The notes under the pieces: generated by a model
The model's database searches: none
What the model was told of the DNA's origin: nothing
Seen by the model: only the letters and a program-made list of their open reading frames with translations
Program-made: the position numbers and the translations under genes
In this document: piece by piece, positions 1-64,000 of the stretch
Layout of the letters: every line of letters starts with the position of its first letter
How positions within the stretch are numbered: the first letter of the stretch is position 1
Source of the DNA: Candidatus Acidiferrales bacterium
Lineage (GTDB): Bacteria > Acidobacteriota > Terriglobia > Acidiferrales > UBA7541
Length of the DNA: 64,000 bases
Assembly (NCBI GenBank): GCA_963748365.1
Contig: CAVVJG010000032.1
Span: forward strand, 333,717-397,716
Direction of reading: 5' to 3'

Positions 1-666
1 CCTTCCGCCAAGAGCGGCATTCAGGAAACCGCCTTTGCCCCAGACCATGTGGGCCATCGGGGCATATACGAACAAGAACCACAAAGTCATGAATAGCATG
101 GTGCCGGAAAATTTCATGCGTTCCGCGGTCGCGCCGGTGATCAATGCCGGGGTAATGACCGCAAACATCAACTGGTAAATCATGAAGGTCATTTGCGGAA
201 TGGTGGCTGCATAATCGGTGTTAGGAGCCACCCCAACGCCACGAAGAAACGCATGCTCAAAATTTCCAAAGAAAGAACCACTGCCGCCAAAACACAGGCT
301 ATATCCCACCAGAGCCCACAGCACCGTGATTAACGACATCAGCGCGAAGCTCTGCATCATAATCGCCAGCACATTCTTGTGCCGCACCAGTCCGCCATAG
401 AAAAGAGCCAATCCCGGCCCGGTCATCATCAGTACCAGCGCCGCGCAGACCAGCATCCACGCATTGTCCGCCGACGATTGCGCTGCTGCCACCTTTTGGT
501 CGAGTTGAGCGAGCTTTTCGTTTATCACGCACGGTACGTCGGGAACGGAAACATCCGGAGAGGCGTTGGAGACAGCTGTGGGCGTAGGAGTTTGCTGGGC
601 GAAGAGCGGCGCGGCCGCAAAACAAAGCAAAGATAACAGACAACACCCAACAACCACGCATTTCAT
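1..666 (-). CDS. amtB: Ammonium transporter AmtB, N-terminal part (runs off window start)
   Basis: Manual translation from ATG at 666: MKCVVVGCC...DNAWMLVCAALVLMMTGPGLALFYGGLVRHKNVL...YQLMFAVITPALITGATAERMKF...AHMVWG, all Amt-family motifs. GGAGGTGGAG RBS just upstream. Absent from the ORF track because the stop lies outside the window. Confidence 0.95.
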   Translation of the reverse strand, partial: MKCVVVGCCLLSLLCFAAAPLFAQQTPTPTAVSNASPDVSVPDVPCVINEKLAQLDQKVAAAQSSADNAWMLVCAALVLMMTGPGLALFYGGLVRHKNVLAIMMQSFALMSLITVLWALVGYSLCFGGSGSFFGNFEHAFLRGVGVAPNTDYAATIPQMTFMIYQLMFAVITPALITGATAERMKFSGTMLFMTLWFLFVYAPMAHMVWGKGGFLNAALGGR

Positions 667-804
667 CAAGTTCTCCACCTCCATAGGTGTGTGGCTGAGC
701 CCTGTCCGGGCAATCGTAAATTATCTTGGGAACGGGCCACGGCGTAGGCGGGATTATACGCGTCAAGCTGTTTGGTATCTGTTCGAAATTTTGCTAGTTC
801 GAAT

Positions 805-1560
805 TCATTTTTCGGATAGTTCCCCCTGTAAGTATCTGTGCTTTAGCTCGGCCGCGAAGCGGTCCGCGTCTCGGGTGGGCTGCGGGATCCGCAGGCCGTC
901 CGTGACGCGCAACGTCAATTGAATGGCGGTGGTCAGGCTAACCCCATGTCCTTGCGAGACATAGATTGGGCTCACGCCCGCCCTGGTCCTCAGCACTGCT
1001 CCTACTTGTTCATTATTGGCCCTTGGGTCGAGCAACGGGCTCCAGCTTCCCTTCTTTCTCCCCGGCTCGACATTTGTGCCTATCAACCGGCTCTTGGCGC
1101 AACCGATCGTGGGGCGTTCTAGTACGATTCCCAAATGCGTCGCTAATCCCATTCGTCGCGGGTGGGCGATCCCTTGTCCATCGCAAAACAACAGGTCCGG
1201 CATGCGTTTAAGTTTGCCAATCGCGGCCAGTAAGACGGGAATCTCGCGGAAGCTGAGAAGCCCGGGCACGTAGGGAAAGCGCAACGGCAAGATTGCGTAA
1301 GCGCGCTCAATCTCCACCATTTCCGGGTAGTGGTACATCACCACGCAACCAATCGCCTGATTAGCCGCCCTCAATGCGCTCCAGCGAATCGCGCGATTTG
1401 TAAGGGCTTGCGGCCCCACCAGCACAAACGCGGCATCCAGTCCTGCAACAGTCCGAATCTCTGAGAACCGGTCTTCACCGATCCAGTACCTCCGCAATTC
1501 TTCCTGGATAGCTACCGCGCGTTTGGGAGAGACATCCCAACGGTGCCGCCGAACGGGCAT
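805..1560 (-). CDS. nfi: Endonuclease V (deoxyinosine 3' endonuclease)
   Basis: VAGLD, FPYVPGLLSFRE, LFCDGQGIAHPRRMGLATH, PTIGCAKSRL, PIYVSQGH motifs. Start chosen at MPVRRHRW (1560) because the longer ORF overlaps the divergent STAS gene; start uncertain. Confidence 0.93.
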   Translation of the reverse strand: MPVRRHRWDVSPKRAVAIQEELRRYWIGEDRFSEIRTVAGLDAAFVLVGPQALTNRAIRWSALRAANQAIGCVVMYHYPEMVEIERAYAILPLRFPYVPGLLSFREIPVLLAAIGKLKRMPDLLFCDGQGIAHPRRMGLATHLGIVLERPTIGCAKSRLIGTNVEPGRKKGSWSPLLDPRANNEQVGAVLRTRAGVSPIYVSQGHGVSLTTAIQLTLRVTDGLRIPQPTRDADRFAAELKHRYLQGELSEK

Positions 1561-1670
1561 TGCCAACTTGTTCTCCATATCTAACATCGTATAATGCAAA
1601 GGCCGCCTCGTTTCTATCTGCCCCGCGGCGACCCAGCTTTGTTCGAACGCTAGGAAAAAGGAATCTTTCG

Positions 1671-2024
1671 ATGACCCTGCACCCACCCTTGGAAGTTTCC
1701 GTGCGCGAAACCGCGGGCCTTCATTTTATTGAGGTACACGGACGCCTGACCATTGGCGAGTCCAGCGAAGTGCTGAACGACTTCGTGCAGAAGTTGATCC
1801 AACAGGGCGCACGCAAACTGATCGTCAATCTGAATGATATTCCGCAGATCGACAGCTCCGGCATCTCCGTACTGGTCAAACTCTCGATCTCGCTGGCTCG
1901 GCAGGGTGGAGCGTTGCATCTGGTCAGCGGTCAGGGCCGCGTTCGCGATGCGCTCACAGTCACACGTTTGGTCGAAGCCATTCCCACCTACGAAACCGAG
2001 GAATTGGCCAAAGCTGGGTTTTAA
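1671..2024 (+). CDS. STAS-domain anti-sigma factor antagonist
   Basis: LIVNLNDIPQIDSSGISVL matches the SpoIIAA/RsbV DSSG phosphosite motif; about 117 aa. Confidence 0.88.
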   Translation: MTLHPPLEVSVRETAGLHFIEVHGRLTIGESSEVLNDFVQKLIQQGARKLIVNLNDIPQIDSSGISVLVKLSISLARQGGALHLVSGQGRVRDALTVTRLVEAIPTYETEELAKAGF

Positions 2025-2195
2025 AGCACCAGTCCGCTCACCCTTTGAGCGAATTCGCCGGGGTCTGCCTTACAACTTAAATGAACAAGCGCAGAAGATT
2101 TTGTAAACGTGGCGATGCGAGCCAGCCACGAGGAATGGTAATCCATTGTCGAGTCTCGTAACCTTTGAAGTAACTATTAGGCGTTACTAGCGCGG

Positions 2196-2213
2196 CTAGC
2201 TGCCTTTTTTGAG
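2196..2213. repeat. 18-bp direct repeat, copy of the mglA 3' end (left boundary of TA cassette)
   Basis: CTAGCTGCCTTTTTTGAG at 2196-2213 is identical to 2943-2960 (mglA last codons LKKGS*). Confidence 0.85.
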
Positions 2214-2318
2214 TCCCTCGGTATCCAAGCTCTGGATGGGAATTTCCTGCCTCCCGAGAACAAATCTAGCTTATTTGACTCCCTTGCAACCACCGACGAT
2301 GCCAGCTAGCATACCTCC

Positions 2319-2504
2319 ATGACCAAGGCAAAAGAATACGTCGAGAAACCGGCTCCCATCATCGAAGAAGAGGATGAAGCCACCCTCGCCGCAATCGACG
2401 AGGGTATTCGAGACGCCAAGGCTGGTCGTGCCGTAAGCATCGAAAGAGTGCGGAAGCTTCTGCCAAAGTGGATTACCGCCTCCTCTTCACGCAAAGAGCC
2501 TTAG
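2319..2504 (+). CDS. Putative type II antitoxin (61 aa)
   Basis: Small acidic protein with AAIDEGIRDAKAGRAVSIERVRK, typical of partners of RelE/ParE toxins; overlaps the toxin start. Confidence 0.8.
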   Translation: MTKAKEYVEKPAPIIEEEDEATLAAIDEGIRDAKAGRAVSIERVRKLLPKWITASSSRKEP

Positions 2505-2758
2505 ACGATCTAGCCGAAATTATCGGCCATATCGCCGAAGACGACGGTAAATCCGCTGCTCGTTTCGGCAGTACCTTGCTCGACCACATCGAACTGCTTA
2601 TTCGCTTTCCCCGCATGGGAGGAACCATCCGCGAAAGATCGAAGGTGGGTAAACTCTCCCATAGTCCGATTCTGGTGTACTACCAAATCCGCGAAGAGCG
2701 GCATATCGTTGAAATTCTCCACCTCCGTCATGCGTCTCGCAAGACGGCAAGATTCTGA
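2468..2758 (+). CDS. RelE/ParE family toxin
   Basis: YRLLFTQRALDDLAEI...RFPRMG...ILVYYQI...VEILHLRH pattern of RelE/ParE; 96 aa; GTG start. Confidence 0.88.
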   Translation: MDYRLLFTQRALDDLAEIIGHIAEDDGKSAARFGSTLLDHIELLIRFPRMGGTIRERSKVGKLSHSPILVYYQIREERHIVEILHLRHASRKTARF

Positions 2759-2942
2759 TATCACTGAAACACAACTTTCCAAATACCTGCAATTATTTGG
2801 AGATCAATGCATACAATCAAGCCAATGTCGGCAGTGAGTAGAATTGAAGCACCTTCGCGGTCACCGAGCCCCAAGGTTACCGGTGAAGCGTGTTCATCTT
2901 ACTACCGCGCCAGATACTACGATGCTCTGGGAATGAACTTAC

Positions 2943-3530
2943 CTAGCTGCCTTTTTTGAGCTCCGCGAGGACCAGGCGGGCCAGCTCTTTCAGCGTGTCG
3001 AAGACGCCTTGGCCGTTGATGGCGACGCCTTCAATCACCGGTTCGCCTTTTTTCTGTAGCTGCTTGGTAAGGTCTTGCACGGACATTGCGTTTGGCAGAT
3101 CGCGCTTGTTCAACTGCAGCACGTACGGGATCGTCGTAAAATTCAGGTTGTGTTCTTTCAGGTGCTCCTGCAGGTTGTCCATCGTTTCGAAATTTGCGTC
3201 GAGCCGTTCTTCCTGCGAATCGGCTACGAACACCACGCCATCCGCACCTTTTAAGATCAGTTTGCGGCTGGCTTCGTAAAAAACCTGTCCGGGAACGGTG
3301 TAGAGGTGGAAGCGCGTTTTGAAGCCGCGCACCGTGCCTAAATCGAGCGGCAAAAAGTCAAAGAACAGGGTTCGATCTGTCTCCGTGGCGAGGGAGACCA
3401 TCTTGCCCTTCTGGTTTTGATTGGTGTGATCATAGATCCATTGGAGGTTCGCTGTTTTGCCCCCCAACCCAGGACCGTAGTACACCAACTTACAATTTAT
3501 TTCGCGAGCAGGAAAATTAATGAAAGGCAC
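2943..3530 (-). CDS. mglA: MglA-family small Ras-like GTPase
   Basis: [49 protein letters not shown]: MglA signature motifs. Confidence 0.95.
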
Positions 3531-3727
3531 GAGTCGTCAACCTGAATCCCGGTAAAACTTATAACACACGCACGCAGGGCAAGCCAGCGTCCCTCCGTCC
3601 GTTCGGAGCCTGGAATCACCTCCTAGTGTCGCGGAGAAGGGGCATTCGGCGGAAGGTATTTTTGGGTACTGGTGCCGGAGGGTAAAGGCTATTCAACTCG
3701 TCACTTTGTGGAAAATGACGCGGTCCG

Positions 3728-3756
3728 TTGACGGAACACTCAGCCTTTGCTACATT
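3728..3756 (+). promoter_or_regulatory. Sigma70-type promoter directly before the TPR gene ATG
   Basis: TTGACG (3728-3733), 17 nt, TACATT (3751-3756), 6 nt, ATG (3763). Confidence 0.6.
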
Positions 3757-3762
3757 CGCGCC

Positions 3763-4392
3763 ATGGCGAGAGCGCAAAAGTCCTCAGCAGGCTCGGGGCG
3801 CGGCAAGTCAGCCTCCAAGCCCAAGTCTAAGCAACTGAAAGAAAAGAAGTTACCCGCTCCTCCTCCACAACGGGGTGGTGTTGAAATGGTTGATCCTCGC
3901 GTGCAGGCTCAGATGAAGGTTTACGAAGAGGCCATGGCCCTCTTTCACCAACAAAAATTCCAGCGTGCCAAGCAGGAACTGGAAAAGGTTCTGGAAGGCC
4001 CCAGCAAGGAACTTGTCGACCGCGCCCGCATACATATGCGCATTGTGGAACAGCGCATGAAGCCCACCGCCGACCAGAGCCCGAAATCGCCTGAGGACCA
4101 CTATCAGCGCGGCGTCGGCATGATGAATCTCGGCCGCTGGGACGAGGCACGCGAAAGTTTGGAGAAAGCTCGCAAACTGGCGCCAAAGGCCGATCACGTT
4201 CACTACGCCCTCGCCGCCCTCGATTGCCTGACCGGCGAAGCCGATTCCGCGATGGCCAATCTTAAAATCGCCATCGAGTTGCGTTCCGCAAACCGCTATC
4301 ACGCGCGTAATGACGAGGATTTTGCCTTTCTCCAGGAAGATCCTCGCTTTACGGAATTGCTGTACCCAGAGAAGGAAGGCTACTCCGGTTAA
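3763..4392 (+). CDS. Tetratricopeptide-repeat protein
   Basis: Helical repeats (YEEAMALFHQQKFQRAKQEL; YQRGVGMMNLGRWDEARESLEKARKLAP; HYALAAL) after a basic low-complexity N-terminus. Confidence 0.8.
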   Translation: MARAQKSSAGSGRGKSASKPKSKQLKEKKLPAPPPQRGGVEMVDPRVQAQMKVYEEAMALFHQQKFQRAKQELEKVLEGPSKELVDRARIHMRIVEQRMKPTADQSPKSPEDHYQRGVGMMNLGRWDEARESLEKARKLAPKADHVHYALAALDCLTGEADSAMANLKIAIELRSANRYHARNDEDFAFLQEDPRFTELLYPEKEGYSG

Positions 4393-4547
4393 CCCTTACT
4401 CCTTCTCCAGTAAACGCCCTGTAGATTTGTTTTGAAATTGCCTGCATGCTTCTTTGTATGCAAGCTCCTCACTGTTGCCCAACCACAGTGAGCACTTTGC
4501 GAGTGTCGCTCTAAACCTCGCTGGCCGAATCTGAAACCGAGTCTGAC

Positions 4548-5567
4548 GTGAAGAAATCTCGAAAAAACAAAGCTCGCAATGTAGACGGAATGCGCGTTGT
4601 CGCGCTGGGTGGTGGCACCGGTTTATCCGCGCTTCTGCGTGGTCTGAAAAATCATCTGGCGCGCCGCAACGATCCAATCACCAGCGAGTGCCCCATTTCC
4701 GATATTGCTGCAATTGTCGCCGTTACCGATGATGGCGGCAGTTCCGGACGATTGCGAAGAGAGAATCGCATGCTTCCGCCGGGCGACATTCGCAACTGCA
4801 TGGTGGCGCTTTCAAAAGATGAGGCCCTGCTTGGCCGCCTTTTCCAGTATCGCTTTCATGCTGGGCGCGGGCTCCGCGGCCACAATTTTGGCAATTTGTT
4901 CCTGGCGGCGCTCACCCATGTCACCGGTGATTTTGCCGAAGCGGTGAGAGTCTCCGGAAAAGTTCTGGCCATTCGCGGTCGCATATTTCCATCGACCGTT
5001 TCGAATGTGACTCTGGTCGCCACACTCGAAAATGGCAAACGGGTTCGTGGTGAAACAAAAATATCGCGCAGCCAGTCGCGTATTCGCAAACTGGAATTAG
5101 TTCCGCGCCGTGTGCGGCCCCTTCCTAAGGCCGTGGAAGCCATTCAAGAAGCGGATTTGATCCTGATGGGACCGGGCTCGCTCTTCACCAGTGTAATTCC
5201 TAATTTGCTGATCCCGGAAATTGCCCGCGCCATTTCCCGGTCGAAAGCCCCGCGCGTCTATGTTGCGAACCTGATGACCCAGCCTGGAGAAACCACGGGT
5301 TTCACACTGAGCGAACACCTGCGCGCCATCGAAGCGCACGTCGGAAAACGGGTCATCGATTACGTGGTCGCGAATAAGAAAGCGGTATCACCGGAAGTGG
5401 CTCGCCGCTACCGGGCGCAAGGTGCCGCAGCCGTCAAGCTTGATCCAGACCGCCTTTCCAAGTTAAAAGTGAAGCTGATCCTCGACAACCTGCTTGAAGA
5501 ACACGGCGTCATCCGGCACAATTCGCCACGCTTGGCCAGGCTATTGGTAGAAAAATTCCTTCTGTAA
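4548..5567 (+). CDS. yvcK: YvcK/UPF0052 (CofD-like) uridine-diphosphate-sugar-binding protein
   Basis: VVALGGGTGLS, VTDDGGSSGRLR, PPGDIRNC, GHNFGNLF, GPGSLFTSVIPNL, NLMTQPGET motifs. Confidence 0.92.
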   Translation: MKKSRKNKARNVDGMRVVALGGGTGLSALLRGLKNHLARRNDPITSECPISDIAAIVAVTDDGGSSGRLRRENRMLPPGDIRNCMVALSKDEALLGRLFQYRFHAGRGLRGHNFGNLFLAALTHVTGDFAEAVRVSGKVLAIRGRIFPSTVSNVTLVATLENGKRVRGETKISRSQSRIRKLELVPRRVRPLPKAVEAIQEADLILMGPGSLFTSVIPNLLIPEIARAISRSKAPRVYVANLMTQPGETTGFTLSEHLRAIEAHVGKRVIDYVVANKKAVSPEVARRYRAQGAAAVKLDPDRLSKLKVKLILDNLLEEHGVIRHNSPRLARLLVEKFLL

Positions 5568-5666
5568 TTCTCAATCCGTCCAATATCTAGATCCTGATAA
5601 TTTGAAACTATTTATTCCCCAAAAGCGTATACTCACCAGCAAACATTCTCTCTTTCAAGGTGGTTC

Positions 5667-7043
5667 ATGAATACTCGATTCGCGCTCCTCCGGGTCTGTC
5701 TTTTCGTCGTACTCTGCGCAACGGTCTGCTGGCCGGTGCTCGCGCAAAAGGCGCCCGATCTTTCCAATAGTCAGATGCCTTCGGTACTTACTGTACCCGA
5801 GGCTGCCAAAGTGTCGGACCACTTCGATGTTGATGCAGCGACAAACGCGTATCTGGCGGAGATTCCGGCGTCAGCGCGTGCCCGCAGCGATGCCTACTTT
5901 GAAGGTAACTACTGGCTCATCTTGTGGGATTTCCTGATGTCCGTGGTCATTTACCTGATTCTGCTGCGCTTCGGATTGTCGGCGCGCATGCGCAATATGG
6001 CGCAAAGCGTGACGCGCTTCCGGTGGTTGCAGGATTTTATTTATTGGTTTCTATTCATGATCATCACGTCCATTCTGCAGTTTCCATTGGCTGTGTACGA
6101 AGGATATTTCCGCGAGTGGAAATATGGGTTAGCTACCCAAACGTTTGGCCCGTGGCTATGGGATCAGACCAAGGGCCTGTTGCTTGGTGTCGTCCTGGGC
6201 GGTCTCCTGGTCATGGTGTTGATGTGGATTGTGCGGAAACTCCCGAACACCTGGCACATCTGGGGCGCCATTGCCACAACCCTCTTCATGATCCTGGGAG
6301 TGATGATCGTGCCGACAGTAATCGTGCCGATTTTTAATAACCCCAAGGTGCTAAACAATCCAAAAATCACACAGCCCATTCTCTCGCTGGCTCGGGCGAA
6401 CGGAATTACCGCGAAAGATGTCTACGAAGTAGACGCGTCGAAGCAAACTACGCGCATGAGCGCGAACGTCAGCGGATTTGGCAAGACCATGCGCATCACT
6501 CTGAACGACAATCTGATTAGGCGCGGATCGCCAGAAGAAATTCAATCCGTCATGGGCCATGAAATGGGCCACTATGTCCTGAACCACATCTACAAAACGA
6601 TTATTTTCCTTTTCGTGATTATCGTGGCATTCTTCGGCCTCCTGCGCTGGGGTCTGGACTGGTCTCTCGCTCGCTGGGGCGATAGCTGGCAGATCCACGA
6701 AGTTTCCGACGTGGCCGTGATTCCCCTTGTTTTCCTGATTGGTGGACTATTTTTCTTCGTGCTGACACCGATCATGAATTCACAAACGCGTATGGAGGAA
6801 CACGAAGCCGACATGTATGGCCTGAATTCCAGCCGCCAGCCGGACGGATTTGCGCAGGCGGCCATCCACCTGGGTGAATATCGCAAGATGAATCCCGGCC
6901 CAGTGGAAGAATGGATTTTCTTCGACCACCCGAGCGGCAGAAATCGCATCCACGACGCCATGCAATGGAAGGCAGAAAATCTGCGACTCTTCCAGGATGC
7001 AGCACCCACGCCGGTGGCAACGACCACGGAAGCGCCCAAATAA
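5667..7043 (+). CDS. M48 family (Ste24-like) membrane metalloprotease
   Basis: HEMGH zinc motif, EHEADMYG, FFDHPS, multiple TM segments, VYEVDASKQTTRMSANVSG. Confidence 0.9.
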   Translation: MNTRFALLRVCLFVVLCATVCWPVLAQKAPDLSNSQMPSVLTVPEAAKVSDHFDVDAATNAYLAEIPASARARSDAYFEGNYWLILWDFLMSVVIYLILLRFGLSARMRNMAQSVTRFRWLQDFIYWFLFMIITSILQFPLAVYEGYFREWKYGLATQTFGPWLWDQTKGLLLGVVLGGLLVMVLMWIVRKLPNTWHIWGAIATTLFMILGVMIVPTVIVPIFNNPKVLNNPKITQPILSLARANGITAKDVYEVDASKQTTRMSANVSGFGKTMRITLNDNLIRRGSPEEIQSVMGHEMGHYVLNHIYKTIIFLFVIIVAFFGLLRWGLDWSLARWGDSWQIHEVSDVAVIPLVFLIGGLFFFVLTPIMNSQTRMEEHEADMYGLNSSRQPDGFAQAAIHLGEYRKMNPGPVEEWIFFDHPSGRNRIHDAMQWKAENLRLFQDAAPTPVATTTEAPK

Positions 7044-7092
7044 AAGCCTCAACCTCGCGCGTGCGGGGCGGAATTGGAACCAAATTGTGGTC

Positions 7093-9369
7093 TCAGTGCA
7101 TTGTGAACCGAAAGCCGCCACGCACGAAGATGGGCGGCCCAATATTGGCGACAGGGGTTTCCGCGATTGCGAACCGGTCATCGGTCAAGTTCTGCACCGC
7201 GAAGAAGACAGATGTGTGCGGCAATAATTGGCGTGAAACCTGCGCATCCAGCGAGAAGGCCCGTCCCATGGGCAACAGATTCTGATCGTCGTCGAATTGG
7301 TTTCCCAGGAACCGTGCTTGCACGGCGGCGTTCCACTTCTGCCCCAAATAAGTGGCTTGAACGCTGAATTGGTTCTGCGGCACTTGCGGAAGCCAATTCC
7401 CCACAAGGGAAGTTCCGCCGGGAGGGGTAGGGAAGTGCAGTACCGTACTGCTGACAAAAAGATAGGAAGCGGAAAGTTGGATACGCGGTTTGATCTGGAC
7501 TTGGCCGGAAGCTTCAAATCCGCGCGCTTGCGTTTCTCCCAGGTTTTGCTTTTGTCGTGTGATCAGCTCGGGGGTGCTAATCAGTGTAACGTTTGCTACC
7601 GGATCCGCGATATCGCTCCAGAAGAAGTTTCCACGCAGCGTTAAGCGTTTTTGCCAGCGCTGCGCGCTTATTCCGGCTTCTCCCCCTGTCAGATGCTCGC
7701 CCGTCAGCGCCGGATTTGCCAGCGTGACCACATTTCCCACGCGAAAATTGCGGTATAACTCATTCAGCATGGGGGCTCGAAACGCCTGATAAACCGAAGC
7801 ATTCAGCGCGATTCCATTTTGAAAACTGTGCATCAGCGAAACGCGTGGACTAAACACCGATTCCGTGCGCGCTGGGAAGGTTGCCATGGTCGGTTCGCCG
7901 GTCGGCAAAGGCGTCCGGTTTTGATAACCTGTGTTGTTGTTCCATGTATCCGCGCGTCCACCGAAGGTCAACACCCAGTTTGGCGCGAAAAGGAAGGCGT
8001 CCTGACCGAAGAATCCGAAGGAGTGCTGACGGCCACCCGCATCGACCAGCGCCGTCGGCACCGACAACCGAAACGTTTCCTCGGCGCTGTGGCCGCGCAC
8101 ATCGTGAGCCTCCATTCCCGCGGTGACTCTGTGCTTCTCCGCAAACAGCCGCGACCATGACGCCACAAAACCAATTTGCTGTGATGGGCTGTGCTGATCG
8201 TTGGTCAACGATTCAAAGTTGCGCCCGGGAGCCACCGAAGAAAATGTCTGGTGAAAGTATTCCGTAGAACCGTATAGCCGCGCGGAGATGCTTCCCACGT
8301 GATTTGGCGCCCAGTCCACCCCCAAATCTAATTCGGGAATTGTTGTGTCGTTTCTCTGCAACGCCGTGCCGTTGTCCCGGCTTTCGCCGAATCCGCTCCC
8401 GCGCGCAAAAAAGCGGCCTCGTTCGCCCAAGCTGTGCCCAATCTCCACGATGCCGGCAAGATCTCCGGTGTTTGCATTTGTATCGACGCTCCCCCGCTGA
8501 TCTGGTGGCACCAGAATGTAGCCCCCTGTCTGAAATGCCTGGCCCATCGCCGAAATAGTCCAATTGCCCAATGGCGCTCCCACCGCAAACGAAACGTCGG
8601 GCGTATTCAAACTGCCGTAGGAAACTTCTCCATTGGCGAATGCTTCATCTGCTCGCGTCGTGTGCAAATTAACGACTCCCCCGAGCGCACCACCGCCGTA
8701 CAAATCGGAAGCACCTCCATTCGAAACTTCCATGGATTTGATTCCTTCACGCGGCAGACGGCCCCAATATATCCATCCGCCAAACGGATCATTCAGGGGG
8801 ATTCCATCGACGAGAACGGTAGAGCGGCTCGTCGCGCTTGCCCCCACTCCGCGCAACGACACACCCTGCGAAGAGGGATTCGCAAACAGGCTGCTCGACC
8901 TGCGAAATGTGCTGAATCCGGGAACTTGGCGCAACACATCATCCACCACCAGGCTGCCGGAAACGCTGATCTGCTCTTCCGAAATGGAATATTGACTGAT
9001 CGGAATCACGGGAATTCTGTCTTCGGCTGTAGTTCTCACTTGAAGGCGCTGCACGTTGGGCGCGGGGCTCAAAATGATCTCAAAGTTGTCCAGCGCAGAG
9101 TGCGGCTTGATATCCGTGGTAAAGCTGGCAAAGCCGGGGTAGCTGACTTGCAGCGTTCCCATAGCGGATTCAACGGAGACGGAAAACTGGCCCGATTGGT
9201 CCGTAGATGTAATGAGATTGGCTCCACTCGAGCGAAATTCAACGCGAGCCCCTTGTATCGCGGCTCCAGTCGAATCTTTCACCATGCCTTTCAGCGTTCG
9301 AACTTGTTGTCCGGGACTGATCGACGGCAAAACAAAGAAGACGATTCCGACGGCCACGAAATATCGCAT
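7093..9369 (-). CDS. TonB-dependent receptor with N-terminal carboxypeptidase-regulatory-like domain
   Basis: Signal peptide; plug motifs (DVLRQVPG, VSLRG, VLVDGIPLND, GGASDLYGGGALGGVVNL); C-terminal barrel strand. Start set at MRYFVAV. Confidence 0.9.
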   Translation of the reverse strand: MRYFVAVGIVFFVLPSISPGQQVRTLKGMVKDSTGAAIQGARVEFRSSGANLITSTDQSGQFSVSVESAMGTLQVSYPGFASFTTDIKPHSALDNFEIILSPAPNVQRLQVRTTAEDRIPVIPISQYSISEEQISVSGSLVVDDVLRQVPGFSTFRRSSSLFANPSSQGVSLRGVGASATSRSTVLVDGIPLNDPFGGWIYWGRLPREGIKSMEVSNGGASDLYGGGALGGVVNLHTTRADEAFANGEVSYGSLNTPDVSFAVGAPLGNWTISAMGQAFQTGGYILVPPDQRGSVDTNANTGDLAGIVEIGHSLGERGRFFARGSGFGESRDNGTALQRNDTTIPELDLGVDWAPNHVGSISARLYGSTEYFHQTFSSVAPGRNFESLTNDQHSPSQQIGFVASWSRLFAEKHRVTAGMEAHDVRGHSAEETFRLSVPTALVDAGGRQHSFGFFGQDAFLFAPNWVLTFGGRADTWNNNTGYQNRTPLPTGEPTMATFPARTESVFSPRVSLMHSFQNGIALNASVYQAFRAPMLNELYRNFRVGNVVTLANPALTGEHLTGGEAGISAQRWQKRLTLRGNFFWSDIADPVANVTLISTPELITRQKQNLGETQARGFEASGQVQIKPRIQLSASYLFVSSTVLHFPTPPGGTSLVGNWLPQVPQNQFSVQATYLGQKWNAAVQARFLGNQFDDDQNLLPMGRAFSLDAQVSRQLLPHTSVFFAVQNLTDDRFAIAETPVANIGPPIFVRGGFRFTMH

Positions 9370-9487
9370 CCACAGCGAACAACCAGAAATTGTGAAGCTC
9401 ACATTCAAATCAGCGCCTCTGTTGCGGCACGCGAAAATCAGGCGCCGCCGGGGTCACCCATCCTACATTACTAGAAAGCTTTGCAGC

Positions 9488-11644
9488 TCATTTGGATGCG
9501 TTGATCAAGGTGCCGGTCAGCACGGTTATCGACGCCTTAGGCAGGATTACCTTTTGTCCCAGATTCAATCGCAGGTGCTGCGTCTTTGCTGGTCCGGCTG
9601 GGTCTGCGTGGCTCGTGGCCCCCGATGGATGCCATACATATTCCGCCGCGCCAAACGTCACTTGCTTCACTTCGCCGGAAAAGTGCGCTGGCGTATCATT
9701 TGCTTTCAGCGCAAAGCTGAGCTTCACTTCGTGGTCGTTGCTGGGATCCTTATTAATCATCAGCAACGACCACTTTCCGTCTGGTCGCTTCACGCCATAG
9801 GCAGTGATCAACGTGTGCCCCGCATCATCTTTCACGCCCGCCAGCGCCGGATATAGCTCGTGTTTGCCCGCTCCATGCTTCACCCACTCCAGGTTCAGCA
9901 ACTGACTGGCGAAATATTGCGCGGTGTGTTGTCTGATTTCCAGCTTTTCGTTGGCCACAAAATTTCCATACGTGCTCCATGCGTGGCATCCCGGGCGCAG
10001 CGTTTCCGGCTGGATCGGCGAATGATAATAAGCGGCGCCCGGCCCCCCATACGTCAAGAATGCTCCAACACTATCCGCCAGCCACAAACCCGCGAACAAA
10101 TCTTGCATTGGATCGGTCAATTCCCAGGAAACATTGCTCTCCGTGTTTATCAGCGGAACCTCCGCCGGTACACCATCCTCGCGCCAGGCCTTCAATATGC
10201 GTTCCACCATTTCTGGCTCGCGGTATAGATCAGACCAGCCGATTTCGCACGGTGTGAACGGATAATGTTCGAACGAAACGAACGTCAGATCCTTCATTCT
10301 TCCGTGAGCTTTCAAGTAATCCAGAAAACGTGCCAGCCAGGATGTGCGTCCCTGCGCATCCGGCCACGCTTTAATGTCTTCGTTCGCCCCCGTAAACACT
10401 GGCCCACCCAATTTTAATTTTGCATCAACGCGATGCAGCGCCGTGGCCCACTGCAAATACAACGCCGCGTAATCTTCCGGCAACATGAATTGCCCGTCCG
10501 GCTCCTCCCCCATCTCGATATAAGCGACCGGATAACCGCGCTTTTCGATGTAGGCAATCTCCGCCGCGCTGTCTTCCGGCGTTGCGTACAACATGGCCAC
10601 GGGAATCATGGCGGGTAAATTGTTGGTGATACCACTGGTGAAAAAGAGATCGAACCCAGTTTGGATTCGCGAGGGAATAATATCTTCGGCGGTGTGCCAG
10701 GAATCATTCGACGAAACCTGGATGTTGGTTTGCGCCTGTCCTGGCGTGTGTTTAATCAGGTCGACAAACTCGCCATGCGAATTGTAATTGCCCGCGTAAA
10801 TCTCAGAGATTGCGTAACCCACACAATTGCGCGGATCTTGCCGGCCGTGCGTGTCGCAGGTGTTCGAAGACTGCGTCATCCACACGCGCAGGAACCGCGT
10901 CGCAACGGGATGTTCTACCAGGCGCCACACTTCGGCGTTACCTTTGGCGGCACGCACCTCTCCTAGCGGAAACTTGATCCATTCGCCGGAAGCCGGCTTG
11001 CTGATGGCATCTTCTTTTCCCGCCCAGTATTCCACCACATATTCCGTTGCATAGGGGTTGGCCCAACGGATCTGAATGGCGCTAATGTCCTGCGGCGTCG
11101 AAAAATCAATCACCACCCATTGTGGATGCGCGCTGTCCGGCTCTTCCGTAAACTTCGCGGTGAGATAGGGATTGCTCTTCCAATAGCTTGCCGCATCGCC
11201 ATCCACTATCCGCGAATATTCGTTCTGCCCGGCGTCGCTGCGCGTAGATCCACGATGCGGTAATTTGTAACCGAAAGACTGCCGCAGCATTTCCCCCGGT
11301 TCGGCACTTCCCACAAAATAGCCACTCTTATTTTCAACGTCGCTCCATTTTCCATTGGGATTCCAGTGCCACGCATCAATCGTCAATTCGGTGTTTTGGC
11401 GATACGTGATGGGACCCCAGCCGGCACTCAGCGATTCCTTCAGGATCGGCGCGCTGTAGACCGTGTCGAATTCTTTCGCAGACAAGATATCTATGGAACT
11501 TCCCATCGCCTGATCTGGGTCAAACATAACGGCGCGCGCCGGTGAAATATCAACGCGTACCGTTTGCCCGATCCCGGGTCTCGCAAGCATCGTCGCGCAC
11601 GCCAGAAGCAATAGTCTAGACAAGCAAGGGAAGTGGTCTCTCAT
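9488..11644 (-). CDS. Secreted glycoside hydrolase-like protein with inserted discoidin (F5/8 type C) domain
   Basis: Signal peptide; discoidin-like segment (IVDGDAASYWKS...QWVVIDF...IQIRWANPYATEY); clan GH-A-like YIEMGEEPD and FVSFEHYPF; C-terminal beta-sandwich. Confidence 0.65.
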   Translation of the reverse strand: MRDHFPCLSRLLLLACATMLARPGIGQTVRVDISPARAVMFDPDQAMGSSIDILSAKEFDTVYSAPILKESLSAGWGPITYRQNTELTIDAWHWNPNGKWSDVENKSGYFVGSAEPGEMLRQSFGYKLPHRGSTRSDAGQNEYSRIVDGDAASYWKSNPYLTAKFTEEPDSAHPQWVVIDFSTPQDISAIQIRWANPYATEYVVEYWAGKEDAISKPASGEWIKFPLGEVRAAKGNAEVWRLVEHPVATRFLRVWMTQSSNTCDTHGRQDPRNCVGYAISEIYAGNYNSHGEFVDLIKHTPGQAQTNIQVSSNDSWHTAEDIIPSRIQTGFDLFFTSGITNNLPAMIPVAMLYATPEDSAAEIAYIEKRGYPVAYIEMGEEPDGQFMLPEDYAALYLQWATALHRVDAKLKLGGPVFTGANEDIKAWPDAQGRTSWLARFLDYLKAHGRMKDLTFVSFEHYPFTPCEIGWSDLYREPEMVERILKAWREDGVPAEVPLINTESNVSWELTDPMQDLFAGLWLADSVGAFLTYGGPGAAYYHSPIQPETLRPGCHAWSTYGNFVANEKLEIRQHTAQYFASQLLNLEWVKHGAGKHELYPALAGVKDDAGHTLITAYGVKRPDGKWSLLMINKDPSNDHEVKLSFALKANDTPAHFSGEVKQVTFGAAEYVWHPSGATSHADPAGPAKTQHLRLNLGQKVILPKASITVLTGTLINASK

Positions 11645-11827
11645 GGCAGTCTCCAGAAAACGTCAGTATTATATCGATTGAATAGCGCCAGTAAACCATT
11701 AGTCTGTGCGCCCCTGTCTGAGCACACCCCAGCTATATGGGCTGGCCTCCATCGCATTCGCTGTTCCCCGGCGCAATTTCCAGCTAACATTTCTTCGGAT
11801 GTCTGCTACTTAATTCGGAGAGATTCC

Positions 11828-12244
11828 ATGTCGACCTTTGGACTGATCGAATACAACGATGCCAGCACGGAAGTGAAAGCGATCTATGACGACATTCTCA
11901 CCACGCGGAAAACGGACTACATTAATAATTTTTGGAAAGCCATCGCGCACGATCCGGCGTTGCTGCGGAGCACTTGGGAACGCCTTAAAGCCATCATGGG
12001 TCCGGGCGCGCTCGATCCGCTTACCAAAGAACTCCTCTACATCGCCGTCAGTGTCACAAACAATTGCCACTACTGCATCGCCTCTCACACCGCCTCGGCA
12101 TTTGGTAAGGGCATGACCCCGGAAATGTTTAAGGAGCTTCAAGCCGTGGTCGGAATGGCCAACGCCACCAACAAATTGGTTACCGGTTATCAAGTCGCCA
12201 TCGACGAACGCTTTCAGCCGCCGCTTGACCGGGGGAAAAAGTAA
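11828..12244 (+). CDS. Carboxymuconolactone decarboxylase / AhpD-like protein
   Basis: LDPLTKELLYIAVSVTNNCHYCIASH (CxxC), AhpD-core pattern; GGAGAG RBS. Confidence 0.88.
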   Translation: MSTFGLIEYNDASTEVKAIYDDILTTRKTDYINNFWKAIAHDPALLRSTWERLKAIMGPGALDPLTKELLYIAVSVTNNCHYCIASHTASAFGKGMTPEMFKELQAVVGMANATNKLVTGYQVAIDERFQPPLDRGKK

Positions 12245-12411
12245 CCACGCACGCGTCAATTCGTGGCGTTCTCCACAACCTGTTTCCATCGTAGTACGCA
12301 AGTACTATAGGTCTGCCTGTCCGGCAATCCGAATATAAAAAGGTACAGATCTGGGGCCTCCCTGCGCGTGGCGGGGCTGACTTCCTAACCTTTTTTTATT
12401 GCGAGTGTCCC

Positions 12412-14613
12412 ATGGCACCAAGCGTGAAAGACGTCGAGAACTCGACACCGGCCAGCACTTCTACTCTTCCATCCGCTCAAGCCGCCAATCCTGCACAAGC
12501 CGCAACGCGGCCGCAACCTGTTCCGCTGGAAGTTCCTGTCAGCGTGAATGGCGCGCGCACCATTGAGGGCTCCGACAAGCGCGAACCGTTTTCCGAATCC
12601 ACCAAAACTGTTTTGGTATTTGCGAACGGCGCAGTGATTCGCCTGGCCTCCAACGTGGCCCCGGGCCAACTTCTTTTCGTCACGAACGACAAGAGCAAGA
12701 AAGAAGTCGTTTGCCAGGTCGTGAAATCCAAGAATTATCGCACCGTGACCGGCTACGTCGAATTGGAGTTCACGGAGCCCGCTCCCGGATTTTGGGGTGT
12801 GCGCATTCCCACAGAATCTGCGCCCGCTCACGCCCAGCCTAAAGTTCCCGTGGCACAGCGGCCCGCGGCTCCTCCCGCAGCCGTTTCCCCCGCGATTGGT
12901 TTGCCGAAAGCAGCAGCACCGGCGCCGCCCGCTCCCGTAATTGCAAATTCGAATGTTCCTCTCGCACCACCCCCAAAACCGGTCATCGCCCCGCCACCGG
13001 TCGTCCCCGCCGCGACGCCAAAACCGGAAGCTGCAAAGCCTGTCGTGCCTCACGCAACTGCGCCAGTGAAAACCGAATCTCTACCCTCTCAACGTGCTGC
13101 ACAGGTTTCCGCCCTGGTTGACCCTGAGCCCGTGGCAGCACCTCCATCGCCGGCGAAGCAGGGAGTTGCATCACCCGCATCACAAAAGTCCAGCGACGCC
13201 TCAACGGAAGAACTTCGCCAACAAGCCGCACGTTTGCAGGAACAACTCAGCTCGCTCTTGTTTCGTGAATCCGCTTCAGAAAAGGCTACGGTACCGCCGC
13301 CAGCACTTGCCCCTCCGGCTGTTGCGACTACACAGGTTCCCCAAGTTCCGAAGGAAATGCTTCGTGGGGCAGACGCCCTCCAACAAGCGGTAGCGGAATT
13401 GGAAGCTAGCTCGAAGCCCGAAGCAAAGCCCGGGCATAAGCCTGAGCCAAAGATCGAGCCGATCAAAGTTTCCTCGATACCTACGCCTGCTGCAGAAATC
13501 AAGGCGCCTTCCATGATTTCCAAATCGTCTTCCATCTCACTTCCTGCCGAAGAAGTGAAGATTCCGTCATGGCTGGCACCGCTTGCGCGCGAGACGGAGA
13601 CCGTCAAGGAAGTCGCTTCCACTTCGCCTGCAAGTTTGCCTTCAACCGAGGAAGTTTCTTCCTACGGGAACTCGGAGGAACTTACCGTCAGCATCGCCAC
13701 TGACCCCACGCAGAAAGCACCGACAGTCGTATTTGGTGGACAATTGTTAGGTGGCTCAGGATCGACCGATGCACAAGTTGCCCCTTCCGGTTCGAAAAAA
13801 GGATTGGTCTTCGGTCTGGTTGCCGCGAGCTTACTCGCTGCTGCTGGCGTGGCGTGGTACGGATTGCAGCCGGGGAATTTCCTAGCGTCGAAGCTGGCTT
13901 CGCCTGTCGCGGTACAAAACAACATGGCAGCTTCAAGCGAGCCCCCCTTGGGGAATGGCTCACCCGCAATCACTCCAGCGACCACGGCAAATCCGACTTC
14001 ACCCGTTACGTCTCCAGCTGCCGCCAACAGCCGCCCCGCGACAACGATTCCGGCGGCCAGTACGCCGCCTTCAACGAACCGCAACTCGAATCCTGCCACA
14101 GTCCCAGAGGTAACTAAGGTGGCGAACGCTGCTGAGCGCAACGTGCCTGAGGTGGAAGCTCCCAAGAAGCCGGTTCTCGGTGATGTGCATTTGGCCACAC
14201 CAACCGTCAATCGCAAGGCAAATTCCATTGGAACCGAGGCTGCCCCTTCCATTGACGACGCAGAAGCGAGCAATGCCGGAGACCCACTGACTGGCCTTGC
14301 TGCAAACCACAGCAAAGTGCCTTCCGCTCCTGTGCCGGTTGGAGGCGATGTGAAAACCGCAAAGCTTCTGAAATCCGTGTCTCCCGTTTATCCGCCCACC
14401 GCCAGATCGCAGCGAATTTCCGGCGACGTGAAATTGGACGCATTAATCGATGAGAGCGGCAATGTCTCTGCCACCCAGATCATTTCTGGTCCGACGCTGC
14501 TCCATCAAGCAGCTATAACCGCCGTGAAACAATGGAAGTATCAACCTGCTCAGTTGAATGGCAGTGCTACATCCATGCACCTCACCGTCACCGTTCAATT
14601 TCGTTTGCAGTAA
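12412..14613 (+). CDS. Membrane protein: PilZ-like N-domain, Pro/Ala-rich linker, TM helix, TonB C-terminal domain
   Basis: C-terminus PVYPPTARSQRISGDVKLDALIDESGNV...AAITAVKQWKYQPA is a TonB_C domain; TM GLVFGLVAASLLAAAGVAWYGL near 13800; N-terminal beta-domain resembles acidobacterial PilZ-like folds. Confidence 0.75.
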   Translation: MAPSVKDVENSTPASTSTLPSAQAANPAQAATRPQPVPLEVPVSVNGARTIEGSDKREPFSESTKTVLVFANGAVIRLASNVAPGQLLFVTNDKSKKEVVCQVVKSKNYRTVTGYVELEFTEPAPGFWGVRIPTESAPAHAQPKVPVAQRPAAPPAAVSPAIGLPKAAAPAPPAPVIANSNVPLAPPPKPVIAPPPVVPAATPKPEAAKPVVPHATAPVKTESLPSQRAAQVSALVDPEPVAAPPSPAKQGVASPASQKSSDASTEELRQQAARLQEQLSSLLFRESASEKATVPPPALAPPAVATTQVPQVPKEMLRGADALQQAVAELEASSKPEAKPGHKPEPKIEPIKVSSIPTPAAEIKAPSMISKSSSISLPAEEVKIPSWLAPLARETETVKEVASTSPASLPSTEEVSSYGNSEELTVSIATDPTQKAPTVVFGGQLLGGSGSTDAQVAPSGSKKGLVFGLVAASLLAAAGVAWYGLQPGNFLASKLASPVAVQNNMAASSEPPLGNGSPAITPATTANPTSPVTSPAAANSRPATTIPAASTPPSTNRNSNPATVPEVTKVANAAERNVPEVEAPKKPVLGDVHLATPTVNRKANSIGTEAAPSIDDAEASNAGDPLTGLAANHSKVPSAPVPVGGDVKTAKLLKSVSPVYPPTARSQRISGDVKLDALIDESGNVSATQIISGPTLLHQAAITAVKQWKYQPAQLNGSATSMHLTVTVQFRLQ

Positions 14614-14722
14614 CGGCGAAGTCGCAACTTGAAAATCCCATGATTGGAAGTGCGAGTGCCCTGGCGTGTACCCGCGCGCAGCCCCACGCCAACCGGCCAT
14701 TCACTGTTCTGTGAAAATTGAC

Positions 14723-16243
14723 TTAGTGTGTAGTGGAGTATCCGCCATGCGGCGCCAACGCCGGATGCCCCACGGCAGTTTCTTCGGCAAATTCCCCCGA
14801 AGCTTGCGGATTGGCGTGCAAGATCACGATCCATGACAGGTGCGGGAATGGCAGAAAGCGATCAATGGGCCGAATCAGGGGAATCAGGAAATTCAATGAT
14901 TTGATTTGCCAGAATCCAAACGTTTCTTTCTTTAACAGCCGCCCGTTCAGCCACCAACCGGGGGCGCCAATGCGGTTGAACTTCAGAACCTTGTCCACGG
15001 TAAATCCGGCATCCTGGCAGGCCTTCACCAATTGCTGTTCCGTGTAGCGGCGGTAGTGGCCAAGCACTTTGTCGAGCGTTCCGTATAATTGGGGGCCATT
15101 CGGTACCAGAATGATGGCGCGGCCGTTGGTGTCCAGCCGTTTGCGAATGTTACGCAGCGCCTGCACATCATTTTCGAGATGCTCCACCACATTCAGGCAG
15201 ACCACCGTATCGAATCGTTCTGCCGGGTACGTTTCCTCGGCGCTCGCGTCCGTGTAGTGAACCTGCAGGTATGGCCGCGTCTGCTTCAGGGTTTTCAGCC
15301 GGTCCAGATATTGCGGATTAATATCGCTGGCGTGGTATTCCGTGCGCGGCACCAGATTCGCCGTTAGATTGCCGATCCCCGCGCCAATTTCCAACACGCG
15401 GTCGCCAACGTAAGGCCGAATCGTGTCCGCCATCCATTTGGTGAATTTCGGCGCCCGATTCAGCCGAGCAAGAATTTCGCTGCCATACGCATCTGCCACG
15501 TAGATTTTGTCAGAGATGCCGTATTTCACCAACGCTCCGAGAGCGCGAACGCCGTCTTTCCAGGTGATCTTTTTGCCTTCCGCATACGTGCGCCCGGAAT
15601 AGCGAATGGGGATTTCAAATATTCGCGCCTTGCGCTTCGCCAGCTTGATGGTGATTTCCGGTTCGATACCGAAACGATTGCTCTCCCACGGAATGTTCTT
15701 GAATATGTCTGTCCGCACCATCTTGTAGCATGTCTCAATGTCGGAAAGGTTCAGGTCCGTTACAAAATTGGTCAGCAGTGTGATCAACCGGTTGCCCAGG
15801 CTGTGCCGGAAGAACAACACGCGCCGGAAATCGCTGGACATGAATCGCGAACCAAACACCGCGTCCGCATCTTCTTCCAGGAACAGTGGAATCATCTTGG
15901 CAATGTCCGAAGGGTGATATTCCAGGTCCGCGTCGTGTATGACCACCAGATCGGTGTCCACGTGTTGAAGTGCAGTGCGTATGGAGGCGCCTTTACCCTG
16001 GTTGCGCTCGTGCTCCAGAAATATCCATTCAAAATGTGGAAGATTCAGTCGTTGCACGGAATCGTGAAACTGGCTCAGCACTTCCGACGTTCCGTCCGTG
16101 GACGCGTCGTTCACCACGATCACGCGGATGCGCCCCAGCAGCGGCGACTCCGCCAACACCCCCAGCCTCTTCAAGCTGGTCTCCACCAGATACTGTTCGT
16201 TGTACACCGGAACTAGAATCGCGAGACTGATTTTGCCTTCCAT
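14723..16243 (-). CDS. Fusion of family 2 glycosyltransferase and SAM-dependent methyltransferase
   Basis: ILVPVYNE, VVNDASTDGT, HDADLEY (GT2/DPM-like); VLEIGAGIGN and FDTVVCLNVVEH (class I MTase). Confidence 0.9.
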   Translation of the reverse strand: MEGKISLAILVPVYNEQYLVETSLKRLGVLAESPLLGRIRVIVVNDASTDGTSEVLSQFHDSVQRLNLPHFEWIFLEHERNQGKGASIRTALQHVDTDLVVIHDADLEYHPSDIAKMIPLFLEEDADAVFGSRFMSSDFRRVLFFRHSLGNRLITLLTNFVTDLNLSDIETCYKMVRTDIFKNIPWESNRFGIEPEITIKLAKRKARIFEIPIRYSGRTYAEGKKITWKDGVRALGALVKYGISDKIYVADAYGSEILARLNRAPKFTKWMADTIRPYVGDRVLEIGAGIGNLTANLVPRTEYHASDINPQYLDRLKTLKQTRPYLQVHYTDASAEETYPAERFDTVVCLNVVEHLENDVQALRNIRKRLDTNGRAIILVPNGPQLYGTLDKVLGHYRRYTEQQLVKACQDAGFTVDKVLKFNRIGAPGWWLNGRLLKKETFGFWQIKSLNFLIPLIRPIDRFLPFPHLSWIVILHANPQASGEFAEETAVGHPALAPHGGYSTTH

Positions 16244-16479
16244 GGCTACCGATCCATTCTGACTCAGACTCCATTGTCGCAATTGTCTTAAGAGCGCTAG
16301 TTTTGCGGCTAAATTCAAGTCTATCAGATTTACTCTCTGTTATTTAAAGGCTGTTGTGTTGAATAGTGAATCAGTTTCATATCGCGAGACTAGCAACCTG
16401 CGAATCTGCCTCGAGAGAAGGTGTAGACTCTCTTGAGATTTGGAACTACTCGGTAGGTTAGCCAATGCCGCCAAGAAGC

Positions 16480-17031
16480 ATGCGAATTCTGCCATCGAGA
16501 GCCCGAGTTCGGATTCGAGAGCCGAGACTCTCAGATCGGAAAGAACTAATCGCCCTGGTTTGCGGAAGCAGAAAACTCCATCATCCCTGGGTCTACCCGC
16601 CCGACGATACGGGCGCCTGGGCGTCGTACATTCGGAATTTGCAATCAAGCCGGAATGAAGGCTACCTCGTTTGCCTGATCTCCTCAGGAGAAATCGCTGG
16701 AGTGATAAATATTTCTGAGATTGTGCGGGGCTTATTTCAGAGCGGATATCTGGGTTTTTATGCTAATGCGACTCACGCAGGGCTGGGATACATGAAGGAA
16801 GGTCTTTCGTTGGTTTTACGGTACGCATTCTCCCGGCTTGCATTGCACAGGTTAGAGGCGAACATCCAGCCGAAAAATGCAAAGTCTATCGGTCTCGTGC
16901 AAAGTCGTGGGTTTCATTGTGAAGGTCTTTCACCCCGGTATCTTAAAGTCGGCGGAAAATGGCGTGATCACGAACGATGGGCAATAACCGTTGAGGAATA
17001 CTCACCACAGGGAAAAAAGGGCTGGCTCTAA
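16480..17031 (+). CDS. GNAT family N-acetyltransferase (RimJ/RimL-like)
   Basis: GYLGFYANATHAGLGYMKEGL, LHRLEANIQPKN, EGLSPRYLKVGGKWRDHERWAI. Confidence 0.92.
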   Translation: MRILPSRARVRIREPRLSDRKELIALVCGSRKLHHPWVYPPDDTGAWASYIRNLQSSRNEGYLVCLISSGEIAGVINISEIVRGLFQSGYLGFYANATHAGLGYMKEGLSLVLRYAFSRLALHRLEANIQPKNAKSIGLVQSRGFHCEGLSPRYLKVGGKWRDHERWAITVEEYSPQGKKGWL

Positions 17032-17099
17032 GGAGCCAGCCCCAGGTGTTAGATACCGCGACGACTGTTTCGTTAGAAGGTACGGCGGAAACCAAACTC
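16990..17099. repeat. About 110-bp direct repeat, copy A (GNAT 3' end, terminator, remnant of receptor 3' end)
   Basis: Manual alignment with 19920-20028: 99 of 110 positions identical, 1 gap. Confidence 0.92.
17019..17042. terminator. Stem-loop at a convergent gene junction (likely terminator)
   Basis: GGCTGGCTC-TAAG-GAGCCAGCC 9-bp stem, followed on the minus strand by a U-run (complement of AAAAAA at 17013-17018). Confidence 0.65.
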
Positions 17100-17132
17100 C
17101 GAACGGGTCTCCAATGCAGACTTGCCGCCGTC

Positions 17133-17705
17133 CTACTGACCTTCGCAGCTCACCCTGTTGTTCCAATCCACAAAAGCGCCGTTGGGGTTGTCACGCCAGG
17201 CCCACACGTGCAGCTCGAAGAAGGCGGGTATGCCATACCGGTTCGGGCTATTCACGAACTGGAAGGCTTGGCCCTCAAGCATTGGAGGCGCGCCATTGTG
17301 GGCATCAAGCCAGGTGGCTGAGTCCACGATGTATTCGACGCCGACCAGCCGCCGCCTATCGCCCACTGGCTCGTAGATCAGCGCTTCCGGGTGCGCCGCA
17401 TCAATCTCTCCGTCAACAACCAGAGGACCATTGATGTAGTGGATGCCCATGGCGCCATGGTCCGGACCACTGACGCAGCCAAATGCAGGGTTGTATCCGG
17501 CTGGACCGGCGTTGTTAACGTCGATGAATTGCTGTGTGGCGTCGCGAACGATCTGTACGAGCTTGGCCGGTGCCGAATGGTCATGGTCATGAGCGGCTTG
17601 CCCAGCAGCAAGAAGCGGCGCAAGCATAGCCAGGCTGCCCAGCAAGGACCGACGCAAAGTGTTCCTGGTTAAAGAATCAATGAGAGTCGTGCATCGCGGT
17701 GTCAT
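17133..17705 (-). CDS. Secreted conserved hypothetical protein with His-rich N-terminus
   Basis: Signal peptide, then AHDHDHS; motifs GAMGIHY, PEALIYEP, LVGVEY, ELHVWAWRDNPNGAF; AAAGGGG RBS before ATG 17705. Confidence 0.75.
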   Translation of the reverse strand: MTPRCTTLIDSLTRNTLRRSLLGSLAMLAPLLAAGQAAHDHDHSAPAKLVQIVRDATQQFIDVNNAGPAGYNPAFGCVSGPDHGAMGIHYINGPLVVDGEIDAAHPEALIYEPVGDRRRLVGVEYIVDSATWLDAHNGAPPMLEGQAFQFVNSPNRYGIPAFFELHVWAWRDNPNGAFVDWNNRVSCEGQ

Positions 17706-17902
17706 AGTTTCCCCTTTCAAAATTGTTGCGGCTCCCGCCGTTGAACGACCGCATCCTGCTGTATACCTGGGTCGATCGGCAATGGCGAACGTCTGAAGAT
17801 TTTCTTAAGCCATATGAATTCGTAAGCCGCTGGAATTATTTGATTTGTCGAGAAGCACACGAACGGATGTAGAATTGCGGCTGTCTGGTTGAGCGTGGAT
17901 TG

Positions 17903-19828
17903 ATGGCTTCTGAGCTCAAAATCGTCGGCCCGATCCGGTTTGGCGAAGATTTTGAGCTGGATTTGTGCTCCTATGAGTTGCGCCGTGCAGGGCGGGTCCT
18001 CAGACTGGAGCGCATTCCCGCGGAATTGCTTGTCCTCTTGATAGAAGAGAGACGACAGTTAGTCAGTCGCGACCGAATTATCGAACGCATCTGGGGCAAG
18101 GACGTCTTCCTCGATACTGACAACGGCATCAACGCCGCTATCCACAAGATTCGCCAGGTGCTGAAGGACGATCCCGAGCAGCCGCAATTCGTGCAGACAA
18201 TCACCGGAAGGGGATACCGATTCATTGCACAAGTGGAGGAGGCCGGAGTTCAGCGCTATATCGTCCCCTCACCGCCCCAGCAATCCATCCCGCCTCCCCC
18301 AGCACCCACTCCGACGAAGCGTAACCGGACTCGCCTGGCAGTGGCCCTAGCCCTAATAGGCTTGGTGATTGCCGGGTCCGCCATCTGGCTCGCGCAATGG
18401 TTTTGGCATCGGAACAGTGGATATCCCCCGATTCGCTCCATCGCCGTACTACCATTCGAGAATCTCTCCGGCGATTCGTCGCAAAATTATCTTGTGGATG
18501 GCATCACCGAGGAGTTGATAACTAATCTTGCTAAGGTAAGCGCTCTCCGGGTGACTTCCAGAACTTCAGTGATGCGTTACAAAGCTACGAAAAAGAGTCT
18601 ACCCGAGATTGCGCGTGAACTGAACGTGGACGGGATTGTCGAAGGATCGGTCACTCGGTCGGGGCAACGAGTACGAGTCACAGCCCAGCTACTGCGCGCA
18701 CCTACAGATCAGCATCTCTGGGCCGATACATATGAACGCGACCTCGGTGATGTACTCAAGTTACAGAGTGAGGTGGCGCGGGCGATCGCGCAGCAAGTCC
18801 GCGTAGAGGTGACCCCGCAGCAGCAGGCTCGCTTGAGCGCTGCCCGTCCAGTGAACCCAGAAGCTTACGAAGCTTATTTGAAAGGGCGTTACTATCTTTC
18901 GAACCAGTTCACTACGGCTCAACCACTGAACACAGCGAGGAGCTACTTCGAAGAAGCCATCCGGAAGGACCCCGGCTTTGCGCTGGCTTACACAGGGCTT
19001 GCCAATTCCTATCTTTACTTGGGTTTTTTCCGGCAGTTGCCGGCAGAGAGCGCCCATCAATCCGCCAAGGCAGCCCTGCGCAAAGCTCTGGAACTGGATC
19101 AGACTATGGGCGAAGCCCACGATGCGATGGCCGTCCTGAGCTGGCGGTACGAGTGGGACTGGGAGGCAGCCGAGCAAGAGTTCAACCAGGCGATTGCCCT
19201 GGCGCCAAATTACAGCTGCGCCCATGAGGACTACGCAATCTATCTCGCGTTTAGAGGTCGGCGCGCCGAGGCCTTGGCTGAGGTCGCTAAGAGCAACGAG
19301 ATAGATCCTGGCCCTGGTTCCGCCATGACTGAGGCAGCCACCTTCTATCAACTACGCGACTACGCGGCTATGCGCGAAGCTGCACGGCGGGGTGTAACCT
19401 CGAATCCGAGTGAGTGGACTGAACACTACAATCTTGGGATCGGGTACGAAGGCACGGGCAAACGGCTGGAAGCTATCTCGGAGTATCAGAACGCGGTTGA
19501 GATGTCGAATGGCGATCAGGATGCGATTGCGTCGCTCGCGCACGCCTACGCACTGATCGGCAGAACAGCCGAAGCCAAGAAGATTCTTCGTGACTTGGAA
19601 CAAAAACTCCTGAAGCAAGAATCAAACACTGCCAACGTTTCGCCCTATATCCTCGCAACCATATATGCGGGACTTGGGGAGAAGGAGCGAGCATTTGAGT
19701 TGTTGGAAAGAGCTTACCCAGAGAGGTCCCTGGAAATGAACTGGCACCTCAAAGCCGACGTGCGCATTGACAATCTCCGCTCCGAACCTCGCTTCAATGA
19801 CCTGTTGCGCAGCGCGCACCTAAACTGA
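17903..19828 (+). CDS. Winged-helix (OmpR/CadC-type) DNA-binding, TM, TolB-like, TPR regulator
   Basis: RFGEDFELD...IHKIRQVLKDDPEQPQFVQTITGRGYRF; TM helix; SIAVLPFENLSGD...DGITEELITNL; TPR repeats. Confidence 0.9.
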   Translation: MASELKIVGPIRFGEDFELDLCSYELRRAGRVLRLERIPAELLVLLIEERRQLVSRDRIIERIWGKDVFLDTDNGINAAIHKIRQVLKDDPEQPQFVQTITGRGYRFIAQVEEAGVQRYIVPSPPQQSIPPPPAPTPTKRNRTRLAVALALIGLVIAGSAIWLAQWFWHRNSGYPPIRSIAVLPFENLSGDSSQNYLVDGITEELITNLAKVSALRVTSRTSVMRYKATKKSLPEIARELNVDGIVEGSVTRSGQRVRVTAQLLRAPTDQHLWADTYERDLGDVLKLQSEVARAIAQQVRVEVTPQQQARLSAARPVNPEAYEAYLKGRYYLSNQFTTAQPLNTARSYFEEAIRKDPGFALAYTGLANSYLYLGFFRQLPAESAHQSAKAALRKALELDQTMGEAHDAMAVLSWRYEWDWEAAEQEFNQAIALAPNYSCAHEDYAIYLAFRGRRAEALAEVAKSNEIDPGPGSAMTEAATFYQLRDYAAMREAARRGVTSNPSEWTEHYNLGIGYEGTGKRLEAISEYQNAVEMSNGDQDAIASLAHAYALIGRTAEAKKILRDLEQKLLKQESNTANVSPYILATIYAGLGEKERAFELLERAYPERSLEMNWHLKADVRIDNLRSEPRFNDLLRSAHLN

Positions 19829-19919
19829 TTGCGTGTAGGATCTTGCTATTGTCTATTGACAAGATTCCGATGCGGATCGCTCGTTTACAAGCGGTGGCGA
19901 TCCCCCAAGACATTCTTGC

Positions 19920-20028
19920 GTTGAAGAGTACTCACAACAGAAAAGAAGGGCTGGCTTTAAGGAGCCAGCCCCAGGTGTTAGATACCGCGACGATTGTTTC
20001 GTTAGAAAGTGAGGCGGAAACCAAACTC
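19920..20028. repeat. About 110-bp direct repeat, copy B (frameshifted GNAT end remnant, terminator, intact receptor 3' end)
   Basis: Matches 16990-17099; contains GGGCTGGCT-TTAAGG-AGCCAGCCC hairpin and the receptor stop at 20002. Confidence 0.92.
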
Positions 20029-23000
20029 GCTCCACAGGGAACGAGGAGTGGTGGTGCTGGTGGGGTTGATGAATCCAACCGGGTGGCCGAACGTCTCAGC
20101 ACTGGCGATGCTGTTCCCGTAATTTGACCCGTAGTTGGCGCGGTTGGTCAGGTTAAAGGCCTGCGCGATGAGCTGCAGGTTAACGCGTTCGCCGATTTTG
20201 AAGTTTTTCGCCACGCGGAGATCGAGTTGGAAGAACGGATCACCTCGGAGCGAATCATATTTTGCGATGGTGCAATCCGCGGCCACGCCGTTGATGCCGT
20301 AGAAGCAGTTTTGTGCACCAAGGTCATCGCCAGCAAACGCGAAATAGTCGGTCGGGTTGCTCTTCGGCACCACAACGGGATAGATGTACGTGCCCCCACC
20401 GAGGTTCAGCGTGTTGGCAGAGTTGACAACGGCGTAGGGCCGCGAGGAGCCGAACTGGAGAATGGGAGCGATCTGGAAGCCCCACGGCAGTTCCCAGAGG
20501 CCGCTTATGGTCACGTGATGACGCTCGTCGTTGGGTGTCGGTCCCCAATTGTATTTGGCAAAGGGATCAGTCGAGAGGGCCGGATAGTTGCGGAAGCCTG
20601 AAGCGAGGGAGCTGTAACCGTTTGCCCACGCCAGAGTGTAATTCGCATTGAGCGTGAAGTGATGCATCATGCGCTGGCGATAGCTGAAGTTGATGCCATC
20701 GTAGTGAGAGCGGCCCGTCGACTGGTCATCACGGACACTGGCGAATTGAGTTCCGGTAGAACCGTCGAGAGGACGATAGCAACATTGGTCACCAATGGGC
20801 TGAGTTGGGTCCGGCAGCTTTTGGTCGATGTTGATGGTCTTATTTTCGTGCAGGCTCAAGACGTGGGTGTATTCCGCTTCAATGACAGAGTTGGAGTTAA
20901 GAGCCCAGCTATAGCCGATGTTGAACTCTTCCGTTACCGGGTTGCGGTAATTAGGATCGATCAGGCGGCCAACGCTGCGTTCCGCCAACGTAGTGGACGG
21001 TGGTGGAATGGTGGGAAGTGGGCTGATTCCATACTGCCACTGGCCGAGATTCAAACCGGTGCCAGGGACGGGGTCGGTGGGGCTGGAAAGGCTGAGCACG
21101 GTCTGGAAGATGGTGGGGTTGGCCATCTGTTCCATGAATAAAGGAATGTTCTGGAAGACGTTGCCGTAATAGAGACCGAATCCGCCTCGTAGAATATGGC
21201 GACCTTGACCATTGATGTCGTAAGCGAAACCGACGCGTGGGCTAAAGTCGTATTTATCGTCTTGGGGGATTTTGCTCACGTAGGGGTTGCTGACCGGATC
21301 GTTCGCAGCAACAAGGACCTGATACGTGCGGCTGTCCTTCACATCGGAGCCACCGATCATGTTGAAGTCTTTATCCCAGCGGATGCCGAGATTCAAGGTC
21401 AGGCGCCGGTTCACCCTCCAGTCGTCCTGGAAATAGAGGCCGAGCTGTTTGGTGGCGACAAGGAAATACGGATCGCCGTTGGCAATGGCCATACCGTTAA
21501 CGGCGCCAGGTGTAGCGAATTGCTGAGGAAAGTAGGTTGGCCCGCACTTGGTGTCCGTGTCATCGACAGTTGCTAGAATGCAGCTTGGATCTTTCGTGAA
21601 ATCGAGTTCAAGAGTGGAGCTGAACTCGAAGAAGCCGCCTTCGACGGGGTTCCAGATGTAGTCCACGCCAGCTTTGAGGGTGTGATTGCCGATGGTTTTG
21701 GAAATGTCGTCCTTGAACTGCCACTTCTTCTGGAATGACTGCTGCGGAACGTTGGTGTTGGTGCCAAAAGACGCGCTCGGGAATACGACGAGTGGCGCGC
21801 TGATGTCACTGGCAATCAAGTTGTTCCAATATTGATAGCCAAATGTGAACTGATTGACCATGTTGTTCGCAAGAATCGAGCTGAGAGTAAAATTGGCCAA
21901 CTGGAGATGATTCTTGGTGAAGTTGCCATTGGTGAGGTCGCCAGTGCCATCAGACTGGTCGTTGTCGCTATTGTTGACCTGGGAACTGTAGCTGACGTAG
22001 GCGGTGTTGTCCCTGTTGATGGTCCAGTCCATCCGGCCGTTGTAGCGGGTTTCGTAAAAGGGACGAGGAATGACAAGAGCAGGCTGAGCAGCTAGTCCGG
22101 CCTGCTGTGCGAGGACGAGCTCATTGTAGGATTTGTCGGTCTCTTGTAACCCCTGACTTTCGCGCTCACGTTCAAGGGCGAAAAAGCCGAACAGTTTGTG
22201 TTTGACAATCGGACCGCCAATGGACCCACCGAAGAACTGACGGCTGTAGTCCGGATTGGAGGTCGTGTAACCGCCGGAGCTATCCGGGTCCTTCTGATCC
22301 GTGTTCAACGCAGATGCGCGGAAATAGCTGAACAGGGAGCCGTGATAGGCATTAGTGCCTTGCTTGGTGATCATGTTGATGGCAGCGCCTTCGGAACGGC
22401 CGTTTTCCGCCGAGAAACGCTGCGTGCTGATCTGAAATTCCTGGACCGCTTCCAGAGGAAGCTGCATAACGGGTCCGCCGACGGTGTTGTCTTTGTTGTC
22501 CACGCCATTGACGGTCACGTTTACGTTGCGGCCGCCCTGGCCGTTGACGGAGAGAATCGCGTAGCGGTTCTTGGTGGGATCGTAGGAATCCGCCGCCTTT
22601 ACGCCGGGGGCAAGATACGCAAGGTTGGCCACATCGCGGCCCAACAAGGGAAGCTGCTCAACTTCGCTGGGAGTAATGTTCTGGCTTACGCTAGTTTTTG
22701 TCTGCTCGATGAGGGGAACTTCGGAAACGACCTCGATGGTTTCTGAAGCGGCGCCAACCTGAAGCACGGCGTTGGCGGTAACGACTTGGCCGACCAAAAT
22801 CTCAAGGCTTTGGGTGGTCGTGCTGAATCCGGTCTTGGTGAAGGTGACCAGATACGCGCCGCTAGGGAGTAACTCGAAGCGGTAATTGCCTTCGTCGTTG
22901 GTAGTTGTGCTGCGCGTGAACTCCGTGCCCTTATGTTTTACCACCACCTGAGTGCCAGCGACTGCTGCTTGCGACTTGTCCAGAACCGTACCCTGGATCG

Positions 23001-23091
23001 TGGAGGTGGCCGTGACTTGAGCGAAAAGGTCGGCACTTCCGAAACAACTTAGGAAGAGCGAGACAAGCACGATATAAGTAAGCTTTTTCAT
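20002..23091 (-). CDS. Oar-like TonB-dependent receptor (about 1030 aa)
   Basis: Signal peptide MKKLTYIV, CarboxypepD_reg-like domain, LPLLGRDVANLAYLAPGV, VDGVDN-like VNGVDN, EAVQEFQISTQRFSAENGRS, terminal FGFRLTF beta-signal. Confidence 0.92.
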   Translation of the reverse strand: MKKLTYIVLVSLFLSCFGSADLFAQVTATSTIQGTVLDKSQAAVAGTQVVVKHKGTEFTRSTTTNDEGNYRFELLPSGAYLVTFTKTGFSTTTQSLEILVGQVVTANAVLQVGAASETIEVVSEVPLIEQTKTSVSQNITPSEVEQLPLLGRDVANLAYLAPGVKAADSYDPTKNRYAILSVNGQGGRNVNVTVNGVDNKDNTVGGPVMQLPLEAVQEFQISTQRFSAENGRSEGAAINMITKQGTNAYHGSLFSYFRASALNTDQKDPDSSGGYTTSNPDYSRQFFGGSIGGPIVKHKLFGFFALERERESQGLQETDKSYNELVLAQQAGLAAQPALVIPRPFYETRYNGRMDWTINRDNTAYVSYSSQVNNSDNDQSDGTGDLTNGNFTKNHLQLANFTLSSILANNMVNQFTFGYQYWNNLIASDISAPLVVFPSASFGTNTNVPQQSFQKKWQFKDDISKTIGNHTLKAGVDYIWNPVEGGFFEFSSTLELDFTKDPSCILATVDDTDTKCGPTYFPQQFATPGAVNGMAIANGDPYFLVATKQLGLYFQDDWRVNRRLTLNLGIRWDKDFNMIGGSDVKDSRTYQVLVAANDPVSNPYVSKIPQDDKYDFSPRVGFAYDINGQGRHILRGGFGLYYGNVFQNIPLFMEQMANPTIFQTVLSLSSPTDPVPGTGLNLGQWQYGISPLPTIPPPSTTLAERSVGRLIDPNYRNPVTEEFNIGYSWALNSNSVIEAEYTHVLSLHENKTINIDQKLPDPTQPIGDQCCYRPLDGSTGTQFASVRDDQSTGRSHYDGINFSYRQRMMHHFTLNANYTLAWANGYSSLASGFRNYPALSTDPFAKYNWGPTPNDERHHVTISGLWELPWGFQIAPILQFGSSRPYAVVNSANTLNLGGGTYIYPVVVPKSNPTDYFAFAGDDLGAQNCFYGINGVAADCTIAKYDSLRGDPFFQLDLRVAKNFKIGERVNLQLIAQAFNLTNRANYGSNYGNSIASAETFGHPVGFINPTSTTTPRSLWSEFGFRLTF

Positions 23092-23365
23092 TTTTCCGTT
23101 ATCTCCGTAAAGCAGGGAAGTAATTTGGACCACGAGCGGTTACTTCCGTCTGCGAGTTGGACAAATACAAGTATCCCGAGCGAAAGGACTGCGCTGAGCG
23201 GCCAGAGAGGGACAAAATCTTTGGAAACTAGCCCCGCCTCTGCAGACACAACGAAAGCCCACGTTCGAGAACACTTCCGAACCATTCACCACTAGGCCGA
23301 GCCAAATTAGTTAACGCTGATGCAACCGAGGGGAGGTTGGATTCCCCTTATGGGAACCGCAAATA

Positions 23366-23381
23366 TGCAATTCATGTGCCA
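23366..23381 (-). promoter_or_regulatory. Sigma54 (-24/-12) promoter motif upstream of the Oar-like receptor
   Basis: Minus strand reads TGGCAC-ATGAA-TTGCA, with GG and GC separated by exactly 10 nt; about 275 bp upstream of the ATG. Confidence 0.7.
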
Positions 23382-24002
23382 GGAATCGCATACTTGTAAC
23401 GTATTCATAATAAGTAAGTTAGTTCTAAATGGAACCAATTGTCACAAACTTGTAACAGAAAATGGAAGCCAAATTGGCTGGACCTATGAAAATGTGTAGA
23501 TAGTAGACTTGTAGGACTGACGCCAAGGTCAATCCAATTCAATCCCGGAGGAACACTTGCGATCAATCGCTACTCCTGCTCGATGCAAGTGCATATGATC
23601 AAGCAGTAGCTCGATCGCCTGTGGATGTTTGCGGGCAATAACAACAGCCGTGGAAAAAAATCCTTGGCAAAGTCTGCAGAGCTCAAAAATACTTTTCGGT
23701 TAACGCATCAACCAAGAATCAAGACACTGCGTTTTTCCCCCACCCTGCGACTGGTTGTACAGTGCATGCCACACGTTTCCTGTTCCGTACCATCTCCAGC
23801 ACTCTTTGTGGCGTAGCTACCTTGCGGTTGGCCATCTCCCTTCGTATACTGGCGACCCGGCCAAATGGTAGCTCCGGAGGGTGGGTAGCCCGCCGATTTT
23901 TGCCTCCCTTGGCCTTTACTAGATTGCCTGCACGTCTCTCGCGGGCCGAACCATGCTGCGCAGCCACGGCTCCACGGCTGCACCAGTAAAGGAGATTTTT
24001 GC

Positions 24003-25274
24003 ATGCCGCAAGCGCCTGTACCGGAAGAAATGAATGTCTACCAGAACGCCGAAGCGCGTTTTGAAATGGCTGCGAACAAGCTCGGCCTGGAGCAGGGCAT
24101 TTACCGTTATCTGAAATATCCCGACAAAGAAATCACGCTCTACATTCCGGTGGGCATGGACAACGGACAGCTTGAAGTTTTCACTGGTTATCGTGTTTTG
24201 CATTCCACGGTTCGCGGACCCGGCAAGGGTGGCATTCGCTTCGCACCGGATGTCAGCGTTGATGAAGTGAGAGCACTGGCGGCGTGGATGACTTGGAAGT
24301 GTGCGGTCGTCGACATACCCTTCGGCGGAGCCAAGGGCGGTATCATTTGCGATCCGCGCAAAATGTCACGCGGCGAACTGGAACGCCTCACACGCCGTTA
24401 CACTGCTGAGCTTTCCGACTGGCTCGGGCCAGAGCGCGACGTGCCGGCCCCGGACGTTGGCACCAATGAACAGACTATGGCATGGGTGATGGACACCTAT
24501 TCCATGCATGCCCGTCAGGCAACCACCGCCGTCGTTACCGGCAAGCCCATTGAATTGGGCGGGTCGCGCGGACGCCGCGAAGCCACCGGGCGCGGTGTGA
24601 TGATCTGCGTGGACAAAGCCCTGACCAAATTTGGGATGAAAAAAGAAACCACTCGCGTTGTGGTTCAGGGCTTCGGGAATGTCGGCTCACTCGCCGCGGA
24701 ACTGATGCATAAGAGCGGTTACAAAATCGTTGGGCTCGCGGATATCGGTGGTGGCCTCTATAACGACAACGGTTTCGACGTGCCCAAAATTATCGAGTGG
24801 GTGTACACTCAGAAGAAGCCTCTCCAGGAATTTCCGGGTGGCGGAACGAAAATGAGCGCTCGCGACGTCCTCTTTCAGCCCTGTGACGTGCTCATTCCCG
24901 CGGCCATCGAAAATCAAATCACCGAGCAGAACGCTCATCAAGTCCAGGCCAAAATACTTTGTGAAGGTGCAAACGGCCCCACCACCTGGCAAGCCGACGC
25001 CATCATCGATTCCAAGGGCATCTTCACCGTGCCAGATATTCTTGGCAACGCCGGTGGAGTTACCGTCAGTTATTTCGAGTGGGTGCAGGATCGCCAGGGC
25101 TTTTTCTGGCGCGAGAGTGAAGTGAACGAACGCCTCTACGACGTCATGGATCGTGCTTTTGACGAAGTAGTTCGGTACGCGGAAACTCATCGTGTCAACA
25201 ATCGCATCGCGGCCTATATGTTGGCCATCGACCGGGTTGCCACGGCTCTCAAACTTCGCGGCATCTATGCGTGA
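24003..25274 (+). CDS. gdhA: Glu/Leu/Phe/Val dehydrogenase (glutamate dehydrogenase)
   Basis: [63 protein letters not shown]; AAAGGAG RBS. Confidence 0.95.
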
Positions 25275-25400
25275 TTTTGCTTGGCTTTCCTGCCTGCGAA
25301 GGGTAATCTGTGAGAAAGTTGCTAAATTTAGCTTAACTTTGACTGTCTTGCTTGTCTGATCGAAATCAGACCTCCAAAGGTCCAGGAAGGAGTCCGCACC

Positions 25401-26210
25401 GTGCCTTCGGACTCAGTGCCCGATTTTCGCGTGAGAACAGAAGAACAACATCGACTCGACATTTGCCAGGTCGGCCGCTGGATGTACGAGCGCGGCCAAA
25501 TCGTCGCGTGCGAGGGGAACATCTCCGTGCGTCTGGATGCGGAACGCATCCTGACCACGCCCACTTGTATCAACAAGGGGATGATGTCGCCGGATGATCT
25601 GGTGATCATGGACTTGGAGGGCCGTCATCTTCGCGGTGACCGCAAGATTTCCTCCGAAGCCGGAATGCACTTGCTGTTTTATCGCATGCGTTCCGAAGTG
25701 CAGGCCGTCTGCCACGCGCATCCTCCCACCGCAACAGGCTTCGCCGCTGCCGGTCAGGGTCTCGATCAAGCTTTGTTGCCGGAAATTGTGGTGGGACTTG
25801 GCAAAGTTCCTCTCGTTCGTTATGCGACGCCCGGCACTCCCGATCTAAGCGCGGTTCTTGAACCTTTTATTCCGCACTACGATGCGCTGCTGCTTGCCAA
25901 TCATGGTGCAGTCACCTGCGGCCCTGATCTGTACAGCGCTTTTTTCCGCATGGAAACGCTAGAACACTTTGCCAAAATCATGCTGAACGCGCGGTTGGCC
26001 GGAGAGCCGCAGCTTCTATCCACTCGCGAGGTAGCCAAGCTGATGGCCGCGCGGGCCAGATACCACGTCACGCCACCTCCCGGAGGCGGCGCCGATCTGC
26101 CGGAGACCTGCGACAACGGTGAAAACACTACCGACGAAGTGACTCTCACACGTTCGGAACTTGACGCGCTAGTCGACGAAGCAGTTCGCAAAGACCGCGC
26201 ACGTCGTTAA
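25401..26210 (+). CDS. Class II aldolase/adducin family protein with C-terminal helical extension
   Basis: EGNISVR, TPT, SSE, AVCHAHPP, LLANHGAV zinc-binding motifs. Confidence 0.9.
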   Translation: MPSDSVPDFRVRTEEQHRLDICQVGRWMYERGQIVACEGNISVRLDAERILTTPTCINKGMMSPDDLVIMDLEGRHLRGDRKISSEAGMHLLFYRMRSEVQAVCHAHPPTATGFAAAGQGLDQALLPEIVVGLGKVPLVRYATPGTPDLSAVLEPFIPHYDALLLANHGAVTCGPDLYSAFFRMETLEHFAKIMLNARLAGEPQLLSTREVAKLMAARARYHVTPPPGGGADLPETCDNGENTTDEVTLTRSELDALVDEAVRKDRARR

Positions 26211-26308
26211 CTTTTCGTTTATCCTTCGTTTTCCGAGTGCAGGGGCGGCTTTACGCGCCCGGATTTCTCACATGTTCCCCATGTCTAAATCGGCAGGAGG
26301 CTCTCGCT

Positions 26309-26965
26309 ATGTCCGCCACTCCGGAGTTGTTTGACGCAATTCGTCAGGGCGATCTCGTGCGTGTGCAATCTCTACTCGACGTCGACCCTGCTCTTGCCTC
26401 CGCCAAAAATGAATCTGGTGTTTCCGCCGTGCTTTCGACTGTCTACTTCGGCCGCAAAGATATGCGCGATTTGCTTCTCGCCCGTGGTGCCAAAATTGAA
26501 CTGCAAGATGCCGTTGCCATCGGCCGAGTGGATCGCGTGAAGGAACTTGTCGTAGCCAACTCCGCACTGGCTAACTCTTATTCTTCGGATGGATTTCCCC
26601 TTGTTGCGCTTGCCGCTTTCTTCGGTCACGCGCAGGTTGCGCGCTACCTCAAAGAGCAGGGCGCGGACATCGGCGCCATCGCAACCAACGGCTCGGGTTA
26701 CAACGCGCTGACTGGCGCAGTCACTGGAGGTCATACCGAAATTGTTCAATGGCTCCTCGAATCCGGCGCCGACGCAAATTATCGCTACGGCCCCGGCTAC
26801 ACGCCGCTACTTGCCGCTGCCGCAAATGGCCATTTGGAAATCGTCAAACTCTTGCTGTCTCATGGTGCCGATCCATCCGCCAAATCGAACGACGGCAAAT
26901 CCGCACTTGTCCTAGCCGAAGAGCGCAAGCACAACAGCGTCGCCGCGTTCCTGGAAAACAACTGA
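26309..26965 (+). CDS. Ankyrin repeat protein
   Basis: DGFPLVALAAFFGH, YNALTGAVTGGHTEIVQWLLESGADAN, YTPLLAAAANGHLEIVKLLLSHGADP. Confidence 0.92.
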   Translation: MSATPELFDAIRQGDLVRVQSLLDVDPALASAKNESGVSAVLSTVYFGRKDMRDLLLARGAKIELQDAVAIGRVDRVKELVVANSALANSYSSDGFPLVALAAFFGHAQVARYLKEQGADIGAIATNGSGYNALTGAVTGGHTEIVQWLLESGADANYRYGPGYTPLLAAAANGHLEIVKLLLSHGADPSAKSNDGKSALVLAEERKHNSVAAFLENN

Positions 26966-26969
26966 CGAT

Positions 26970-27839
26970 TCATCTCGAGTGGGAAAACGAAAACGGATGC
27001 TCGAAACTCAAATACATAATCACACCTACATCACCCGAAGATGGGCCGATACCAACCGGTACTGCAATGCCGGGCACAATCTGCAGTCCATTCTTGAAAT
27101 TGTAGGCCCACCGCATTCCAGGGCTGATATACAAATTTTGTGACCAGTTCGTTTTGTCCGGCGCCACGATTTTCTGGTTTGTCGTCCACAGTGTTTCGAG
27201 CAGAAAATTCAATCTCGGCCGCACCAGCCACACCACGGATTGTCCAAGATTTACGCCCACTAGGCTGGCACTTTCGTCGTTTGCATTATGCGCATTTGGC
27301 ACCCAGCTAGCCCCTGCGTTCCAGTGCGTCACCCAGTGCGCAGAATGCTGAATGCTGAGCGGCAAGTTCGTTTGCATCCCCACTCCGCCGAATCCGCGGC
27401 CGGCAGTGTTATCGCCTGTGGGGATTAGCAGGCTGATCCGAGGCGCCATGGCCACTTTAGCTTTGCCGCTCCCAACGAGTTGATACCGATAATTGACGGC
27501 GCTATCTCCCCATCCCGCGCCCGAGGCATGAAAGTCGCCGCTGGCTTGGGCTCCGGAAAGCGTCACACTCAATTGATGTTTATAGGAGCGCAAAGGCCAT
27601 TCATCCGTGAGCGTGTAAACCCAGTCCCCGGTGTTGGCATTTTTTTGAAAGAAATTGATGTGCTGAATTATGCCATCTTCCTGGTTGTAGGCTTCCTCCA
27701 GCAGAAAGCTATTGTCTTGAATCGGACCGGGCTCCTCTTCGGCGACTGTGGTTGGTGCCACGCCCTGCGCGAAGGAATGGCCCTGAAACGAGCCAGAAAG
27801 CAGGAAAAGGGAAAATGCCGAGGTAAGTAAGAAGCGCAT
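26970..27839 (-). CDS. Putative outer-membrane beta-barrel (MetA-pathway/'transporter'-like family)
   Basis: Signal peptide, IQDNSFLLEEAYNQE, alternating amphipathic strands, C-terminal YLSFEHPF. Confidence 0.6.
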   Translation of the reverse strand: MRFLLTSAFSLFLLSGSFQGHSFAQGVAPTTVAEEEPGPIQDNSFLLEEAYNQEDGIIQHINFFQKNANTGDWVYTLTDEWPLRSYKHQLSVTLSGAQASGDFHASGAGWGDSAVNYRYQLVGSGKAKVAMAPRISLLIPTGDNTAGRGFGGVGMQTNLPLSIQHSAHWVTHWNAGASWVPNAHNANDESASLVGVNLGQSVVWLVRPRLNFLLETLWTTNQKIVAPDKTNWSQNLYISPGMRWAYNFKNGLQIVPGIAVPVGIGPSSGDVGVIMYLSFEHPFSFSHSR

Positions 27840-27978
27840 CGCGATTCTCCAGTTGCAAATGATAATCATTTGCAAGTAGCTTCCTCCTCCCTTCTTCCTT
27901 TTCCTGTGACCAAGGTCACCTGCCCTGGTGACAAGTATACTCGCCCATGCTCCTTCCTCCACTCGCCCTCCGCTTGCG

Positions 27979-28007
27979 TTGACAGGCGAACATAAGGCGG
28001 CAATACT
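27979..28007 (+). promoter_or_regulatory. ruvA promoter with LexA-like box in the spacer
   Basis: TTGACA-GGCGAACATAAGGCGGC-AATACT (17-nt spacer). Confidence 0.7.
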
Positions 28008-28015
28008 CGGATTCG

Positions 28016-28621
28016 ATGATTGGACTCCTTCATGGACGGTTGCTCGAAAAGCGGCCGAATCAGGTCATTCTCGATGTCAATGGCGTAGGCTATCTGGTGG
28101 CCGTGCCGCTATCCACCTTTGCAGCCCTTGGCGAGCTCCACGCGGAAGTCACCCTTCTGATTCACACCCATGTCCGCGAAGACGCCCTCACTCTCTACGG
28201 TTTCTTGTCGGCGCGAGAAAAGCACGTATTTGAATTGTTGCTTGGCGCCTCAGGTGTGGGTCCAAGCCTCTCGCTAAAGATTCTTTCGGGCATGAATGTC
28301 GAAGAACTGGTTCCCGCAATTCGCGGAGGCGACATTGCCCGCCTCACCAAGATTCCTGGCGTTGGTCGCAAGACTGCCGAGCGCATGGTGTTGGAGCTAA
28401 AGGATAAACTGGACGCGGTTGCGGTAGAGTCCGAGCGGCCCACTGCCGCTTCGCCTGCAGGCGCGGAAGCCGACGTAAAATCAGCACTAGTAAATCTTGG
28501 CTACGACGAAAGGACGGCGGAAAATGCTGTGGTGGAGGCCAAGCGCCAGGCGGGCACTTCCAGTTTTGAGAAGTTGTTGCGTGTGACTCTTACGCTGCTC
28601 TGTGCGCCGCAGCAGCGATGA
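28016..28621 (+). CDS. ruvA: Holliday junction branch migration protein RuvA
   Basis: MIGLLHG, DVNGVGY, HTHVREDALTLYGF, SGVGP, TKIPGVGRKTAERMVLELKDK, ALVNLGY. Confidence 0.97.
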   Translation: MIGLLHGRLLEKRPNQVILDVNGVGYLVAVPLSTFAALGELHAEVTLLIHTHVREDALTLYGFLSAREKHVFELLLGASGVGPSLSLKILSGMNVEELVPAIRGGDIARLTKIPGVGRKTAERMVLELKDKLDAVAVESERPTAASPAGAEADVKSALVNLGYDERTAENAVVEAKRQAGTSSFEKLLRVTLTLLCAPQQR

Positions 28622-28699
28622 CCAAGGATGGCTTTTGTAGCGGACGCCTTCTGAGGCGGGCGCCTTAACGCGAGAAATGCATGGACATGGGCAAATAAG

Positions 28700-29758
28700 A
28701 TGACTAATTTTGGCTCCAAGAAAGCCCCACCCAATCCCGACTATCCTGTCCGCATCGTTTCCGGATCCGCTTCCGAGGATGACGCCCGCCTCGACGCCAC
28801 CGTGCGCCCCAAGCACTTGGATGAATACATCGGGCAGAAGCGCGTGAAAGAAAACATCGCCATCGCTATCGAAGCCGCGCGTAGCCGCGGCGAAGCGCTC
28901 GATCACGTTTTGCTCTACGGCCCCCCGGGCTTGGGCAAAACCACTCTTGCGCAGATTATCGCCAACGAATTGAACGTCCCGATCAAAACAAGCGCCGGCC
29001 CGTTGCTCGAACGCAAAGGCGACCTCACCGCTATTCTCACTTCTCTCGACGCTAAAGAGGTTTTCTTCCTCGACGAAATTCATCGTTTGCAGCCCGCCGT
29101 CGAAGAAGTTCTCTATCCGGCGATGGAAGATTTTCGCGTCGACCTCATCATCGGTCAGGGTCCCGGCGCCCGCATTCATCCATTCCCGCTGAACCACTTC
29201 ACTTTAGTCGGAGCTACTACACGCGCCGGCTTGATTACCGCGCCGCTTCGCTCGCGCTTCGGCATTGTTCATCGCCTCGATTTCTACGAGCCTAATGATC
29301 TGCTCATCATCCTGAAGCGTTCGGCCAAAATTCTGAACATTGCCATGGACGCCGCTGGTGCCGAAGAAATCGCCGGCCGCTGCCGTGGCACGCCGCGTGT
29401 TGCCAACCGCCTGCTGCGCCGCGCTCGCGACTTTGCAGAGGTTCGGGCCGCCGGCCGCATCACCCGTGAAGTTGCCCAGGACGCCCTGCGTATGATCGGC
29501 GTTGACGAACACGGCCTTGACGAAGTGGACCGCAACCTTATGATCGCCCTCATCGACAAGTATGGCGGCGGCCCTGTCGGACTCGGCACCCTCGCCGCCG
29601 CGCTCAGCGAAGAGGAAGACGCCATCGAGGAAATGTATGAGCCGTACCTCATGCAGATCGGGATGCTTGATCGCACCCCACGCGGCCGCGTTGCCACCCC
29701 CCGCGCATACAAATATTTTGGTCGCGAACTCCCCAGGCGCCAGCCGCGCCTCTTTTAG
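28700..29758 (+). CDS. ruvB: Holliday junction branch migration helicase RuvB
   Basis: [59 protein letters not shown]. Confidence 0.97.
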
Positions 29759-29800
29759 GTTTTTCGGTGATTACCTGGCCGGCCCGCGGAGCACGCCAGC

Positions 29801-31525
29801 ATGAAGAAACCAAAATCAGATCGACCTGCCAAGCCCGCCCGGCGCTCTTTTCTTCTTGGCGTTGGCGCAATCGCCGCGACCGCCTCCGCGCTGCCCGCCC
29901 AACGTTCCTCCGGTCACACGCCCACTTTGACACTTCCCGATGTGTTACGTGTGCCAGATCGCGTTTCTTATTTTGACGAAGCACGATCTATCGAGAAAAA
30001 ACTAATGCGTTCCGGCGCAAGCTGGCAGGCAAGCGGAATTGAAGTCTCGACCGAAGTCCGTCAGGGAAAATCCGGCACGGAAGTCGCCATCTTTGCATCC
30101 GCACCGAATATTTCTCTCACGCAGATTCGCCTTCGCTGGCACGGCGTATTTCCCTTGGATTGGCGCTATCTGGGTGATCATTGGGAACGTTCTTACGGAG
30201 ATCTCGAATTTCGAGGCCTCAACGGCGATCGCTTGATGCCCTGGTATTTCCTGGCCACCAACGGCCACCAGTCGCACGCCTGTGGAGTGAAGATCGGAGC
30301 CTCGGCCATCTGTTATTGGCAGGTGGATGCGGCAGGAGTAACTCTTTCCCTTGACGTTAGCAATGGCGGATCGGGAGTCCGTCTCGGCAATCGACGCCTT
30401 CACGCTGCCACAGTTGTTTCACGCGCCGCTTATTCTGGCGAATCCCCGATCGATGCGGCTCGTTCATTCTGCATCGCAATGTGCGAGCATCCGATTCTTC
30501 CAACAAATCCTGTCTTCGGAAGTAACAACTGGTACTTCGCTTACGGCAACAATACCTCTGCAGAGCGCAGCCTGCGCGATGCCCAACTCCTCGCTGAGCT
30601 TGTTCCCCCAAGCATTGTGAATCGTCCTTATTGCGTCATCGACATGGGTTGGCACGCCGCACGCGATGGCGCCGGTCCCGCACGCCAAACCAGCAGCGCC
30701 TATCCCGATATGCCCGGCCTCGCCCAAAAGATGATCGCTCTCGGTGTGCGACCCGGCATTTGGACTCGCCCGACGCTAACGGTCGAACCGAAAGCGCGGC
30801 CGTGGCGGCTTCCTCCCGCCGGTGGCCGTCCGCAAGGCGATTTGATCGTGCTGGACCCGACCATTCTGGAAGCACTTGAGTACATGGCCGACAATGTGCG
30901 CATTATTCAGGAATGGGGCTACCAACTCATTAAGCACGATTTCTCAACTTTTGATTTGTTTGGCCGCTGGGGATTTGAAATGGGTCCGGGCGTTACTGAC
31001 GAAGGATGGCATTTTCATGACCGGTCTTTTACTACTGCTGAAATCATTCGCAATCTCTACAAAGTGATTCGCGAAGCGGCTGGCAACGCCAAACTCATCG
31101 GATGCAATACCATCGGCCATCTTGCCGCTGGCCTGGTCGAGGTGCAGCGCATCGGCGATGACACCAGTGGCCGCGAGTGGTCGCGTACACGGAAAATGGG
31201 TGTCAACACGCTCGCCTTCCGTCTGCCGCAACACAACACCTTTTTTGCTGCCGATGCGGATTGTGTTCCGCTCACCAGCGATATTCCGTGGGATCTAACT
31301 CGTCAATGGCTGGATCTTGTTGCCCGAAGTGGCACCGCGCTTTTCGTGTCTGTCGATCCGGAAGCGCTAAAGCCTGAACAAAAGCAGCCGCTTCGCGCCG
31401 CGCTACATGCCGCTTCGGCGCAGCACCCTCCTTGCGCACCATTAGATTGGCTCGAAACCACCACTCCACAGAAATGGCGTCTCGATGCAAAGCCTGCCCA
31501 GTTCAATTGGTATCTTGGCGACTGA
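29801..31525 (+). CDS. Tat-exported glycoside hydrolase-like protein (GH36/alpha-galactosidase-like)
   Basis: RRSFLLG Tat motif; GSNNWY, YCVIDMGW, GIWTRP, LIKHDF, QRIGDD match GH27/36 TIM-barrel motifs. Confidence 0.65.
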   Translation: MKKPKSDRPAKPARRSFLLGVGAIAATASALPAQRSSGHTPTLTLPDVLRVPDRVSYFDEARSIEKKLMRSGASWQASGIEVSTEVRQGKSGTEVAIFASAPNISLTQIRLRWHGVFPLDWRYLGDHWERSYGDLEFRGLNGDRLMPWYFLATNGHQSHACGVKIGASAICYWQVDAAGVTLSLDVSNGGSGVRLGNRRLHAATVVSRAAYSGESPIDAARSFCIAMCEHPILPTNPVFGSNNWYFAYGNNTSAERSLRDAQLLAELVPPSIVNRPYCVIDMGWHAARDGAGPARQTSSAYPDMPGLAQKMIALGVRPGIWTRPTLTVEPKARPWRLPPAGGRPQGDLIVLDPTILEALEYMADNVRIIQEWGYQLIKHDFSTFDLFGRWGFEMGPGVTDEGWHFHDRSFTTAEIIRNLYKVIREAAGNAKLIGCNTIGHLAAGLVEVQRIGDDTSGREWSRTRKMGVNTLAFRLPQHNTFFAADADCVPLTSDIPWDLTRQWLDLVARSGTALFVSVDPEALKPEQKQPLRAALHAASAQHPPCAPLDWLETTTPQKWRLDAKPAQFNWYLGD

Positions 31526-31546
31526 CGTCTCAGCAGCCCTTCTAAC

Positions 31547-32497
31547 TCAATTGTGTTTCACGAACTCGCCCTTCGTGGCTGTCAGCGAGTTGTACAACGT
31601 CTCGATGAATTTGTCCTGGTCGATAAAGCCGCCCGACCACTTCTTCCACGGCTCTAGAATCTTTTCCTGCTTCATCTGCTCGACAGTCTCTTTCTTGTCA
31701 ATCGCCTTCTGCACCGCGCCGGATGTCTCTTTCAACATCTTTACATACGCGCGCACGTCGTCCAGATTGGAAACCTCGCCATGTCCCGGGATCACTTTCA
31801 CATCAGCCGGCAGTTGCGAAGACACTTTCTCCATCGCCGCGATCATGCCCTGCACGCTTCCGCCACTCATCACATCAATGAACGGAAATCCGTAACGCAC
31901 AAAATCGTCGCCCATGTGCACCACATTGTTCTTGGGAAAGAAAATCACGGCGTCGCCGTCGGTATGCCCTGCGGGGAAGTGCAGAGCGCGGATATCTTCG
32001 CCGTTCAAGTGTACCGTCACATCATGCTCAAACGTAATCACCGGCAGCGCGGCCTTGTCTGCGGGTTTGACATCCATTTTCACCGAACCGCCGTTTCCTA
32101 CCGCCCCGCCGGTCTCCAGCCTCTTGCGAACATTGTCTTGCGCGATCACGGTTGATCCCGCTGTGGAAAACGGCGCATTCCCCCCGGTATGGTCGCCGTG
32201 ATAATGGGTGTTGATCACAAATCGCACGGGCTTGTCCGTAATTCCCAAGCCCTTCAGTGCTGCCTGAATCTTTTCGGCCAGAGGCGCATATTGATCGTCC
32301 ACAATCACGATCCCATCTTCACCGACCGAGGCAGCGATGTTGCCTCCCTCGCCTTCGAGCATGTAGATGTTTCCGGAAACCTTGGTTACTTTGATCTGCA
32401 CTTTCGAATAGTCCTGCTGCTGCGCCTGGCACATTTGCGCCAGCACAAGCATTCCTGCCACCACCATTGTTCGTATTGGCCCAGCAATCTTTTTCAT
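31547..32497 (-). CDS. Secreted MBL-fold metallo-hydrolase (cyclase-like)
   Basis: INTHYHGDHTGGN (HxHxDH), AGHTDGD, HMGDD, VIPGHG; signal peptide. Confidence 0.9.
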   Translation of the reverse strand: MKKIAGPIRTMVVAGMLVLAQMCQAQQQDYSKVQIKVTKVSGNIYMLEGEGGNIAASVGEDGIVIVDDQYAPLAEKIQAALKGLGITDKPVRFVINTHYHGDHTGGNAPFSTAGSTVIAQDNVRKRLETGGAVGNGGSVKMDVKPADKAALPVITFEHDVTVHLNGEDIRALHFPAGHTDGDAVIFFPKNNVVHMGDDFVRYGFPFIDVMSGGSVQGMIAAMEKVSSQLPADVKVIPGHGEVSNLDDVRAYVKMLKETSGAVQKAIDKKETVEQMKQEKILEPWKKWSGGFIDQDKFIETLYNSLTATKGEFVKHN

Positions 32498-32681
32498 GGG
32501 TCCTCCAGTCCGCGCGGCATTCTATCACTTCTCCCCAGAAGTAACTCCTCGGCACACCCTGTCAATTCGCTTCCAATCCCCTTAGGCTGGTAAGGTATCT
32601 TCAATTTCGAGAGCGCACGCCTTCATACGCGCTCCAATTGATTCATACGAACTGGGCTTTTGCCCTTGAGGAAATGTTTGC

Positions 32682-34295
32682 TTGGGAATTCCTGTGATCG
32701 ACCCCGCCACCGCTAAACCTCAAACTTCCGGTTCCCAGCGCTTTGCTTTTCTGGTTGCCGCGGGAATTTTTCTCAGCCGCGTTGCCGGTCTGATCCGCGA
32801 CCGTGTTTTTGCCCACTATTTCGGCAACTCCGATGCCGCTGACGTATTTAAAGCCGCCTTCCGCATTCCGAATTTCCTGCAAAACTTATTTGGCGAAGGG
32901 GTGCTTTCCGCTTCCTTCATTCCTGTCTACGCCAGTTTGTTGGCTAGAAAAGACGACCACGAGGCCCGCAAAACCGCAGGCGCGGTTGCCGCCCTGCTGG
33001 CTCTCAGCACCTCCCTACTTGTGTTGCTCGGTGTTCTAACCGCTCCCTGGCTCATCGCCGTAATTGCTCCGGGTTTTCACGGCGAAAAACGAGAACTCAC
33101 TGTGCTTCTTGTCCGCATTCTTTTTCCCGGTGCTGGTTTGCTCGTTGGTTCTGCATGGTGCCTTGGGGTGCTCAACAGCCACCGCAAATTCTTTCTTTCC
33201 TATGCCGCGCCCGTCCTCTGGAACGTCGCCATGATCGGCGGCATGATCGCTTTCGGCGCGGGCCGGTCGCAAAGTTCCTTGGTCGTGATTACCGCCTGGG
33301 CCTCGGTAGTTGGCAGCGCCCTGCAGGTCGCGGTGCAATTGCCCGTCGTGCTGAAGTTGCTCGGTGGCCTGCAACTGCGGTTGGCTCATCAGGCGGAACA
33401 TGTACGCACCGTCATCCGCAATTTCTTTCCCGTATTTGTCAGTCGTGGCGTCGTGCAAATCAGTGCATACATCGACGCGTTTCTTGCCAGTTGGCTTCCT
33501 ACGGGCGCAGTCTCCGCACTCGCGTACGCGCAAACCCTTTATACCTTGCCCGTAAGCTTATTCGGCATGTCCGTCTCTGCCGCGGAATTACCAGTGATGA
33601 GCGGTGCTATGGGCGCGGCCGACGAAGTGACCGGAATGTTGCGCGGGCGCCTGAACGCCGGCCTGCGTCAGATCACCTTTCTTGTCGTGCCTTCCGTCGT
33701 GGGATTTCTCGTCCTTGGCGACGTCGTCGTTGCCGCAATTTATCAGTCGGGCCGCTTCACCCACACTGACGTACTGTACGTCTGGGGAATTCTTGCGGGC
33801 TCAACGGTGGGATTACTGGCCTCTACTCTCGGGCGCTTATATTCTTCGGGATATTACGCCCTACGCGATACACGCACGCCGCTCCGTTTTGCCGTCGTTC
33901 GCGTCGTGCTTACCACCATCCTCGGCTATCTCAGCGCGCTTCCCTTACCGAGACTGCTGGGTATCGAACCGCGCTGGGGCGTCGCCGGTCTCACCATTTC
34001 TGCAGGCGTCGCTTCCTGGGTGGAATTCGCTCTCCTCCAGCGTGGTCTTCGCCGCAGACTTGGCCACGTCGGCGTGCCGCTGGGATTTCTCGCGCAAGTC
34101 TGGCTCGCCGCGGTGCTTGGCGCGGCGGTTGCTCGCGGCCTGCTCCTCGCGATCAGTCTTAAGGGTCCAATCGTCATCGCCATTCTGATTTTGGGAATTT
34201 ACGGAATGGTTTTTTTTGGCGTGGCTCTAGCCATGAAGCTTCCAGAAGCGCAATCGATTCGCGGCATGTTAAGTCGCCGTTTGGGCGTCAGGTAA
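32682..34295 (+). CDS. murJ: Lipid II flippase MurJ (MviN)
   Basis: SRVAGLIRD, AFRIPNFLQNLFGEGVLSASFIPVY, YAQTLYTLPVSLFG, YYALRDTRTP. Confidence 0.93.
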   Translation: MGIPVIDPATAKPQTSGSQRFAFLVAAGIFLSRVAGLIRDRVFAHYFGNSDAADVFKAAFRIPNFLQNLFGEGVLSASFIPVYASLLARKDDHEARKTAGAVAALLALSTSLLVLLGVLTAPWLIAVIAPGFHGEKRELTVLLVRILFPGAGLLVGSAWCLGVLNSHRKFFLSYAAPVLWNVAMIGGMIAFGAGRSQSSLVVITAWASVVGSALQVAVQLPVVLKLLGGLQLRLAHQAEHVRTVIRNFFPVFVSRGVVQISAYIDAFLASWLPTGAVSALAYAQTLYTLPVSLFGMSVSAAELPVMSGAMGAADEVTGMLRGRLNAGLRQITFLVVPSVVGFLVLGDVVVAAIYQSGRFTHTDVLYVWGILAGSTVGLLASTLGRLYSSGYYALRDTRTPLRFAVVRVVLTTILGYLSALPLPRLLGIEPRWGVAGLTISAGVASWVEFALLQRGLRRRLGHVGVPLGFLAQVWLAAVLGAAVARGLLLAISLKGPIVIAILILGIYGMVFFGVALAMKLPEAQSIRGMLSRRLGVR

Positions 34296-34778
34296 ATGGC
34301 CACCGTTTATCTGGCCTTAGGTTCAAACGTCGGTGACCGTCAAGCGAATTTGCGCCGCGCCACTAAACTAATCACCGCAGCGGGAGTTCGCTTAGCGAAT
34401 AGTTCAAGTTTCTACGAGACGGAACCGCTCGACTATCTCGACCAAGCCTGGTTCCTCAACGCCGTTGTAGAAGCCGAAACAGACATGAATCCTATCGACC
34501 TTCTGCGCGTCCTTCGCTCCATTGAAATCGCCATGGGCAGCAAGAAGCCCTTTCCGAAAGGACCGCGCCTCATCGACCTCGATATTTTGCTATACGATGA
34601 TCAAGCTATCGACACGCCGGAGTTGCAGCTGCCCCATCCAAGAATGCTGCAACGTAAATTCGTTCTCGTTCCGCTGGTAGAAATTGCACCCGATTTGCGC
34701 CACCCCTCCTGGCCTGCCACCGCGAAGCAAATGCTGGAGAAATGCTCCGACACCAGCGAAGTCCGTAAGTTCGCCTGA
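34296..34778 (+). CDS. folK: 2-amino-4-hydroxy-6-hydroxymethyldihydropteridine diphosphokinase
   Basis: YLALGSNVGD, SSFYETEP, WFLNAV, GPRLIDLDIL, LPHPRMLQRKFVLVPL. Confidence 0.96.
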   Translation: MATVYLALGSNVGDRQANLRRATKLITAAGVRLANSSSFYETEPLDYLDQAWFLNAVVEAETDMNPIDLLRVLRSIEIAMGSKKPFPKGPRLIDLDILLYDDQAIDTPELQLPHPRMLQRKFVLVPLVEIAPDLRHPSWPATAKQMLEKCSDTSEVRKFA

Positions 34779-34787
34779 AGATCAAAT

Positions 34788-34871
34788 GTAGGGGTGCAGC
34801 ACGCTGCACCCCATGTCCGCAAGATTCCTACGCGAAGTTTCTGCCAGTGTAGCGGCCGCTGTCAGCAGCGG
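34788..34871. repeat. GTAG-type REP-like hairpins between convergent genes
   Basis: GTAG overlapping/leading into GGGGTGCAGC-AC-GCTGCACCCC (34788-34812); second GTAG followed by CCGCTG-TCAG-CAGCGG (34849-34871). Confidence 0.6.
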
Positions 34872-34921
34872 GAACATTACTTCGGACACTCTCGCGAGTA
34901 GTTGCTAAGAATCGCCAGCCG

Positions 34922-36064
34922 TTAGCTCGACCGCCTTACCACCAACCGATGAATCGTAATCATCTTCGGCTCCAGCGAATCCAACTCGATCTGCGATAAT
35001 GATCCCTCGTTCGTCTCTCTCCAGCGGTAAACGCCCGGCTCCGATTCTGTTGTCTCGCGTCCGTTCAACTGCCGCAGAAATTCCCGCGCATTATCAATCG
35101 AAGCCTTTTCCCGCAGTGTGGGCCGTGCTACTGCTTCCACGGCATAGCTTCGAAGTAACTTGGTCCAATATTGATCGAACAAATTGCCGGACGCGAAGAT
35201 GTCGCTCCACGCCACTTCTCCACCGTAGGCAATCACCACACCCACCACGCGCTCGCCCTTCAGCCCGGCAGTCTCTTTGCGAAAGCGCCGCTGCACTTCC
35301 TCCACCAACCCATCTACGTTTTCTACCACACGTCGTGAACCGTACAGTTTCGCGTACGATTGCGTGGGTGCTTCCTCGTGCATCGCGGCGGCCACGTCGT
35401 TCTGGCTCACCCGAGGTGGAGCAGCGGCAGGAGCGGCCGCACCTCCTGACCTTGCTTTTGCCGTGTAAGTGGAACCAACGCTCACGGAATCCCACACTTC
35501 GCTTTGACTCTGCTTCACCGCCGCTTGTTCGCGCACGCTGGGATGGACAATCGTCTTCGCCGCATTAAATTGCGAACCGGCAGACCACCTTCCGTGTTCT
35601 ACGCAAAACACGTTCAATGGAAGCGGGTCGGAGCCGGGTGCCACGATTCGGTCTTTCGCAATGACGCGATCCTGTTTACCCCCGCTGACCAATTCGCCGG
35701 AGAGTAACAGCAGCGGACGCTTGCTGCGATTCAACAACACCAGTTGATTCACCGACGGCCCCGAACCGGTCACGTATTGCCGGTTGGAGTCGCGGCTGCG
35801 GACCAACGTTTCCGCGCCCTGCTCACGGACGATAATTTCGCCCGACGAGAGCCCTTCCTCCAGCGTTAGAAACTGCGAAGTGTCGTAGCCGCTCGACGAA
35901 ACGACCGGAAATACCGTCAAATTTTCGTAGGAAATAGGTTCCAACAGCCGCCAATCTCCATCGTATTTCGCGGGAGGCTCTGAAGCGCCAGAGCCGGACC
36001 ATACGAACCCGAGAGCCGTAAATCCGAGAAAACTACTAAATAAGGTAATCAACGAACGTTCCAT
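34922..36064 (-). CDS. Secreted DUF6569/ARPP-1-like protein
   Basis: Signal peptide; NLTVFPV, VNQLVLLNRSKRPLLLLSGELVSGGKQDRVI, VFCVEHGRW, QSEVW resemble this family as I recall it. Confidence 0.6.
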   Translation of the reverse strand: MERSLITLFSSFLGFTALGFVWSGSGASEPPAKYDGDWRLLEPISYENLTVFPVVSSSGYDTSQFLTLEEGLSSGEIIVREQGAETLVRSRDSNRQYVTGSGPSVNQLVLLNRSKRPLLLLSGELVSGGKQDRVIAKDRIVAPGSDPLPLNVFCVEHGRWSAGSQFNAAKTIVHPSVREQAAVKQSQSEVWDSVSVGSTYTAKARSGGAAAPAAAPPRVSQNDVAAAMHEEAPTQSYAKLYGSRRVVENVDGLVEEVQRRFRKETAGLKGERVVGVVIAYGGEVAWSDIFASGNLFDQYWTKLLRSYAVEAVARPTLREKASIDNAREFLRQLNGRETTESEPGVYRWRETNEGSLSQIELDSLEPKMITIHRLVVRRSS

Positions 36065-36150
36065 TCCATCCTCCAGACGTGCAACGAGGCACGGTCTGCT
36101 CTTAGAACGGAACGCTTCAGATTTCTTGCAAGGAATGTTTTCGATAACCG

Positions 36151-36774
36151 TTACGAATTCGGGTTTCCGAGGTTAGTTCGCGGTTTAAACCGCCGCGTAC
36201 GCGAGGATTCCGCTTCCGCCTTTTCATACTCAGCGATCTCTTCCTCGGTATAGGAGTACGAATCGCGCGAAGCGAACATGGATGTCGTCCGGCTGGTGGC
36301 CTTCTTCTTCTTTCGCGCTTCTCCAAATTCGTACCGCGTCATGCGCAGCGGTCCCTCAATGGCCTTTACCTCGACCAGCAAATCGCTCACCTTTTCCAGA
36401 AAATCATGCAGGTGAAATGGCCGCATAACATATGGCAGATGAGCCATTTCCAGGTGACCGATGTACGGGGTGCCGCCCATTTCAGGAATTACAAAGAGCG
36501 TGCGAATTCGCCCGCCTTCCTCTGCGGAAACCGTAGCCAGCTCGCGAAGCACGTGGAATGTAGGGGAATCGATTCCAATTTGCGCCACATTGGCGATTAA
36601 CAGTGAATATTCCGTTGTTTTCAGCTCTGCGTGGAGCATCCCTATATCCTGCACAATCCGGACGCGCCACCCTTCTGAGTCCAGGATCTGCTTCAATACC
36701 CCTGAGTTTTTCGGGTCATCCTCAAGCACAAGAATGCCAACCTGCCGGGCTATGGGTACTGAGGGGCTTGCCAT
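36151..36774 (-). CDS. Atypical (pseudo-)receiver domain protein
   Basis: ILVLEDDP...LKQILDSEGWRV receiver start; canonical Asp site reads LLIAN; KPF site reads RPF; charged C-terminal tail. Confidence 0.65.
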   Translation of the reverse strand: MASPSVPIARQVGILVLEDDPKNSGVLKQILDSEGWRVRIVQDIGMLHAELKTTEYSLLIANVAQIGIDSPTFHVLRELATVSAEEGGRIRTLFVIPEMGGTPYIGHLEMAHLPYVMRPFHLHDFLEKVSDLLVEVKAIEGPLRMTRYEFGEARKKKKATSRTTSMFASRDSYSYTEEEIAEYEKAEAESSRTRRFKPRTNLGNPNS

Positions 36775-36867
36775 AAAAGAAGTATAGGACCGTGCCGCAC
36801 CCGCAAAGCGCTCCAGAAGGGTACAGCAGCGTAAGCGGTACCTGTCCCAAAGGACGGCTCCTCGGAA

Positions 36868-37641
36868 CTACGGTTTCGCGGCCGAAGGCGGTGTGACTGG
36901 CGTCACAATCACTTCAACTTGGTTGGGATTTCCCCGCGTAATCACCGCATACGACTTGTCGCTGATGAACCGAAGCTGCCCATCCACCAGAATGTGAGCG
37001 CTAACCGAGTACATATGATTCTGCTCAATCTTCGCCGGATCCGCCGTCAGCGTGAATGCCACAGGCACCTGTCGGTCCCCCAGCGTAATCTTTTCTTCTG
37101 CCAACACTTTCGCTGGGGCGTCTGCCAAAGACACATCCAGCAATTGCACCTGAATGATCGCCGTGGGTGGCAGCGCCATTCTCACCATGTAACTCACTGT
37201 TCCCGTCACTGTGTTCGCGCCAGCCGGGGGGTTCATCGGCTTGTCCAATTTGCAGTCCTTCACCATCATCGGTCCGTCGCCATCCGCGGAATCTTCTTGC
37301 AGAAAGCCGCCGTCTCCCACACCCCACCACACCACGTTGCCGTCTGAATATTTCGTGCCATCCGCGGAGGGCACCTGCTTCATGAAATAGGTTTTGTCCT
37401 TGAAACGCACTTTCACTGTTTCCTTATGCAAGTAAACGGTTACCTTCTTGTCGCCTTCGCAGATGTAGTCGAAACGCCGCCACTCCACCGCACGCCGCAT
37501 TTCGGAGGTTGGTTTTCCCGGCGCTGGCGCCGGTATTGGTGCAGGTGCAGACTCCTGAGCTTCTAGGCCGAGGCCCACCAGCAGCAGGGCAACAGCAGCG
37601 TGCAGTATGATTTCTTTTTGTCTGAATTGCACTTCTTGCAC
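36868..37641 (-). CDS. MliC-like plus YbaY/YscW-like domain envelope protein
   Basis: DYICEG...MKQVPSADGTKYSDGNVVWWGVG (MliC); VTGTVSYMVRMALPPTAIIQVQLLDVSLADAPA...YSVSAHILVDGQLRFISD (YbaY). Confidence 0.75.
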   Translation of the reverse strand: MQEVQFRQKEIILHAAVALLLVGLGLEAQESAPAPIPAPAPGKPTSEMRRAVEWRRFDYICEGDKKVTVYLHKETVKVRFKDKTYFMKQVPSADGTKYSDGNVVWWGVGDGGFLQEDSADGDGPMMVKDCKLDKPMNPPAGANTVTGTVSYMVRMALPPTAIIQVQLLDVSLADAPAKVLAEEKITLGDRQVPVAFTLTADPAKIEQNHMYSVSAHILVDGQLRFISDKSYAVITRGNPNQVEVIVTPVTPPSAAKP

Positions 37642-37668
37642 CTCTACGACAGCGATGATTCCTCGAAG

Positions 37669-39090
37669 CTATTTCCCGATCGCCATTTCACTGCCCGTCA
37701 GGTATCGCTTCGCCCCCGTCCCGTCCCAGAAAATCCGGTTTATCGCGAACGAATTCCCCGTGCCCAGCCGCGAAAAATAGATCTGTAGTCCGTCGCGAGA
37801 CCATTCTGCGGATCGCGCCCACGTATCTGTGGGGCACAAGATCACCTGCCGCTTCGCTTTTACCTCATACAGAAAGAACGCCGAATTTAACTTCATGGCA
37901 TCTACCGGGGCACCGGGGGGCGTCCTCGTGTAGTCCGCAGTCACCAGCAATAGGTCCGGGTTCAAAGGGTTTGCGCGAATCGTATCGCTGCTCGTGATCT
38001 GAAAGCGCTCGCCATAAATACTCTTTAGCGGAACTGTTTGCTGTGCCTGCCCGTCTGTGCCTAACCAGTACGCATGCTGCAGATCGGAGGCAAGAATCGT
38101 TTCGCTTGAAATCCATCCCTGCAGTGCCGCCACGTCTCCACTATAGAAAACCGCGGCCTTCTCTGGCTCATTCACCGCGAAAGTCCAGATTTGCCACTTT
38201 TGCTCGGCATTTTTCAAAAACGCGATCCTCGTATCATCCGGCGACCAGAATGCCTGCCGTACCAATCCTGTTACCAGGTCTTTCGAGCGTCCCGAATCTG
38301 CATCGTACAAAACAATCGTTCGCTCCGGCCCGGTTTTCGAGTCCGCGCGTGTGTACAAGAGCTTTTTCCCATCGTGCGACAACGCCAATTCTGTGCCCGC
38401 CGGCGCTACCGTTTTTTTCACCTCCCCCCGGCTCAGAACCACTTTTCCCGTTGAATCCAGATATGCAACCGCCACTGGTGGCGCGAACTTGGTTATCGGT
38501 TCCAGCACGGAAAATTTGTCCTTGTCCTTATCTTTTTCCTTGTCCTTATCTTTGTCCGTCGCGGCGTCCGCGTTTTCCGCTGGATCCAACTGATTCTTCT
38601 TTCGGAATTCCGGAAATTTTTCCGGCGAACTCAGTCCGCATCCGTTGAGCGTACCGATTTGCGCATGTTCAACGACTACCTTGAATGTGTATTTGGTGTC
38701 AGACATTCCGTCCGAGCACGGATCACGCGTCAGCTTTACGGACACAGTCGCACCGGTCGCTGAATCCTTTGCGTGATATGTCCAGATATTTCCGGTTTCG
38801 TCGCGCACCACATCCAACGGTTCCAACACCAGCGACGGATATCCAACACGATCCAGGCGCTCCGGCCCCTTCATCCCCAGTCGCAGACCCCAGAATGGTT
38901 CGTTGCCGTGTGCCACCACCAGGATTGGATAATGTTTTGTCTGTTGCGGCCCAACGACTCCCGCGGCAGGTGCTGGAACCGATGGCTTGGAAGCCGGTTT
39001 TTGGGCAGGTGTTTGCGAATGGAAGTGCGCACCTGGGGAAAGAAGGGCACTGACAAGGTACAGAAAAAAGATTTTCTGGTAGCCGATCAT
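37669..39090 (-). CDS. Secreted protein: COG3650-like domain plus TolB/WD40-like beta-propeller
   Basis: GNEPFWGL and DPCSDGMSDTKY...LNGC motif; ALSHDGKKLLY, AFWSPDDTRIAF, AEWSRDGLQIYF propeller blades. Confidence 0.6.
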   Translation of the reverse strand: MIGYQKIFFLYLVSALLSPGAHFHSQTPAQKPASKPSVPAPAAGVVGPQQTKHYPILVVAHGNEPFWGLRLGMKGPERLDRVGYPSLVLEPLDVVRDETGNIWTYHAKDSATGATVSVKLTRDPCSDGMSDTKYTFKVVVEHAQIGTLNGCGLSSPEKFPEFRKKNQLDPAENADAATDKDKDKEKDKDKDKFSVLEPITKFAPPVAVAYLDSTGKVVLSRGEVKKTVAPAGTELALSHDGKKLLYTRADSKTGPERTIVLYDADSGRSKDLVTGLVRQAFWSPDDTRIAFLKNAEQKWQIWTFAVNEPEKAAVFYSGDVAALQGWISSETILASDLQHAYWLGTDGQAQQTVPLKSIYGERFQITSSDTIRANPLNPDLLLVTADYTRTPPGAPVDAMKLNSAFFLYEVKAKRQVILCPTDTWARSAEWSRDGLQIYFSRLGTGNSFAINRIFWDGTGAKRYLTGSEMAIGK

Positions 39091-39213
39091 GTTGTCCTTC
39101 TCAGTTTAGTAGATGCGGGTGTAAAGGTCCCGGAAATCATATTGCACGGGAGCTAGAGTGCTCCGCCAGCCAGAGAGCGCAGGATGATTCGAGAGATTTA
39201 AGTGAACACGCCG

Positions 39214-39972
39214 CTAGTAGCGGCCGCCTATTTCAAAGTCCCCTCGGCATCCGCGGTCGACCCATATCTGCCCACGGCCGTAGCCCCAGGTTCGGTTGTA
39301 GATGCAGTCAGAGTCGCTGCGCTGGCGAACGATCCGTACACCCTGGCTGGTGTTTGCACTGCACGTTTTGCGGTTCATATCATTCGAGGCGCAATAAACC
39401 GTTCGCGCCTGGTCAGGCTGCCATCCGGCCTGCCCTATCTGGAAGTCCGCGCGGCATCCGCGGTCGACCCAAACGCCATGCTTGTCATACCCCCAGCTAG
39501 AGCCCCATATGCACTCTGATTGGCTGCGCTGACGCACCAGTCGCACACCGCCGCGCGTATTCACAGGGCAATTATTCCGACGGCCATCATCGGAAGCACA
39601 GTATATGTTGTACGCCTCTCCCCAGCCGCCCCACCCCGGGCCTCCATTACCCGGGCCACCGTTCCCAGGACCACCGACATACCCGCCTGTGAATTCGGCT
39701 CGGCACCCACGGTCGACCCAAACTCCTCGGTTGTCGTATCCCCAGGTCTGACCAAACACGCAGGGTGAATTGCTCCTCTGCTTGGTAAGTTGCACTCCAC
39801 CCCTGACGTCCATTTGACAATAATTGCGCCGGCCGTTGTCGGATGCGCAGTAGACAGTGGCATACCCTTGCGGCGTTGGTAGCGCGTTGGCACTCGAGGA
39901 ATGAGACACGTCTGGCGGAACTAGAACGCAGGCAGCAATACACAGTACCACAACTGCGAAAGCGGCTCTCAT
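39214..39972 (-). CDS. DUF3011 repeat protein (secreted, three tandem Cys-bonded domains)
   Basis: Three repeats of YCASDxxRRxxC...GVxLxxQRSxSxC..xxWGYD..GVWVDRGCRAxF; DNA repeat CGGCATCCGCGGTCGACCCA. Confidence 0.85.
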   Translation of the reverse strand: MRAAFAVVVLCIAACVLVPPDVSHSSSANALPTPQGYATVYCASDNGRRNYCQMDVRGGVQLTKQRSNSPCVFGQTWGYDNRGVWVDRGCRAEFTGGYVGGPGNGGPGNGGPGWGGWGEAYNIYCASDDGRRNNCPVNTRGGVRLVRQRSQSECIWGSSWGYDKHGVWVDRGCRADFQIGQAGWQPDQARTVYCASNDMNRKTCSANTSQGVRIVRQRSDSDCIYNRTWGYGRGQIWVDRGCRGDFEIGGRY

Positions 39973-40087
39973 CAACGTTCTCCTGTGCTTTGAATTCTTT
40001 AAGGCGAGCGTTCACTGGCGAATGGAACGTTCCGCCGCGCTTGCATTTAATCAAACGCGTGCCCCAGGTGCAAGAGACGCTGTTGGC

Positions 40088-40135
40088 GAACAAATAGCGA
40101 AAATACTTGACATGGCGAACGAAAAGCGAAATACT
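40088..40135 (+). promoter_or_regulatory. Promoter with two tandem LexA-like boxes
   Basis: GAAC-AAATAGC-GAAA (40088-40102) and GAAC-GAAAAGC-GAAA (40117-40131); TTGACA (40107-40112), 17 nt, AATACT (40130-40135). Confidence 0.72.
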
Positions 40136-40156
40136 GGCCCTGCTTCGAGGTGACCT

Positions 40157-41422
40157 ATGTCCCCAGTTCTTCCCTTTTCGACTCCGCGCTTCAACTTGCG
40201 GCGTCGCCCCGTTCGTTCCCACGCTTCACCCTTCCTTCCTTTTCGCCCTAATGAGCCAAGCCCCCTACAGGAGGCCGATGCCCCTCAACAAGGTACATCT
40301 GGCTGGTGTAAGGGAAGTCTGGAGCGTCCCACGGCGGATTGCCCCCCGCCACAACTCCAAACTCCCCATGCGCCACTGGTGGGCATAGCTCGCCTCGCTG
40401 CTCGCTCTCCCGCAGCGGATACGAAGCGTAAGTCTCAGGAAAAGCCCGAATACTTCTTTTTACCGGTGAAATCAATCTTGAATCGTTGCGATTCCAATCG
40501 CGTGCCGTTTGAGTGGACCATCAACCCCTATCGCGGCTGTGAATTTGCCTGCAAGTATTGCTATGCGCGCTACACTCACGAATACATGGAGATTGATGGT
40601 GGCGAATTCGAGAAGAAAATCTTCGTGAAACAGGATGCCGCCGGACTCCTGGCACGAGATGTAAACCAAAAGTATTCGTACGAATCAAAAGCGAGCGGCT
40701 ACACCCAGGCAGAGCACATCGCCATTGGTACCGCCACCGATCCTTACCAACCTGCCGAGACAGAATACGGCGTCACGCGCGCCTGCCTCGAAGAGTTGGC
40801 CAAACGCGAAGGTCTCAGTATTTCGATCATCACGAAATCCGACCATGTTGTTCGCGACATCGACATTTTGAAAATCATCGCCGCGAAATCAGCACTCTCT
40901 ATCAACGTCACCGTCACCACGTTGAAACCGCGTCTGGCGCGATTGCTCGAACCGCGTGCGCCTCGTCCGGATCTTCGCCTCGACGCGGTTAAAAAGTTAC
41001 GTGAAGCGGGTTTAAACGTTGGCGTATCCGCTTCGCCTCTCATCCCCGGGATCACCGATGGCGATGGGGAACTCGAAGCCGTGGCCGAAGCAGCCAAACA
41101 GGCCGGCGCACAGTGGTTTTTCTCCGGCGTACTTTTCCTGATGCCTGCATCCGCAAAAACATTTCTCCCCTTCATTCGTGAGAAATTTCCCAAGCTCGCC
41201 AAACAATATGAGCAGTGGTACGCAAAAAATGGCTACGCTCCGGAAGGCTACCGCAAGAAAGCCTCAGAACGCGTTTTGCGCATCCGCCAGAAATTCGGAT
41301 TCTCTGCCCGCCCTTGGGAAGGCGATCGGCCCACATCTCGGGCGCCCCAATTGAAGCTCGCCTGGGATGCCGCCGCCATCAGCAACGAACTCCAGTCCCT
41401 GCGCTCCTGCTCCGCTGGCTAG
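40157..41422 (+). CDS. SPL-like (Rv2578c-type) radical SAM protein
   Basis: WTINPYRGCEFACKYCYAR (CxxxCxxC), IAIGTATDPYQPAE, SIITKS, LEPRAPRPDLRL, PLIPGITD; GAGGTG RBS. Confidence 0.9.
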   Translation: MSPVLPFSTPRFNLRRRPVRSHASPFLPFRPNEPSPLQEADAPQQGTSGWCKGSLERPTADCPPPQLQTPHAPLVGIARLAARSPAADTKRKSQEKPEYFFLPVKSILNRCDSNRVPFEWTINPYRGCEFACKYCYARYTHEYMEIDGGEFEKKIFVKQDAAGLLARDVNQKYSYESKASGYTQAEHIAIGTATDPYQPAETEYGVTRACLEELAKREGLSISIITKSDHVVRDIDILKIIAAKSALSINVTVTTLKPRLARLLEPRAPRPDLRLDAVKKLREAGLNVGVSASPLIPGITDGDGELEAVAEAAKQAGAQWFFSGVLFLMPASAKTFLPFIREKFPKLAKQYEQWYAKNGYAPEGYRKKASERVLRIRQKFGFSARPWEGDRPTSRAPQLKLAWDAAAISNELQSLRSCSAG

Positions 41423-41714
41423 GGGCAAGTCGGCGACGCCGACAACTCGTTTGTCGGCGACAGAGAATCCATTCGAAGGCTCGCTTTAGCTTTGCCGGTT
41501 TCCTGCTTTCGAACACATTTTGGGCAACTGGTTTACTCTCAGTCAGTTCCCCGCAATTAATTCTCGATTCGAAAGCCTGATCCACGTTCGAAGGTATAAT
41601 AAATCTAATATATATCTATAAGTAATAATTTCGGCGCGCCGATATTGTCGCCGATATCGCCGACAAGACGCGAACCGCCCTAGACGTGGGGATTCTTCTT
41701 TTATTCTCGCGCCA

Positions 41715-42350
41715 CTACGGAATGATGATGCGCGATTCTTCTCTCTTCAATTCCTGCGCTCCGGGAAACTGACTACGCAGATACTCGATAAATCGCCGTG
41801 ACCGTGACCGTCCATTCGTGTGCATCAATCCCATGCGGTACAAAAACACCAGCAATTGGTAGATTTCCGAATCTTTTGCGTGGCCGAAGGAAGCCTGCGC
41901 CTGTTTCTGCTCGGACTCTACAAAGAATTTTGACAATGCTTCATATAATTCGCGCTGCACCGGCAGCGCAGGGCGCTGTTCATAAACGATTCCCGCTGTC
42001 AGCGTCTTGTACGCTTCCGCAAGCGACTCCATTGCGGCAAGAACGTCCACATCATTCGCTTCACGGTGTTCCGCGCAAAACCGGGCAATGGTGAACGCTA
42101 AGGCCGAAAGCAATTGTTGGTGCGTGTGAATAATATCCGACGTTAACCGGACATCCAGTAGAGGCGTGCCCGGCGGCAGAGTCCGTTGGTGCTGCTCTTC
42201 ATAGCGGTGAGCGGCAACGAGATACCCGCAATCCACGGGACAATCAATGCTAACTTCCCGCTCCGTGCCGCAGCACACAGCGCAGATTTTCTCGCCTTTC
42301 GCCGGGCAAGAACGGCCCGGTTTGCGCTTCTCACATATCGGACAAAGCAA
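41715..42350 (-). CDS. Hypothetical protein with Cys-rich N-terminal zinc-finger-like domain
   Basis: MLCPICEKRKPGRSCPAKGEKICAVCCG...DCPVDCGYL, then a helical C-terminal region; GGAG RBS upstream. Confidence 0.75.
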   Translation of the reverse strand: MLCPICEKRKPGRSCPAKGEKICAVCCGTEREVSIDCPVDCGYLVAAHRYEEQHQRTLPPGTPLLDVRLTSDIIHTHQQLLSALAFTIARFCAEHREANDVDVLAAMESLAEAYKTLTAGIVYEQRPALPVQRELYEALSKFFVESEQKQAQASFGHAKDSEIYQLLVFLYRMGLMHTNGRSRSRRFIEYLRSQFPGAQELKREESRIIIP

Positions 42351-42413
42351 TCGATTTCTCCACAGTTACTCAAAACACGAGTGCAAATACCCGAGCAACA
42401 CGACAACAAGCGA

Positions 42414-42515
42414 TTGTCATCCTGAGGGTCGCGAGGTGCGCGGACCGAAGGATCTCAACTTGTGCAGCAAGCAAGGACCGAATGCTGAGATCCTTCGCTT
42501 CGCTCAGGATGACAA
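42414..42515. repeat. Long nested inverted-repeat element (REP/MITE-like)
   Basis: TTGTCATCCTGAG (42414-42426) pairs with CTCAGGATGACAA (42503-42515); inner CGAAGGATCTCA pairs with TGAGATCCTTCG. Confidence 0.85.
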
Positions 42516-42585
42516 CTCTGCTCTTTTCGTGAAAGCTTCGGTTCCTGCGAGACGCGAATTTCCCCTGTTTCGCCGCAACAGGATA

Positions 42586-43710
42586 TCACGCCATGATGAC
42601 TTTATTTTGGAAGCGGCGTGCCGCAACGATCAGGAGCAAGGTCCCCATCAGGAAAAGCGCAAATGCGTCCGTCCACAAATGCGCCCAGCCCGCACCGCGC
42701 AAAATGATACCGCGCGTAATGTTGATGAAATACGTTGCCGGAACGAAGTAGCTGAGCACGTAGAAAAACTTGGGCATTGTTTCGCGCGGGAAGATATACC
42801 CGGAAAAGAAAATGCTGGGCAGGATTGTCAGAAACGCCAATTGCATGGCCTGTGCTTGTGTGCCTGCCTTGCTGGAAATCAAAATTCCCAGCGATAGCGA
42901 CACGAACAAATACGGCAGCGAGAGGACCGCCAGCAACAGCACATTTCCGTGGATCGGCACACTGAAAATGAAACGCATGAACGTCAAAATCATGCACAGC
43001 TCAAAAAAACCAATTCCAAGGTAGGGAAGCAGCTTGCCCAGCAACAATCCCATCGGCCGCACCGGTGTGACGAATAGCTGTTCCAGCGTGCCGCGCTCTT
43101 TTTCCCGCACAATCGAGAATGCGGTAAGAAACGTGGTCACGTTCAACAACAAAATAGCCGTCAGTCCGGGAAGAAAGAAATTCGGCGAACGCGAATCCGG
43201 ATTGAAAAGAATTTTCGGACGCATTTCGACTGCGAAATTTGCGCTGCCGTTCAACAGAGCAAGCCGCAGGGACTCGTCGAGGCCAATTGCCGTGGTTACG
43301 TTGATCGCCTGCCCGGCTACCGAGGAATCCGAGCCATCAATCAGCACCAGGACTTGAGCCCCCATCTGGTGCAACAATTTATCCGAGTAGTCGACAGGAA
43401 TCTTGATGCCCACGCGGCATTTGCCGGAAATAATCGCATCATTCAAGTCATGATCCGTGTTGACATAGCGGACCACATGAAATGTGTCGGAATTGCGCAG
43501 ACGATCAAGCAGTTCGCGGCTTTCGCGCCGCCCGTCTGCGTTGTAGACCACTGTGTTGATCTGCCGCACGTTGGTATCGATCCCAAAGCCCAGCAGGAAC
43601 ATCTGCAACAACGGGATAATCAGCGAGAAAAACAGCGTGCCAAAATCGCGCCGCACGTGCAGCGCTTCCTTGTAAACAACCGCTCGAAATCCGCGGAAAG
43701 GATTAACCAC
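42586..43710 (-). CDS. ABC-2 type transporter permease (YbhS/YbhR-like)
   Basis: FSIVREKERGTLEQLFVTP, IFFSGYIFPRETMP, PATYFINITRGIILRGAG. Confidence 0.92.
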   Translation of the reverse strand: MVNPFRGFRAVVYKEALHVRRDFGTLFFSLIIPLLQMFLLGFGIDTNVRQINTVVYNADGRRESRELLDRLRNSDTFHVVRYVNTDHDLNDAIISGKCRVGIKIPVDYSDKLLHQMGAQVLVLIDGSDSSVAGQAINVTTAIGLDESLRLALLNGSANFAVEMRPKILFNPDSRSPNFFLPGLTAILLLNVTTFLTAFSIVREKERGTLEQLFVTPVRPMGLLLGKLLPYLGIGFFELCMILTFMRFIFSVPIHGNVLLLAVLSLPYLFVSLSLGILISSKAGTQAQAMQLAFLTILPSIFFSGYIFPRETMPKFFYVLSYFVPATYFINITRGIILRGAGWAHLWTDAFALFLMGTLLLIVAARRFQNKVIMA

Positions 43711-44674
43711 GGGCTTCCTCCGCGCGTGCTTGATGTTTGTAGGTCAGCTCCACGAAAACATCTTCCAGCGTGGCGGCGAGTGGGCGAATTTCCGCAACGA
43801 CTACGCCTGCCTTCACCAGTTGATTCCGAAGATGTTCCAGATCCAGATGGTCGTCGATCAACGCATGAATCGATTGCCCAAAAATCGTCGCGCTGCGAAC
43901 GCCCGCAATCGTGCGCGCAAAGCGCAGCGCTTTCGTGACTTCGGTAGTGGTGATTTCCACGCGATAGGTGCCGGGAGGTTGCACATCCGGCAATTCACGC
44001 AGTGTTTCCGGCGTGCCGTCAGCGATCAACTTTCCGTAATAAATGTAAGCGACGTGGCTGCAGCGTTCCGCTTCGTCCATATAGTGTGTGGTGACAAAAA
44101 AAGTGATGCCATGCGCGGACAGTTCAAACAGCAGATCCCAAAGCTGCCGGCGCGCCACGGGATCGATTCCTGCCGTAGGTTCGTCCAGAAAAATCAGCTT
44201 TGGTTCGTGAAGCATTGCGCAACCCAAGGCCAGGCGCTGCTTCCACCCACCCGACAGCTGCGCGGACAGTCTATTGAGATACGGGTCTAGTCCATTCAGC
44301 TGGACAATTTCGTCCATGCGTTTACGCAGTTGCGCCGGCGAAAGCCCGTAAACGCGCCCGTAGAATGTCAGGTTTTCATTTACGGTAAGATCGCCGTAGA
44401 GGCTGAAATTCTGCGACATGTAGCCGATATTTTCACGGACACTTTCTGGATCTTTTCGTACATCGATGCCCTCAACGATGGCGCTACCCTGTGTCAGCGG
44501 CAGTAAGCCCGTGAGCATCTTCATCACGGTCGTTTTTCCGCTGCCGTTTGGCCCCAGAAAACCGAAGATCTCTCCCTTCTTCACCTGAAAACTTATGTCA
44601 TCGACCGCAGTGAAGTTTCCGAACCGCCTGACCAGGTGTTCGGCCGAAATGGCGAGTTGCTCGTTGGAGGCCAT
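43703..44674 (-). CDS. ABC transporter ATP-binding protein (YbhF-like)
   Basis: GPNGSGKTT, LSGGWKQRL, FLDEPTAGIDP, TTHYMDEAE. Confidence 0.94.
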   Translation of the reverse strand: MASNEQLAISAEHLVRRFGNFTAVDDISFQVKKGEIFGFLGPNGSGKTTVMKMLTGLLPLTQGSAIVEGIDVRKDPESVRENIGYMSQNFSLYGDLTVNENLTFYGRVYGLSPAQLRKRMDEIVQLNGLDPYLNRLSAQLSGGWKQRLALGCAMLHEPKLIFLDEPTAGIDPVARRQLWDLLFELSAHGITFFVTTHYMDEAERCSHVAYIYYGKLIADGTPETLRELPDVQPPGTYRVEITTTEVTKALRFARTIAGVRSATIFGQSIHALIDDHLDLEHLRNQLVKAGVVVAEIRPLAATLEDVFVELTYKHQARAEEARG

Positions 44675-44676
44675 GA

Positions 44677-45774
44677 TTAATTTGCCGTCGCGAGTTTCAC
44701 GTCCGCGGCCATGCCCGCGAGCACGCGATGAGTGGGATCGTCGATACGCACTTTTATGCCGATTACCTGGTGAACCCGCTCTTCACGGGTCTGTACGTTA
44801 CGCGGTAAAAACTCCGCTTGCTGGTTGATCTGTTCCACCACACCGTGGAAAATTTCTTTAGGGAAGGAATCAACCTGAATCTCCGCCTTCTGACCCACCT
44901 TCACCTGGCCATATTGTGTTTCCGGAATGTAAATGCGCACATAAGTTTGGTCTCGCTCAAGCAGAGTCGCCACAGGAGTGTTCGGAGCAATTAAGTCGCC
45001 CGGTCGCACGTCAAGCACTTCTATGGTTGCCGCAGCAGGTGCCAAGACCTGGCGTTCACGGTAACGCGCCTCATCCATTGCCAGCGCCGCGCGGGCCGCC
45101 GCAATATCTTCGGGACGGTTGCCGCGCTGGAATTTGTCCAAGGTCGCTTGTGTCTGTTGATAGCGCGCTTCCGCGGCCGCAATTTCTTCCTGCCGGTAGC
45201 CGCGTTTCAATTCGTCGAACCTGTGCTGCGCGCTTTGTTTTTGCGCCAGAGACATTTTCCATGTCGCTTCGGCAGTGTCCCGCTGCTGTTTGGAAACGAG
45301 ATCTTTCTGGGCGAGTGCCTCATAGCGCTGATAATCAAGGTTTGCCCTTGTTTCATCCGCCGTGGCACGATCAAAATCTGCCTTTGCGGCATCAATGTCT
45401 TCCTGGCGATATCCATTTTTGCGTTGTTCATATTCAGCTTTCGCCTGAGCAGCGGCGGCGCGTGCTTCCGCTATTTCTTCCGTGCGGAATCCGCGCGATG
45501 ATTTCTCCGCGGCGGCGCGAGACTGCGAAAGTGCAGCCTGCAGCTCTTTATCGTCAAAGGTAATCAATACCTGGCCTGGCTCAACATGATCACCCTCGCG
45601 CACCAGCACGTTCTCAATGCGTCCCCCGATCTTGGAGCCCACGCGAATATTTCTCGATTCCACGGTGCCGGAACTCCGCAGCCCAGTCTCTTTACGAAAC
45701 CATCCGGCGGAATACGCGGCAGCGGCCGCCAGTCCGAGCACTACCAACAGCAGAATGGGCCATTTACGTTTCAT
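44677..45774 (-). CDS. HlyD/YbhG-like membrane fusion protein
   Basis: N-terminal anchor MKRKWPILLLVVLG, VGSKIGGRIENVLVREGDHV lipoyl half, coiled coil, VEQINQQAEFLPRNVQTREER. Confidence 0.92.
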   Translation of the reverse strand: MKRKWPILLLVVLGLAAAAAYSAGWFRKETGLRSSGTVESRNIRVGSKIGGRIENVLVREGDHVEPGQVLITFDDKELQAALSQSRAAAEKSSRGFRTEEIAEARAAAAQAKAEYEQRKNGYRQEDIDAAKADFDRATADETRANLDYQRYEALAQKDLVSKQQRDTAEATWKMSLAQKQSAQHRFDELKRGYRQEEIAAAEARYQQTQATLDKFQRGNRPEDIAAARAALAMDEARYRERQVLAPAAATIEVLDVRPGDLIAPNTPVATLLERDQTYVRIYIPETQYGQVKVGQKAEIQVDSFPKEIFHGVVEQINQQAEFLPRNVQTREERVHQVIGIKVRIDDPTHRVLAGMAADVKLATAN

Positions 45775-46432
45775 CACGATCTTCCTTCTTTGTCCAGGGA
45801 TTCGGGCTGACTGGTTCGCCATGCGCCGAAAGTCCGTTCCAGACAACTCTGAAAACGCTTTCGATCCGGCTTTCCAGCGGGCCGTCGCCATTGAGCGACC
45901 AGATCAGCATCGCTCCCAGAAATGATTGGCGCAGCACTGGCGCCATTTCCGTAGCTTCCAGATCGTTGCGAACTTCTCCGCGGTGCTGGCCCTCTTTGAG
46001 GATCCGTGCCAACAAGGCCGTGGCGTTTTCATGGACTTCGCGCATGGCCTGCCGCACGGGCTCGCTGGATAAATTTGCCTGCAACAGCGCGCGCATGATC
46101 GCCGGATTGCGCGCCGGCTCAGAAATGACGTCAAGCGCCATTTTGCGCAAAAAAACCTGGATGGGAAGTTTAGTCGTGGAGATAGCATCTGCGGCGAGCT
46201 GCACTTTTTCGACTTGCATCCGCCCGAACGACGCCAGAATGTGTTCCTTACTTGGAAAGTAATTGAAGAAAGTGCCTTTGCCCACGTCGGCGGCGTTGGT
46301 GATGTCCTCAACGGTGGTTTCCGAATATCCCTTTTGCGCGAAGAGCTGAATCGCGGCGCGAAAAAGCCGTTCGCGCAGTTCGATGCTGCGGCGTTCGCGG
46401 CGAGTGGTGGGAGGATGAAGTGTAGAGGGCAT
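45764..46432 (-). CDS. TetR/AcrR family transcriptional regulator
   Basis: LFAQKGYSETTVEDITNAADVGKGTFFNYFPSKE HTH; overlaps the hlyD start. Confidence 0.94.
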   Translation of the reverse strand: MPSTLHPPTTRRERRSIELRERLFRAAIQLFAQKGYSETTVEDITNAADVGKGTFFNYFPSKEHILASFGRMQVEKVQLAADAISTTKLPIQVFLRKMALDVISEPARNPAIMRALLQANLSSEPVRQAMREVHENATALLARILKEGQHRGEVRNDLEATEMAPVLRQSFLGAMLIWSLNGDGPLESRIESVFRVVWNGLSAHGEPVSPNPWTKKEDRDET

Positions 46433-46448
46433 ATTGACCTTTGTTCAT

Positions 46449-46483
46449 TAATGACCATAAGTCATTATTAAGGCAGAGTCAAC
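46449..46483 (-). promoter_or_regulatory. tetR operon promoter with palindromic operator
   Basis: Palindrome TAATGAC-CATAA-GTCATTA (46449-46467) overlaps the -10 of minus-strand TTGACT-N17-TATGGT. Confidence 0.7.
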
Positions 46484-46485
46484 AA

Positions 46486-46514
46486 CAAAAAGCCCCGGGA
46501 CGTTTCCCAGGGCT
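46486..46514 (-). terminator. Rho-independent terminator after the SYLF gene
   Basis: Minus strand AGCCCTGGGA-AACG-TCCCGGGGCT followed by TTTGTTGTT. Confidence 0.7.
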
Positions 46515-46543
46515 CGATGCTCCCCTAACTTATTTATTATGAG

Positions 46544-47242
46544 TTACTTGCCTGAGGAGGCGTTTTTTGGAGACTTCTTGTTGAGGTAGGCGACCATCTT
46601 CTGCGCCGAGGATGGGACAGAAACAGCACCCTTGAAGACGATGTCTTGCGCGCTAACACGCTTATGATAGAGGTCGTCGTTGGCGGAATTGTCAGGCCGA
46701 ACGGAGGAGCCGGCGAGAGAAACTCCGGCAAACAGACCTCGCGCGCGCGAATAGGAAAGGATCTCAGCGCGCATCGTGACGTCTGTGGACGCTTCAGCAT
46801 TGCGGCCTTTGGGTCCTGCTGCAGCGGAGGCATCTGCCCCTAATTTCACTTTGCTGGAAAGTATCGCTTTGGCTCCACGTTCATTCATTACCAGCAGAAC
46901 AAAGTCTGTGGCCTGGCCACCGATCTGGAAACCCACACTTCCGCCCTCAAGGGCCATCATGGTAGGAGCGCTCCAGGGTCCGTTGAAATTCTCTCCGGAG
47001 CGGCAGAGCATCGCGCCACGCCCGTAGCTTCCACCGAAAATAAAAGCGGCCTTGAGGACGGACGGATAGACAATCACGCAGTCGGCTTTATCGATAAGTT
47101 CCTGCGGAATATTATCGGGGATTTCCATAATTTCCTGGATGACCATGCCGCAATTCTCCAGCCGGTCGTTGATCTTGTCGCCCGCCTGAAGTGGAAGAGC
47201 AAGCAGTGCGAGAGTCAGGAGTAATGAAAAGAGCTTTTTCAT
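46544..47242 (-). CDS. Lipid-binding SYLF/Ysc84 domain protein (secreted)
   Basis: KAAFIFGGSYGRG, GGSVGFQIGGQATDFVL, KLGADASAAAGPKGR, YSRARGLFAGVSL. Confidence 0.92.
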   Translation of the reverse strand: MKKLFSLLLTLALLALPLQAGDKINDRLENCGMVIQEIMEIPDNIPQELIDKADCVIVYPSVLKAAFIFGGSYGRGAMLCRSGENFNGPWSAPTMMALEGGSVGFQIGGQATDFVLLVMNERGAKAILSSKVKLGADASAAAGPKGRNAEASTDVTMRAEILSYSRARGLFAGVSLAGSSVRPDNSANDDLYHKRVSAQDIVFKGAVSVPSSAQKMVAYLNKKSPKNASSGK

Positions 47243-47425
47243 GCGTTTTTCACCTTTTCGGACTGCATAGTAACGTTTAGCAAACATCGGAACGAACTGG
47301 GCAGTAAATTTGACGGCGGAGTCAGCGCTTGCTCAGCCCGGTACCCGTCCACGAAGTCTCAAGGGATGGGTCCCCGTAGACTTTCGAATATACTTTCAGA
47401 TGTTGGAATTTGCCATAGGGGATTT

Positions 47426-49006
47426 ATGAACGGAAAAGCGGTGCGAATAGTGGCGAAGCTCACGGTCCTTTCCGTGGTCTTTGCGGGATTATCGGCACTG
47501 CCGAGAGAATGTGCCGCGCAAGCCGACCATGGCACAGCGGCAAAGGCCGGAAGCGCATCCGCGGCTGCGAGTTTTGCCGTAAGAGTCGACCAGGTGTCTG
47601 GAGTAGCGCCGGTAAACAAAGGGGAGTGGGGAATTCTGATTGTCGACGCGGCAACGGGGGAGATGCTTTACGAAAGGAACGCAGACTCTTATTTCGTGCC
47701 CGCATCCAACATGAAGCTTTTGACCACTGCATTGGCGTTGGACACGCTTGGCCTTGGATACAGGTTTCGCACAACCATCGAGACCAACGGGAAAGTGGAA
47801 GAAGGGATTCTGAAAGGCGATTTAGTCCTGGTGGGCCGGGGCGATCCGAACCTCTCCAATCGCAAATTTCCGTTCGATACCAAGGAAGAGTTTGATGGAC
47901 CTCCGGAACGAGCTCTGAATGAATTAGCGGATCAGGTCGTGGCGCACGGCGTGAAAGAGATCAGTGGAGATATTGTGGGGGACGACAGTTATTTCCCGCG
48001 CGAACGCTACCCCGATGGATGGGAAATCGATGACATGGTGTGGGAGTACGGCGCCGCAATTTCCGCGATCGTGGTGGACGACAACACCGTCAGGCTGACA
48101 CTGACGCCAGGCGAGAAAGCCGGTGATGCAGTGCTGGCGAGCATGGAACCGGTAACTCCCGAATTTGAAGTGAAGAATGAAGTGAAGACTGTCAGCGCGA
48201 AGGAAAAGGGCGAATTGCGGCTGACGCGCGAACCCGGCGCCAACGTCGTGGTCGTCAGCGGCACGATGTCCGCCGGAAGCACGACACGTAAACTGATTCT
48301 GGCTATTCAGGAACCGGCGCAACATGCGGCTAGCATTCTGGCCAGGCAACTGGCGGAGCGCGGGGTGAAGTTCAGCGGAAAAATCCGCGCCAGTCACGAA
48401 GCAAATCCTGAGGACGGACCGCGTACCGTGCTGGCGGAGCATCTTTCCCTGCCGCTCGGCGAGACGGTTACGCTGGTGAACAAGATCAGCCAGAATCTGC
48501 ACACGGAAATTCTTCTGCGCGCATCCGCCAGACAACAAGGCCGGTGGCAGACTCCCGAAGAGTTGGCCAAATTTCCCGAAGCCTTTTATGCCAAAGTGGG
48601 GATTGCGCCCGAAGATGTGATCCAGACGGATGGGTCGGGCTTGTCGCGCCACGATATGGTGACGCCGCGCGCGCTCGTTACGCTTCTGCAGTACGCACAG
48701 AAGCAGCCATGGTTTTCCGCACTCTATGCATCATTGCCAGTTGCGGGGGTGGACGGTACGCTCACGGATCGAATGAAGAATGCGGGTGTCACCGGGAAGA
48801 TCCATGCGAAGACGGGTTCCGTCACGCACGTGCGAACGCTTTCCGGTTATGCAGAAACCATCCATGGACGGAAACTCATCTTTTCGTTCCTGAGCAATAA
48901 TCAGGGCGCAACCGGCCACGAAATCCACGAAGCAATTGACGGGTTGTGCCTGGCGATGATTGAAGAATTTGATGTGCCGGAAAATGGGGTTAAAGAGGCG
49001 AAGTAG
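47426..49006 (+). CDS. dacB: D-alanyl-D-alanine carboxypeptidase/endopeptidase (PBP4, peptidase S13)
   Basis: PASNMKLLT (SxxK), GRGDPNL, SQNLHTE (SxN), DGSGLSR, HAKTGS. Confidence 0.93.
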   Translation: MNGKAVRIVAKLTVLSVVFAGLSALPRECAAQADHGTAAKAGSASAAASFAVRVDQVSGVAPVNKGEWGILIVDAATGEMLYERNADSYFVPASNMKLLTTALALDTLGLGYRFRTTIETNGKVEEGILKGDLVLVGRGDPNLSNRKFPFDTKEEFDGPPERALNELADQVVAHGVKEISGDIVGDDSYFPRERYPDGWEIDDMVWEYGAAISAIVVDDNTVRLTLTPGEKAGDAVLASMEPVTPEFEVKNEVKTVSAKEKGELRLTREPGANVVVVSGTMSAGSTTRKLILAIQEPAQHAASILARQLAERGVKFSGKIRASHEANPEDGPRTVLAEHLSLPLGETVTLVNKISQNLHTEILLRASARQQGRWQTPEELAKFPEAFYAKVGIAPEDVIQTDGSGLSRHDMVTPRALVTLLQYAQKQPWFSALYASLPVAGVDGTLTDRMKNAGVTGKIHAKTGSVTHVRTLSGYAETIHGRKLIFSFLSNNQGATGHEIHEAIDGLCLAMIEEFDVPENGVKEAK

Positions 49007-49018
49007 GAAAGTGAAACC

Positions 49019-49591
49019 ATGGGCAAAGAAAAAATAATTACTGTGTTTGGCAGTTCGCGGCCAGAAGAGAACGATCCCGACTATCGCGAGGCACGCGAAC
49101 TGGGGAAGGCGCTGGCGCGTGGTGGATTCGCGGTATGCAGCGGCGGCTATGGCGGAGTGATGGAAGGAGTATCGAAAGGCGCAAAGGAAGCAGGCGGAAA
49201 AACGTACGGGGTGACAGCGGAATTTTTTGCGCGGAAAGCGAATGAATGGGTGGATGTAGAAGTCCGCAAGAAAACCTGGGAAGAAAGATTGTTTTCGTTG
49301 ATCGAACTGGGCGATGGCTTCGTGGCATGTAAGGGCGGAACGGGAACGTTGGTGGAATTGGCGGTGGTTTGGGAAATGTTGAACAAGTCAGTGATGCCGA
49401 CAAAACCTTTTGCGGTGTGCGGCGATTTCTGGCAACCGATTCTGGATCGCGTTCGCGAAGTGGAGATGGACGCGCGGCCATCGACGGAGGCCCCGAAGTG
49501 GGGCGAAGCAAAAGCGCAGTTGGTGAAGAGCGCAAAAACACTAGAGGAAGTGGTGAAATATCTGGCGGCGCATCTAAAAGACGGGAAATAA
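49019..49591 (+). CDS. LOG family protein
   Basis: TVFGSS, SGGYGGVMEGVSKGA, ERLFSLIE, GGTGTLVEL. Confidence 0.88.
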   Translation: MGKEKIITVFGSSRPEENDPDYREARELGKALARGGFAVCSGGYGGVMEGVSKGAKEAGGKTYGVTAEFFARKANEWVDVEVRKKTWEERLFSLIELGDGFVACKGGTGTLVELAVVWEMLNKSVMPTKPFAVCGDFWQPILDRVREVEMDARPSTEAPKWGEAKAQLVKSAKTLEEVVKYLAAHLKDGK

Positions 49592-52003
49592 ATGTCGCGA
49601 TTGGTTCAAGACGTATTGGAATTCGACAAGCTGCGGGAATTGCTGAGGTTGCGGACCACCTGCGCTCCCGGACGGCGGCGCATGAATGAGCTGGAACCGG
49701 GAACGGATCGTGGTGCGTTGGAAGACGCGTTCGCGCGAATCCGTGAGGCCAACGAATGGCTGCGCATGGGAAGGGAACTGGGATTCGGCGCATTGTCAGA
49801 CCCGGAGGGATGGCTGGCTCGGCTGGACGCTCCCGGCGTAGTGTTGGAAGCGAAGGAGTTTCTGGACGCGGGCTCGTTGCTGGAAACGGCGGCTTGGTTG
49901 AAAGTCCAGTTTCGAGAAGATGCAGTGAAGTTCCCTCTGCTCGCGGCGCAATCGAGTGCACTTGGGGATTTTCGTGAACTATTAGCCACTATTAAGAGAT
50001 GCATTCTGCCGAATGGTGAGATCAGCGACGATGCATCGGCGACGTTGCGGCGGATTCGCGCCAGCATCCTGCAAACGCGAGACGCGATTCAGAGAACGCT
50101 TAAGCAGATTCTGCGCTCGCGGCAAGCGGAGTCGGGAGAAGACTACGTAACGCTGAGGAATGATCGCTTCGTGATTCCGGTGCGTTCGGAGCACCGGCGC
50201 AGCGTGCAGGGGGTGATCCATGGAGCGAGCGCTACGGGGCAGACGGTCTTTGTGGAGCCGTTCGAGACGGTCGAAACAAATAACCAACTGGTACAACTTG
50301 CCGAAGATGAAGCGGCGGAGATTTTCCGCATTCTGAAGGAACTCACAGAGCGATTGCAGCGAGTCAGTGGTCCGTTGCAGGATGCAGCGCGAACGATTGC
50401 GGACATCGACAGTATCTTTGCGCGCGGACGATTTGCGAAAGACTTCGATGCGTGCTTACCGGAATTTACCGAGGCTACGGAGTTGCGGCTGGATTCGGCG
50501 CGACATCCTGTGCTGGAAGACAAGTTGCGGCGTGAAGCTCGCGCGATTGTGCCGATGTCGCTGGCGATGGGCGGGGAGGAAAGATTGCTGGTAATCAGCG
50601 GCCCGAATACCGGCGGGAAAACGGTGGCGCTGAAAACGATGGGGCTGGCGGCGCTTTCCGCCCAGTCTGGTGTACCCGTCGCGGCGCAGAAGGCAGTGTT
50701 TCCCCTGTTCGACCGCGTGCTGGTGGATATCGGCGACGAACAATCGATTGCCGCGGACCTTTCGACATTTTCCGCGCACATGCTGAATCTGAAATCGATG
50801 CTGGAAGAAGCTAAACCGAAATCGCTGGTGCTGCTGGATGAAATCGGGACGGGAACTGCACCAGAAGAGGGAGCGGCATTGGCCGAGGCGCTGCTCGACG
50901 AATTCCACAAGAAGAATTGCTTTGTAATGGCCACCACGCACCACGACCGGCTGAAGACTTATGCATCGACGACACCCGGCGTGATGAACGCGGCCGTGGA
51001 GTTTGACGACATGAATCTGCGACCAACGTACCGGCTGATGTTGGGAGTGCCGGGTGGCTCAAGCGGAATCGCAATTGCGCAGCGCCTGGGCTTGCCGAAG
51101 GACATTATCGAGCGGGCGCGCGAGTTGATGACGCCGGAATCGCACGAGGCGGCGGATTTGATTGCGTACCTTCACCGCAGCCGCGATGAACTGGACCGGC
51201 TGCGCGTGCAGATGGCGGAAGAGCGCCACGCATTAGAAAAAGAGCGCGAAAAACTACGCTCGGAATGGGTGGACCGACAGAAGTTACGGATCGCGCAACT
51301 GGAAAACAATTTTGCGGACATGCAGAAGCGGTACGAAGAGAATGTGGCGGCAATTGTTGAGGCGGTGAAAGACCGCGAGTTGCGCAAGCAACTGGAGAAA
51401 ACAACCGGACGCAAGTTGCGCGATGTGCGGGTCGAAGCGAAGGAAGAGTTAAACGCCGCGGTGGTACAGACAATTTCCGAGTCGCAGAAGGACTTGGGAT
51501 TAAAGACGGAAATGTCGAACGCGGTAAGCGTGGGAAAATTGCAGCCAGGGGCAAAGATACGTGTGCGCGGATTCAGCAAGCCGGTAATCTTTCGGCGGCT
51601 CGATGGTTCGTCGGCGGAAATCGAAGCGGGACCGCTGCGCATGAAGGTGGCGCTGGAGGAAATCACCGGAGTGGAAGAAGCCGTGGCGGGAAGAGTGGCA
51701 ATACAACCGTCGAAGCGCGATAACGTTACCGTCACTTCGCAATCGAGTGACCAGGCGTCGACCGGGGAGATTAACGTCATCGGCATGACAGTGGAACAGG
51801 CCAGTGAACTCGTCGATAAATTTCTGGATGAATCGGTTTTGGCGAGTCGAACGCGGGTGCGTATTATTCACGGGCACGGAACGGGAGCGTTGCGACGGGG
51901 ACTGGCGGAATTCTTGAAAACGCACCCATCCGTGGCTCAGGCGGCGTTTGAGACGGAAGAGCACGGCGGCAAAGCCATCACGGTTGTAGAATTGCGGCTG
52001 TAA
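49592..52003 (+). CDS. mutS2: MutS2 (endonuclease/ribosome-collision factor) with C-terminal Smr domain
   Basis: ISGPNTGGKT, IGDEQSI, LSTFSAHM, LLDEIGTGT, TTH; Smr IIHGHGTGALR; no N-terminal mismatch-binding domain. Confidence 0.94.
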   Translation: MSRLVQDVLEFDKLRELLRLRTTCAPGRRRMNELEPGTDRGALEDAFARIREANEWLRMGRELGFGALSDPEGWLARLDAPGVVLEAKEFLDAGSLLETAAWLKVQFREDAVKFPLLAAQSSALGDFRELLATIKRCILPNGEISDDASATLRRIRASILQTRDAIQRTLKQILRSRQAESGEDYVTLRNDRFVIPVRSEHRRSVQGVIHGASATGQTVFVEPFETVETNNQLVQLAEDEAAEIFRILKELTERLQRVSGPLQDAARTIADIDSIFARGRFAKDFDACLPEFTEATELRLDSARHPVLEDKLRREARAIVPMSLAMGGEERLLVISGPNTGGKTVALKTMGLAALSAQSGVPVAAQKAVFPLFDRVLVDIGDEQSIAADLSTFSAHMLNLKSMLEEAKPKSLVLLDEIGTGTAPEEGAALAEALLDEFHKKNCFVMATTHHDRLKTYASTTPGVMNAAVEFDDMNLRPTYRLMLGVPGGSSGIAIAQRLGLPKDIIERARELMTPESHEAADLIAYLHRSRDELDRLRVQMAEERHALEKEREKLRSEWVDRQKLRIAQLENNFADMQKRYEENVAAIVEAVKDRELRKQLEKTTGRKLRDVRVEAKEELNAAVVQTISESQKDLGLKTEMSNAVSVGKLQPGAKIRVRGFSKPVIFRRLDGSSAEIEAGPLRMKVALEEITGVEEAVAGRVAIQPSKRDNVTVTSQSSDQASTGEINVIGMTVEQASELVDKFLDESVLASRTRVRIIHGHGTGALRRGLAEFLKTHPSVAQAAFETEEHGGKAITVVELRL

Positions 52004-52005
52004 CC

Positions 52006-53781
52006 ATGGCAGAAGCAGGTTCATTCGCCGATCGGGTGAAGCAGCAGGCGGACATCGTTCGCGTGGTGGGCGAATACGTGCGCCTGAAGAAGAGCGGACA
52101 GAACTTCACGGCCTTGTGTCCGTTCCATGGAGAGAAGTCGCCATCGTTTGCGGTGCATCCGGTAAAGCAGATTTTTCATTGTTTTGGCTGCGGCAAGGGC
52201 GGAGACGTTTTCAGTTTTGTGATGGAGATGGAGAAGTGCCAGTTCCCGGAAGCGGTACGGCTGGTGGCGGAAAAGTGCGGCATCGCGATTCCGAAACCGA
52301 AGGCGAGTTCACCGGAAGAGCGCAAGGAAAATCAGCAGCGCGCGGCGCTGGTGGAGATTCACCGGGAAGCACAAGCATTTTTTGTGAAGCAACTGGAGAC
52401 CACGGCGGAGGGAAAGGTAGCGAAAGCGTATCTGGAAGATCGCGGGCTGAACGCGGAGGCGATCACACGCTTTGGGATCGGCTATGCGCCGAGCGGTGGA
52501 GATGTACTGCTGCGCGCGCTAAAGCCGAAGTATGCAGACAAATTGCTGGCGGATTCGGGACTGGTCTCGCGCGATCAAAATATTACCGGGAGAATGTTCG
52601 ATCGGTTCCGTCGCCGGATTACTTTTCCCATCGCGAACGAATCAGGAAAAATTGTGGCATTTGGGTGCAGGGCGCTGGGCGACGACCTGCCGAAATATCT
52701 GAATTCGCCGGAAACGCCGATCTATTCGAAAAGCAATGTGTTGTACCACATGGATAGGGCGAAGGAGCCGATCCGGCGGCAGGATTTCGCGGTGCTGGTG
52801 GAAGGCTATATGGACGCGATTGCCGTGGCGTGCGCTGGCGTTGGAAATGTCGTGGCCAGTTGTGGCACCAGCCTTGCCGAACCGCAAATCAAACTGTTGG
52901 GACGGTTCACGAAGCGCATCATCGTTAACTACGATCCAGATACCGCCGGACAGACGGCGACGGAGCGCTCTCTTACATTACTGCTGGAGCAGGATTTTGA
53001 AGTGCGAGTGCTGGCGCTGCCGCCAATTGGAAACAAAAAGGCGGACCCGGACCTGTTCATCCGCGAACGCGGAGCAGAGGCGTATATCAAAGCGCTGAAG
53101 GAAGCGCCGCCGTACGTCGATTATTTGATCGCCCGGGCCCAACAGATGGATTTGTCTACAGCGGAAGGGAAACTGCGAGCACTGAACTTTCTGCTTCCTT
53201 ATGTACAGAGAATCCCTAACCGTTTCCTACGCTCGGAATGGGCGACGAGGATTTCGCAACAGTTGCGGGTGGACGAGCCGGTCCTGCGCGCGGCGCTGCG
53301 AAAAGCAGCCGACGAGCGGCGCAGCGATGTGAAAACGCAACCGGAGTTGATTGGTAAAGCCGCCAAGCCGCTGGAACGCCGATTAATCCGGATGCTGGTG
53401 GAGGCGGAGGATTTCAGGCGAGAACTGGCGCGCCGGTTGCAAGAAGAACGGCTGTATGAAGGCCTGGAGACCGAGAAGATCTTTGCCGCGTTGATTGTGG
53501 CAGGCCTTTCCGACCAGTCGATGGAAGCGGCCGAAATTGGGGGGTTGCTGGAGGACCGGGACAGACGGGTATTTTTCGAGATACTTTTTGAGCCCACACA
53601 AACGCCGTCGTGGGAAGAGGCGGAAAGCTGCCTGGAAGCACTGAAGCGGCGCAAGCTGGAACAAGAGTTGGGGCAGCTACAGAGGGACATAGAGGCTAAT
53701 GCTGCCAGTCCAAACCTGCGTGAGCTTTTGACGCGAAAACAGGAATTATTGAAACGTATGGCACCGGGAAACCATCCATAA
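52006..53781 (+). CDS. dnaG: DNA primase
   Basis: LCPFHGEKSPSF...FHCFGC zinc finger, KYLNSPET, VEGYMD, YDPDTAG, DPD TOPRIM motifs. Confidence 0.97.
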   Translation: MAEAGSFADRVKQQADIVRVVGEYVRLKKSGQNFTALCPFHGEKSPSFAVHPVKQIFHCFGCGKGGDVFSFVMEMEKCQFPEAVRLVAEKCGIAIPKPKASSPEERKENQQRAALVEIHREAQAFFVKQLETTAEGKVAKAYLEDRGLNAEAITRFGIGYAPSGGDVLLRALKPKYADKLLADSGLVSRDQNITGRMFDRFRRRITFPIANESGKIVAFGCRALGDDLPKYLNSPETPIYSKSNVLYHMDRAKEPIRRQDFAVLVEGYMDAIAVACAGVGNVVASCGTSLAEPQIKLLGRFTKRIIVNYDPDTAGQTATERSLTLLLEQDFEVRVLALPPIGNKKADPDLFIRERGAEAYIKALKEAPPYVDYLIARAQQMDLSTAEGKLRALNFLLPYVQRIPNRFLRSEWATRISQQLRVDEPVLRAALRKAADERRSDVKTQPELIGKAAKPLERRLIRMLVEAEDFRRELARRLQEERLYEGLETEKIFAALIVAGLSDQSMEAAEIGGLLEDRDRRVFFEILFEPTQTPSWEEAESCLEALKRRKLEQELGQLQRDIEANAASPNLRELLTRKQELLKRMAPGNHP

Positions 53782-53832
53782 ATTAAGAGAATGCGGCGGG
53801 ATGTCGCAACCCTGGAACGGGGGAGGAAGTAA

Positions 53833-53867
53833 TTGACTTGACACGACTTAAGCGTGTAGCGTAGAAG
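53833..53867 (+). promoter_or_regulatory. Probable internal rpoD promoter
   Basis: Overlapping TTGACT and TTGACA, followed at 18 nt by TAGCGT or TAGAAG respectively. Confidence 0.4.
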
Positions 53868-54139
53868 GGTTGAGCAGATAACGGTTTCGCTCTGCAGAGC
53901 ATCCAAATGTTTGTAGAAGATGCAACGCGACCGTAGTGCCAGAGCGCGTCAGGCGGTAAGCGTGGGGCAGCGGCGGGCAGACATCGCTCATAGGGCTTCA
54001 CCGAGACAATTGAAATCTTTACGAGGGAATGATGATGATGTCCTTCTGTCCGTCATGGGATTTTTCGACGTCGTCCCAACGGAGTGAGATGAATTGTGAC
54101 TCTCGGCGCATTACGAGATTGAAGTAAGAAATTTGGAGG

Positions 54140-55894
54140 ATGGTTGTGGCGGCTTCGGGACTTGAGGAAAAGTATGATGCAGTAAAACAGCTGATCGCGG
54201 TCGGCAAAGAGCGCGGCTATCTGCTGTATGACGAAGTGAATGATTCGCTTCCCGCGGAAGTGCATTCCTCCGAGGAAATTGACGATCTACTGACCACGTT
54301 TGAACGGAATGGCATCGAGATTTACGAAGATGCCGCTTCGGCCAAGGCGGCGCGCGCAGTGGAAGTTTCCGTGGAACGCGGCGACCGCGACGGTGCGGTG
54401 AAGGATGACACGCACGCAGAAGAAGGTGCAAGCGGAAGCGACCTCGACCTGACGCCCGGCTCGCTGGAAAAAACGAACGATCCTGTGAGGATGTATTTGC
54501 GGGAAATGGGCACAGTGCCGCTGTTGACGCGCGAAGGTGAAGTAACCATCGCGAAGCGGATTGAACGCGGTCAATTGGTGGTGATGAAGGCCATTACGCG
54601 TTCGCCGATCGTCATCAAAGAATTGATTGCGGTTGGCGACGACCTGCGCAAAGGCGCGCGCTCGATCAAGGAAATTGTTCAGTTTGACGATGAAGAGCTG
54701 ACCGAAGAAAAGATCGCGAACAAGACCAAGCAGACACTGAAGTACATCGAAAAAATTGCAAAGTTATACGATACGGCGCTGAAGCAGGCCGTAAAGCTGG
54801 ACAAAACCCCTAAAGCGAAAAAAAAGCCGTACATCCATGCAAAGTGGGATGTGGCACGCACGCGTATCCAGATTTCGCTGGAAATCCGCGACATTGATTT
54901 CAACCCGTTCGAGAAGAAACGGCTGATTGACAAGATGCGCGGTACGGTGGAGCGCTTGCAGTCGTTGGAGCGCGAAGCAGGCCGGCTGGAGCGCCGCGCT
55001 GATGTTTCCAAGGGCGATAACGCGACGGAAGCGCGCCGCGAATTGCGCACCCGCCGTTCGGAACTGAAAGACATTGAGGAAGCCAGCGAAGTCGGATTGA
55101 CGGAACTGAAGCGCACACTGACCATTATTCATCGCGGCGAAGCGGAAGCGGAGCAGGCCAAGAAAGAATTGATTGAGGCCAACCTTCGACTGGTGGTTTC
55201 GATCGCGAAAAAATATACCAACCGCGGGCTGCAGTTCCTGGACTTGATTCAGGAAGGCAACATCGGTTTGATGAAGGCTGTGGACAAGTTTGAATGGCGC
55301 CGCGGGTATAAGTTTTCGACGTATGCCACATGGTGGATTCGGCAGGCGATTACACGCGCGATTGCCGACCAGGCACGCACGATTCGTATTCCTGTACACA
55401 TGATCGAAACGATCAACAAACTGGTGCGCACCAGCCGCCAGTTGGTGCAGGAGCTTGGCCGTGAACCGACCAGTGAAGAGATTGCCAAGCGCATGGACAT
55501 TCCGGTGTCCAAGGTGCGCAAGATTTTGAAGATCGCGCAAGAGCCCATTTCGCTGGAAACCCCGATTGGCGAGGAAGAAGATTCGCATCTTGGCGATTTC
55601 ATCGAAGACAAGGCGGTGGTTTCGCCGTCCGATGCGGTGATCAATCTGAATTTGAAGGAACAGACTTCTTCGGTGTTAAAAACTCTGACACCGCGCGAAG
55701 AAAAAGTAATCAAGATGCGCTTCGGGCTAGATGACGGCAGTGAGCACACCCTGGAAGAAGTGGGCCAGTCGTTCGCCGTTACGCGCGAACGCATCCGACA
55801 GATTGAAGCGAAGGCGCTGCGCAAGTTGCGTCATCCTTCGCGTTCGAGGAAGTTGCGCGCGTTTCTCGAAGGCCCCTCACGCGATTATCTATAG
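54140..55894 (+). CDS. rpoD: RNA polymerase primary sigma factor
   Basis: Region 1.1, [71 protein letters not shown]; GGAGG RBS. Confidence 0.98.
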
Positions 55895-55917
55895 AAGGAA
55901 TTCCAATGCGAAGCAGG

Positions 55918-55948
55918 AAAGCGCTCCGAAATACTTCGGGGCGTTTTT
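55918..55948. terminator. Terminator after rpoD (probably bidirectional)
   Basis: AAAGCGCTCCGAA-ATAC-TTCGGGGCGTTTTT. Confidence 0.75.
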
Positions 55949-55985
55949 CATTACCAGCGATATTCGGCGCCATTTCGATGGAGAA

Positions 55986-56528
55986 CTATTTCAGCGAGGG
56001 GTTGGGCATGGATGCCGGATCAGACGGCGGCACGTTATAAAAATGGCGCATGAAGCTGGTCAACCACAGGGTTAGGAAAAGAAAGAATCCTCCGAGGACA
56101 TACCACATTCCCCGAGTGTTAAAACGGCGGATTTTCGGCAGGTTGAAGTTGATCGCCTGAGAGACTGCGTAGAGAAGCACAAACAGCAACGCGCAACCGA
56201 ACCAGGCCATATAGGTACTGAAGAAGCGCCACGTTTCTTCACGGCGTTCCGGTGCAAGCCAATAGTCTCTGTGCGGCAGATTGATTTTGTCCGGGGAGCG
56301 TTTGCTGATGCCACGAACCACGAAAAAAGCGGGGATAGAAGTCAAAACGATAACGCTCAGGGTCAACATAAAGAAAACTGGTTTCGGCTGCCAGCCGTTT
56401 GGCGTGCCATCACCCGCGAAATGAGACGCCATGGTTTCGGGAAGTTGGGGATACATATTTACCCATTGAAGTAGACCCAGCACGAGCAACAGCAAATAGA
56501 TAAGGGTGGGAAGGCGCGAGCTGTTCAT
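55986..56528 (-). CDS. DUF1648-like membrane protein
   Basis: YPQLPETMASHFAGDGTPNGW motif, four TM helices, INLPHRDYW. Confidence 0.8.
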   Translation of the reverse strand: MNSSRLPTLIYLLLLVLGLLQWVNMYPQLPETMASHFAGDGTPNGWQPKPVFFMLTLSVIVLTSIPAFFVVRGISKRSPDKINLPHRDYWLAPERREETWRFFSTYMAWFGCALLFVLLYAVSQAINFNLPKIRRFNTRGMWYVLGGFFLFLTLWLTSFMRHFYNVPPSDPASMPNPSLK

Positions 56529-56846
56529 GGTGGAGACCCAGGGGAAAGGTTAGGCCTGTTGCGGTGTGCCCGCAATGGCCTTGCGTGGGAGTGTGTTCAG
56601 GGAGTTGTTGCGTTTTTGTGACATATTCACGGGAATGCAAATGGAGTCATGCCTGGAGTAGCGGGCATTTTTTTGCCGACCAACAGATTTCGGCGTTCTT
56701 GCGAACTTGAGGAGCCGGGATGCCGCGAGGCTAGAGGCTAACTAAACGCACCGCGTTCAAGAAGCCCTTGCCTTTCCGGCGGTAATCCGGGAAATTGGAA
56801 ATTCCCAGCACAATCAAGGTATGCAGGTTGGAGTGCTGGTCTCGTC

Positions 56847-58607
56847 ATGAGAAAAACTCAAAAAATCGTGGCCGTCGTCATTTTCGTCCTGGTGGGGTTT
56901 ACTGCCTACGGAACCTGGAAGACTCGGGAGGTAGCGCCCCCAGAGAACGGCAACGGACGACCGACCGGTCGACCCATTGTGCCACTGCGGTCGTTGAAAA
57001 CGGCGCAACAGCTGGCGCAAGGCGCGACAACGCGCGAAGAGCGCACTCTGGCACAGGAAGCGCTTCGGCTTGCCGACTATGACGCGGATTTGGCGTTTGA
57101 TGAGGCCATACGCGATGCGCGCTTACATCCTCCACCTCTCTCACCGGAAGCCAACGCCAGCAAGACACGGAAGGACAAGGCCGAGAGGGTCCTGGAGGCC
57201 GCCCAGGAACGCGCGAAACAGTTAGCGGAAGAATTGGTAAAGGTGCCTGTCGATAAGCAGTCAAAGGTCGAGTCGGAGCTCATCCAGGCAGAGGCCGACA
57301 TCGACCTAGCTCAGGACGAAGTGCAGGACGCGGATCACGATTTGCAACTGGCGGGTGGCGACCCGGTAGAGCGACTCGCGGCGATGAAGAAGCTACACGA
57401 AGACGCCGCGAAAAATACAGAATCCGCGATTCCGCCGGAACAAGTGGCCATAGAGAAACCTGGACTGATCCACCGTGTGGCGCGGTGGTGGAGCCTGCAC
57501 CAGAAACAGATGAATTTGTGGCAGGCGAAGACGCAGACGGAGACGGCCGAGGCGAGACTGACAGCCAGGCACAACGCGCTGGATGCGCAGATTGAGGCGG
57601 AAAAGGCAAAAAGCCTGACAGATCCGAAAGAGCTGCTAAAGAGAACGGAAACTCTGGCAACTGACCAAAAAACGGTCATGTCTTACGACAAGCGGATTGG
57701 CACGAAGAAAGAACTGGCGGTAGTGTACGCACAGTGGATTGAGTTGGTGGCAGGCAACCAGCGGACTGTGGTGCACAGGGCGTTGCAGGAATTCGCGATT
57801 ATTCTGGGGATTGCACTAATCGCGGTGTTTTTCAGTTCGTGGATGGACTCGCTGGTACGAAAAGTCCCGATGGACCGGCGCCAGGTGGAGTCTTTGCGCA
57901 CCGTTGCCCGCGTGGCATCGCAGATTCTCGCTCTCTCTTTAATCTTACTTGTGCTGTTTGGTCCGCCGAGCCAACTGGGGACCATCCTTGGGCTCGCGGG
58001 CGCAGGGCTCACCGTGGCGCTGAAAGATTTCATCGTGAGTTTTGTGGGCTGGTTCGTTTTGATGGGCAAAAACGGAATTCGTCTGGCCGACTGGGTGGAA
58101 ATCAATGGCGTGACCGGCGAAGTCGTGCAGATAGGACCCTTCCACACTGTGCTGCTGGAGACTGGGAACTGGACCGATTCCGGACATCCAACAGGACGGC
58201 GCGTCACATTCACCAATAGTTATGCGATCGAAGGGCACTACTTTAATTTTTCAACAACGGGGCAATGGCTGTGGGATGAACTACAGGTGGTTCTGCCTTC
58301 GGGACGCGATCCATATCCCATGGTAGAAGCAATTCACGCAAAAGTCCGGGAAGCCACACAGGAGAGCGTGAAACAGGCCGAACAAGAATGGCGAGCGGCC
58401 ACGCATTCGAAAGAGATGTCTGGATTTTCTGCGGAACCAGCCATTAGCGTGAAGCCCGTGCCCGCCGGAGTGGAGTTGGGCGTGCGATATGTAACACGCG
58501 CGAACGAACGGTACTTGCTGCGCACCAAATTATATCAAGCGGCGATTGAAGTGCTTGGCAGCAAGATTGCGTCGAGCAATCCGGCACCAGTCGCGAAAAA
58601 TTCCTAG
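56847..58607 (+). CDS. Mechanosensitive channel MscS family protein with long N-terminal coiled-coil region
   Basis: GLAGAGLTVALKDFIVSFVGW, IRLADWVEINGVTGEV, FTNS; N-terminal anchor plus about 270 helical residues. Confidence 0.88.
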   Translation: MRKTQKIVAVVIFVLVGFTAYGTWKTREVAPPENGNGRPTGRPIVPLRSLKTAQQLAQGATTREERTLAQEALRLADYDADLAFDEAIRDARLHPPPLSPEANASKTRKDKAERVLEAAQERAKQLAEELVKVPVDKQSKVESELIQAEADIDLAQDEVQDADHDLQLAGGDPVERLAAMKKLHEDAAKNTESAIPPEQVAIEKPGLIHRVARWWSLHQKQMNLWQAKTQTETAEARLTARHNALDAQIEAEKAKSLTDPKELLKRTETLATDQKTVMSYDKRIGTKKELAVVYAQWIELVAGNQRTVVHRALQEFAIILGIALIAVFFSSWMDSLVRKVPMDRRQVESLRTVARVASQILALSLILLVLFGPPSQLGTILGLAGAGLTVALKDFIVSFVGWFVLMGKNGIRLADWVEINGVTGEVVQIGPFHTVLLETGNWTDSGHPTGRRVTFTNSYAIEGHYFNFSTTGQWLWDELQVVLPSGRDPYPMVEAIHAKVREATQESVKQAEQEWRAATHSKEMSGFSAEPAISVKPVPAGVELGVRYVTRANERYLLRTKLYQAAIEVLGSKIASSNPAPVAKNS

Positions 58608-58610
58608 GCC

Positions 58611-59930
58611 TTACACCGATTCCATAAGCAGACGCCGGGCGCGCATCGCGGTTAGCGTGGCACCGGTGTACATCGTGGCCAACAAGAAAAACCCAGTGGC
58701 GATGCTGAAGCGTTGCGCAATCCATCCGAGCGAAAAACTCATCGCCAATTGCAGGATGGTGGCAAAAATGGCGAACGCGGATTGCGTGCGGCCCATGAAA
58801 TGGCGCGGAACGATGGACATCAAGGCGGATTGCGCCACGATACCACCCAGCGCCCGGAAAAAGCCGAAGCACCCTTGCAGCAATGCCGCGCCAAACAAAA
58901 ATGCTACGAACGGCACGGCCATGTGGCCCAGCGCCAGTCCTGCCATTGCTGCAACGTAAAGCGGCAAGCGAATTCTCTGCGGCAACTGGCTGGTGATGAA
59001 CCCACCGGTGATGGCGCCGATGGCCCAGCCGGCTTCGATGAATCCGAATCCGCGTGCGCCGGAGTGGAGGATGTCGTTAGCGAGCGCGACGATCACGATG
59101 TTGGAGCTGACGATGCTGGCCATCAGGATCGCGTGTGTGACGCCCAGCGCTAGAACCACGGGTTGTTGGCGCAGATAGCCGAAGCCTTCCTTCATGTCCG
59201 CGTAAATTGCGAGCGATAGGCCAGCCTCGGCCACTTCAGGATTTTCGCCACTTTCAAGGGCCTGCACGGTGCCCTGCGTGGATTCGGAATATTCGCGCGG
59301 AAAACTTTTGTGATCGCGCGGCGAGACGTAGCCCTTGCGCAGCAGGAACAGGCAGTAAGAAGAAACGAAGTAAGTCAGACCGTCGATGAACAGAATGCCC
59401 GCAATGCCGACGTGATCGTAGATGAAGCCGACCAACGTGCCGGCCAGGAGCATGCCGCTCTGCACGCCGACGAGTACCGAGGCGTTGGCGCCGGTGAACT
59501 GGCTGGGCGGGACAACTTCCTGTACCAGCGCGTTCACGTTGGCCCAGTAGACGGCCGAGCCGGTGCCAGTTACCAGCGTCATCAGGTAGAGATGCCATAT
59601 CTGCAGGTGACCGTGCCACGCGATGTAGGCGGTGGCGAGAACGGCGAAACCGCGCGCGAGGTCGAGGAGTACTCCCAGGTAGCGGCGATCGATACGATCG
59701 ATGAGCACGCCACCGATAAAAGGAATCACCAGGCCGGGAAGCGTGACGACAATGACCTGCCAGCTGACCGCCACTGTGGAGTGCGTCGCCGACATGATGT
59801 ACCAGCTCACACCGATGAAGTTCATCCCGCTGCCGAAGAGCGAGACAAACATTGCGGTGAAGAAAAAGCGGAAGGCGCGCTGCTCCCAGAGCAGTTTCCA
59901 GTCGACACGTTGGGCGACAGCGGTGGCCAT
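58611..59930 (-). CDS. MFS transporter (DHA3/EntS-like)
   Basis: About 12 TM segments, GGVLIDRIDRR motif A, VPRHFMGRTQS. Confidence 0.9.
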   Translation of the reverse strand: MATAVAQRVDWKLLWEQRAFRFFFTAMFVSLFGSGMNFIGVSWYIMSATHSTVAVSWQVIVVTLPGLVIPFIGGVLIDRIDRRYLGVLLDLARGFAVLATAYIAWHGHLQIWHLYLMTLVTGTGSAVYWANVNALVQEVVPPSQFTGANASVLVGVQSGMLLAGTLVGFIYDHVGIAGILFIDGLTYFVSSYCLFLLRKGYVSPRDHKSFPREYSESTQGTVQALESGENPEVAEAGLSLAIYADMKEGFGYLRQQPVVLALGVTHAILMASIVSSNIVIVALANDILHSGARGFGFIEAGWAIGAITGGFITSQLPQRIRLPLYVAAMAGLALGHMAVPFVAFLFGAALLQGCFGFFRALGGIVAQSALMSIVPRHFMGRTQSAFAIFATILQLAMSFSLGWIAQRFSIATGFFLLATMYTGATLTAMRARRLLMESV

Positions 59931-60011
59931 GGGACCCTCTAGATTACTATCGCGATGCCAAAATCCTTACTAAAGATGCGGCTTCGACGAAGCGAACGTA
60001 TCATAGGGACG

Positions 60012-60980
60012 ATGGGTGAACTTCTCAGTGTCTACGGACTGACGGTGGAATTGCCAACGCCAATGGGATGGGTGCGTCCGGTGAATGAGGTGTCACTGCG
60101 GATTGGAAAGGGCGAATCGCTGGGGCTGGTGGGCGAATCGGGCAGCGGGAAGACGATGCTATCGCTGGCGCTCATGGGATTGCTTCCTACGGGCGCGCGG
60201 GTAAGCGGCGAGGCGATGTTGGGCGGTGGGGATGCTCCTGCTAAGAATCTGGTGAAGTTGCAGGCGGTCGAGTGGCGTGGCGTGCGGGGCGGCGAGATTG
60301 CGATGGTGTTTCAGGAGCCGATGACTTCGCTGAATCCGGTGATGCGCATCGGGGCGCAGATTGAAGAAGCCATTCGTGCGCATGAACCGCAGATTCAAGG
60401 CATCGTTTTGCAGAGGCGGCTGATGAGTGCGCTGGAACATGCGTCGGTGCCGGAGCCGGAAGTTCGCGCGCGACAATTTCCGCATCAATTGTCGGGTGGC
60501 TTGCGGCAGCGCGCCATGATAGCCATGGCGCTGGCAGGTCGGCCAAAACTTTTGATTGCCGACGAGCCGACCACGGCGCTCGATGTAACCGTGCAGCAGC
60601 AAATTCTGGAATTGCTGGACAGGCTGCGGCGCGAAATGGAATTGGGACTACTCTTCATTACGCACGATTTGGGTGTGGTGGCGAAAGTGGCGGACCGCAT
60701 CGCGGTGATCTACGCCGGGCGAATCATTGAGGAAGGCGCCACCGCAGATGTACTCACTTCGCCGAAGCATCCGTACACGCAGGGATTGCTGGCGGCTTCG
60801 CCGACGTTATTGCGCGGAAAGTTGACGCCTATCCCTGGGACCGTGCCGCAGTTGACAGCGCTGCCACCAGGCTGTTCGTTCGCGCCGCGGTGCAAATTTC
60901 GCCGCGCGGGCTGCGAACCTGCGGTACCAGAATTCCGAAGCGCAGGCGAAGGACACTCCGCCAGATGCGTGCTGCTATGA
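60012..60980 (+). CDS. Oligopeptide/dipeptide ABC transporter ATP-binding protein (DppD/OppD-like)
   Basis: GESGSGKT, FQEPMTSLNP, FPHQLSGGLRQR, ADEPTTALD, HPYTQGLL, C-terminal Cys motif; alternative start at 59955. Confidence 0.93.
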   Translation: MGELLSVYGLTVELPTPMGWVRPVNEVSLRIGKGESLGLVGESGSGKTMLSLALMGLLPTGARVSGEAMLGGGDAPAKNLVKLQAVEWRGVRGGEIAMVFQEPMTSLNPVMRIGAQIEEAIRAHEPQIQGIVLQRRLMSALEHASVPEPEVRARQFPHQLSGGLRQRAMIAMALAGRPKLLIADEPTTALDVTVQQQILELLDRLRREMELGLLFITHDLGVVAKVADRIAVIYAGRIIEEGATADVLTSPKHPYTQGLLAASPTLLRGKLTPIPGTVPQLTALPPGCSFAPRCKFRRAGCEPAVPEFRSAGEGHSARCVLL

Positions 60981-61801
60981 CCGAAGCATTGGTGCATTTT
61001 CTGGAAGTCCGCAATTTGCGCAAGACGTTTCCGCGCGCGGGCGGAGCATTTGGCTCGACCCGCAAAGCCGAAATGTTCACTGCCGTCGAGGACGTGAGTT
61101 TCTACGTGGCACAAGGCGAAACGTTTGCCATTGTGGGCGAGAGCGGTTGCGGCAAGACCACCCTGGCGCGCATGCTGTTGCGACTGATTGAGCCGGATTT
61201 CGGCAAAATTCTTCTGGAAGGGCGCGACCTGCTGGGGTTGGCGGCGGAAGAACTGCGCGCCGCGCGCCGCCAGATGCAGATGATTTTCCAGGACCCGTAT
61301 GCGTCGCTAAACCCAAGGATGCGCGTGGGTGACATCGTGGCAGAACCGCTGTGTATCCACGAACCGACGTTGACCATGCGGCAACGCATCGAAAAAGCTG
61401 CGGAGATTTTGCGCCGTGTGGGGTTGTCCGAGGATGCGGTGAAGAAATATCCGCACGAATTTTCTGGCGGGCAGCGTCAGCGCATAGGTATTGCGCGCGC
61501 GCTGATCCTGCGGCCGAAGCTGATTGTGGCGGATGAGCCGGTGTCAGCCCTGGACGTATCGGTCGGGGCGCAGGTGCTGCTGCTGTTGCAGGAGTTGCAG
61601 CGGGAATTCAATCTCACCTATATCTTTATCTCGCACAGTCTTCCCGTAGTGGCGCAAATCGCTACTCATATCGCGGTGATGCGCGGCGGGAATTTGGTGG
61701 AGTTTGGCCCGGCGGAGTTGATCCTGACGGACCCAACGGCGGCTTACACACGGGAGCTGATTGCGGCGGTACCGGTGATTCCCTCTAGCGGAAACGTGTG
61801 A
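60977..61801 (+). CDS. Oligopeptide/dipeptide ABC transporter ATP-binding protein (DppF/OppF-like)
   Basis: GESGCGKTT, FQDPYASLNP, YPHEFSGGQRQR, DEPVSALD; ATGA overlap with the previous gene. Confidence 0.93.
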   Translation: MTEALVHFLEVRNLRKTFPRAGGAFGSTRKAEMFTAVEDVSFYVAQGETFAIVGESGCGKTTLARMLLRLIEPDFGKILLEGRDLLGLAAEELRAARRQMQMIFQDPYASLNPRMRVGDIVAEPLCIHEPTLTMRQRIEKAAEILRRVGLSEDAVKKYPHEFSGGQRQRIGIARALILRPKLIVADEPVSALDVSVGAQVLLLLQELQREFNLTYIFISHSLPVVAQIATHIAVMRGGNLVEFGPAELILTDPTAAYTRELIAAVPVIPSSGNV

Positions 61802-61873
61802 TATTTTCCTGCCAGGCTTAGCGTAGTATCTCTAGCAATCGTTCTCGAATCTTCTGTGGTGGAGGACTCTTCG

Positions 61874-62623
61874 ATGGCATCCATTCCCGCGCCTGTGGCC
61901 GAGCCACAGGCTTCTATTTCTCCATTTGGCCGGATCGTGGGGGTATTCTTCTCCCCGAAAGCGACGTTTGAAGACATTGTGCGAAAGCCAAGTTGGATTC
62001 TACCCATGGCTTTGATGCTGATTTTTGGACTTATCGCCGTGATCGCACTGAATAGCCACTTCAGTTGGCGCGACTACATCACGCAACAGATCGAAAAGAA
62101 TCCGCGGGCAGCACAGATGACGCCGGAGCAAAAGCAACAGCAAGTCGATATGAGTGTCAAATACTCGCCCACCATTGCCTACGTGTTTGGGCTGGTGATT
62201 CCGATTGTGGGCGTGTTGGTCATCGCGTTGGTATTCATGGGGGCTTACAACGTAATGGCTGGCGCGGGAGCCAGTTACAAAGCGTCCATGGCGATCGTTG
62301 CGCACGCGCTGGTTCCCGCAGCCATCGTCGGGTCGATTCTGTTTGTCACTGTGCTGTTCCTGAAACCTGTGGGGATGTTCGACCTCGACAATCCCGTGGC
62401 TACAAATCTGGCGGCATTTCTTCCCGATGACGCCGCGAAATGGCTGGTGGCTTTGGGCAAGAATATAGATTTGCTGGAATTCTGGAAGCTGTTCCTGATA
62501 GCGGTGGGTTTCGCGGCGGTCAATCCCAAGAAACTGAAGGGCGGCAAGTCCTTCACCATAGCGATTTCCGTTTTCCTTATATACGTGGTCTGTCGCGTGG
62601 GAATCGCGTTCATCATCTCCTGA
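61874..62623 (+). CDS. Yip1-domain membrane protein
   Basis: RIVGVFFSPKATFEDI start typical of Yip1; five TM segments; GGAGGA RBS. Confidence 0.8.
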   Translation: MASIPAPVAEPQASISPFGRIVGVFFSPKATFEDIVRKPSWILPMALMLIFGLIAVIALNSHFSWRDYITQQIEKNPRAAQMTPEQKQQQVDMSVKYSPTIAYVFGLVIPIVGVLVIALVFMGAYNVMAGAGASYKASMAIVAHALVPAAIVGSILFVTVLFLKPVGMFDLDNPVATNLAAFLPDDAAKWLVALGKNIDLLEFWKLFLIAVGFAAVNPKKLKGGKSFTIAISVFLIYVVCRVGIAFIIS

Positions 62624-62635
62624 TACACTTGAGGA

Positions 62636-63772
62636 GTGAGTTTTTCCTTCGAAGTTTTAAAAAGTGATCCGGCGGGTGGGCGCTGCGGACGGCTGATTAC
62701 ACCTCACGGAATCATCGAGACGCCGGTATTCATGCCGGTGGGGACCGCGGCTACGGTCAAGGCTCTTACGCAAGACGCGCTGGAGACGCTTGGCGCGCGC
62801 ATCATCCTCGCCAACACATATCATCTCTATTTGCGACCGGGCCGCCAATTAATCCGCAAGCTTGGCGGACTGCATTCCTTCATGTCGTGGAATGGCGCCA
62901 TTTTGACGGATTCCGGCGGCTACCAGGTATTCAGCCTTTCCGATCTCCGAAAGATCACCGACGAAGGCGTGCGCTTCCGTTCGCATCTTGATGGTTCAGA
63001 ACATCTGTTGACTCCGGAGAAAGCCGCGGAGATTCAACTGGCCCTTGGCTCGGACATCGCCATGGTGCTCGACGAGTGCATTGAGACGCCGGCGCCGCGA
63101 AATATTGCTGAAGCCGCGCTGAAGCGCACTACGCACTGGGCGCAACGCGCGAGAAGCTATTTTCTGGAGCAAGAAAGGCAGAACGGCGACCTGCGGCAAT
63201 GGCAATTTGGAATTGTGCAGGGAGCGACGTTCGCAGAGCTGCGTCACGAAAGCGCTCAACAATTATTGGCGCTCGATTTTCCCGGCTACGCGGTCGGTGG
63301 ACTGGCCGTTGGCGAGCCGCACGATGTGACCTGCGAAATGGCCGGGGAAGTTACCGCGTTACTGCCGCAAGACCGTCCACGATATTTGATGGGCGTGGGC
63401 CGTCCCGAGCAGTTGGCGGATTACGTGCGCTTGGGAATCGATATGATGGATAGTGTGTTGCCAACGCGAGCCGCTCGTCACGCGTGTGTGTACACCAGCG
63501 AAGGGCGCGTGCTGATTAAGAACGCGCGTTATGTGGAAGACCGGCGCCCCCTTGATCCCAATTGCAGTTGTTCGGTGTGCCGCCGCTACACGCGCGCGTA
63601 TCTTCGGCATCTGTTCGCCGCGGGAGAAATCACTGCGGCGATCCTGGCGACCCATCATAATGTCCACTTCTACCTTGACATCATGCGCCAAATCAGAGAG
63701 GCTATCAGTTTTGGACAACTCGAAAAATTCGCGTCTGAGCTGCGTGCGCGGTACAATACCGGTCCAGAGTGA
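62636..63772 (+). CDS. tgt: tRNA-guanine transglycosylase
   Basis: TPVFMPVGT, ANTYHL, LTDSGGYQVFSL, FGIVQG, GGLAVGE, RYLMGVG, CSCSVC zinc site, HN. Confidence 0.97.
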   Translation: MSFSFEVLKSDPAGGRCGRLITPHGIIETPVFMPVGTAATVKALTQDALETLGARIILANTYHLYLRPGRQLIRKLGGLHSFMSWNGAILTDSGGYQVFSLSDLRKITDEGVRFRSHLDGSEHLLTPEKAAEIQLALGSDIAMVLDECIETPAPRNIAEAALKRTTHWAQRARSYFLEQERQNGDLRQWQFGIVQGATFAELRHESAQQLLALDFPGYAVGGLAVGEPHDVTCEMAGEVTALLPQDRPRYLMGVGRPEQLADYVRLGIDMMDSVLPTRAARHACVYTSEGRVLIKNARYVEDRRPLDPNCSCSVCRRYTRAYLRHLFAAGEITAAILATHHNVHFYLDIMRQIREAISFGQLEKFASELRARYNTGPE

Positions 63773-64000
63773 AATAACATTTCGGGTCAGGCCGACGCGG
63801 TAGAAAAGCGCAGTCTCCCCGCACTGGGTCGAATCTCAGGACGAGAATCGAGCGGGCAGGATTAGCGGAAACTTTTCCGCTGGTGTAAAGTCATTTCCAG
63901 CTCCGGAAACGACAAGATTTTCTAGTAGGCAGTTCTAACTGGCAGTTGGATGTGGCAGTTTGTGGAAAGGGTACGGTAAGAAAGAACGAACATGACTTTT

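Follow-up and report, generated by a model that had tools for sequence, protein, structure and literature searches.

The locus analysed here raises the question of how a short segment spanning the ends of two convergent genes came to be present twice, on either side of two further genes, in a place where no enzyme for moving DNA is encoded. It lies in a stretch of 64,000 nucleotides from a Candidatus Acidiferrales bacterium, a soil acidobacterium (hereafter the window, to which all positions refer). The duplication had been described earlier from the letters and open reading frames, with no database searches (the sequence-only reading), and the identities then given to the four genes – a GNAT acetyltransferase, a secreted protein, a wHTH-TPR regulator and an Oar-like receptor – agree with ours. 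The features are listed in Table 1.

Table 1. Features of the island, its flanks and the two repeat copies, in window coordinates.
Feature	Positions	Size	Strand	Remarks
GT2-methyltransferase gene	14723-16318		-	left flank of island
Lineage-specific island	~16356-23775	7.4 kb		contains GNAT, cargo, receptor
GNAT gene (RimJ/RimL-like, Acetyltransf_3)	16465-17031		+	Pfam and NCBIfam matches
Repeat copy A	16990-17099	110 nt		intact GNAT end, hairpin, receptor 3'UTR, relic of receptor last codons
Hairpin of copy A	17018-17043		-	followed by UUUUUU on minus strand; from terminator scan
Receptor-end relic in copy A	17073-17099		-	reads EFGFRRTF, stop
Cargo	17100-19919	2.82 kb		two divergent genes with a shared promoter region of their own
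Secreted protein gene	17133-17720		-	twin-arginine-like signal; likely start ATG at 17705
Membrane-anchored winged-helix regulator gene (Trans_reg_C-TM-TPR)	17900-19828		+	periplasmic TPR part, CadC/HilA-like layout
Repeat copy B	19920-20028	109 nt		GNAT-end relic, hairpin, receptor 3'UTR, intact receptor last codons
Frameshifted GNAT-end relic in copy B	19920 to ~19960
Hairpin of copy B	19947-19972		-	receptor gene's own intrinsic terminator; from terminator scan
Intact receptor end in copy B	20002-20028		-	reads EFGFRLTF, stop
Oar-like TonB-dependent receptor gene (CarboxypepD_reg + OMP_b-brl_4)	20002-23133		-	own upstream region to ~23500
gdhA	24003-25274		+	right flank of island

Two copies of a gene junction

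Copies A and B are approximately 90% identical, with a single 1-nt deletion in B (BLAST against the whole genome, E-value 7e-36); both have sharp edges, and they share an identical stretch of at most 36 nt (17029-17064). The repeat is thus as real as the sequence-only reading had it, and its gene-end translations also hold: the plus strand of copy A reads VEEYSPQGKKGWL and a stop, that of copy B reads a frameshifted VEEYSQQKRRAGFKE..., and the minus-strand readings are those in Table 1. When the 6.0-Mb assembly is searched with the 110-nt unit, A and B are the only two matches, so that a dispersed repeat or MITE is ruled out; chance and assembly artefact are ruled out by the E-value together with the same layout in three independent assemblies. 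The hairpin core, searched as an exact pattern in metagenome and genome collections, gave no matches. The genome contains 109 local direct-repeat pairs, many of them neighbouring paralogues or tRNA-end duplications of ordinary islands, and a few are unexplained intergenic pairs.

The length of 110 given originally is correct for the window but not for the original event. Two metagenome contigs from close relatives (L024 and L025) have repeats of 123–125 nt, with copy A extending ~14–16 nt deeper into the receptor coding sequence; the window's copy A has therefore since lost ~14 nt at its right edge, and the original duplication spanned ~125 nt. This longer receptor relic fits a once-exact duplication that is now decaying. 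Five states are common to all A copies of the three genomes and differ from all B copies, and the duplication is thus older than the 3–4% divergence of these genomes. Polarised with the two contigs, changes fall on both copies and are faster in the non-functional halves, and the copies have lost bases independently.

About 16 nt of copy B, outside the receptor's own 3' flank, reads VEEYS and resembles the C-terminus of the GNAT family, for which comparison with homologues gives the consensus WAIT[VLA]E[ED]W; as the GNAT-derived part reaches only this far past the receptor flank, its origin rests on a short match. In this relic, two of three substitutions before the frameshift are synonymous, which is not significant. 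The VEEYS segment in B and the decaying receptor end in A both bear out the earlier view that an ancestral GNAT/receptor junction was duplicated around the cargo.

The hairpin is the terminator of the receptor gene

The sequence-only reading placed the hairpin in the GNAT/receptor junction as such. The stem GGGCTGGCTC...GAGCCAGCCC and its T-run, however, also follow the stop of receptor homologues elsewhere (L064, L065 and L066, the last with homology reaching window position 19932), and the hairpin is therefore the receptor's own conserved terminator. Its fold has a predicted free energy of -23.1 kcal/mol in copy A (z -4.55) and -19.9 kcal/mol in copy B. The GNAT gene reads its last ~9 codons and its TAA stop from the antisense strand of this terminator, and the stop falls within the hairpin loop. 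Both functional gene ends and the terminator survive, as had been noted, and the hairpin of copy A, now downstream of the secreted-protein gene, is likely the intrinsic terminator of that gene.

Receptor homologues share 82–85% amino-acid identity over the full length and 81–88% over the C-terminal part, and their context elsewhere is conserved (abhydrolase, receptor, ECF sigma, FecR). One homologue has only an unannotated co-directional gene downstream. Among 120 genomes of the genus, there is no GNAT homologue at E<1e-20.

A self-contained two-gene module

The cargo consists of two genes only, neither of them a recombinase, transposase or integrase, as was originally recognised. Its borders lie 33 and 91 nt from the stops of these genes, with nothing between. 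The secreted-protein gene is single-copy in the genome and belongs to a large Terriglobales family, with no match in Pfam, NCBIfam or PDB sequences; paralogues of the regulator in the genome are at most 40% identical to it. The Trans_reg_C regulator probably controls the divergent secreted-protein gene.

The regulator/secreted-protein pair is found in many unrelated contexts, and the module is widespread and self-contained. Its nearest homologues are 67–82% identical, and none of those found elsewhere has similar flanking repeats. Nucleotide homology to the modules in L070 and L073 covers the secreted-protein gene and the wHTH-coding part of the regulator, whose sensor part is swapped; in L073, it also spans the region between the two genes. 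The cargo does not stand out as foreign in base composition. Its ends carry no inverted or direct repeats above the shuffled expectation (best end-to-end alignment 14 against a shuffle mean of 12.9). A possible GGAACG microhomology is present at the border of copy A and cargo in L025, and no close donor sequence was found.

An accessory island and its site

GNAT and receptor had both been regarded as host genes. Both nevertheless lie in the 7.4-kb island, and seven syntenic relatives in the genus (G021, G106, G017, G135, G128, G127 and G061) lack the entire four-gene block; in these, the genes that flank it here are adjacent. Nucleotide homology to G106 and G021 ends at 16347–16355 and restarts at 23776–23787; the site contains only ~40 nt in G106 and a different insert of ~960 bp in G021. 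The accessory island is young and is put together like a mosaic from three units, all of which have homologues in other contexts. None of the four genes is a recombinase, and there is no tRNA or known RNA family in the island. Besides the island locus, window positions 2024–2941 are another replacement hotspot in relatives.

Carriers of the junction

The only carriers of the junction that we found are the two metagenome contigs, which are 96–97% identical to the window; both have the cargo and both copies, so that all three assemblies agree in layout and all three are filled. More distant relatives lack the island altogether, and GNAT and receptor homologues elsewhere have other neighbours. 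The check proposed in the sequence-only reading was a relative with an empty site, the GNAT gene running directly into the receptor at a single junction copy. None of the relatives, metagenome contigs and genomes searched has an uninterrupted junction; the search covered 120 genomes of the genus, both by GNAT and by receptor C-terminus, and the contexts of GNAT homologues at 71–94% identity and of receptor homologues at 81–88% identity over the C-terminal part. The insertion is thus deduced by parsimony rather than seen as a pair of empty and filled sites. Relatives that always carry the cargo with both copies were named in the same reading as evidence against an inserted cassette, and as far as the data go this is the pattern in both contigs; with every carrier filled, the three assemblies give no hint of a cassette that is mobile at present or of a 2.9-kb circle.

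A parallel case in the same gene family is present in G008, in which a duplication of ~250 bp surrounds a kinase gene and the flanking copies have diverged by 12–18%.

Origin of the duplication

We propose, with a probability of roughly 0.6, that the locus records one insertion with long target duplication, made without a recombinase, and is now a fixed and decaying scar nested in the young accessory island. From the sequences compared, the most parsimonious history would be that a single ancestral GNAT/receptor junction was duplicated around the inserted two-gene cargo. The repeat, the island, the source of the terminator, both copies in close relatives and the modular make-up of the cargo are seen directly in the sequences; the order of events and the mode of recombination we infer as follows. 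The receptor gene would have come with its own intrinsic terminator, and a GNAT gene from outside the genus would have joined it tail to tail, losing its native end, and its reading frame now finishes in the terminator antisense. The regulator and its divergent partner would then have entered the junction by host recombination, with no element-encoded enzyme; candidates are illegitimate or homology-assisted events, such as staggered-break repair, template switching or the entry of a circularised fragment by a single crossover, in which ~125 nt of the junction would have been copied to either side of the module. Thereafter, selection would have preserved copy A at its GNAT end, copy B at its receptor end and the hairpin in either copy, where it would now likely terminate the secreted-protein gene and the receptor gene, respectively. 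The useless halves would have been left to decay, by the 1-nt frameshift in B and by an L-to-R change and the 14-nt deletion in A. We know of no demonstrated mechanism for long target duplication.

A different origin, possible but in our judgement unlikely, is patchwork by horizontal exchange, in which one copy and its neighbouring DNA came in from a related strain with the same receptor unit, through homologous anchoring in the receptor or GNAT gene and one illegitimate join. The 10% divergence would then date the split of donor and recipient and not decay in situ. The mosaic make-up of the island, the position of its locus among the replacement hotspots in relatives and the similarly diverged copies in G008 are all consistent with exchange, as are the synonymous changes in the GNAT relic, although these do not reach significance. 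Such a donor must, however, already have had the cargo beside a GNAT-relic junction, which merely shifts the original duplication elsewhere, and ordinary decay suffices to account for changes that fall on both copies and faster in their non-functional halves.

Very unlikely, to our mind, is a site-specific mobile cassette, with the 110-nt unit or the hairpin serving as attachment site for a recombinase encoded elsewhere and the cargo excisable as a 2.9-kb circle: the geometry resembles attL/attR restoring both gene ends, the 36-nt identical core persists and classical tRNA-end duplications are present elsewhere in the genome, but the unit occurs only twice there and not at all in the pattern scans, and the hairpin was inherited with the receptor gene as its terminator. 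The island also has no integrase, tRNA or known RNA, cargo homologues have no comparable flanks, the copies have diverged and lost bases independently, and the cargo is present in all carriers. We find it scarcely credible that two full GNAT/receptor units once flanked the module and that most of the first receptor and of the second GNAT were later deleted. Deletions do happen at the borders, as the 14-nt loss in copy A indicates, yet this course takes no fewer than three events whose end points would have to be tidy by coincidence, no other relic of a second GNAT or receptor is present in the island or genome, and nothing lies between the cargo borders and the nearby stops of the cargo genes.

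Comparison with known systems

The geometry of the locus matches that of a class, insertion with long target duplication, whose unique flanking repeats are 46–423 bp and which has no mobility genes (Nobusato et al. 2000, Gene; Furuta et al. 2010, Nucleic Acids Res, PMC2853133). In this class, the unit is shorter than 20 kb and the repeats correspond to one target sequence, which often overlaps the 3' end of a gene. The published examples were demonstrated by pairs of empty and filled genomes; their cargo is restriction-modification genes, whose enzymes the authors suspect of breaking the DNA (PMC2853133). The locus described here is similar in having direct repeats longer than 30 bp in the window and in both contigs, in that the repeat is found nowhere else in the genome, and in its 2.82-kb insert with no transposase, integrase or other mobile element. 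It differs in that no related genome was found with a single uninterrupted target aligning to both repeats, in its cargo of a regulator and a secreted protein rather than a restriction-modification unit, and in the greater age of its copies, which are 10% diverged.

A single crossover with a circle gives the layout L-R-X-R-Rt, which is also the layout here, but a circle holding both junction and cargo would have to form first. The work on such Campbell-type insertion-duplication and on homology-facilitated illegitimate recombination that is cited in PMC2884548 (de Vries & Wackernagel 2002; Prudhomme et al. 2002) describes how host RecA-type recombination, alone or together with one illegitimate join, adds foreign DNA with no element-encoded enzyme, in experiments with naturally competent species.

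The island as a whole resembles flexible genomic islets in hotspots between conserved core genes, being a 7.4-kb block without mobility genes whose site, a divergent intergenic region, is empty in G106 and differently occupied in G021; the nested duplication of a convergent junction is an extra layer, which such islets do not require. As in tyrosine-integrase islands (attL/attR), the direct repeats rebuild an interrupted gene end, but no integrase is present here, the repeat is not a recurrent att site but a unique terminator junction, and the copies decay independently. A transposon, IS or MITE was rejected by the missing terminal repeats, the single-copy secreted-protein gene and the distant regulator paralogues. 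An integron cassette (attC) does not fit either: the palindrome is the receptor's terminator and occurs only twice, and the cargo has two genes and its own divergent promoter region.

Implications

The locus is best read as an old and fixed, though real, scar left by a known kind of insertion that uses no integrase, and not as an active mobile cassette, and the scar by itself opens no new mechanism and makes no old question testable. Annotators should not treat the GNAT tail, or either of the two relic gene ends, as an independent feature. A side benefit is likely that the duplicated terminator now serves the incoming gene.

We also raise, as an unlikely but broader idea, that Terriglobales may recurrently shuffle self-contained regulator-plus-target modules, as well as other accessory genes one at a time, into terminator junctions and the 3' ends of genes, with no recombinase and with long target duplications; convergent terminators might, for example, suffer staggered breaks that Ku/LigD or template switching then repairs. 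The second case in G008 and the presence of Ku in this genome are hints in this direction. If true, the published restriction-modification cases would be one instance of a general, cargo-independent gene gain.

Under the insertion that we favour, the island is a three-layer record of how an accessory region was built with no mobile-element enzyme – a receptor unit, a GNAT gene set into the antisense of its terminator, and then a module with a 125-nt duplication – and it would extend the published class of long target duplications to cargo other than restriction genes and to the Acidobacteriota.

A probable duplicated junction flanking two genes

The two copies of the repeat align over 110 and 109 nt with about 90% identity and one 1-nt gap, and the similarity drops off sharply at both edges. 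Matches are found at two places only in the 6.0-Mb assembly (E values of 8e-52 and 7e-36), which rules out chance or a dispersed element as the nature of the repeat. Copy A encodes VEEYSPQGKKGWL and a stop codon on the plus strand and EFGFRRTF and a stop codon on the minus strand; copy B encodes EFGFRLTF and a stop codon on the minus strand and the frameshifted VEEYSQQKRRAGFKE on the plus strand. The sequence-only reading described a GNAT/receptor junction duplicated around a cargo lacking integrase or transposase. Its observations—the repeat and its coordinates, the translations, the four genes, and the want of a recombinase among the cargo genes—are confirmed, and the genome-wide search that it proposed yields nothing beyond A and B; its interpretation is partly supported.

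Features of the repeat locus (window positions) and other local direct-repeat pairs in the same assembly (G000)
Feature	Position	Strand	Basis or remark
RimJ-like GNAT	16465-17031	+	gene annotation, family match
Repeat copy A	16990-17099
195-aa protein, twin-arginine-like signal, without family match	17133-17720	-	annotation and family search
Trans_reg_C, transmembrane, TPR regulator	17900-19828	+	annotation and family search
Repeat copy B	19920-20028
Oar-like TonB-dependent receptor	20002-23133	-	annotation and family search
G000 repeat pair	C25:37918-37957 / 43271-43310		overlaps a gene's stop codon
G000 repeat pair	C20:534726-534812 / 538236-538322
G000 repeat pair	C16:257680-257774 / 259195-259289

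Two long metagenome contigs, L024 and L025, encode a GNAT homologue of 94% identity; over 20.5 kb they align collinearly with the window (96-97% nucleotide identity), and each contains all four genes as well as copies A and B. Five states in a six-way alignment of the copies are common to all A and different from all B, so the duplication is older than the split of the three genomes. Copy A in L024 and L025 reaches about 14-16 nt deeper into the receptor coding sequence, and self-comparison gives repeats of 123-125 nt; the duplication thus measured about 125 nt originally, not the 110 bp first ascribed to it, the window's copy A having since lost 14 nt. Change is fastest in the non-functional halves of the copies, as expected of relics.

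Origin of the repeat sequence

The nearest receptor homologues (82-85% identity over the full length, 81-88% in the C-terminal part) lie in a conserved neighbourhood of abhydrolase, receptor, ECF sigma factor and FecR genes; homologue P0123 is followed only by an unannotated co-directional gene. Three of the contigs with homologues (L064, L065 and L066) have the same stem (GGGCTGGCTC, loop, GAGCCAGCCC) and T-run right behind the receptor stop codon, and L066 can be aligned with the window at nucleotide level as far as 19932. This identifies the repeat's hairpin as the intrinsic terminator of the receptor gene itself; on the minus strand the two copies fold with -23.1 and -19.9 kcal/mol, each followed by a U-run.

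The last GNAT codons (PQGKKGWL) and stop are antisense to this terminator, the stop codon falling in its loop (window 16990-17031). GNAT homologues lose nucleotide similarity at 16985-16987, and comparison with the family C-terminus, WAIT[VLA]E[ED]W, indicates that the repeat opens with ~16 nt of genuine GNAT sequence (VEEYS). This stretch, also found in copy B, is short and is the main evidence that the GNAT/receptor junction predates the cargo, for which the case appears good but not certain.

A lineage-specific block

A glycosyltransferase-methyltransferase gene (14723-16318) has orthologues in many genus members (75-92% identity), and in seven of these (G021, G106, G017, G135, G128, G127 and G061) it directly adjoins gdhA (window 24003), with synteny for many kilobases in both directions. 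Nucleotide homology to G106 and G021 stops at 16347-16355 and restarts at 23776-23787. The 7.4-kb GNAT-cargo-receptor block (16356-23775) is thus specific to this species-level lineage, and the GNAT and receptor genes, taken initially for host genes, belong to it together with the cargo. G106 has about 40 nt at this site and G021 a different insert of ~960 bp at exactly the same point (L039, 8363-9325), which appears to hold broken reading frames only. A search of 120 genus genomes (E<1e-20) recovered no member of this GNAT subfamily; receptor homologues occur in three genus genomes, in other contexts (70-72% over the C-terminal 399 aa, 72-76% over ~900 aa).

A second replacement hotspot lies at 2024-2941, the segment with a toxin-antitoxin pair downstream of mglA: G021, G106 and G017 have 1.0-1.8 kb of unrelated sequence in its place, with homology lost at 2020-2023 and regained at 2940-2943.

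The cargo module

The secreted protein is single-copy in its genome. Its family comprises thousands of uncharacterised proteins of Terriglobales, and elsewhere its gene is usually divergently paired with a Trans_reg_C regulator. Contigs L070 and L073 have nucleotide homology to the window over the secreted-protein gene and the winged-helix domain, spanning the intergenic region in L073 only, with a regulator sensor part of another type (NB-ARC-TPR). The usual pairing, and homology that holds despite a swapped sensor part, indicate that the cargo is a self-contained regulator-target module; neighbours of such modules vary between genomes. At its termini the cargo shows neither inverted nor direct repeats beyond what shuffled sequence gives, its base composition is unremarkable, and no tRNA or known RNA lies near the locus.

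A regulator paralogue of 40% identity outside the window (G000 C32:536406-538845) immediately precedes another Oar-like receptor gene in the same orientation, so regulator-receptor adjacency may be functional, not accidental.

Similar geometries elsewhere

Genome G008 (contig L021) presents a second case of this geometry with the same secreted-protein family: the last ~250 bp of a homologue are duplicated (10637-10914 and 14599-14849) around a 3.7-kb insert encoding a Ser/Thr kinase-NB-ARC-TPR protein (10851-14066). Identity between the repeats is 82-88% in two gap-free blocks and 76% across all 278 nt of the BLAST alignment; the arrangement is uninterrupted in G022 and G012. The entire regulator, secreted-protein and kinase region is enclosed by 486-nt direct repeats (6201-6685 and 17169-17654; 94% identical, 11 kb apart). 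On L066, 107-nt direct repeats (11141-11246 and 13066-13172; 78% identical) bracket the ECF sigma/FecR pair beside the receptor homologue; they represent a duplicated promoter region or else a further insertion with a long duplication. The pairs of G000 (see table) are 40-95 nt long and 91-95% identical, around 1.4-5.3 kb of genes; others found in this assembly are copies of tRNA 3' ends at ordinary islands (e.g. C32:468230, C32:17890).

Proposed history

The most economical account has four steps. A receptor unit with its own terminator would have been joined tail-to-tail by a GNAT gene, within that terminator; the regulator-target module would then have entered the junction with duplication of ~125 nt, and the duplicate halves decayed differentially. 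After insertion the secreted-protein and receptor genes, both on the minus strand, would each own one terminator copy, a division that probably accounts for there being only 2 differences in the central 60 nt against 9 in the coding tails.

Another reading, which we regard as rather unlikely, is that one copy was imported from a related strain. That the insert is a site-specific cassette is highly improbable, since the repeat is unique in the genome, originates as a terminator and decays independently in its copies, and no polymorphism is seen, L024 and L025 having the same arrangement as the window. Least probable is duplication of the whole GNAT/receptor unit with later deletions, which requires more events and of which the own-genome search found no further relics.

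The favoured history, insertion into the junction, has the geometry of the published 'insertion with long target duplication', in which unique repeats of 46-423 bp flank gene units without mobility genes (PMC2853133). A staggered double-strand break may have been filled in and a fragment captured (Ku is encoded in this genome); template switching during replication, single-crossover entry of a circularised fragment, and homology-facilitated illegitimate recombination (PMC2884548 gives context) are further candidate routes. We do not choose among the four, as the closest homologues of the cargo reach no more than 67-82% identity. Published cases have so far been restriction-modification genes, with the mechanism unproven (PMC2853133), whereas here a regulator and a secreted protein are involved. 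The C-terminal tail and stop of the GNAT gene illustrate, on a small scale, how a non-coding structure can come to supply the end of a reading frame.
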